A stretch of DNA of 33,773 nt from Lophium mytilinum (Eukaryota), in NCBI GenBank assembly GCA_010093605.1, contig MU004192.1, positions 1,351,299-1,385,071 on the forward strand. Direction: 5' to 3'. The notes beneath the pieces were generated by a model. It ran no database searches. It was not told the origin of the DNA and worked only from the letters and a program-made list of their open reading frames with translations. Below, one piece after another: positions 1 to 33,773 of the stretch (position 1 is the stretch's first letter; each line of letters starts with the position of its first letter). A program made the translations under genes and the position numbers.

Positions 1-1015
1 AGGTTATCTCTACTATATATAGTATATAGCGCTTTAAAGTAGTCTATATAGCTATTAATATAGATAGTAATAGTAAGGTCTACTAGTCTATTCTAGTAGA
101 CTACTATCTACTCTATTATAGTAGTAGGGTTATAGTAACTTAGGCTATTAAGCTATTAGTAATATAGTAAGAAAGAGTATAGTAAGGCTTATGCGCAAGA
201 GTAAGATTAGAGTTAGGTTTTACTTACTAGCCTACTTAGTTATTAGCAGAGGAGGTAAAGGTCTTCGCTAGCTATAATATAACGCGCGCCTACTAGGTAA
301 AGTAGGTTTATAGCCTTAGCTTAGGTAATAGATAATACTATATAGCCTAAGGAGTTAAATAGTTAAGGTAGACTTTATACTATTATAAGAGGGCGATAAT
401 CTCTAATTATAATTAATTATATTAAGCGTTAGAGGCAATAGAGTAGAAGCTGCGGGCGATACTAGACTCTATAAAGGGCAGTCTTCTAGCGTTAGGGCCT
501 AAAGATAAAGAATAATATATGCTACTTTAGAATTAGAGAAAGAATTTAGGTCTATTAGACGGGGTAGTAGGTCTACTAATAGAATGCCTCTTAATATTAT
601 TAGAGATATAGCCTCTAATATTAGCTACCCTAGGTATTACTTTAAACAGTTTATAGGGCGTAAATCTTAACTAGTATAACTAACTTATATATACCTGCGC
701 GGTGTTTAAATAAGCAGTAGCCCTGCTTAATAAGAAGGGGTATAATAGAATTAAGACGGGTAAGATAATATAAGTAGCGGGCTAACTCTAATTATAAAAG
801 GAAGATATATATAATCTCTAATTATAATTAATAATCTATAAAAGAGAAGGGTTAAGCGCATAGATAGTAAGAAAAATTAAATTACTAGTAATTAACTTAT
901 ACATTAATATTTTTAAAACTCTATTATACCTTATACTTAAATATAGACGCTATTATAGAATAAACTACTATATTTAGGGGTCTAGACTAACTATATATAC
1001 CGCCTACTATATAAC

Positions 1016-2147
1016 TTAAGTATGCTTAAGAGGAGCCTTCTACCCGCTATCCTCTATCTCTATATTATCTACCTCCGTCTCTACTTTAGTATTATCTACC
1101 TTGCCTACCTCTATCTCTATATCCTTCTTCTCTATATTATCTGCATTAGGCTTAAATTCTAACTTAAATACTTTACTTATCTCTAAATTAGTTTTATAGT
1201 TAGTAAGTTTTATTATATATAGATTAACTAAGTGCTAAAAGTCCTCTAGATTAAAAGGCTTTAGTAGGTTATAGTCTAACTATTATTTATAGTTAATAAT
1301 ATATTATATATAGATATTACTTAAGAGGTTTTAAAGTATTATTAACTAGTTAGCTATATTTAGTTAGAGCGGGTCCGGACTAGTATACTTATCTATAAGG
1401 CCAGCGGATCCGCAATCTATATATATTATAGTAGAAGATAATAGTTATAGGCTAAAGTATTTATTAGTATTTAGGTCTATATAGTAGACGCAACTATATA
1501 TATAGAAGAATTTTAGAAGGGTAAAGATTAGTATTTTACCTAGTAACGCGTATATATAAGTATTATAGATAATAGAGTCTTAATAGTATTACCTAAATAG
1601 CTAGAAAAGGGATATTATATTAGCAGGTATCTATAGAAGAGGGGGTGCTTACTTACCTCTTTAAGTAGGCTAATGCTCGCCAACTCTTCTAGATAATTTA
1701 TCTTAGTATTATATCTTATAGTATAGAGCTATAAGAGGATTATATTCTAACTATATATAGATAGGTGCAGCTTTAATTAATAAAACGCTTATTCTATTAG
1801 CTTAGTATTATTAGCTAGAATATTATATAGCTTACGGGTATTAGTTTAATAGAGCTAAAATATAGAGTATTATTACTAATATACTTAAAGTTATAGAGGT
1901 AGAAGATATCCCCCTCTTTAGATATATACGCTCTAGTAAAGGCGGAGGGTATTTTATAGTTCTAACCTAGTTTAGAGAGAGGTTTATTTGCGTCTAACTA
2001 GACTAGAATAGGTAAGTATAGTTTAAGTATATTAAGGTCTATACCTTACACCTCTATCTTATAGTATTAACCTACTAGAAAGTAGTTTATAACTTAACTA
2101 TAGCCTAGAACCTCTAGTATAGATAATATACTTACTATAGGCGCTAT
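1016..2147 (-). pseudogene. Spliced hypothetical gene downstream of the transposase, with an acidic C-terminal tail, copy 1
   Basis: Counterpart of 11380..12511. It has a GTAAGT donor and a CTAAT/TAG acceptor near 1595..1656. Confidence 0.55.
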
Positions 2148-2436
2148 TTAGGGTTAATCGCTATAAAGTATTAAGAAAAGAAAGTAATTAGAGGGTAGTA
2201 AGTTTAAGTAGCCGGTAAATTTAATTAGGCGGCCGTTATTAGTAAAGGGAAATAGGTAAAGATAGCAATATATAATTTTAAAAAGTAAAGTAAGGCAGCG
2301 CTAGCGGGGTATACTAGTATTACCTAGTTTTATAGAAATTATATAGAAAAGTATATAGTTATTATCTTATATTAATTAGCCTTAGAGGTTAATAAAGCTA
2401 AATAATGCTTAATTATCTCTTAATAGTAGGAAAAAA

Positions 2437-5400
2437 TTAAAAATATCTTTCCTTACGGCCTTATTTCTACCTACGCTATTACTTACTAGTACTATAGCCC
2501 CTCTTTACTATACTACTTCTTAGTGTTTACCAGCTTAGTTATAGAAGAGAGGCGTTAGTAAGTACTCTTATTCTTGCGCGCTTTACTAAAAACTCCGCTG
2601 CGTCTTTAACTTTTAGGGCAGCTTTAATCTCTTTAGCGTAACTACTAAGCTAGTACTATTTTATTACCTCTTATACCTCTATCTTCTAGTCTTCTATATA
2701 GAGTATATTATATTAATTCTAGTTAATATAGTTATTAATAAAAAAATAGGTAGAGTCTAGGCTAAAGGTAGCTAGTATAATATATACACTTTAGAGGACT
2801 TATAGTAGTAGATAGAATTAATATACTTCTAGCTTTTATTAGCGGCGGCTATTATTAAAAGCCTAAGAAGCTACCTCTACTAGGCTATAGACATAATATA
2901 GCTTCCTATTATTAATTAGCGCTAGAAGGTAAATAAAAACTCTAGAGTATACCGCCTATAGAGTATTTTTACTCTTTAGAATAGAGTCTATAATAGTTAC
3001 TATAAATTATAGCTATTCTACTAACCTTCTATTAGTAATACTAACGCGCGTCTTTCTATTTTTAGTATAGTCTAAGCTATACTCTTACATCTATAGATAG
3101 TTGCGTTACTATTCTTAGTTCTACTACTTAGGGTTGCACTATAGATTTTCTTTTATAAGGCTTTCTAGGTTCTTACTAGCATCTAATTGCTTCTAATATA
3201 AAATACTAGCATAGAACTTAAGCTAGAGGTAGCTAACCTAGAATAGATTAGGGTCTAATATATCTAGGCTACTAGGCTTAATATATTAGCCTTAGATCTT
3301 GCGCCTCTCTTCTTAAATAAATATAGCGGCGGCAGCTATAAAGTCTAGCTTCTAGCTTATATTAGCTATATACTTAATACTTACTTTTAAATAGTACACT
3401 ATTTAGCCTTTATAGAAATTATTATATCTAGGCCATTTAAAGTTTAAGATATTAATACTTCCTAATACTATTATCTATCGCATTAGCATATCTCTTATTA
3501 CTGCTAGTTAAGAATAGTAATATTAGTAGTTTAGTATATTATTTATAGCCTAGTTATTTATAAGTCTCTAGTTTAATTAGCAAATCTAGGGTAGAAAGTT
3601 CTTATAGTTTATTAACTAATACTATAATTTAACTAGGTGTTAGTATTTTACTTTACTATTTAAGCCAGTATTATAGCTATTAATGGCGCCAAATTTCTAT
3701 ATAAAATTAATATAGTGCTACATAACATAGAATTTTAGGTAGTAGAAGGCGTAGTTTCTATTCTTATTCCTAGGTCTAAATATTCTAAATTCTAACTTAT
3801 ATATATTAATTTAAGCTATCACCAGCTCTATATACTCTAGCGTAGCCTTATTATATATCTTATACTACGCTAGAATAGTAAAATTAAGTATTACATAGAT
3901 AAACCAGAGCGCGTTTAGCGCCTTTACTTCTAGTAGCGGTGCTACTACTACTATAAGCTAGCAGGCTATAGACTTTTATTTAGAGCTAGTATACTATAAA
4001 AGTTTACTAAAATTCTTCTTATTAAATATAGATAGACCCAGGAAAGGCGGCATATTCTTAAATTACTTATCTAGCTAGATTAAGCCGCTCTTATTTTCTA
4101 TTAGAACACGGGCATCTTTTCTTCTAATTGCTAGGGTGCAGACCTCCACTACTAGTAGCTAGACCCATTTAATAAGATTATAAATAACACCCATAAATAG
4201 TTAGTATAGAATATCTATTATTATTATCTAGTAGATATTAGTATAGGGGTGTTTCTAGATAAAGTTATTTATAGAATATATATATAACTCTATATTAAGC
4301 TCTATAGCCTCTATATTACACAGCACTTTATTTAATAGAAGTTTTAAACGCTCTTTATTATTGCGTTACTATTTAATCTAAATAATAGTTAAGCAGTAAG
4401 ACCTTATAGTATATTTAGTCTCTAGGTCTTTATATTAATACAATAGTACCTAGCATATAGTATAGTATTTTCTAAATTTAATACCTATAAGTAGGCTCTA
4501 TTCTTTATAATTAGCTATAATCCCACATAATACTAGATAGCACCTTTAATTCTTACTATCCCCGCATTCTAGTATAATTCTATTAGTAGTATATTCTATA
4601 ATAGCTTATTTTATATTAGAAAACTACTTAGTATTAGTAAGAATTTTACTAATACCTAAGAATATAGCCTAAAGAGCTGCAGTATAGCTAATACTTTAGG
4701 TAGTTTCTTTTATCTACCGTGCTTAGTATAAAGCCTAGCAGTAGAGTGCTAGGTAATATATTTAAGCGCCGCGTAGTTCTATCTAGGTTACTAATAGTTA
4801 GATAGACTAGCTATACGCTCTTATTACTATAATATTAGGTAAGCTATATCTTATCTATAGAGAGTAAAATAGGTATTACTATAGCCCCTACTAGAAGCTT
4901 TAACTAAGTCTACTACTACTAGTCTAATATATATAACTTAGTATATACCTACCGGCCTTCTATATTATAGACTTAAACTAGTATAAATATAAGGTAATTA
5001 TAAAAAGGGCGGTGTCTAATTAGAAATAATATAGCTGCTATTATATTAAAGTAGTATACTAGATGCTACTCTCTACTTAAGCTTTATTTTTTACTTAGAA
5101 AATATAGTATCTCTACTATATAGTTAGTATTACTAATACTATATCTAATTTCCTCTAGTTTACTATTCTATAAATCGCCTAATATAAATATAAGGGAGTT
5201 AGAGAATATACTCTTAAGGTAGATATTATTAAATAGCAGGTTAATATTATTCTTAGTGCAGCTAATCTACTAAAGCTATAATATAAAAGTATAGTTAAAC
5301 GCTAATTAGAATAGATAGAAGGGGAATTAGTCCCTATAATAGAGTAACTAGTTAGTAAGCTTTAATACCGCCTTTATAGGTAGGGGGGACGGCGGTCCCT

Positions 5401-5930
5401 AATAATACTTACGTCTACTATCTAGTATTAGCCTGTCTAATAGACGCCCCTGCGGGTATATCTAATTTAGTAGAGGGATATACTTCTTCTTATAGTAATA
5501 ATATAGATAATATTATTAGTTAGCCTTATTAGTATAGAATATAGAATTTAGTAGCCTCTAGCGGGTTATTATATATTAAGCTTATAGGGCCTCTATTTAT
5601 AAAAGGCGGACTCTAGTACTCTTCTAGTTTACTAGAGATATATAGCTCTATTCTATTTATCTTATACTTTATCTTATTATAGGGGTTAGCCGGTAGAAGT
5701 AGACTTATTAGTAGTAATCTAGGCATTCTAAATAATATTCTATCTATTATCTAAATAATATAGAGCATGCAAGACTAGATTATAGATCTAGTAGTTCTAG
5801 TATTAGTAAGCGGGACCCGCTATAGTATCTTAAGGAGCTTTTTATAGCATAGTATATATTTATTTAAGGCGCTAAGTATTTAAAATAACTTATAGTAGTA
5901 TCTATATTTAGTAGAAGGTATATACTCTAT
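2437..5930 (-). pseudogene. Plavaka-family transposase (RIP pseudogene), copy 1
   Basis: De-RIP translation gives PFxPFxSAFDYAF, FLIGHRPF, VYTELxxxDWWWxTQxKLPAGATVxPILLSADKTQLT (4841..4924), GDKSAWPVYLTIGNLDxxTRR, WKHPYTNIxxxxxxDILHQLFMGV (core at 4198..4215) and a C-terminal SAHIxP...FFINNYIDWDQYNTLY. There is a frame-preserving intron at 5334..5412 (GTAAGT...CTAAC...TAG). Confidence 0.92.
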
Positions 5931-5969
5931 TTCTAGTTAAATTTAGTTAGCTCTATATAGAAACTTATA

Positions 5970-6518
5970 GATTATAAGTAATTATTATAGATTATATTAG
6001 ATTATAGGCTAGTATATAGTACTTATTATTTTTTAATAGCACGCAACGCATTCTAATAGGGGGCGGGCTATTCTATTAGCCTAGAACCTTAACGCATCTA
6101 CGCGTTAAAGACTATAGCTTACTTTCTTAAACTATAACTCTAAAGCCTATATATAATTATTTCTATTATTTCTATATTCTTTATAGCTAGTATAAACCTT
6201 TATAGTAGGCGTAGTTTTAAGCATATACTAGTAGTTATATCTAGTTTCCCTAGTCCTAATAGTATAGTATGTATTAAAAGTAAGTATTACCTCTTACTAA
6301 TTTCTAGTATCTAACTTCCTGCCGCAGTTACTAGCTACGGTAAAGAACTCTTAACTTTAGGCAAGTACTATCTAGGTAATATAGAAGAAGATACTAAGTC
6401 TAAGCGTATTACTCTCTTCTATAAGGTAAGCGCTAGGCGGTAATATATTACTAGTCTAGTAGAATAGAGTTAATAGGTATCTACTAAGAGTACCGGCGTT
6501 TATTAGGAAAACCTAAAA
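5970..6518 (-). pseudogene. Probable exon(s) upstream of the Plavaka ORF (a separate gene or a 5' spliced leader)
   Basis: A branch/acceptor CTAACTTTTGCAG lies at about 6519..6531, followed by a frame that de-RIPs plausibly (F(Q)VFLxNAGTLxRC...). A second GCTAAC...CTAG acceptor sits just before the Plavaka start. Confidence 0.4.
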
Positions 6519-7924
6519 CTGCAAAAGTTAGGGCTATTAGTACTTAGTAGCAAATAGTATAAACTTCCGGCAAACCACGTAAATTACGCAATATCTACGT
6601 AAACTACTAGCGCAGGTAATATTACTGCGTAGACTAGTAGTAGTTTACCTATATACTATATAGCCTAATAATACTTAATTATTATCTATTATTTTAAACT
6701 ATTAATAATTTAGTTCTATAGTGTCTTTTATCTAATTAGCCTTAGCGGTGCTAGAGCTAATATATATATGCCCTATATATAATGCCGCCCACATTCTGCT
6801 ATAAAATAATTCTATTTACTACTCTTCCCTCTCTATAGTAGTGCAAGGCGGGGGTAGAAGTAAGTAGGGATAGTAAGTACTTAGGCTAGGACGTCTAATC
6901 TTTATCCTATAAATAGTTAGTACGGTAAAGTTAGGGCTGTAGTAGTTAAAAAGTGGATTTAATAGATGTATAGAGGATAGGTGGAAAAGATATAATCTAT
7001 CTATTCTATAATTTAGCGCTAGGTCTAGCTTATAAATTATAATTAGGATGCTTAATATATTCTTAGGTAGACTCTTACTATATTACTACTAAGACCTATT
7101 ATTTAAGAGTTAGGCCGTAGTGTATAACTATCTATAAATAATAAAAAGTATATAACTATTCTACTACTAATATAAGCTCTAGTAGTAGTCTCTTGCATTT
7201 ATATTACAGGATAGCCTCTAGTATTATAGCTATAACGCCACCGCCTCTATAGCCCCTTCTTCCTATTTACTTCTTCTACGTCTCTTATTTCCCTCTATAT
7301 TAGCACGCTTTACTCCTTCTACCTATATTTTAGGTTGCTACTCCTCTATTTATAGTCTCTCCTATTATACTTCTAACCTTAAGAGTTAGGATACTATTAT
7401 TTTACAACCTAGCCTATAGTATACTTATGCGCTAGAAGGTAATAAGAATATATACTCTCTATCTAGCGGGGCAGTTACAGGACCTAAAATATACTTAAAG
7501 AAATAGGCTAGAGTCTCTTTTAAAATGTAAGAATATAGAGGGCATGCTATAATAATTATAGATAATCTTATATAATTCTAGATAATCTTACATAGTGCTA
7601 TAAGAAGAGTTAGAGATATTAAAGTAGGGGTAGCTTTATTTTCCCTCTCTCTACCGCGTTATTATATAGTAGATAGTTATCTATTACTAGCGCATATAAG
7701 GGCTAGGTTATCCCTATAATACTAGATTAAAGTGTATCTAGCGCTAGTAATAGAGTATATATTCTATCCGCCCGCTTATTTTCTAAGGAAAGTAGGGCTA
7801 GAGAAGTAGTAGTTAGGGTAGAGTTAAAAGCTAGTAGGGAATACAGATATATAGTTATATATAGTAGTTAGAAAGATTAAGAGCTATACATATAAAAGAT
7901 TATACTAGAACTAAGGCGCTATTA

Positions 7925-8057
7925 TATAGAGTAGAGCGGGAGGGATAGAGAAACTTAGTAGAAAAAAAATTCTATAGAGTAGAGCGGGAGGGATAGAGAA
8001 ACCTAGTAGATAAAAAAGCTTATAGAGTAGAGCGGGAGGGATAGAGAAGCTTAGTAG
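7925..8057. repeat. 48-bp tandem repeat, about 2.8 units (tatagagtagagcgggagggatagagaa...)
   Basis: Units start at 7925, 7973 and 8021. Confidence 0.95.
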
Positions 8058-8825
8058 GTAATATAAGCTAGCAATACTAGAGTATATTACCTTTATCTAA
8101 TGCAGCTCTATAGAACTATACTAGTCTAACTACTAACCTAGATATTAGTGCGCTATTAGCTTTCTATTATAGTAGATACTATTAGTAAGCTATACCTGTG
8201 CACTGCCTCTTATTCTCTATATTCTAGCTTCTTAGATAAGTTTCTACTAGCTTTAGCCCCTACTATAATTTATTAGTGTACGCAATTTTAACACCTACTA
8301 TATTCTAAATAGTTAGCCTTAAGTTAATCTCTACTATAACTCTTCTACCTTTTTAACTCTTGCCACCTCCTACTACTCTATAGTATAGAGAAAGAGATGC
8401 GGGGTAGGCTTTTATACCCGTAAAATAGAGGAGAACAGTTCTATTATATATGCGGGCAGGCGCTAGAAATTTAAGGCTTAGGCGCACGTGTTTTAACTAA
8501 CAGTTGCTATATACTTTTCCCTTAAGTGCACTATTAGAATCTTATATAAGTGCGTCTTTATAGTAGTATACTATTATTACTAATAGTTATTCTTAATTAG
8601 CCTTAGGTTTAATCCCTTATATTATAGCTTAATACACTAGGTATTATAACTATAGAACATCTCTAAACGGGTATTACAAGACTAGTAGTGTTTTTAAGCG
8701 CGTGCAGTTTAGGGGGTTTATATTAGAAGTAGGTAGATAAGCAGTTTCTAAGTTAGAGCTTAGGGCGGAGGTAGACTTTAAGACATAAGGTATATATATA
8801 TACTGCGCATCTATTAAAAGTTAAC

Positions 8826-10560
8826 TTAGCAGCGGCGCAAGAGTATAGAAGGCATATAGAAAGTATATATAGGTAGACTTATATAGTTCTATTTAAGGCC
8901 GCTTTCTACCTATGCATGCGCTAGAAAATTAGTAATTTCTTAAGAAGGTACTTACTATACTAAGTGCACACGCCTTCTATATCTACTTTTAGGCGTCTCT
9001 TAGATAATATTAGGGGAGTAGAAGATAGTAGGGTTAGTATTCTTCTCTTTATCTCTTACTATATAAGTACGCATAATTTCTAAGGCCTTCTTAACGCTAG
9101 TCTAAGCTGTAATTAGGCCTATTTTAGCCTTATATAAGGCCGCCTCTACCGCCTTTAAGCTATCTAGGTCTTCTATAGATAATACCTCCTCTATAGTATT
9201 TTCTTTATTCTAGTTAACTTTCTCTACCTAGTTCTTTCTATTATTAAAGTAGTATATATCTAATTTATCTTTATCTCCCGTAAGGTCTATAGGCTCTAGT
9301 TTATTAGGTAGCACTTTATATTTATTTTTTAAGGTTGCACCTTAAGTCTCTTATTCTAATACTGCTATTCCTAAGTTCTTCTCTTTAGCCTTAGCTATTA
9401 CTAAGGTCTCCGGCGATAATAGCGCCTCTTATACACCTCTAGTCTTCTAGTATATTAAGATCTACGGCTTGTCTATAAAGATGTGGGTCTCTAGTAATAA
9501 TAGCGCCGCTTGCACGCTTCCGGTCTTCTAGAATATTAAGATCTGCAGCTTAACTGCAAGGATGTGCTTAGTATAAATTTAGACTTCTAGTTAGAGGTTG
9601 CAGTTATTTTTCTTCTCTTTCTCCCTATATGTAGCTGCATAGCAGCTAATAGCCTTACTTAAGGTAGTATAATTTAAGTAGAATAATATTAGGTTTATAA
9701 GGCTAACTTTAAATATAGAACTATCTTTAGAGTTAATAAAGTAGGCATGCATTAGTAAGAGGACTAAATATAGGTTAGTAAATATGCGATCTTCTTATAT
9801 ATAGCAGCGGCGTATATTTTAGGTCTTAGTAGTAGTAGAAGGTCTTTCTAACATCTATATTAATAATTATAGATTAGAATATACTTAGTAGGGTAGGTAT
9901 TAAAGTGTAGCTTATATATGCAATTAGTGCTGCGCTGCTAGTAATATTAAGCGTATTTATAGATATATTAACTTAGAGTCTATAGCCCTTATGCAGCTAT
10001 ACTACTATACCTTCTTTACCTCTAAAGTATTTAAAGCCGCTCTTATCCGGGACCGCGGGTACTATAAGCTTCTTATACTGGTAAATAGTTAGTAAACGCA
10101 GGTAGAGAAGTAGTAGATAGACTTATATAGGCCTAATTCTTAATAAAGAAGCTCTTAGAGCCCTCCCTATAGGCCTTCTTTACTACCTCTAGTATAGTCT
10201 TTATCTCTAGCTTATTAGACTGGCCGCCTTTTACATTACCTAATTCTTAACTTAGGACTAGGTATAGTAAATACTTATATATAGACTAGATAAGTGCGTT
10301 GTATTTAACCTTAAAGTTAGTAATATCTTTCTAAGGGCGCTAGGGGAATATAGTAGCTTTCTTTAGGTTGTCTCCGCTATATATAGTATATAGCGCTTTA
10401 AAGTAGTCTATATAGCTATTAATATAGATAGTAATAGTAAGGTCCGCCGGTCTATTCTAGTAGACTACTATCTACTCTATTATAGTAGCGGGGTTATAGT
10501 AACTTAGGCTATTAAGCTATTAATAATATAGTAAGAAAGAGTATAGTAAGGCTTATACGC
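8826..10560 (-). pseudogene. Multi-exon hypothetical gene with a long S/T/E/P-rich tail and a PIDLT motif (5' end approximate)
   Basis: Long de-RIPable frames are separated by introns with RIP-mutated donors (ATAAGT...CTAAC...CCAG at about 10078..10126). The IDLT codons are at 9279..9290. The frame is continuous across position 10364. Confidence 0.6.
9405..9566 (-). repeat. 81-bp (27-codon) intragenic tandem duplication, 2 units
   Basis: ggtctc...gatgtg units start at 9405 and 9486. They differ by transversions as well as transitions, so this duplication is older than the unit-scale one. Confidence 0.9.
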
Positions 10561-11379
10561 AAGAGTAAGGTTAGAGTTAGGTTTTACTTGCCGGCCTGCT
10601 TAATTATTAGTAGAGAAGGTAAAGGTCTTTACTAGCTATAATATAACGCGCGTCTGCCGGGTAAAGCGGGTTTATAGCCTTAGCTTAGGTAATAGATAAT
10701 ACTGCGTGGCTTAAGGAGTTAGATAGTTAAGGTAGACTTTATACTATTATAAGAGGGCGATAATCTCTAATTATAATTAATTGTATTAAGCGTTAGAGGT
10801 AATAGAGTAGAAGCCGCGGGCAACACCGGGCTCTATAAAGGGCGGTCTTCTAGCGTTAGGGCCTAAAGGTAAAGAATAATATATACTACTTTAGAATTAG
10901 AGAAAGAATTTAGGTCTATTAGACGGGGTGGTAGGTCTACTAATAGAATGCCTCTTAATATTATTAGAAATGTAGCCCCTAATATTAGCCACCCTAGGTA
11001 TTACTTTAAATAGTTTATAGGGCGTAAATCTTAACTAGTACAACTAACTTATATATACCTGCGCGGTATTTAAATAAGTAGTAGCTCTACTTAATAAGGA
11101 GGGGTGTAATAGAATTAAGACGGGTAAGGTAATATAAGTAGCGGGCTAACTCTAATTATAAAAGGGAGATATATATAATCTCTAATTATAATTAATAATC
11201 TATAAAAGAGAAGGGTTAAGCGCATAGATAGTAAGAAAAATTAAATTGCTAGTAATTAACTTATATATTAACATTTTTAAAACCCTATTATACTTTATAC
11301 TTAAATATAGATGCTATTATAGAATAAACTACTATATTTAGGGGTCTAGACTAACTATATATACCGCCTACTATATAAC

Positions 11380-12511
11380 TTAAGTATACTTAAAAGGAGC
11401 CTTCTGCCCGCTATCCTCTATCTCTATATTATCTACCTCTATCTCTACTTTAGTATTACCTACCTCGCCTACCTCTATCTCTATGTCCTCCTTCTCTATG
11501 TTATCTGCATTAGGCTTAAATTCTAACTTAAATACTTTACTTATCTCTAAATTAGTTCTATAGTTAGTAAGTTCCATTATATATAGATTAACTAAGTGCT
11601 AAAAGTCCTCTAGATTAAAAGGCTTTAGTAGGTTACAGTCTAACTATTATTTATAGTTAATAATATATTGCATATAGATATTGCTTAAGAGGTTTTAAAG
11701 TATTATTAACTAGTTAGCTATATTTAGTTAGAGCGGGTCTAGACTAGTATACTTATCTATAAGGCTAGCGGATCCGCAATCTATATATATTGTGGCAGAA
11801 GATAATAGTTATAGGCTAAAGTATTTATTAGTATTTAGGTCTATATAGTAGACGCGACTATATATATAGAAGAATTTTAGAAGGGTAAAGGTTAGCGTCT
11901 TACCTAGTAACGCGTATATATAAGCATTATAGATAATAGAGTCTTAATAGTATTACCTAAACAGCTAGAAAAGGGATATTATATTAGCGGGTATCTATAG
12001 AAGAGGGGGTACTTACTTACCTCTTTAAGTAGGCTAATGCTTGCTAACTCTTCTAGATAATTTATCTTAGTATTATATTTTATAGCGTAGGGCTATAAGA
12101 GAATTACATTCTAACCGCGTATAGATGGGTGCAGCTTTAATTAATAAAACACTTATTCTATTAGCTTAGTATTATTAGCTAGGACGTTATATAGCTTGCG
12201 GGTGTTAGTTTAATAGGGCTAAAATGCGGAGTATTATTACTAATATACTTAAAGTTATAGAGGTAGAAGATATTCCCCTCTTTAGACGTGTACGCTCTAG
12301 TAAAGGTAGAGGGTATCTTATAGTTCCGACCTAGTTTAAAGAGAGGTTTATCCGCGTCTAACTAGACTAGAATAGGTAAGTATAGTTTAAGTATATTAAG
12401 GTCTATACCTTGCACCTCTATCTTATAGTATTAACCCACTAGAAAGCGGTTTATAACTTAACTATAGCCTAGAACCTCTAGTATAGATAATATACTTACT
12501 ATAGGCGCTAT
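11380..12511 (-). pseudogene. Spliced hypothetical gene with a D/E-rich C-terminus, copy 2
   Basis: The frame starts at ATA(ATG)-GCG-CCT at 12511, has a GTAAGT...GCTAAT...CTAG intron near 11965..12020, and runs into the supplied ORF 11380..11577. The K/N/I residues of that ORF de-RIP to E/D/M. No family was recognised. Confidence 0.6.
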
Positions 12512-12800
12512 TTAGGGTTAATTACTATAAAGTATTAAGGAAAGAAAGTAATTAGAGGGTAGTAAGTTTAAGTAGCCGGTAAATTTAATTAGGTGGCTGT
12601 TATTAGTAAAGGGAAATAGGTAAAGGTGGCGATATGCGATTTTAAAAAGTAAAGTAAGGCAGCGCTAGCAGGGTATACTGGCGTTACCTAGTATTATAGA
12701 AATTATATAGAAAAGTACGTAGTTATTATCTTGCGTTAATTAGCCTTAGAGGTTAATAAAGCTAAATAATGCTTAATTATCTCTTAATAGTAGGGAAAAA

Positions 12801-15800
12801 TTAAGAATATCTTTCCTTGCGGCCTTATTCCTACCTACGCTATTACTTGCCGGTGCCATGGCCCCTCTTTACTATGCTGCTTCTTAGTGTTTGCTGGCTT
12901 AATTGCGGGAGAGAGGTATTAGTAAGTACTCTTACCCTTACGCGCTTTGCTAAAATCTCCGCTGCGTCTTTAACTCTTAGGGTAGCTTTAATCTCTTTAG
13001 CGCAACCGCTAAGCTAGTACTATCTTATTACCTCTTGCGCCTCTATCTTCTAGTCTTCTATATAGAGTGTATTATATTAATCCTAGTTAATATAGTTATT
13101 AATAAAAAAATAGATAGGGTCTAGGCTAGAGGTAGCTAGTATAATGTGTGCACTTTAGAGGACTTATAGTAGTAGATAGAATTAATATGCTTCTAGCTTT
13201 TATTAGCAGCAGCTATTATTAAAAGCCTAAGAAGCTACCTCTACTAGGCTATAGACGTAATATGGCTTCCTATTATTAATTAGCGCTAGAAGGCAAATAA
13301 AAACTCTAGAGTATACTGCCTATAGGGTGTCTTTACTCTTTAAAATAGGGTCTATAATAGTTACTATAAATTATAGCTGCCCTACTAACCTTCTATTAGT
13401 AATACTAACGCGCGTCTTTCTATTTTTAGTATAGTCTAAGCTATACTCTTACATCTATAGATAGTTGCGTTACTATTCTTAGTTCTACTACTTAGGGTTG
13501 CACTATAGATTTTCTTTTATAAGGCTTTCTAGGTCCTTACTAGCACCTAATTGCTTCTAATATAAAATACTAGCATAGAACTTAAGCTAGAGGTAGCTAA
13601 CCTAGAATAGATTAGGGTCTAATATATCTAGGCTACTAGGCTTAATATATTAGCCTTAGATCTTGCGCCTCTCTTCTTAAATAAATATAGCGGCGGCAGC
13701 TATAAAGTCTAGCTTCTAGCTTATATTAGCTATATACTTAATACTTACTTTTAGATAGTATACTATTTAGCCTTTATAGGAATTATTATATCTAGGCTAT
13801 TTAAAGTTTAAGATATTAATACTTCCTAATACTATTATCTATCGCATTAGCATATCTCTTATTACTGCTAGTTAAGAATAGTAATATTAGTAGTTTAGTA
13901 TATTATTTATAGCCTGGTTATTTATAAGTCTCTAGTTTAATTAGCAGATCTAGGGTAGAAAGTTCTTATAGTTTATTAACTAATACTATAATTTAACTAG
14001 GTGTTAGTATTTTACTTTACTATTTAAGCTAGTATTATAGCTATTAATGGCGCCAAATTTCTATATAAAATTAATATAGTGCTACATAACATAGAATTTT
14101 AGGTAGTAGAAGGCGTAGTTTCTATTCTTATTCCTAGGTCTAAATATTCTAAATTCTAACTTATATATATTAATTTAAGCTATCACCAGCTCTATATACT
14201 CTAGCATAGCCTTATTATATATCTTATACTACGCTAGAATAGTAAAATTAAGCATTACATAGATAAACCAGAGCGCGTTTAGCGCCTTTACTTCTAGTAG
14301 CAGTGCTACTACTACTATAAGCTAGCAGGCTATAGACTTTTATTTAGAGCTAGTATGCTATAAGAGTTTACTAAAATTCTTCTTATTAAATATAGATAGA
14401 CCCAGGAAAGGCGGCATATTCTTAAATTACTTATCTAGCTAGATTAAGCCGCTCTTATTTTCTATTAGAACACGGGCATCTTTTCTTCTAATTGCTAGGG
14501 TGCAGACCTCCACTACTAGTAGCTAGACCCATTTAATAAGATTATAAATAACACCCATAAATAGTTAGTATAGAATATCTATTATTATTATCTAGTAGAT
14601 ATTAGTATAGGGGTGTTTCTAGGTAAAGTTATTTATAGAATATATATATAACTCTATATTAAGCTCTATAGCCTCTATATTACACAGCACTTTATTTAAT
14701 AGAAGTTTTAAACGCTCTTTATTATTGCGTTACTATTTAATCTAAATAATAGTTAAGCAGTAAGACCTTATAGTATATTTAGTCTCTAGGTCTTTATATT
14801 AATACAATAGTACCTAGCATATAGTATAGTATTTTCTAAATTTAATACCTATAAGTAGGCTCTATTCTTTATAATTAGCTATAATCCCGCATAATACTAG
14901 ATAGCACCTTTAATTCTTACTATCCCCGCATTCTAGTATAATTCTATTAGTAGTATATTCTATAATAGCTTATTTTATATTAGAAAACTACTTAGTATTA
15001 GTAAGAATTTTACTAACGCCTAAGAATATAGCCTAAAGAGCTATAGTATAGCTAATACTTTAGGTAGTCTTCTTTATCTACCGTGCTTAGTATAAAGCCT
15101 AGTAGTAGAGTGCTAGGTAATATATTTAAGCGCCGCGTAGTCCTGTCTAGGTTGCTAATAGTTAGATAGACTAGCTATGCGCTCTTATCGCCGCAATATT
15201 AGGTAAGCTGTGTCTTGTCCGCAGAGAGTAAGATAGGTATTACTATAGCCCCTGCTAGAAGCTTTAACTAAGTCTACTACTACTAGTCTAATATATATAA
15301 CTTAGTGTATACCTGCCGGCCTTCTATATTGCGGACTTAAACTAGTATAAATATAAGGTAATTATAGAAAGGGCGGTATCTAATTAGAAATAATATGGCT
15401 GCCATTATATTAAAGTAGTATACTAGATGCTACTCTCTGCTTAAGCTTTATTTTTTACTTAGGAAATGCAGCATCTCTACTATGTAGTTAGTATTACTAA
15501 CGCTATATCTAATTTCCTCTAGTTTACTATTCTATAAATCGCCTAATATAAATATAAGAGAGTTAGAGAATATGCTCTTAAGATAGATGTTATTAAATAG
15601 CAGGTTAATATTATTCTTAGTGCAGCTAATCTACTAAAGCTATAATATAAAAGCATAGTTAAACGCTAATTAAAATAGATAGAAGAGGGATTAGTCCCTA
15701 TAATAGAGTAACTAGTTAGTAAGCTCTAATGCCGCCTTTACAGGCGGGGGGGATAGCGGTCCCTAATAATACTTATATCTACTATCTAGCATTAGCCTAT

Positions 15801-16294
15801 TTAATAGACGCCCCTGCAGGCATACCTAATTTAGTAGAGGGATATACTTCCTCTTATAGTAATAACGTGGACGATATTATTAGTCGGCCTTATTAGTGCG
15901 GAACGTAGAATTTAGTAGCCTCTAGCGGGTTATTATATATTAAGCTTATAGGGCCTCTATTTATAGAAGGCGGACTCTAGTACTCTTTTAGTTTACTAGA
16001 GATATATAGCTCTATTTTATTTATCTTATACTCTATCTTATTACAGGGGTTAGCTAGTAGAGGTAGACTTACTAGTAGTAATCTAGGCGTTTTAAATAAT
16101 ATCCCGTCTATTATTTAAATAACGCGGAGTATATAAGACTAGATTATAGATCTAGTAGTTCTAGTATTAGTAAGCGGGACCCGCTATAGCATTTTAAGGA
16201 GCTTTTTACAGCACAGTATATATTTATTTAGGGCGCTAAGTATTTAGAATAACTTATAGTAGTGTTTATATTTAGTAGAAGGTATATACTCTAT
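12801..16294 (-). pseudogene. Plavaka-family transposase (RIP pseudogene), copy 2
   Basis: The SADKTQL codons are still intact at 15205..15225. NNYI(D)(W)D(Q)YNTLY lies at 13062..13100. A zinc-finger-like (C)KH(C)xKxFxxLxALNK(H)xLxC lies at about 16207..16275. The intron is at 15698..15776 with its donor RIP-mutated to ATAAGT. Confidence 0.93.
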
Positions 16295-16861
16295 TTCTAG
16301 TTAAATTTAGTTAGCCCTATATAGAAACTTATAGATTGTAAGTAATTATTATAGATTATATTAGATTATAGGCTAGTATACAGCACTTATTATTCTTTAA
16401 TAGTACGCGACGTGTTCTAATAGGGGGCGGGCCATTCTATTAGCCTGGAACCTTAATGTATCTACACATTAAAGACTATAGCTTACTTTTTTAAACCGCG
16501 ACCCTAAAGCCTATATATAATTATTTCTATTATTTCTATATTCTTTATAGCTAGTATAAACCTTTATAGTAGATGTAGTTTTAAGCGCATACTAGTAGTT
16601 ATATCTAGTTTCCCTAGTTCTAATAGTATAGCGTATGTTAAAAGTAAGCATTACCTCTTACTAATTTCTAGTATCTAACTTCCTGCCGCAGTTACTAGCT
16701 ACGGCGAAGAACTCTTAACTCTAGGCGAGTGCTATCTAGGTAACATAGAAGAAGATACTAAGTCTAAGCGCGTTACTCCCTTCTATAAGATAAGCGCTGG
16801 GCGGCGATGCATTACTAGTCTAGTAGAATAGAGTTAATAGGCATCTACTAAGAGTGCTGGC

Positions 16862-17356
16862 GTTATTAAGAAGATAGCCGCTAGGGCAAGTACTAGTTGT
16901 AGGACGGCTGCAAGATAGTAATATTAAATGCGCATTAAGCAGCCTAGGTTAAACTCCGCGTCTCTCTTAGCCGGCGCAAAATTAGATAATAGCTAGGAGG
17001 CGCTAGTTAGGTAGGGAGTTTTATAATATTACTAATTTGGCCGCTTAAGCCTCTTGCACGCGGTAGAATTAGCGGCATATATATTAGCAACGACTGCGCT
17101 TAATAAGAATAAGATAGATAGAGAGTAGACAACTTATAAGAACTAGTAAGTAGTAAGGGTGGAGGACTATCTTCTTGCGGATTATAAGAGTGCTTAAGCC
17201 TTTTTTTAATAGTCTATACCGCGCTATTAGAAGTAGGTTAAGTCCTTTAGCTACTTTTATAATAATACCCCGGTAAAACTCTAGGCCCTATTCTATACTA
17301 GGTTAATAGGGAAGCTAAAGAATTATTAAGCCCTTATTAATAGTGCTAGAAATTAG
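16862..17356 (+). pseudogene. 5'-truncated copy of the hypothetical gene at 32625..33599
   Basis: The frame VIKKxAARAST...ALINSARN* matches the 3' half of the 32625 gene. Its 5' half is replaced by unit U sequence. Confidence 0.7.
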
Positions 17357-17530
17357 GCTAGTAGATATTTAGCCCTAGAAAGATATTAGCTTATAGGCTA
17401 TATATATTACTATCTAGTATTTATATATATAACCTATAGTAAATATAATAATAACTTAGTATTTTAAATTAAGTATATAGGTATAGAAGACTTCTAGATT
17501 ACTAACACCTCTAAATTAGTAGCGGGGATG
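16864..17530. repeat. Direct repeat copy V1 (partner 33107..33773)
   Basis: The offset is a constant 16,243 from tattaagaag to agcggggat, with only transition differences. The partner runs off the window end. Confidence 0.97.
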
Positions 17531-17639
17531 CTGCCTCCCGTTTAAGTTACTGGCGCCTATAACTAGTGCTAGTAGTAACTCTTATACTATAGTCTACCCG
17601 GGCCGCCCGCAGGATGTCTAATTATTTTTAATTATTATT

Positions 17640-17909
17640 AATTATTTCTAATTATAGTGGCCCTCTACTACTTACTATATTTTAGCCGACGCTTTAGCTA
17701 TATAGTTCTACATTCTCTAGCTAAGCTTATCTTTACGCGGATTCTACGGTCCGCAATTATCTTACGCGTTTAAGTTATTACTACTATTACTATCTCTATT
17801 AAGAAGCCTAGCGCAGTTCTTAAGGTCTAGAATAGCCTTATAGATATAATCTAAGATAGTTAGCCGCCGGCGTGTTAATTTATTGTCGCCCAAGTATAGC
17901 GTATAGGTA
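17640..17909 (-). pseudogene. Probable exon of a small hypothetical gene
   Basis: A CTAAC...ACAG acceptor at about 17910..17922 is followed by the frame TYTLYLGDNKLTRRRLTILDYIYKAILDLKNCARLL... Confidence 0.35.
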
Positions 17910-18142
17910 CTGTCTTAGTTAGTATTATTATCTTTACCGGTGTTACACTTAGAGTAGAAGTTATTACTTCTATTATAGCTAAAGGCGGAGTAGTAATAGC
18001 TAACTGCTAGGTAGCTGCTTACTTTATAATAGTTAATAGTGCTATTAGCAATTAGTTCTTAGATAAATATAGTAAAACCTCTAGCTATATAGTAGTCTAT
18101 ATAGAAGGTTAGACTATTAATATAGTAGACTTTAGCGGCGTT

Positions 18143-20150
18143 CTATTTATCCCCCTCCGCACTATCGCCAGCCTTAGCCCGGCCAGCCTTAAACTTGTCT
18201 AGTACCTTAGCGTAGTACCTAAGAATATTCTTAATATTATATTTACTATGCCCTTCTAGTCTACCGGTTATCTTAAAGTTATAAACTTGCTTAACCGCAA
18301 CCTATGCCAACTTAAATAGGAATAGAAACTAGTTAGAGCGGCCTTAGTAGAAAATATTAATAGCGTATAGTCCCTCTAGTAGTGTATAATCCTCTATTAT
18401 TAGAACCTAGTACTAATCTAGATATATATAAAGGGGCTTAGTTGCGTTTATAAAGCCCTCTACTATATTATTTATTATATTTACTACATTTAGCGTTATA
18501 GGTAATACTATAAGTATTTTAGTAGCTATATTATATAACACCTTATAAAACTCCTTATAAGTCTAGGCGTTAACCCGTTTCTATAATAAGTTAACTAGTA
18601 TAGTACGCCGGGCGATGTTTTTATATGCCGTCTAAGTAGCATACCGGCGCTTATTATCTAGACTTCGCTCCTCTATATTAGGAGTAGTAACCTTAAAATA
18701 GAGAATATAATCTAGGTCTATATACTTACTTAGAGTATTAATAGAAGAGTAGGTATAGTAGTTACGCTAGGGTATTAGTAGGTGCTTTATAATTCTAATA
18801 AATAGTAGATTAGTTTAGGTAAGAAGTTTAGCCTTCTATAACTCTAGAAGTGGAGGTATAGTTTATAGTAGGTTTAGAGGCTACTTAAGGCTGTGAAATT
18901 CTCTAGCTTATACTTCTATAAACGCTAACTTCTCTAGAGTATCTAGCGTAGATATAACTAGATGCATCTAGGCGAAACTATCTATTATTATAGCCTTAAA
19001 CTTCTTATTAGTGCAGACGGTGTTAAGCGGAGAGTCTACTTAGCTATAGAATATAATCTAGTATAGCTTATTAGTATATAGTAATCTAAATACTAGAACT
19101 ATAAATATAAGCTATATTTATAAGGCTAGACTTCTATTAGCTAATTCTCTATAGATTATATATAAGATAATAGGTATATACTATTTAGAATATAAATTCT
19201 AAGGTAGACTAATATAAGACTTATGCTTATCTTAGACCCTTGCGTAGTAAATGGCGTCCTATATTAACCTCTTGCGGGGTTCTACTAGCTTAGCGGGGGT
19301 GGCCGGTTGGGTTGGAATAATAGTAAGGAAGATAGGGACCTCCGCTAGCTCTTTACTAGCGGTCGCGTTAGTATTACACCTAATTATCTAGCCTTTAAAT
19401 AAGGGCGGTAGGTGTTCTTCTAGAATCTTAAGAACCTTAAGGGTGCCCTTAATAGTAAGGTTATAGCGGTACTTAGGCTTATTTATAGAGGCTACCTTTT
19501 ATAGTTTACGCATGTCTAGATTAAAATAATAAGAGTAAGTGTACTATTATGCACCCGGTATATTAGTAGGTAGGCTAGAGCGCATCTAAGTAGAGATTCT
19601 AAATTGGCACTTAATTATAACTTGCTTTAGTAGCTCTTAGTCTTATAGCGCCTTAGTAAGCTTTACCGCACAGGTGGCATTAGGTATAGTTATTAGAATA
19701 ATAGTAAGGGCGTAGGCGTCTATTACCTCTATTTAGCCTTCTAAGATTAGAATATTTACTATAGAATTAAGTTAGTATTTAGTATATCTCTAGCGCTTTT
19801 AGAGGTTACTATATTTCTCTTTAAAGGTTACTATAGACTTAGACCTATTAGTAGACTATATTATAGTCTTTTAAGTAGTAAGTATCTTCTTAAGTTCTAC
19901 TTTCTATAGTTTATTTAATTTATTTCTTATAACTAAGATTTCGCGTATACTATATAGAAGATTAAAGAATTAGTTAGCGCCCTTAGAGTAGAGTTAGAAG
20001 AAGGGCTTAGTAGCAACCTCTCTATATATAGATTAGTCTATTAAGTCTAGATACTACCGCGTATAAGCTAGACTTACTACTTAGTCTCTATTTAAAGTAT
20101 ATTAGCCTTTGCTATTCTAGACTATATATTACTATTGGGCCTAATATATT
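18143..20150 (-). pseudogene. Large hypothetical gene (over 500 codons, at least one intron; 5' end approximate)
   Basis: One de-RIPable frame runs from the CTAAC...ATAG acceptor at about 19759 to the stop at 18143..18145, with an upstream exon at about 19810..20050. No family was recognised. Confidence 0.6.
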
Positions 20151-20644
20151 TAAATAGTTAGTTAGTATTAGTATAGGTAGATACGCTTATATTCTAAATA
20201 AAATAGTTAGAGTTAGAGGAGAGGCTGTAATTTAATAGCGAGTAGGTTATTAAAAGAGTTTAGGGCTTTAGTCTAATATGCGCTGGTAGTATATTAGCTA
20301 TTATTATAGAAGGTGTAAGTTACTATAGTAGTAGCTGCCTTCTAGAGGGTTAGAGTTAAGGCTAGTATAATATTGGGCTAATAATTAGATTAGAACTAAG
20401 TACTATTATATCTAGTAAGATATTAGTTACATTAAGAGGCTTTTATCTAAACGCGTATCTAATAGCTAAATTACCTAGTAGAATGCAGGTACTATATAGT
20501 AGTTAATTAGTCCCCTAAATATCTAAGTATTACCCTATTATCTTTCTTATCTACTTCTAACCTGCCTCTACTAATTTTAAGCTATACTTAAGGGTTAGCC
20601 TTATAGTATACTATAATAGGTAAATCTAAGTATTACTAATCTAT

Positions 20645-21079
20645 ATATATTCTAGAGGCGTAGCCTATAAGATATAACTGCATAATTCTACTACTTCTAG
20701 AAAGGCTAAATCTGCAAGGAGAAGCGCGCTAACCCGGTTATTAGAGCGCGAGCTGCAAGAGATAGAGAGAGAGCGGAAACTACTAAGTAGAGCCTCTAGA
20801 AAGCGCTGCCTAGAGCAGCGGAGGGCTATAAGAGAGAGAGATATATAGGCTAGTTAAATGCGGACTATAGTTAGCCTAGCGCTAGCGGGGGTAAGTAAGT
20901 AGATAAGGAGTATAATAAATATATAGGTGGGTAACGCTAGTCTTCCCGGGCAGGTTAAAGTGGGCGTTCTCTATATAGAGGCGGTGTGCGCGCTAGTAGA
21001 GGGGCTAGAGGGTAAGGGTGCTTATTTAGTAAGGGAGGAAGTAGGTAAGTAAGCTATTCCGCGGTATAAGCTAAATTAG
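20645..21079 (+). pseudogene. Small basic/helical hypothetical ORF
   Basis: The frame reads SRKAKSARRSALTRLLERELQEIERERKLLSRASRKRCLEQRRAIRERD, with about 50 codons free of stops. Confidence 0.4.
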
Positions 21080-21639
21080 TAATACTTATAAGAAGAGTAG
21101 ATAGTAAGAAGATATATAAATTAGTACTACTACCTACTAGCTTATAGGGCGCAACTTTAGTAGATAATAAGCTACTATTAGAGGTAGAGAGGCGCGCAGT
21201 AGCTTAGGTAATAATAAGTAGTACAGTACCTTCTTAGGTAGCTGCAGCTAACTTCTCTTTCTATTCTAAGGACCTTAACTTATTAGCTACTAATCTAGTA
21301 GAGCTTACAACGCTAACTTAAATAATAGGGGGGGGCACCTATATATAGAAATTAGCCTTCCTCCCTATATTAACTAACCTAGGTAAGTAGAAGGTAATAT
21401 TAGATAGAAGTTATTGCTAATTTATTAAGTATTACTAAAAGCTAATAGGTATAGATAAATATTAAGGTAGAGGCTAATTATTACTAATTATTAGATAGTG
21501 GAGTTTTTTAAGCTATATAACTCTTTACTTCTATTATATTATAATATAGCCCGTTTACTAATTACATACTTAATTATGCGCCACTTTAAACTTTACCTTC
21601 TATCTAGCCTTTTAATTCTAATTCTTATCTACTATTCTT

Positions 21640-21740
21640 ACCTATCTTTCCTCCCTTATCCTCCTCCTCCTCTATCTCTCTCTTCCCTCTCTCTCTCCTT
21701 CTTCTCCTCCCTCCCTTGTACGCTAACTTCCTTCTCTACG
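21640..21740. repeat. Pyrimidine-rich (CT/CCT) low-complexity tract
   Basis: The sequence cctcctcctcctctatctctctcttccctctctctctccttcttctcctccctccc is directly visible. Confidence 0.8.
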
Positions 21741-22122
21741 CCTTAGGCTTGCCTGCGCTTACTATATTTCTAGTACTACTCTATAAGTACTTCTTTAATA
21801 GACGTTGTACCTATTTAAAAGTATAACTAAGAGTAGCTACTTCTATTACTAGCGCGCGCGGATTTATATATCTTCTACTATAGTTACCTTATTTTTTAAC
21901 GCGCGCGATCCTAAGGTTAATTATACTGCGAGTAGTGTCTACTATTATAACTTTATAGGTAAGTAACTATCTTACTTATTACTTACTATTACTATTTATC
22001 TAATATTATTAGCCTCCCGCCCGCCCTCGCCCGTATTGCCGCACAACGCCATTCCATCTACTAACTCTATCCCCTTCTATCTGCCTTCCTTATACCCTAA
22101 CTCCTTATCTTGTTTGCCCGAC

Positions 22123-25100
22123 ATAGCTAAAGGATTAGGTTAATATACTAGTTGCTAATAACGCCTTCCCAACAATTAAAATAATAAGGAGTTTAACCTA
22201 GATAAATAGTTATTAAGTATAGACTCTAGTTAAGTAGACTATAATAGTAATTTAAAGCTGGACGAGCTAGATAACTACTATAGCCGCCGGCCTCCCTATA
22301 GTAGCCGCTAACGCTCTAGACCTGCTTAGGGGAAGGCTATAATACTTCTAGTAGACCTGCTACATAATACATCTTTATAGAGTAAGGCGGCATCTAATTT
22401 TACTAAGAACTCTAAAGGCTACTTAAGTTAAATAAATATTATAGCCGGCTTAGGTCTAGCTTCTAAGGTATAGCGCTAGATAGAAGCCAACTTATTTATA
22501 CTAATAGAGAACTCTAAAGCGTACCTATAGGTAAAACGTCTCTTATAACTAGGCTAAAATAACTATAGTAAGAATAACGCCTACTTAGATACTTAGTCTA
22601 AAATATATACGCTTTTTATAGATATATAGAGTTGCATATTTAAAAAGTCTTCTATATTAGCTAAGTAGAAGTAAGTATATTAAATATTAATCTAGCATAA
22701 AGTCTATAAGAAATATAAGATGCGGGGTAGTATTATTAAAAGTAATAAGAAGTAGAAGCAGTCTAAGTTAGCCTTGTCCGCGAAGTTAGTTGTATTAGTA
22801 GGCCTTAGCTCTCTAATAAAATCCCTAGATATTGCTGCCTAAAATGCCCTATTTAAGCCCCGGCTGTTGCACGCGGTCCTTACTATAATATACTAGCTGC
22901 CGCAGCGGGAAAGCACTAGACGCCTTTTTACTCTCTATCTTATAAGGTCTAGCAGTAAAGGCCTAGAGCTAGAAGACTATAGCTTTATAAAGTTTCTAGA
23001 AGCTATTAATAGAACTTTTATAGACTTTAACCCTCTTAAGTATATTATTATAGTTAATAGAACCTAGAAGTTAATAGAGAATAACTTCTATCTAACTATG
23101 CTATTAAAGAAAATAAAGAGTATACCTAAAGAGATAGTGCTTAGTTTTATAGTAAAGGGCCTTAATATTAGAAAGGCGATATCTAAACTTAAGACTAGAT
23201 GTATATTAATTATTATTAATTATTAAATATTACTACTAACTAATATATAGCTAGGTCTGCACTTTCTTAAGTTCTCGCCCCCTAGTATCCGCCCGGCCAA
23301 GAAACGCCCCCGCCGCAGTAAGCCTAAGGCTGCCGCGGCTAAGAGTCTACCTAAACCTACCGCCGCTAATACTCTAGATAAAATAATTATTAACTTAACT
23401 ATAAGTCTATATATATATATAGCTAATATAGATAGGGTTAATTCTACCGCGGAGTAGAATAAAGGGGAGAAGTGGAAATAGCTGGCAGATATAGCGAAAG
23501 CAGAGAGAGAAAAGAAAGAGAAAGAGAAGAAGGAGAAAGAGTTGGCGGAGAAAGAGCTGGCGGAGAAAGCGCTAGCAGAGAAAGCGCTGGCAGAAATAGC
23601 AAAAGCAGAGAAAGAAAGAAAGGAGAAAGAGATAAAGGAGAAAGAGATAAAGGAGAGAGAGCTAGCAGATATAGTAATAGCGGAGAAGGCTAAGAAGTAG
23701 ATAGAATAGAAGGAGAGAGAGCTAGCTAAGACCGCAACTAAAGAGAAAGCAAAGAGGTAGAAATAGCTAGAAGAGGCGGCGGAGTAAGAGGAATAAAGAA
23801 AGTAGAAACTACTAGTAGAGAAGAAGGTATAGAAGCTATAAATAGAGAAGAAAGCGTAACTACTTTAATAGATGCTTAATATTATCTAGCTATATACTAA
23901 GTTAATGCGTAATTCTATTTAGCCTAGTATTATCTATAATAAGGTTATATAGTAGCTTAGGGCGCTTAGGCCTAGAACTACTTAGTACCTAACTGCCTAA
24001 AAATAACTCTATGCGCTTATAGTTACTATAAAGAGCGGCTAGACTATCCCTAGTAATATCTAAGTTGCGGGGGATATAGTAATTAGCAGTATTAATATTA
24101 CGGCTACGCTTAAATTTAATATATATAGTCTTAGTAAGACTAGACCCTCTATAGATATAAATAAGATAATTATAGCTAATATAGAGAAGGTAGATGCTAT
24201 TAATATTACTACTATAATAGCTCTAATATTAAGCTCTATAAAGAATATCTTAGTAGCAGTGTTTAAGAAGATGCTATAGTTTTTTAGTTTGCCTTTAATG
24301 TATAGGAATTTTTCTAGTAATGCAACCTTTAAGCTGCTAGGAATAACTACTAACCTAAAGATGCGTGCAGCCCTATACTAGGTGGCCGGGACGTATAGTA
24401 TTATCTAAGGTCTCGCTGGCAGGGCGCGTAGGCTAATTCTTGCAGACCCCTCTAGAATAGGAAAAACTCTATAAATATTAATAGCATTTACTACTTATGC
24501 TAGAGAGGCTAGCACTAATGCTCCGCGTTCTAGTAGTGTTAAAGGCTATATTATTTAGCTTACTAAGAAGAGTCTACTAAATTAGACCTATAAGGAGGTA
24601 AAATACTAGCTAGATATTAAATATAAGAATAAGAATTTTAAGGTCCCTAGTAGAAGACTTTATATCCGGCGTATATATAGAAGCATTATAGAGGGTAACC
24701 TTACTTCTAAAGACTAGAAGAACCTTAGGCCTATCTACTAAGAAATAAATAGTCGGGTGTAGTATAAGCTAAATCTAAAAGCAAAAACCTACCTTATTAT
24801 TACAAGCGCGGAGACCTTTAATAAAAAATGTAATAAGAATTTAAACTTACTAGAGACCTTTATAATATTCTATAACCTATTATATAGTAATAAAGTAACC
24901 CCTATATATATATATAGGGCCGTTTTTTTTAATAAGTTCTACCTAGGATTTAATAATATATCTCTATATATTACGGCTTTTAGCTATATTAAATCTATAC
25001 AGTGTTAGCATACATTCCGCCTAACTACGCGTAAATGGGCAAATATTAACTATACGCTTAATCGGGTTTATTAGGGCTAGGACTTAGAAGGGTTTAATAA

Positions 25101-26580
25101 GGCTGCTAATCTATATAGTTACTCTAAAGGCTTATTCTATAGCGGGACTTCTTTTCTCTACGGCCCTAAAACTCTATTATATTTAATAGTTATACTATAT
25201 AGAGGTTTATAGACGCTAACTTAAATAGCGGACCTAACTAACTTAGACGCTAATATTAAAGACAACCCGGATAATACTCTTCTAGATAAGGAGTTAAAGA
25301 AAGAGAATATAGATAAAGGGGATAAGTTTAATATTTTTTATTAAGGCCCTACCCTCCGGCGTGTTAATTAAGGAGACCTTATAGGGGCTAGAGGTTACTA
25401 CCTCGCCTTAAAAATAGAGAAAGAGTAGCAACTATAGAATAATTCTAAATTGTCTAGGCGTCTCTAGAGAGTATTAGATGTAATTATAGCTATAAGTATC
25501 TATAGAACGCTAATAAGCCTTAGCCTAGATAGCCTTCCCTTAGGGGATATGCCGCTCTATATTATATAGTAGGTAATAGTTAGTATACCTAACCGCTTTA
25601 AACCCTTTATTAAGGAGTACTATATAGTTATTAAAGAGAGATATATAGACCTTAAAGAAGAGTATAAAGAATAGCTAAGGTATAAAGTAGTAATTAATAA
25701 GCCGCCGCCTTTCTTTAGCCTAGGCGCCTTTCTAACGGGCTCGGGCAAGGGAAGGCTGCCCTGGATTTTTATATTAATTCCTGGGCTAGCTAAGTTAAAG
25801 ACGCAATAGGAAGAGCTTAGCTTAATAAGTAACCTAACCTTTACTCTAGAAGATATTAAAAATGCGGGCTAGATAGATTATATAGACTTAGAGAGTACCC
25901 TTACTAAATAGTATACTAACCTACTAGCTAATTTAGGGAAGCTAAAGAAGATTAGGAGCATAGTTTAACACATTTAAGCTAAGAAGAAGAAGATACTAAT
26001 TATTAGTAAGGAGCCTATAGTTAATTTAGTTATCTGCATTATAAGTTGCTACCCATCTCTATCTATAATTGGCGATTATTATCTAATAAACTAATATAAT
26101 TAATACTAGATAATTATAAAAACTATACTAACTAAAAAGCTTGCATAGTTATATTTATCGCTAATAGTTAAGTAATAGAAGTAATTTAACACTGGCTTTA
26201 AGCGTAATTAAGATGATCTAGCGGCCGTTAATATTCTAGTCGCAAACTAGAAGACTAGAGAAGTAGAAGGCTCTAACTTTACTTTTTAATATATGTGCGT
26301 AATAGTTATAGAGCTATAGACTGCATCTAGCCTTAAGGTATAGATTATATCTAGAGTATGGCGGAAGAACTAGAGGTCTAATAGAACATGCAGTATTATT
26401 CTTGCCTATATAGGGGGTAATAACCTAGTAGATGCGCTAGCTTAGTTCTATGCAGTTAATAATAATAAGTTTATATATAAGGTTATGTAAAGTGTACTAA
26501 AAAAAAAGGAAAACTAAGGAACTATTAGTACTAAGGTAACTACTAAATATACTAATTATATAGTGTATATAGTTCTATAG
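22123..26580 (+). pseudogene. SNF2-family (SF2) ATPase/helicase-like gene, about 1,400 codons, RIP pseudogene
   Basis: The motifs are ordered and in frame: (H)(Q)VAG; motif I LILADPS(G)xGKTL(Q) with GKT at 24460..24468; motif Ia KSLLx(Q)TxxEVKx(W)L at about 24568..24612; motif II VFF-NKFY, de-RIP DEFH, at 24931..24942; motif III YSGTS at 25138..25152; SIxRT...LGDMP; GKLKKI...KxLIIS at about 25936..26006; motifs V/VI EGSNFT...VxE(P)(W)...(Q)IxSRVWRKN(Q) at about 26265..26373. Introns are at about 23201..23250, 23401..23434 and 26041..26109. Confidence 0.85.
23533..23667 (+). repeat. 15-bp coding repeats (EKELA/EKALA/EKEIK) forming an E/K/A-rich coiled coil in the SNF2 gene
   Basis: gagaaagagttggcg, gagaaagagctggcg, gagaaagcgctagca, gagaaagcgctggca, then gagaaagagataaag twice, all in the same frame as the ATPase motifs. 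Confidence 0.88.
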
Positions 26581-27914
26581 TAGACATTATAAAATAAACT
26601 ATTCTAACTTCTACTTCTATAATACACCTGTAATCGCCGCATTAATAAGTATACTATATCTATAGTAGGTCTACTATAGACTGCCTATTTTTAATATTAA
26701 TATAATCTACTTAACTATATACTCGCCGCAAGGCTTAGGTATTAGCGGTGCGAGCCTTAAATGCAATTTAAGGCCTAAGTATTAGTAATATAAACTATAG
26801 CATTATATAGGTAAATATCTATATAGCGGCGCCAATGCTCTATAGGCCCGCATATATTATTAGTAATATTCTTGCACGTTATAAGGCATAGAAAGGTTAT
26901 AAGAACCCTCTATCCTACTCTTCTAATCTAGACCGCAGGATGTTAGTAGCTAGTATGCGTTTAATCTTGCTTATATTTCTAATAAAGAGATTTAAATAGA
27001 GTAGCCTATAAATTAGAGTGCACTATAGGCCTATAGTAGTATAATTTAGTGCCGTATATATATACTAGCTAAAAGAAAACAGGTAGAAAAGTATATACTT
27101 ACTAATGCTAAGCCCTTTCTAGCTACCTATATTTTAATATACTACTAACACCACGGCTAATTAAATGTAGAGATAAGTTAGGTTAGTTTTAAGATAGTAT
27201 AATATATTTATATGCCACTCTATAGCTAATTTAGACGCTATCTATTTATAACCTTTCTACTTAATTTAGAAAATACTCTAAAATACTATTATATTTATTA
27301 CGCTTCTTAATATATTTAAGTCGCTAGAGAAAGTATATATTCCTAGTCCTAGCTATTATATAAATTAAATAAGAGTATCCTAAAATAGGCGTGTAGGCCT
27401 ATACTCTTATAATATTAGTATCCCTATACTATATATAATTAGCTAAAGCCCTAAAGCATTATAACGGCGCCCTATAATAACGTTAATAATTATAAAAAAG
27501 GGAGCACCGCCTAAGCATACATTTAGATAAATAAACCGGGCCGTTATATAGTAATAGTTAATAATAGAGCATTATTTATAATTATCTCTAACACTTAAAT
27601 GTATAAATATATTAGGCAGCAGCATAAAATATAGAATTTTCAGCCCAATACTAAACTATCTAGATCTTATACTAATAACTTAATAAATGCTGGGTTACTA
27701 TTAATGCGAAGGGGCTTTAGTTTCTTCTTAAGAGAAGAGGTAGTATAGGTATTCTATTAATTACTATAAAATAGTTACTGCTAAAGTAGCTAATTTAGTT
27801 ACGTAGACGCAATAAGAGTCTAGTCTTAGCACCCTATTATCTAAATACGTATATAAATTAACTCTAACTTTACCTTTTCTACCCCTTCTACACCCTAAGA
27901 ATTGTTAAACCGTT

Positions 27915-28676
27915 ATGTTGTTAGATAAATAAGGCTAGTTTCTAATACCTAATAACCTTAAGCTAGACTCTAGAAATAAGCTTATATAGGGCCTTAATAT
28001 TAGCGCCTGCAAATACAACACGCTATATACCGCGATAGAGACTAAGATAAAATTAGTAGACCTACTAGGCGGATCCCTCTACTTAAAGATAATTAGGGGG
28101 ATAGTATAATCTATAATAATAGACATTATAAAGAAGTTTTCTAAAATGCTTTTACGCGTTCTACTTAAAGAAGAATATAAGTAGATATTAAAACTTATAT
28201 AGTAATACAACTATAATAAGAAAAGATAAGATTATATTAACGCGTCTTATTATTCTAATTCTATAGATACTCCGCCTACTAAATAAAATAGGACTTTACC
28301 GCACCCTAAATGCTACCGCAGTTCAGCGCATATAGAAATAAAGTTAATATTAGTAAAGTAGCTAGGTAGTAAGGCCGCCCGCATTATACTAGTATATAAA
28401 CTTGCACCACCCACGCTACTAAAGAGTATGCTAGTAATACTGGCCCCTAAATTTAGTATACTTGTTGCTAGGTTAAATATAATATTTAGTCTTAATATAG
28501 AACGCAAAACTATATATTACTATATTATAGATAATCTTAAGTTTCTAGTTAAGAATAAGGTAGACTAGTATATAGTAATAGTGCATTAGAGTTTATTAAG
28601 AGAACTAGACTATATTACCCTAATTATTAAGCCTTAGCTAAATAGTATATTAGACACATGCAACGATTTTAATTAA
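27915..28676 (+). pseudogene. Hypothetical gene of about 250 codons
   Basis: An intact ATG at 27915 follows a pyrimidine-rich leader, and a single de-RIPable frame runs to TAA at 28674..28676. The supplied ORF 28313..28507(-) is its antisense shadow. Confidence 0.6.
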
Positions 28677-30038
28677 TATAGCTAACGTAGATAGATAACA
28701 CCCCTGTATCTATCTACTCTAGCTAGCACTATGCTATTCTTCTACCTATACCTATATTAGCCTCTGCTAGTTATAAATGCCTGCGTAATAAGATAAATAA
28801 GTAAGAGATTAGAGCTGTAGAAAAAGTTAAAAAGAATATAAGAGTTATATAAGAGATAAGAGTATAGAACTATAAAAGGTAGAGAACTTAGATAGCGCAA
28901 GAGTCTATATATCTAGCTAACCTAATTTATAATTAGACTATTCTATAGCCCGCCTTACTAAGAGAACTAGACTAGAACTACACTATCCTAAGGCGGGGCC
29001 TTATTATAACCTTATACTATCTTACTAGACTAGAATATAGACAGCTTAATATCCCTATATATAGGTAGTATAGAGTTATCTAAACTATAGCTATTATTAG
29101 AACTAGAAGTATAGCTATATAGCTAAATATTCTAACTAGATATATAGATTCTATAGGGGGGGAATTTACTACTAGCAGACTACCCTTCTATTCTTCTATC
29201 TAGGGACCTCTCTACTATAGAGGAGTACCCTGTAATATAGTATATAACCGCTTATAGCATAGTAACTAATAGAGGGCCGGAATTATAGAAAGAAGGCCTA
29301 AATAGTAGTAAAGAGAATGTTTTAGGCTAAGAGAGAGGAGAATATAATAGCTTAAGGTTACGCAATTTAGTTAGTAAAGGTAGAGGCGTTTATTATAGAT
29401 AATATAGAAGAGGGATATATACTATAGCTAGAGGAGATAGCTAGCGGGTTATTTGCGCCTAAGTAGGTTGCCCGACCGGGGATAAAGTTAGCGATAAGGG
29501 GACGGCTGCGCGTTGCGACATTAATACCTCTATTAGGGCCTCTAACTTAGCCAGCTATCTATCTAATAATATAGAATATAAAGTCTATAATCTCTTAACT
29601 AACTACTATTCTAATAGCGTAGGAGATACTATCTAGAAATAATAGCGGGAGGTGGCAGCGCGCGTGCAGTAATTAGTAGAAGTTAACGCAAGTGCGCAAG
29701 TATAAGCTCTAGTCTAAGGCGATATAATAGGAGAGGTAATTATATAGATAGAAGTGTTTAATTATATAGAATAATAGGGCTTTATTAAGGGGGGGATAGA
29801 GAAGAGGTATATAACTAGCTAAAGATACTAAGTTAACGCGTATAGACTGCATCCGGCTAGCTCTATTACATCCTATTATAATAAACGCGCGACTTACTCC
29901 CTCTTTATTCCCTTCTCTCTACGCTACTTAATTATAATCTACTTTACTTCCCTTTATAGTTATTATTCTTGCACTCTACCTTAAGAAATAGAACGTTCTT
30001 TTACTACACGCCCCCTATCTATTATTTAGTAAGGCTTA

Positions 30039-32376
30039 ATGTTACCTACTTAAATATAGTAAAAGGTAATATAGAACTATCTCTCTCTACCCTAAATAGG
30101 GACTTACTATATAACTTAAATATACTATACTATATACCCTATCTATAGTATATATTAATATATATATAGCTAATGCGTATAACTATAGATAGTAAAGAAG
30201 TAAAAATGCGCTGCCTTAAAACTAATTAACACAGTAACGCGCCTAGCTCCCTTAACTCTAACGCCTGCCAACTAATAATAAATATATAGAACTTAATAAG
30301 TAAAAGAGAATATACTACTAGGATATTCTAAGATAGTAATGCTATATTATCTTGGCCGTCTAGCCGTACCTTATCTCTTGCTAGAAAGAGAAAACGCGGT
30401 ATAGAGGACGAGAACAGGCACGCGCCTATCTTTTAATCTAGTAATACTAACTTCCGCGTGTAAATAGACTTTAAGTATAAGATTAGCTTATATATATATT
30501 ACGGCCACTCTACTAAGTAGTGCATGCTAATAAATACCTATTAGGGTGCCGCTGTAGTCTAAGATAAGATAGCGGCTAGAATAGAAGCCTGTAGAGCCGT
30601 TAACTAAATAACTAGGTCTAATACCTTTATATTAAGCGGTCTACTATTCTCCTCTTCTACTAGCCGCTTCTTAGGTACGGGTAGAGGTACACCCGTCTAT
30701 AACTGCATTAGCTCCCTTAGCATAAAATAATATAGTAAAATAATTTAGATATAGAATAGCGTAGATAGGCATGCTAAAGTACTAACTATAGAGGTAAAAT
30801 ATATAGTAGTAAAAGAATAAATAAGATACTAGATACTTAGAAGTATAGTATTAGGCACTAATATAATTAAGGAATATAGTAATAACCTTATAGCCTAGAC
30901 TAAGAGTGTTAGGCTAGATATATTTTAGTAAGTGCTAATATAAATATAGGTAGATGTCTATAAAGACTAACTATTCTATACTTAAGCTAATATCCCTACT
31001 ACTCTAGACCCTTTTTACGCGCGGAAGGTATATTACTCTCTCCCCACTCCTATAACCTTATATAATGGCTAATTATAATATATAATCTAGATTTATAATA
31101 CTTTTAGTTATTTCTATAATACTATAATAAAGGTTGCTTATAATATTATGCAAGAATGCTATAGTCTTAGTTCTATAACTCTAGATATTACCGGCACCGC
31201 GTTAACACTAATAAAGGATTGGAACTATCTCTTTAGGGCAGATAAAGACTAAGCTAAGGTTAGTTACTAACCTAGCATTAGACAGCATTCTAATAGATTA
31301 TAGGGGCCACCGGTAATCTTTATAGCTGAGGCTATCTAGGTAGTAGTTATAGACCTACTCTTTATAGGATAGTCTATAAACGCCTTAGAAATATAAAGAT
31401 ACTTAAAAGAGTTTTTTAACCCCCTTTTAGGTAATACTATTATATATATATATACTTGCCTCTACTATACTATTAGTAAATATACCTTGGGCTAGAAGCG
31501 CATAAACCTAATTTATAGGGTTGCCGCCACTAGTATTAACTACCGCCCCCCTTATATAAGACTATACTAACTACAAGCTGGGGTAGTAAATTATAATAAA
31601 TGTCTTGCCTAATAGCGGGCACTTAGCTTACGCCGCGAGCACTAACTATTATCCTACTAGCAAGAATTTATTATAAAATAGGTAGGTCGGCATATAAACT
31701 ATAAAGAAGATAATAATAAGAATATATATAATAACCCCAACCGCTATAATATATTAGATTTAACTAAAGATATAATACTGGAATAATAATAGGCCTTTAC
31801 CGCGAGAGTGGCAAGAATAGAAGTAAAGGAGCGGGATTGGCAGCGGAACCTTATTAACTAACGCAAGAAGACACGTGCGCTAATAAAGCGCATTAAGAGC
31901 GAAGCATAACTATTTAACTCTAGGTACTTGTCCTTACTATATTTAATTCCATCTAGCCCCCCCCTTAGGGATACTTTATTAAATATTATAGATAGTATAG
32001 GTAATTGCATAAGGCAGAGAGCTAAAGTATAATATACTAATTATATTAACTATAGAATAATAAGATTAATAATATAGAGCCCCTTACTAATAATAACTTA
32101 TACTACTTAGCTCTAATTTATAGGGAGGCTAAGGAGAGTGTTAAGATAAAGGACTACTAGAAGCGGTGCCCTCTTAATCTCTTATTTATATAATTTAGGC
32201 AGCGGTTCTATATAAAGGAAGATAAATACGGCTGGTATAAAAATAATACTATAATTATGTCTAATAAGGACTAATATTAAAAGTTTATAGCTGCCTGCGT
32301 TAAGGCATAGGATTCTAGAGAAGAAAGCCTGCGGCTAGTTATTAAGTTGCTTAAAAGTATTAGGGATAAGAAATAG
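30039..32376 (+). pseudogene. Multi-exon gene with an NLS (RKRKR) and a DUF6532-like domain
   Basis: There are at least 5 introns (e.g. AAG|GTATAT at about 31028, AAG|GTTAGT at about 31259). Exons 31091..31640 de-RIP to VAxxxMQECYxL...LxKDWNYLF...IFxAEAIxxVVxDLLF...EFF(D)PL...YTCLYxxIS(E)YTLG, which resembles the DUF6532 motif order as recalled, not as searched. Confidence 0.5.
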
Positions 32377-32624
32377 TAGCATGGAATTAGTAAATAGGGT
32401 GTAAGTAGGCTCTATTTTATGCTTAGCGTTATCTTTCTATTTTATAATATATGTACCGTAATTAGATGCGTTCTAAATTACTATATAGTCTACTATCTAA
32501 CGCGCAATATATATATTGCGTGCTATTCCCTAGCCTAGATATCTAGCGCACGCGTTACTGGCTCTAATAGTCTACTAGGATATTAAAATTATTAAGGTTA
32601 GTAATAGTTATATAATTCTTAGAA

Positions 32625-33599
32625 ATATGTACAGGCATTACTATCTATATAACGCATAAAGTCTATAATGTATGCAAAGTTACTATAGACTATAAAGCCC
32701 TAGCGGAGGTAGTAAGAAGGGATAACTAGATATACTAGTGCAACTTTAAATTTCTTACTACACGCGATAATTATATATTTAGTGTATAAGGCCCCATCTA
32801 CGTTATTATTTATCTATCTACAACCTAGGCGGATTAGGCAGTTTTAGAAGGTTAGATAGAGGAGGTAGATAGCTACATTTATAAGGACTATAAAGTAGTT
32901 ATTAACTATAATAATTGCCTATAATGCTAGATTATCTATAATTAAGAATTATCTACGCAGCCTGCGCGTAAATTTTATATAAGAAGTGGGTAAACTTTTA
33001 TAGAGTGGCGTAAAGCCTGCAGAGCGGTAAAATATATAGTCTTCTAGAAGGTTATATAAGTAACTAGTATTCTCCGCGCGTTTCTTAATTTAGAAATTTC
33101 TAATATTATTAAGAAGACGGCCGCTAGGGTAAGTACTAGTTATAGAATAGCTATAAGATAGTAATATTAGATACGCATTAAGTAGCCTAGGTTAAACTCC
33201 GCGTCTCTCTTAGCCAGCGCAAAATTAGATAATAGCTAGAAGGCGCTAGTTAGGTAGGGAGTTTTATAATATTACTAATTTGGCCGCTTAAGCCTCTTGC
33301 ATGCGGCAGAATTAGCAGTATGCATGTTAGCGATAACTACGCTTAATAAAAATAAGGTAGATAGAGAGTAGATAACTTATAAAGACTAGTAAGTAGTAAA
33401 GGTAGAGAACTATTTTCTTATAGATTATAAGAGTACTTAAGCCTTCCTTTAATAGTCTATACCGCGCTATTAAAAGTAGGTTAAGTTCTTTAGCTACTTT
33501 TATAATAATACTCTAGCGAAACTCTAGGCCCTATTCTATACTAGGTTAATAGAGAAGCTAAAGGATTATTAAGCCCTTATTAATAGTACTAGAAATTAG
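32625..33599 (+). pseudogene. Hypothetical gene of about 325 codons, Cys/His-containing N-terminal half
   Basis: The frame (M)CTGIT...HKVxxVCKV...CxxC...EWRKACRAVK...LEISNIIKKTAAR continues in frame across the repeat boundary at 33107. Confidence 0.6.
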
Positions 33600-33773
33600 G
33601 CTAGTAGATATTTAGCTCTAGAAAGATATTAGCTTATAGGCTATATATATTACTATCTAGTATTTATATATATAATCTATAGTAAATATAATAATAACTT
33701 AGTATTTTAAATTAAGTATATAGATATAGAAGACTTCTAGATTACTAATACCTCTAAATTAGTAGCGGGGATA
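33107..33773. repeat. Direct repeat copy V2 (partner 16864..17530), truncated by the window end
   Basis: Same alignment as V1. Each copy has RIP changes that the other lacks. Confidence 0.97.

Follow-up and report, generated by a model that had tools for sequence, protein, structure and literature searches.

What kind of element is a 16.2-kb stretch of DNA that begins again as soon as it ends, and what could have multiplied it? The question is raised by a locus of Lophium mytilinum, analysed here over 33,773 nucleotides (the window, numbered from its first base). A first-pass annotation had described the block as at least six densely packed genes around a divergent SNF2 ATPase, with no recognisable mobilising enzyme, and had offered three options: an undescribed kind of large mobile element, the accessory half of a giant Plavaka/CACTA-type transposon, or a tandemly amplified cargo block.

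Results

The restart that had been noticed after 16,243 bp is confirmed by a direct repeat of 667 nt (16863-17529 and 33106-33772) with 91.9 % identity and a start-to-start spacing of 16,243; all 54 differences are transitions, and the repeat spans 16857-17530 in a transition-blind (purine/pyrimidine) comparison. This restart is the head-to-tail junction between two copies of one 16,242-bp repeat unit, C (16864..33105, plus strand). The left edge of C is set by the start of this repeat together with the end of a second repeat (A/A'), and its right edge is the base ahead of a 1-nt spacer and the restart. The next copy, C' (33107..33773, plus strand), is cut by the window end, which leaves 667 of its approximately 16,243 nt inside. 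The A/A' repeat, which abuts C, is the larger of the two and had escaped the first-pass annotation together with the transposase relic that it carries: positions 1-6509 recur at 10365-16872 with 94.0 % identity, and 388 of the 391 differences are transitions. It delimits another unit, E, present as a 10,362-bp copy, E2 (6501..16862, plus strand), which starts with TATTAGGAAAAC and whose length matches the period of 10,364, and as an earlier partial copy, E1 (1-6499). The order in the window is therefore E(partial)-E-C-C(start). No internal sequence common to C and E was found, even in a transition-blind comparison.

The whole window is saturated with RIP. Each of the 16 two-kb bins has a TpA/ApT of 1.60-2.06 and a (CpA+TpG)/(ApC+GpT) of 0.17-0.44, far past the customary thresholds, and the GC content is 0.28-0.37. 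Within the A/A' repeat, an A lies next 3' in 103 of 173 C<->T differences and a T directly 5' in 134 of 215 G<->A differences, so that transition-only divergence, CpA->TpA bias and skewed indices all mark a RIP-affected repeat. To survey copies, contigs of two runs from the same sample of the same organism (X1 and X2) were compared with 13774-33773 at a likeness of at least 80 %; these contigs, of about 300 nt, are too short to show a solitary C with unique flanks or to tell dispersed copies from an array. Matching pieces numbered 4527 in X1 and 4727 in X2 and covered 30 of 30 bins, every part of C included, with up to 20 different contigs over one position. The X1 pieces ranged widely in identity (1029 at 99 % or more, 1500 at 95-99 %, 1509 at 90-95 % and 489 below 90 %), and their variants comprised 1641 transition places and 7 transversion places. 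Because diverged variants lie over every part of it, C is multicopy in the genome and not a single local duplication. The first-pass annotation was thus right on RIP and on copy number, and the lone local duplication for which it had allowed is excluded.

The unit that adjoins C directly contains the relic of a Plavaka DDE transposase. In E2, a region on the minus strand (14526..15459) matches the corresponding Pfam family, PF18759, in two frames, with E-values of 1.5e-12 (47.8 bits, profile positions 34-216) and 1e-7 (31.9 bits, positions 191-325). The E1 copy (4162-5092) matches with 7.7e-9 and 5.9e-7, and the Pfam cut-off of 26.3 bits is exceeded in both copies of E.

The termini of C may point to the same family. 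C starts with TATTAAGAAGAT (16864..16875, plus strand), a member of the 12-mer class TATTARRAARAY, exact copies of which occur in the window only at 6501, 16864 and 33107, the starts of E2, C and C'. Exactly at the other end of the unit (33097..33105, minus strand) lies a sequence with the reverse complement TATTAGAAA, which matches the 5' ends of both C and E in inverted orientation over 9 nt and is compatible with a RIP-mutated ...TTTCCGACA; TATTAAGAAGAT and the reverse complement of the 3' end, TATTAGAAATTT, make up a 9-nt inverted repeat. The terminal inverted repeats of PlavakaA run 5'-TGT..ACA-3' with the consensus TGTCGGAAAAATCC, and its ends are given as TGTCGGAAAAATCC ... TTTTTCCGACA (PMC12730594 supplement). 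Both ends of C can be derived from TGTCGG.AA.. by C->T or G->A changes, and the 12-nt start of C and E can be read as a PlavakaA terminal repeat altered by RIP. These repeats are only 9-12 nt long and AT-rich DNA makes such patterns common, so their weight lies in their position alone. By our count the PlavakaA-end pattern, with at most 2 mismatches, has 23 matches in 67.5 kb over both strands, which gives a rough estimate of about 1e-3 for the chance of such a match, correctly oriented, at a single boundary chosen beforehand; in the window neither the 12-mer class (23 matches versus 16.2±3.9 expected) nor the RIP-degenerate PlavakaA pattern (134 versus 152±13) is enriched. Past 12 nt, no similarity deeper into the unit ends was detected, the best of 15 end pairs being reached by 7 % of null pairs. 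The 3' end of E (..CCGGCG) matches the repeat over just 6 nt and has two G bases where PlavakaA has A, which RIP cannot produce.

We regard it as roughly an even call that C is a giant transposase-less partner element of a Plavaka family, dead today but formerly mobilised in trans. C would then be one copy of a very large, high-copy, RIP-inactivated DNA transposon of the Plavaka lineage (the EnSpm/CACTA-related 'CMCT' clade) with no detectable transposase of its own. The transposase of the 10.4-kb unit E would have recognised the approximately 12-bp terminal repeat common to both units and cut and pasted C in trans, C would have been amplified to many copies, and RIP would subsequently have wrecked every reading frame. 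Among the three options raised at first pass, that of a Plavaka/CACTA partner fits best, given the adjoining Plavaka relic and the shared 12-nt start; the tandemly amplified cargo block is a less favoured possibility. What this reading does not account for is the junctions: all three are head-to-tail, with only T or TT between the units (..GGCG-TT-TATTAGG, ..GGCG-T-TATTAAG and ..CTAATA-T-TATTAAG), and any account of how the train arose would be conjectural. Target-site duplications are 2 bp in PlavakaA and 2-3 bp in PlavakaB (PMC12730594, in part); here the units abut without flanking host DNA, and a 2-bp duplication is not readable at the three junctions.

The junctions are also an argument for a different history, in which E and C would be parts of some larger composite or array in a region of RIP-degraded repeats, multiplied block by block through segmental duplication or unequal crossing-over; C would never have moved alone, and the shared short ends would be junction sequence carried with the blocks. 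The three junctions are indeed alike (a 6-nt RIP-compatible left side, T or TT, and the same 12-mer), none has a readable target-site duplication, like adjoins like (E-E, C-C), and the summed X1 depth of E (700-976) is similar to that of C (about 840-1600), although depth is not copy number. Furthermore, one X1 contig contains a second, more mutated genomic copy of the junction between the end of E and the start of C, an observation that fits block amplification as well as transposition. We nevertheless consider this history unlikely: the diverged variants across the unit, at up to 20 contigs per position, suggest a high copy number, as is more typical of transposition; at both its ends C matches, correctly oriented, the terminal repeat of a published transposon; and E contains the Plavaka transposase.

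It is quite improbable, in our judgement, that C was instead an autonomous giant Plavaka whose own transposase gene, on the minus strand near 27.9-29.4 kb, has decayed too far for profile searches. In a RIP-aware comparison of the Plavaka domain of E with C, the best place was 27894..29435 (minus strand), a possible second, very decayed Plavaka-like relic: it scored 47.9 bits over 7 collinear segments (query codons 4-301), whereas the reversed query scored 32.8 and none of 300 local shuffles reached the observed value, and the minus strand there has few-stop frames. However, 7 of 97 permutations reached 47.9 bits in a family-wise null, and random 20-codon segments score up to 24 bits in both orientations (2185 kept matches on the minus strand, 2173 on the plus). 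Pfam reported no Plavaka on 27597-29573 (minus strand) at E<=10, yet it detects the copy in E, where GC content and RIP damage are comparable; nor did 12 six-frame translations of C with stops read as X contain PF18759. The statement that the block has no mobilising enzyme thus stands for C, where none was detected, but not for the adjoining E, with its match to PF18759 at 1.5e-12.

The remaining gene content of C was sought in the same decayed DNA. Only 14 stop-to-stop frames of at least 70 aa exist in the whole window, the longest of 213 aa, and a Pfam profile search of 12 six-frame readings of 16864-33773 with X at stops returned 0 families. A transition-blind (transition-invariant) codon-phase test on C indicated one long ORF relic, about three others and 2-3 weak ones. 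The long relic (22696..26700, plus strand; about 4 kb, or about 1335 codons) keeps a constant transition-invariant codon phase (z=6.1) and has 81 stops in 1335 codons (0.061), versus 0.105-0.111 in the background and 0.083 in antisense; it comprises, in order, a basic/NLS-like stretch, a KE-rich repeat and the SNF2-type ATPase region. The KE-rich tandem repeat (23481..23726, plus strand; 15/30/105-nt periods) is of low complexity and raised profile scores spuriously in a decoy control. Further coding-like relics lie at 17500..18600 on the minus strand (z=5.0; 22 stops in 366 codons, 0.060) and at 30001..31500 on the plus strand (z=4.9; 33 in 499, 0.066). Of the six or more dense genes claimed earlier, the tests support one ORF relic of about 4 kb and about three more, with no Pfam family; the count of six, the splicing, the DUF6532-like gene and the small nuclear proteins found no support in them.

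The ATPase was assessed with a RIP-aware profile method of our own, whose rates (0.75/0.2) are unfitted, and an SNF2 HMM of 16 prokaryotic proteins (RapA and 15 plasmid genes). The putative N-lobe (24262..25206, plus strand) scored 62.1, compared with 38.8 for the reversed profile and 34.4±4.3 (maximum 46.9) for codon shuffles, none of 300 of which reached it. Motifs Q (24358-24408), I (24424-24468), Ia (24559-24585), Ib (24760-24846), II (25093-25131) and III (25168-25206), all on the plus strand, were present in order, motif I alone giving 22.8 bits. The whole helicase region scored 55.5 versus 32.8±4.2 for column-shuffled profiles (0 of 100 reached it), and a separate motif test agreed, its observed score being reached by 17 of 2000 shuffles and by none of 287 other windows. 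These results support an SNF2-type ATPase N-lobe in the largest ORF relic of C. For the C-lobe motifs IV, V and VI, 25900-26700 scored 28.5 against HMM columns 466-600, a value reached by 90 of 300 shuffles (27.0±3.7) and exceeded by the reversed profile (34.3); matches there are at eye level only, for example EGSNFTF at 26266 (10.5 bits). Searches with X-read pieces, a weak instrument here in that a word-index search likewise missed the true Plavaka domain, returned no Pfam family even at E<=10 (neither SNF2-rel_dom, PF00176, nor Helicase_C), just 9 chance antibody matches at E~1 in a PDB phmmer search, and, for the ATPase region, 0 matches at E<=1e-3 in an exhaustive phmmer search of 1.84 billion representatives. 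The divergent SNF2 ATPase proposed earlier is thus borne out in its N-lobe and lacks support in its C-lobe.

A large helicase-like ORF could also suggest another class of mobile element, namely an LTR retroelement (with an LTR of 667 nt or more), a Helitron or Starship-type cargo, and a long terminal direct repeat is compatible with the window because the second copy is visible for its first 667 nt only. This is very improbable: the 12 frame readings of C contain no reverse transcriptase, integrase, RNase H, Rep or DUF3435 tyrosine recombinase, and its helicase motifs (LADxxGxGKT, DEA) belong to the SNF2 type, not to the Pif1 type. Judged from the summed X1 depth, which is not copy number, the restart segment (474-681 plus 757) is not doubled relative to the rest of C (roughly 840-1600) and occurs about once per unit. 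The missing reverse transcriptase, RNase H and integrase and this depth speak against an LTR retrotransposon. Starships have a DUF3435 tyrosine-recombinase 'captain' at one end and a low copy number, and a many-copy state is atypical of them; against a Starship, no captain family was found in any frame of the window, and many variants per position are seen. It is scarcely credible, finally, that C arose when ordinary host genes, an SNF2 repair helicase together with the genes around it, were duplicated as a cluster and later hit by RIP. Hane and Oliver read X3X3R8 of Stagonospora nodorum in this way, as an endogenous gene cluster (PMC3017866, in part). Against such an origin of C stand its transposon-type ends beside a transposase unit, the lack of any ubiquitin-conjugating domain in its 12 frame readings, and the empty phmmer search, which means no intact close relative on record, unexpected for a core gene.

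Discussion

Since its termini are common to the neighbouring Plavaka-encoding unit, C is best read as a large form of a known kind of transposon and not as a new kind of element. In the CACTA elements En/Spm and dSpm, short (~13-bp) terminal repeats are common to the transposase element and its trans-mobilised partners, and a non-autonomous partner has usually arisen from the autonomous element by deletion. C and the transposase-encoding E likewise have short terminal repeats in common; unlike such pairs, C contains no internal sequence of E and is the larger of the two.

PlavakaA and PlavakaB are fungal DNA transposons of the CMCT clade, with consensi of ~8.5-8.9 kb for PlavakaA and ~24.8 kb for PlavakaB-1_GyCo, and the families described in the accessible text come from Agaricomycotina and Pucciniomycotina (PMC12730594). 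The units studied here resemble them in the PF18759 DDE transposase, in this case in the adjoining E, in termini that read as RIP-mutated TGTCGG(A/G)AA.. / ..CCGACA, and in large size. They differ in that PlavakaA/B elements hold their transposase inside, whereas the 16.2-kb C has no detectable one; the extra genes are TET/JBP there and SNF2-like in C; and here all copies are RIP-dead, have no readable 2-bp duplication and stand head-to-tail with 1-2 nt between them. The giant Plavaka of the red alga Bostrychia, of 17.4-19.1 kb with accessory genes PAG1-3 (bioRxiv 10.1101/2025.02.11.637652, in part), is alike in its 16-19 kb lineage, its very high and mostly degenerate copy number, and several accessory genes that are likely to act on DNA or chromatin. 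Those genes encode a methylase/SET protein and a ParB-2OG oxygenase, in contrast to the SNF2 of C, and the algal element belongs to a different kingdom, carries its transposase inside and is free of RIP.

By description, C is also like X3X3R8, a 26-kb RIP-affected repeat reported in 2010 from Stagonospora (Parastagonospora) nodorum, whose R8 occurs in 48 copies of 9143 bp and whose genes include Rad5/SNF2-like helicases, a Rad6-like enzyme and unknown ORFs (PMC3017866, in part): both are RIP-hit, multi-gene SNF2-helicase repeats with tandem sub-units and no recognised transposase. X3X3R8, however, has intact annotated copies with strong matches (E down to 0), whereas no intact relative of C was found; its Rad6-like gene has no counterpart seen in C, and the accessible text reports neither a Plavaka link nor terminal repeats for it. 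Cryptococcus KDZ elements (KDZ1, ~11 kb; bioRxiv 10.1101/2024.08.15.608186, in part) are likewise large cut-and-paste transposons of a fungus and carry additional ORFs of unknown function, but they belong to another transposase superfamily (KDZ), make 8-bp duplications, and are active, low-copy and without RIP. With giant Plavaka elements bearing accessory genes, and X3X3R8, already published, the undescribed kind of element that had been offered as one option finds no support.

As a partner element of the Plavaka family, C would have carried accessory genes that are now wrecks, the largest of them probably encoding a protein of ~1335 codons with a basic, KE-rich N-terminus and an SNF2-type ATPase. 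By analogy with accessory genes in other Plavaka elements, the role of this SNF2 protein may have been chromatin access or anti-silencing.

Repeat structure and RIP

Self-comparison of the window (33,773 nt) returned only two long direct repeats. In the first, 1-6509 matches 10365-16872 at 94.0% with one gap and a period of 10,364; in the second, 16863-17529 matches 33106-33772 at 91.9% over 667 nt, reaching the window's last base but one, with a start-to-start spacing of 16,243 nt. Transitions account for 388 of the 391 differences between copies in the first pair and for 54/54 in the second; in the first pair, A follows in 103 of 173 C-T differences and T precedes in 134 of 215 G-A differences. 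Across all 2-kb bins, TpA/ApT is 1.60-2.06, (CpA+TpG)/(ApC+GpT) is 0.17-0.44 and the GC fraction is 0.28-0.37. Both the restart after 16,243 bp and the RIP saturation described in the first-pass annotation are therefore confirmed, with only 667 nt of the second copy visible. RIP produces only C-to-T and G-to-A changes and so leaves the purine/pyrimidine sequence intact; a transition-blind dot plot on this reduced alphabet revealed neither additional internal homology nor long inverted repeats in the window. Searches for telomere repeat arrays and Rfam families came back empty. Tandem repeats lie in the 5′ part of the 10.36-kb repeat (unit E) at 7921-8057 (48 nt, 2.9 copies, 91%) and 9416-9566 (81 nt, 1.9 copies, 78%), and the sequence at 21624-21720, between coding-like segments, is CT-rich, of low complexity and repeats every 17 nt.

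Unit boundaries and terminal repeats

The end of the first repeat pair coincides with the start of the 16,242-bp repeat (unit C, 16864-33105, plus strand). The simplest layout is a partial copy of unit E (E1, 1-6499), a 10,362-bp copy that holds a transposase relic (E2, 6501-16862), unit C, and the start of its next copy (C′, from 33107), all in head-to-tail order and separated by T or TT. E1 begins at window base 1 and probably continues leftward beyond it. The junctions read ..ACCGGCG-TT-TATTAGGAAAAC for E1/E2 (6499/6501), ..GCTGGCG-T-TATTAAGAAGAT for E2/C (16862/16864) and ..TTTCTAATA-T-TATTAAGAAGAC for C/C′ (33105/33107). Exact occurrences of the 12-mer class TATTARRAARAY are confined to these three junctions, and the final 9 nt of unit C are an inverted copy of it. 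The 3′ end of unit E matches the terminal repeat in six bases only; the final six nucleotides of units C and E could share a common ancestor under RIP. By a rough estimate, the probability that a terminal-repeat match lies in the correct orientation at a single predefined boundary is about 1e-3. Terminal-repeat patterns are not enriched in the window, where such AT-rich patterns are common, and end similarity does not extend beyond 12 nt, so that the terminal-repeat evidence is positional. According to the supplement of PMC12730594, the PlavakaA consensus ends in TGTCGGAAAAATCC ... TTTTTCCGACA and makes 2-bp duplications of varied sequence; C-to-T and G-to-A changes could turn those ends into the ones seen here. 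No target-site duplication was readable at the three abutting junctions. A separate 3.35-kb element (6501-9853), suggested by an inverted 12-mer, TGTTAGAAAGAC, at 9842-9853 on the minus strand, is less favoured than the 10.36-kb unit E, because chance alone would produce 0.1-0.9 such inverted matches in the span (rough estimate).

Copies in public sequencing runs

Two public runs of one sample of the same organism (X1 and X2) comprise about 44-46 Mb of contigs, in which roughly half the words sampled from 20000-29999 occur. Contig pieces were aligned to 13774-33773 at a likeness of at least 80%. X1 gave 4527 pieces (1029 at ≥99%, 1500 at 95-99%, 1509 at 90-95% and 489 lower) and X2 gave 4727; together they cover 30/30 bins, and up to 20 different contigs deviate from the window at one position. 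Variant places in X1 comprise 1641 transitions versus 7 transversions. These data show many diverged variants along the whole length, that is, a repeat family and not a single local duplication; the earlier proposal that the gene set was multicopy is upheld. Summed contig depth, which is not copy number, is 474-681 in X1 over the restart segment, plus 757 on its second copy, and roughly 840-1600 over the rest of unit C. The depth thus indicates about one restart segment per unit and speaks against an LTR-like terminal repeat. The junction at which the first repeat pair ends and unit C starts is found again, with more mutations, in one X1 contig. X1 and X2 also each contain a contig in which 23254 is joined directly to 29294, with 6039 nt including the SNF2-like ATPase missing; this join, whose shorter side is only 23 nt, may reflect an internal deletion in a copy at another genomic site. 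An air-metagenome run (X3) yielded 226 pieces at 80-99% likeness on 13774-33773, of which 11 are at ≥99%, and the same or a related fungus was therefore probably in that sample; a run labelled as another organism (X4, RNA by guess) yielded 0 pieces on this interval. No RNA run containing the stretch came up among the public runs.

Coding content and the transposase

Only 14 stop-to-stop frames of at least 70 aa exist in the whole window. A six-frame Pfam search with X at stops found no family in 16864-33773, and relaxing the threshold to E≤10 for pieces of unit C read in this way (X-read) returned nothing. Pfam does place minus-strand relics of a Plavaka transposase (PF18759) in unit E, at 14950-15459 (E 1.5e-12, 47.8 bits) and 14526-14978 (E 1e-7) in E2 and at 4162-5092 in E1. 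The first-pass view that no mobilising enzyme is recognisable thus holds inside 16864-33773 and fails for the adjoining repeat: the enzyme adjoins unit C, outside those coordinates. Within the transposase relic, where the Pfam match changes frame, lies a unit of about 41 bp (4614-4654 and 14978-15018) made of two 14-mers that resemble the terminal repeat and point towards each other across 13 nt; a short intron, a transposition footprint or coincidence could account for it.

Codon phase was scored as the purine surplus at codon position 1 versus position 3. The phase is constant over 22.65-26.85 kb (z=6.1, 1335 codons), and stops in this frame number 81/1335 (0.061) versus 0.105-0.111 in all frames and 0.083 in antisense. 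This interval is the wreck of a plus-strand ORF of about 4 kb. Three more segments combine codon phase (z 3.9-5.0) with reduced stops, at 17.5-18.6 kb (minus strand), at 30.0-31.5 kb (plus strand) and, where the adjacent unit ends, at 16.38-16.90 kb; two or three others give faint signals. Even on the known Plavaka domain, z is only 1.6; the test misses real genes, and a missing phase signal is therefore no evidence against coding. The six or more genes of the first-pass annotation, their splicing, the DUF6532-like gene and the small nuclear proteins stay putative.

An SNF2-type N-lobe in the long ORF

A protein homology search with the X-read long ORF (22696-26700) scored 7998 candidates with 0 matches; this negative carries little weight, since the word-index search fails on the genuine Plavaka domain as well (0 matches from 454 candidates). 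Searching PDB with phmmer gave 9 matches, all antibody chains at E~1. Exhaustive phmmer of the X-read ATPase region found 0 matches, and an intact close relative is absent among 1.84 billion representatives.

Further scores allowed each codon its possible pre-RIP ancestors. A chain of seven SNF2 motifs of our own choice scored 42.5, which was reached in 17/2000 codon shuffles and 0/287 other windows; motif II, first placed by eye at 24922, was moved to 25093-25131. To avoid that choice of motifs, an HMM was built from 16 SNF2 proteins of prokaryotes, namely RapA of E. coli and the products of 15 plasmid genes. Against the whole ORF it scored 61.7 versus 43.0±5.2 for shuffles (0/200), with 384 other windows at or below 52.7; this result was discarded, as the reversed profile reached 61.4 and the column-shuffled ones 50.5±5.3 (maximum 66.1), the inflation being due to a KE-rich low-complexity repeat at 23.4-23.9 kb. 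With that stretch left out (24196-26700), the score was 55.5 versus 37.0 for the reversed profile, 32.8±4.2 for column-shuffled profiles (0/100 reach 55.5) and 30.3±4.4 for codon shuffles (0/100). The N-lobe (24196-25300 against HMM columns 61-290) scored 62.1, with the reversed profile at 38.8 and shuffles at 34.4±4.3 (0/300), and its motifs follow in the order Q, I (22.8 bits), Ia, Ib, II, III. The C-lobe scored 28.5 versus 27.0±3.7, a value reached by 90/300 shuffles. These comparisons support an SNF2-type N-lobe in the long ORF, the remainder being undetectable, so that the divergent SNF2 ATPase of the first reading stands for one lobe only. Directly before the KE-rich repeat, a basic, proline- and alanine-rich stretch at 23300-23420 (..PAKKRPRRSKPK..) resembles, by eye, a nuclear-localisation signal.

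Origin of unit C

The reading we favour, which we hold to be evenly balanced, is that unit C is a giant transposase-less partner element of a Plavaka family, moved in trans. The transposase encoded by unit E would act on unit C through the shared ends; unit C would have carried accessory genes, the SNF2-type protein being the largest, and would have been amplified before RIP destroyed its copies. Amplification of the E/C blocks by recombination is an unlikely alternative to this course of events. That unit C had its own transposase, now decayed, on the minus strand between 27.9 and 29.4 kb seems distinctly unlikely: RIP-aware comparison of this interval with the Plavaka domain gives 47.9 bits, but 7/97 family-wise permutations reach that value. 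It is very improbable that unit C belongs to another element class, and hardly credible that it is a duplicated host gene cluster.

Two bolder readings are, taken together, improbable. TET/JBP and VANDAL-type factors are anti-silencers; by analogy, a Plavaka family in a RIP-active fungus may have carried the SNF2-type remodeller as an accessory factor, opening chromatin or countering silencing. The uniform head-to-tail junctions are the most unusual feature of the locus. RAG/Transib enzymes, which are related to the Plavaka transposase, produce signal joints, and junctions consisting of an end, one or two T and a start, with no duplication, may likewise mark excised elements joined end-to-end and re-integrated as trains. 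In the favoured reading, movement in trans, the SNF2 protein's role and the way the head-to-tail train arose are inferred.

Among known systems, giant Plavaka elements with accessory genes (17.4-19.1 kb) are described for a red alga (bioRxiv 10.1101/2025.02.11.637652), and the supplement of PMC12730594 lists a PlavakaB family of about 24.8 kb in a mushroom. The literature covered, which lay outside subscription journals, describes no SNF2 gene in any Plavaka or EnSpm element. X3X3R8 of Stagonospora nodorum, a RIP-hit repeat of 26 kb that contains Rad5/SNF2-like helicases, was reported in 2010 and interpreted as a host gene cluster (PMC3017866).

DNA this RIP-mutated defeats ordinary searches, whether by profile or by sequence; signal can still be extracted from it by means of transition-blind codon phase and of RIP-aware scoring against profiles, with decoy controls. 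As all copies seen are dead, the consequence for the organism is one of genome architecture only, with no functional effect. If the favoured reading is true, Plavaka-lineage giants would have arisen also in a RIP-active fungus, where an SNF2-type ATPase took the place of the known accessory genes and transposase and cargo were split over partner units. This would be a further case of large cut-and-paste elements acquiring chromatin or DNA-modification genes, and would point to transposons as a possible source of RIP-hit 'helicase repeats' like X3X3R8.

Follow-up and report, generated by a model that had tools for sequence, protein, structure and literature searches.

The window analysed here, a stretch of 33,773 nucleotides of Lophium mytilinum DNA, holds a large repeat unit (unit C) housing the relic of an SNF2-like gene, together with two Plavaka transposase relics in the repeat units A and B (Table 1). 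It is RIP-mutated fungal repeat DNA over its full length, with a GC content of 32% and RIP indices of 1.79 (TA/AT) and 0.32 ((CA+TG)/(AC+GT)).

Table 1. Features of the window; positions are counted from its first nucleotide.
Feature	Position	Strand	Basis and remarks
Plavaka transposase relic, repeat unit A	4162..5092	-	PF18759, 53.5 + 46.9 bits
Plavaka transposase relic, repeat unit B	14526..15459	-	PF18759, over two frames
Repeat unit C, 16.24 kb, houses SNF2-like relic	16864..33105	.	self-match, contig pieces
SNF2-like pseudogene, frame +1	22801..26500 (limits approximate)	+	stop density, 10-block chain
Basic patch PAKKRPRR, NLS-like	23293..23316	+	read directly, frame +1
IIINLT	23383..23400	+	read directly; IIDLT with one TpA site reversed
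E/K/A/L(Q)-rich low-complexity tract, 5-residue tandem repeats	23460..23870	+	15-nt register
Q-motif block MRAALY*VAGTYSII	24361..24405	+	7.8 bits in chain
Motif I / Walker A, LADPSRIGKT	24439..24468	+	block I
Motif Ia block II*LTKKSLLN*TYKEVK	24550..24603	+	5.3 bits, anchored chain; hhalign-aligned
Motif II, NKFY	24931..24942	+	block 8.8 bits, within noise alone
Motif III, SGTS	25141..25152	+	block 7.1 bits; hhalign on SGTP column at E 0.24
Motif V-VI region, ending Q-I-I-S-R-V-W-R-K-N-Q	26275..26373	+	3.2 + 6.7 bits in chain

Repeat units and transposon relics

Copies within the window become nearly indistinguishable when purines and pyrimidines are collapsed, their identity rising to 99.95% and 100%. 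Contig pieces with at least 80% identity to positions 14000-33773 numbered 4507 in run X1 and 4684 in run X2, and run X3 yielded none; the copies differ almost solely by transitions (in run X1, at 1410 places against 6 for transversions), and every copy seen bears RIP. Units A and B are sister copies (1-6509 and 10365-16872, 94% identity), and the segment U (6510-10364) has only its first ~12 nt in common with unit C, in purine/pyrimidine terms. A second copy of unit C starts at 33107, 1 nt after the end of the first, and runs off the window; positions 16863-17529 and 33106-33772 are 92% identical, and 100% identical after collapsing purines and pyrimidines. This repeat may represent an LTR pair, a tandem duplication or abutting TIR elements. 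Summed contig depth is roughly even along unit C, indicating that the SNF2-like gene travels with the unit, and 7 to 15 contig variants cover the gene sites 25127 and 25685. The self-matches and contig pieces bear out an earlier proposal, made in a preliminary description of this DNA, that the gene is repeat-borne: it lies in a multi-copy unit of 16.2 kb.

The same description had pointed to Plavaka as a lead, and aptly so, as the window has Pfam-significant transposase relics at distances of 7.3 kb and 17.7 kb upstream. With a cut-off of 26.3, the two PF18759 matches in unit B scored 63.2 bits (E 3.1e-17) and 50.7 bits (E 2.1e-13); PF18759 was found in units A and B and not in the SNF2-bearing unit C, in which a scan of six frames found no transposase or reverse transcriptase. 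The Plavaka transposase and the SNF2-like gene occupy separate, abutting repeat units. Unit C has a further candidate ORF at about 29.7-32.4 kb, in frame +2, with a weak match to DUF6532, a domain that the literature searched names next to Plavaka and says no more about.

PlavakaB elements have the termini 5'-CATCA..TGATG-3' and target site duplications of 2-3 bp, according to the portions of the source available (PMC12730594). Unit C starts with TATTA at 16864 and ends with TAATA at 33105, ends that by their sequence are compatible with RIPped CATCA..TGATG, these pentamers being common in this DNA (13.2 and 11.2 per kb); its terminal inverted match extends over ~9 nt only. The link between unit C and Plavaka is possible on the grounds of adjacency and of these common 5-nt termini, and the SNF2 gene of unit C is possibly the cargo of a Plavaka-type transposon.

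Reading frame and N-terminal features

Between 22123 and 26580, the 1486 codons of frame +1 include 95 stops, all of them TAA or TAG; the other forward frames have 182 and 218. Stop density stays at 0-5 per 50 codons over the extent of the gene and climbs past 26550, with spikes at 23701-24000 and 26101-26250; the pseudogene may contain introns, for example around 26020-26150. Because of its 95 in-frame stops this copy is a pseudogene, without present function.

The three N-terminal features described previously were all recovered. PAKKRPRR lies where it had been placed, is encoded by GC-rich codons that are not RIP products, and looks like a putative nuclear localisation signal. The string given earlier as II(D)LT reads IIINLT, and since its Asn codon AAC is preceded by T, reversal of RIP gives IIDLT, a string that we take to resemble a SUMO-interaction motif. 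The E/K stretch, put at about 130 codons, measures ~137 and is rich in E, K, A and L, with ten copies at a periodicity of 15 nt and matches to itself.

Scoring of the motor motifs

Standard searches brought up no SNF2 match for the reading frame. Pfam, applied to frame +1 with stops read through as X or Q, gave no family at E up to 10, PF00176 and PF00271 included; phmmer gave 0 matches at E <= 0.001 among 1,835,955,588 representative proteins, nine PDB matches that were antibody chains throughout (E 0.37-0.44), and no PDB match for the C-terminal 111 residues. A word-indexed search, covering proteins of 404-1288 residues, left 0 of 7999 candidates at E <= 10, and plain hmmsearch with the SNF2 profile described below found nothing in six-frame translations. 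Neither protein, word-indexed nor metagenome searches found an intact single-copy parent or homologue. Three loci from a metagenome scan with a degenerate motif I pattern were rejected as chance matches, none of them SNF2. Pfam does detect the equally RIPped Plavaka domain, unlike the SNF2-like ORF, so the latter is either more degraded or truly divergent. The uniform failure of Pfam, phmmer, PDB and word-indexed searches also speaks for a reading in which frame +1 is not SNF2, the motifs having been over-read from a chance Walker-A-like string combined with low stop density, or from another P-loop/SF2 protein; on the scores below, we consider this improbable.

We built an SNF2 profile from 74 sequences selected on the pattern ADEMGLGKT, a selection that inflates the motif I score, with the nulls carrying the same bias. 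All six source ORFs tested had PF00176 plus PF00271, and the PDB matches listed for the profile included ISW1, Rad5 and Rad54-like chains (E <= 1e-87), with 1z3i (Rad54) the last of the 60 listed. In RIP-aware local Viterbi scoring, frame +1 reached 11.7 bits and the other five frames at most 1.3 bits. The matched stretch (24358-24498) contains the Q-motif block, as does the hhalign match, which aligned Q, I and Ia in order with E 2e-4 over 61 columns, where two control frames gave 0.81 and 0.11. Block I (24430-24483) scored 24.6 bits, and the runner-up anywhere in the window, over its six frames, had 5.5 bits. A chain of ten blocks scored 79.8 bits, a value reached by 0 of 200 shuffles (44.0 +/- 5.4) and by 0 of 84 other slices of the window (46.9 +/- 6.7), whereas a DEAD-box control profile obtained 3.8 bits only, falling on the E/K tract. 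A motif I unique in the window and flanked by a Q-motif before and Ia after, the failure of the DEAD-box control, and a low stop density over 3.7 kb with TAA and TAG as the sole stops all argue against a chance origin of the motifs.

Downstream of motif I the signal is collective. An anchored chain of seven blocks scored 38.2 bits (null 20.4 +/- 6.1), with the C-lobe alone undetected; of 6023 natural anchors 4 scored as high, and of 300 shuffles none did (p ~1e-3), which again argues against over-reading. Apart from motif I, single blocks have 2-9 bits, against noise of up to 9-15 bits elsewhere in the window; neither the C-lobe nor the II-III sub-profile picked its expected site, the top II-III matches (10.5 bits) falling in the Plavaka relics, and the motif V-VI region on its own is not significant. 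The weakness of the single blocks and of the C-lobe favours the reading without SNF2. So does the failure of a naive score that took the best residue of all RIP reversals, which we rejected because it gave 64.2 bits for frame +1 and 74.0 elsewhere in the window (mean 49.5).

Individual motifs can be followed at the codon level. Motif II has the codons aat and aag, each after T, and tac, and three TpA reversals turn it into D-E-F-H, so that a DExH box is recovered exactly at TpA sites, a further point against the reading without SNF2. SGTS and SRVWRKNQ (26350-26373, with R-V-W-R at 26353-26364) read as previously reported. SGTS might have arisen from SGTP by RIP, though this needs a C-to-T change outside CpA. 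Residues W, K and N in RVWRKNQ, like P and S in motif I, cannot come from canonical CpA/TpG RIP and are probably ancestral.

The RIP-aware scoring and hhalign support an SNF2-like ORF. The broader statement that the SNF2 motifs are all present and in sequence stands in part: it holds for motif I and for the succession Q-I-Ia, motif II reads as DExH solely after TpA reversal, and the seven downstream blocks beat the null jointly but none is significant singly, and the C-lobe sub-profile misses its site. The lobes are separated by no RING, in agreement with what had been noticed before: a C3HC4 pattern finds no match in frame +1 of 22123-26580, even if TAY is allowed to stand for RIP-masked Cys or His, and the 341 codons of the III-V spacer comprise 2 for Cys, 1 for His and 18 TAY. 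This argues, as the preliminary description did, against a canonical origin of the Rad5/Rad16/Uls1 type. Rad5 has an N-terminal HIRAN domain and Uls1 a SIM cluster; one IIDLT-like string, at 23383-23400, is seen here.

Discussion

We conclude that unit C probably carries a RIP-inactivated SNF2-like pseudogene within a multi-copy repeat, most likely amplified as the passenger of a DNA transposon. The ancestral gene would have comprised ~1,200 codons and encoded an SNF2-family (superfamily 2) ATPase without a RING, whose two-lobed motor followed a basic patch and a helical region rich in E and K; to judge from its motifs, the protein may have used ATP hydrolysis to travel along double-stranded DNA in the manner of SNF2 enzymes. 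The gene appears to have been integral to the many-copy 16.2-kb unit when RIP struck all copies, and RIP would have converted Gln and Trp codons of this copy to its 95 stops, besides changing residues at many further sites. Amplification as a passenger is most likely because unit C adjoins a Plavaka (CACTA/EnSpm-like) relic and no transposase was detected within unit C itself.

The passenger may have been a captured host SNF2 gene, perhaps RING-less and Rad54/ATRX-like, that was amplified with a transposon or segmental repeat, destroyed by RIP, and never served the element; we give this a substantial chance, somewhat short of even. CACTA-type elements are gene capturers, which favours capture, as does a unit C devoid of transposase. 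Precedents come from X3X3R8, a RIPped unit interpreted as an endogenous gene cluster that became amplified (PMC3017866), and from the transposable element-mediated amplification of a housekeeping gene reported in Dothideomycetes (PMC6710886), both as described in the portions of these papers available. Given such precedents a captured host gene is as likely as the element-encoded translocase that the preliminary description favoured. Capture is disfavoured by the failure to find an intact single-copy parent or homologue among the databases searched, by residues that RIP does not explain and that depart from the core remodeller consensus (P-S in motif I, F in DEFH, W-K-N in motif VI), and by the window having neither a UBC nor a second SNF2 relic, so that the gene content of X3X3R8 is absent from it.

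A gene adapted to the element, that is, a transposon's own SNF2 translocase aiding transposition or opening silenced chromatin by analogy with transposon-borne TET/JBP dioxygenases, is the view of the preliminary description, and we think it unlikely. In its favour, the TATTA...TAATA ends are the expected RIP products of the PlavakaB termini, and fungal DNA transposons carry dioxygenases of the TET/JBP type, in the text available of PMC12730594; the even contig depth, by which the gene travels with unit C, the divergent motifs and the absent RING point the same way. Against these stand the RIP in every copy seen, termini that are short and common in this DNA, the lack of homologues in the databases searched, and the lack of any SNF2 cargo example in the Starship cargo literature searched or in the available text of PMC12730594. 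The suggested role in mobility or against silencing is unsupported; this copy is dead, and the others differ from it almost solely by RIP-type transitions. A fuller version, in which unit C would be a transposase-less Plavaka-type transposon, mobilised in trans by the adjacent family with a transposase, whose RING-less Rad54/ATRX-like SNF2 cargo countered heterochromatin silencing until RIP extinguished it, seems to us quite improbable. Such an SNF2 cargo, equipped with a charged helix as well as a nuclear localisation signal and a SUMO-interaction motif, would in function parallel the TET/JBP cargo of KDZ and Plavaka elements.

Our preferred reading, an SNF2-like pseudogene amplified as a passenger and inactivated by RIP, illustrates that RIP-degraded genes escape ordinary homology tools and that mutation-aware scoring can recover them. 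Should Plavaka-type transposons truly carry an SNF2 remodeller of their own, an ATP-dependent motor would join the few kinds of anti-silencing cargo in fungal DNA transposons, at present TET/JBP.

In the relic Q, I and Ia follow one another as in the SNF2 family, and II (DExH), III (SGT) and VI (Q-x3-R-x2-R-x2-Q) seem to keep to the family's arrangement and approximate spacing as well. The relic differs in having no Pfam match, in an Asn in place of the Gly of R-x-G-Q, in a motif I of the form ADPS-G and not ADEM-G, and in a gap between motifs II and III of ~70 residues, compared with ~30 in the SNF2 profile. Rad54 has an aromatic residue in place of His in motif VI (RVWRDGQ); the aromatic R-V-W-R and the missing RING give the relic a possible likeness to the Rad54-like grouping.

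RIPped repeats with SNF2-like helicases have been in print since 2010 (PMC3017866). As described in the portions of that paper available, X3X3R8 of Parastagonospora (Stagonospora) nodorum is a RIPped unit of 26 kb, an amplified endogenous cluster, with three Rad5/SNF2-like helicases and a Rad6/UBC gene (Hane & Oliver 2010, PMC3017866). Unit C is like it in being a multi-copy, RIP-degraded repeat of tens of kb in a filamentous ascomycete, with an SNF2-type helicase poorly seen before RIP reversal, and is set apart from that published description by a single SNF2-like relic without a RING and without a UBC relic. The best RIP-aware score for a UBC relic in the window, 6.0 bits, stayed below the highest value from shuffles, 8.8, and the window, which may not span the whole unit, shows one motif I only and no second SNF2 relic; the combination of Rad6/UBC and several SNF2-like helicases typical of X3X3R8 is thus not found in it.

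Among fungal DNA transposons, the CMCT/Plavaka and KDZ groups include carriers of cargo, reportedly described by Iyer et al. in 2014. Large CMCT/Plavaka and KDZ elements carry TET/JBP dioxygenase cargo, argued to help them escape silencing by methylation, and the Plavaka families concerned come from Agaricomycotina, as far as the available text of the source extends (PMC12730594). The cargo published there is TET/JBP and not an SNF2 ATPase, with 0 mentions of SNF2 in the text available (PMC12730594), and a full-text search on Starship cargo gave no SNF2 example, its one mention being of an irrelevant SWIM domain. In the CMCT/Plavaka and KDZ elements a gene for chromatin or DNA modification lies alongside or apart from the transposase; here, likewise, an SNF2-like unit adjoins a Plavaka relic.

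Repeat architecture and RIP state

The window is 28-37% GC in all 1-kb bins of its 33.8 kb, and its indices of repeat-induced point mutation (RIP), TA/AT = 1.79 and (CA+TG)/(AC+GT) = 0.32, are far past the usual thresholds. Self-comparison paired unit A (1-6509) with unit B (10365-16872) at 94% identity, and 16863-17529 with 33106-33772 at 92%; collapsing bases to purine/pyrimidine raised these values to 99.95% and 100%, respectively (the latter comparison also given as 16857-17530 vs 33100-33773). The copies therefore differ by transitions only, as RIP produces, and were essentially identical before RIP, having gained almost no other mutations since. Between both copies of the second repeat lies unit C, which contains the SNF2-like relic and whose second copy begins one base past the end of the first. 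Three repeat junctions (6494-6512, 16857-16875, 33100-33118) have in common a stretch of ~19 nt, …CYGGCGT(T)TATTARGAARA…, identical as purine/pyrimidine and near-palindromic in its least mutated form (CTGGCG-T-CGCCAG), with different left and right partners at each (A/U, B/C, C/C). U, the unique stretch between A and B, has tandem repeats at 7921-8064 (3 x 48 nt) and 9405-9566 (2 x 81 nt).

Two contig sets from one organism and one sample, X1 and X2, share 56% and 52% of the words sampled from the locus; 4507 and 4684 of their pieces, respectively, were placed on 14000-33773 at at least 80% identity. Differences in X1 fell at 371 places as A>G, 325 as C>T, 353 as G>A and 361 as T>C, against 6 places with transversions. 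Summed depth, which is contig depth and hence no copy number, was similar in order across all 30 bins, and 7-15 distinct contigs covered two variable positions within the gene, 25127 and 25685. These contigs show many diverged RIP-related copies, the SNF2-like segment included, bearing out the preliminary description of the reading frame as repeat-borne.

A SNF2-like reading frame

Of 1486 codons in frame +1, 95 are stops; the other forward frames have 182 and 218. Among the 95 there are TAA and TAG only, the RIP products of CAA, CAG and TGG. Stop density is 0-5 per 50 codons from ~22.8 to 26.1 kb except in a Q-rich stretch (23.7-24.0 kb); a second exception, a spike at 26.10-26.25 kb, looks like an intron, and stops climb again beyond 26.55 kb. 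PAKKRPRR, II(D)LT and the E/K-rich stretch, previously described ahead of the motor domain, are all there in frame +1 (Table).

Table. Coordinates of features in the window
Feature	Position	Strand	Size or evidence
Plavaka transposase relic (PF18759), unit A	4162-5092	-	Pfam on read-through translation, 53.5 and 46.9 bits
Plavaka transposase relic (PF18759), unit B	14526-15459	-	Pfam on read-through translation, 63.2 and 50.7 bits
Unit C	16864-33105		16.24 kb
PAKKRPRR	23293-23316	+	frame +1 reading
IIINLT	23383-23400	+	IIDLT with one TpA site reversed
E/K/A/L-rich region	23460-23870	+	15-nt tandem units

Standard searches were silent: Pfam found zero families at E <=10 on the locus; phmmer with the read-through protein gave 0 matches at E <=0.001 among 1,835,955,588 representatives and, in the PDB, 9 matches to antibody chains only (none with the C-terminal part); and 0 of 7999 word-sharing candidates reached E <=10. 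This led us to make a generic profile of SNF2 proteins, 482 positions long, from 74 ORFs on viral contigs picked by motif I pattern. All six ORFs tested by Pfam were PF00176 + PF00271, and the alignment of the same 74 ORFs (A1) matched ISW1, Rad5 and Rad54-like chains in the PDB at E <=1e-87. Each codon of the window was scored by how likely it is under each possible ancestral residue, with TpA allowed from CpA or TpG; a 'best reversal' scoring was dropped, equally high scores having come from elsewhere in the window.

The RIP-aware local match in frame +1 reached 11.7 bits at 24358-24498 (Q motif and motif I), with the other five frames at <=1.3 bits, and motif I alone scored 24.6 bits, the runner-up across six frames of the window being 5.5 bits. 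Using the plain read-through protein, hhalign aligned Q-I-Ia with A1 over 61 columns (E 2e-4; two control frames, 0.81 and 0.11), and a DEAD-box control profile built likewise matched the E/K tract only, at 3.8 bits. A 10-block collinear chain scored 79.8 bits, reached by 0/200 shuffles (44.0 +/- 5.4, max 66.9) and 0/84 other slices of the window (46.9 +/- 6.7, max 70.3). Motif II reads N-K-F-Y, with all three departures from D-E-x-H at TpA sites.

The earlier claim that all SNF2 motifs occur in order holds up only in part, Q-I-Ia being the firm portion. Seven blocks downstream of motif I, chained with motif I omitted and family-like gap limits, scored 38.2 bits (null 20.4 +/- 6.1); 4 of 6023 overlapping natural anchors, and none of 300 shuffles, score this high. 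This chain puts Ia at 24550, II at 24919-24954, III at 25132 and VI at 26314, where they had been found by eye. Singly, however, blocks other than motif I score 2-9 bits, within the noise elsewhere in the window, which reaches 9-15 bits; the middle and C-terminal parts alone fell below significance in hhalign against A1, and RIP-aware II-III and V-VI sub-profiles did not pick the expected sites in the window. The top local matches of the II-III sub-profile (10.5 bits) lie in the Plavaka relics, at 4329-4451 (-) and 14693-14815 (-), and are probably spurious resemblance. The Plavaka relics show that some domains in RIPped window DNA are still visible to Pfam, yet Pfam sees no SNF2 in equally RIPped DNA. 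We consider it probable that frame +1 is a SNF2-family relic, the assignment being solid at the beginning of lobe 1 and suggestive elsewhere.

Kind of SNF2-like protein and its possible carrier

No RING-like C3HC4 pattern occurs in frame +1 (0 matches), even with TAY codons counted as RIP-masked Cys or His; the RING is absent as previously described, and a canonical Rad5/Rad16/Uls1 origin, which the preliminary description had also disfavored, is therefore unlikely. Because copy differences are nearly pure transitions, residues beyond the reach of canonical RIP are probably ancestral: P-S of motif I, F of D-E-F-H, and W-K-N of R-V-W-R-K-N-Q. R-V-W-R may echo RVWRDGQ of Rad54 and the aromatic residue that the Rad54/ATRX group has at this position. 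SGTS in motif III may be a RIPped SGTP, which would require a C-to-T change outside CpA. A metagenome scan with the pattern of the gene's own motif I returned 3 loci, all chance, and no homologue was obtained.

Upstream of the SNF2 relic and in divergent orientation to it, the unit B Plavaka relic is 7.3 kb away. Each of the two Plavaka relics occupies two reading frames whose profile ranges overlap (189-216), pointing to an intron or indel. In unit C, Pfam found no transposase or reverse transcriptase in any of the six frames. The sole match there is DUF6532 (PF20149; 31088-31501, 15.7 bits, E 0.014), below the cut-off of 24. Downstream of the SNF2 relic, unit C may contain a second gene in frame +2 (~29700-32400), the frame with the fewest stops there, which also has a weak CENPH match. 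On the reverse strand, one frame at 17100-19800 is stop-poorer than the others (15-20 per 300 codons) and has zero Pfam matches.

Unit C opens with TATTA at 16864 and closes with TAATA at 33105, the expected RIP products of CATCA..TGATG, the PlavakaB termini given in PMC12730594. Since these pentamers are common in the window (13 and 11 per kb), the inverted terminal match is ~9 nt only, and a second copy abuts the first, a Plavaka-type cargo element without transposase is plausible only.

The earlier observation is largely real: the frame is best read as a RIP-killed SNF2-like pseudogene in a high-copy repeat adjoining Plavaka transposase remains. The protein might, as first proposed from sequence, have aided mobility or countered silencing; a captured host gene rather than an element-serving one is at least as likely.

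Comparison with known systems

Fungal DNA transposons, Plavaka among them, carry TET/JBP as likely anti-silencing cargo according to PMC12730594; SNF2 is mentioned nowhere in that paper. Main-text literature on Starships, Plavaka and RIPped SNF2/helicase elements yielded no report of SNF2 cargo in such elements. The case carries modest weight unless intact relatives link the SNF2 ATPase to a transposon. X3X3R8 of P. nodorum is described as a 26-kb RIPped repeat with Rad5/SNF2-like helicases and a Rad6/UBC gene, recognisable only once RIP was reversed in silico (Hane & Oliver, PMC3017866). In contrast, the window has no UBC relic (best RIP-aware score 6.0 bits vs a shuffle maximum of 8.8) and, across six frames, no second SNF2 motif I, so that membership of the same family is not demonstrable. 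RIPped SNF2-bearing repeats are already known, and the window adds another case.
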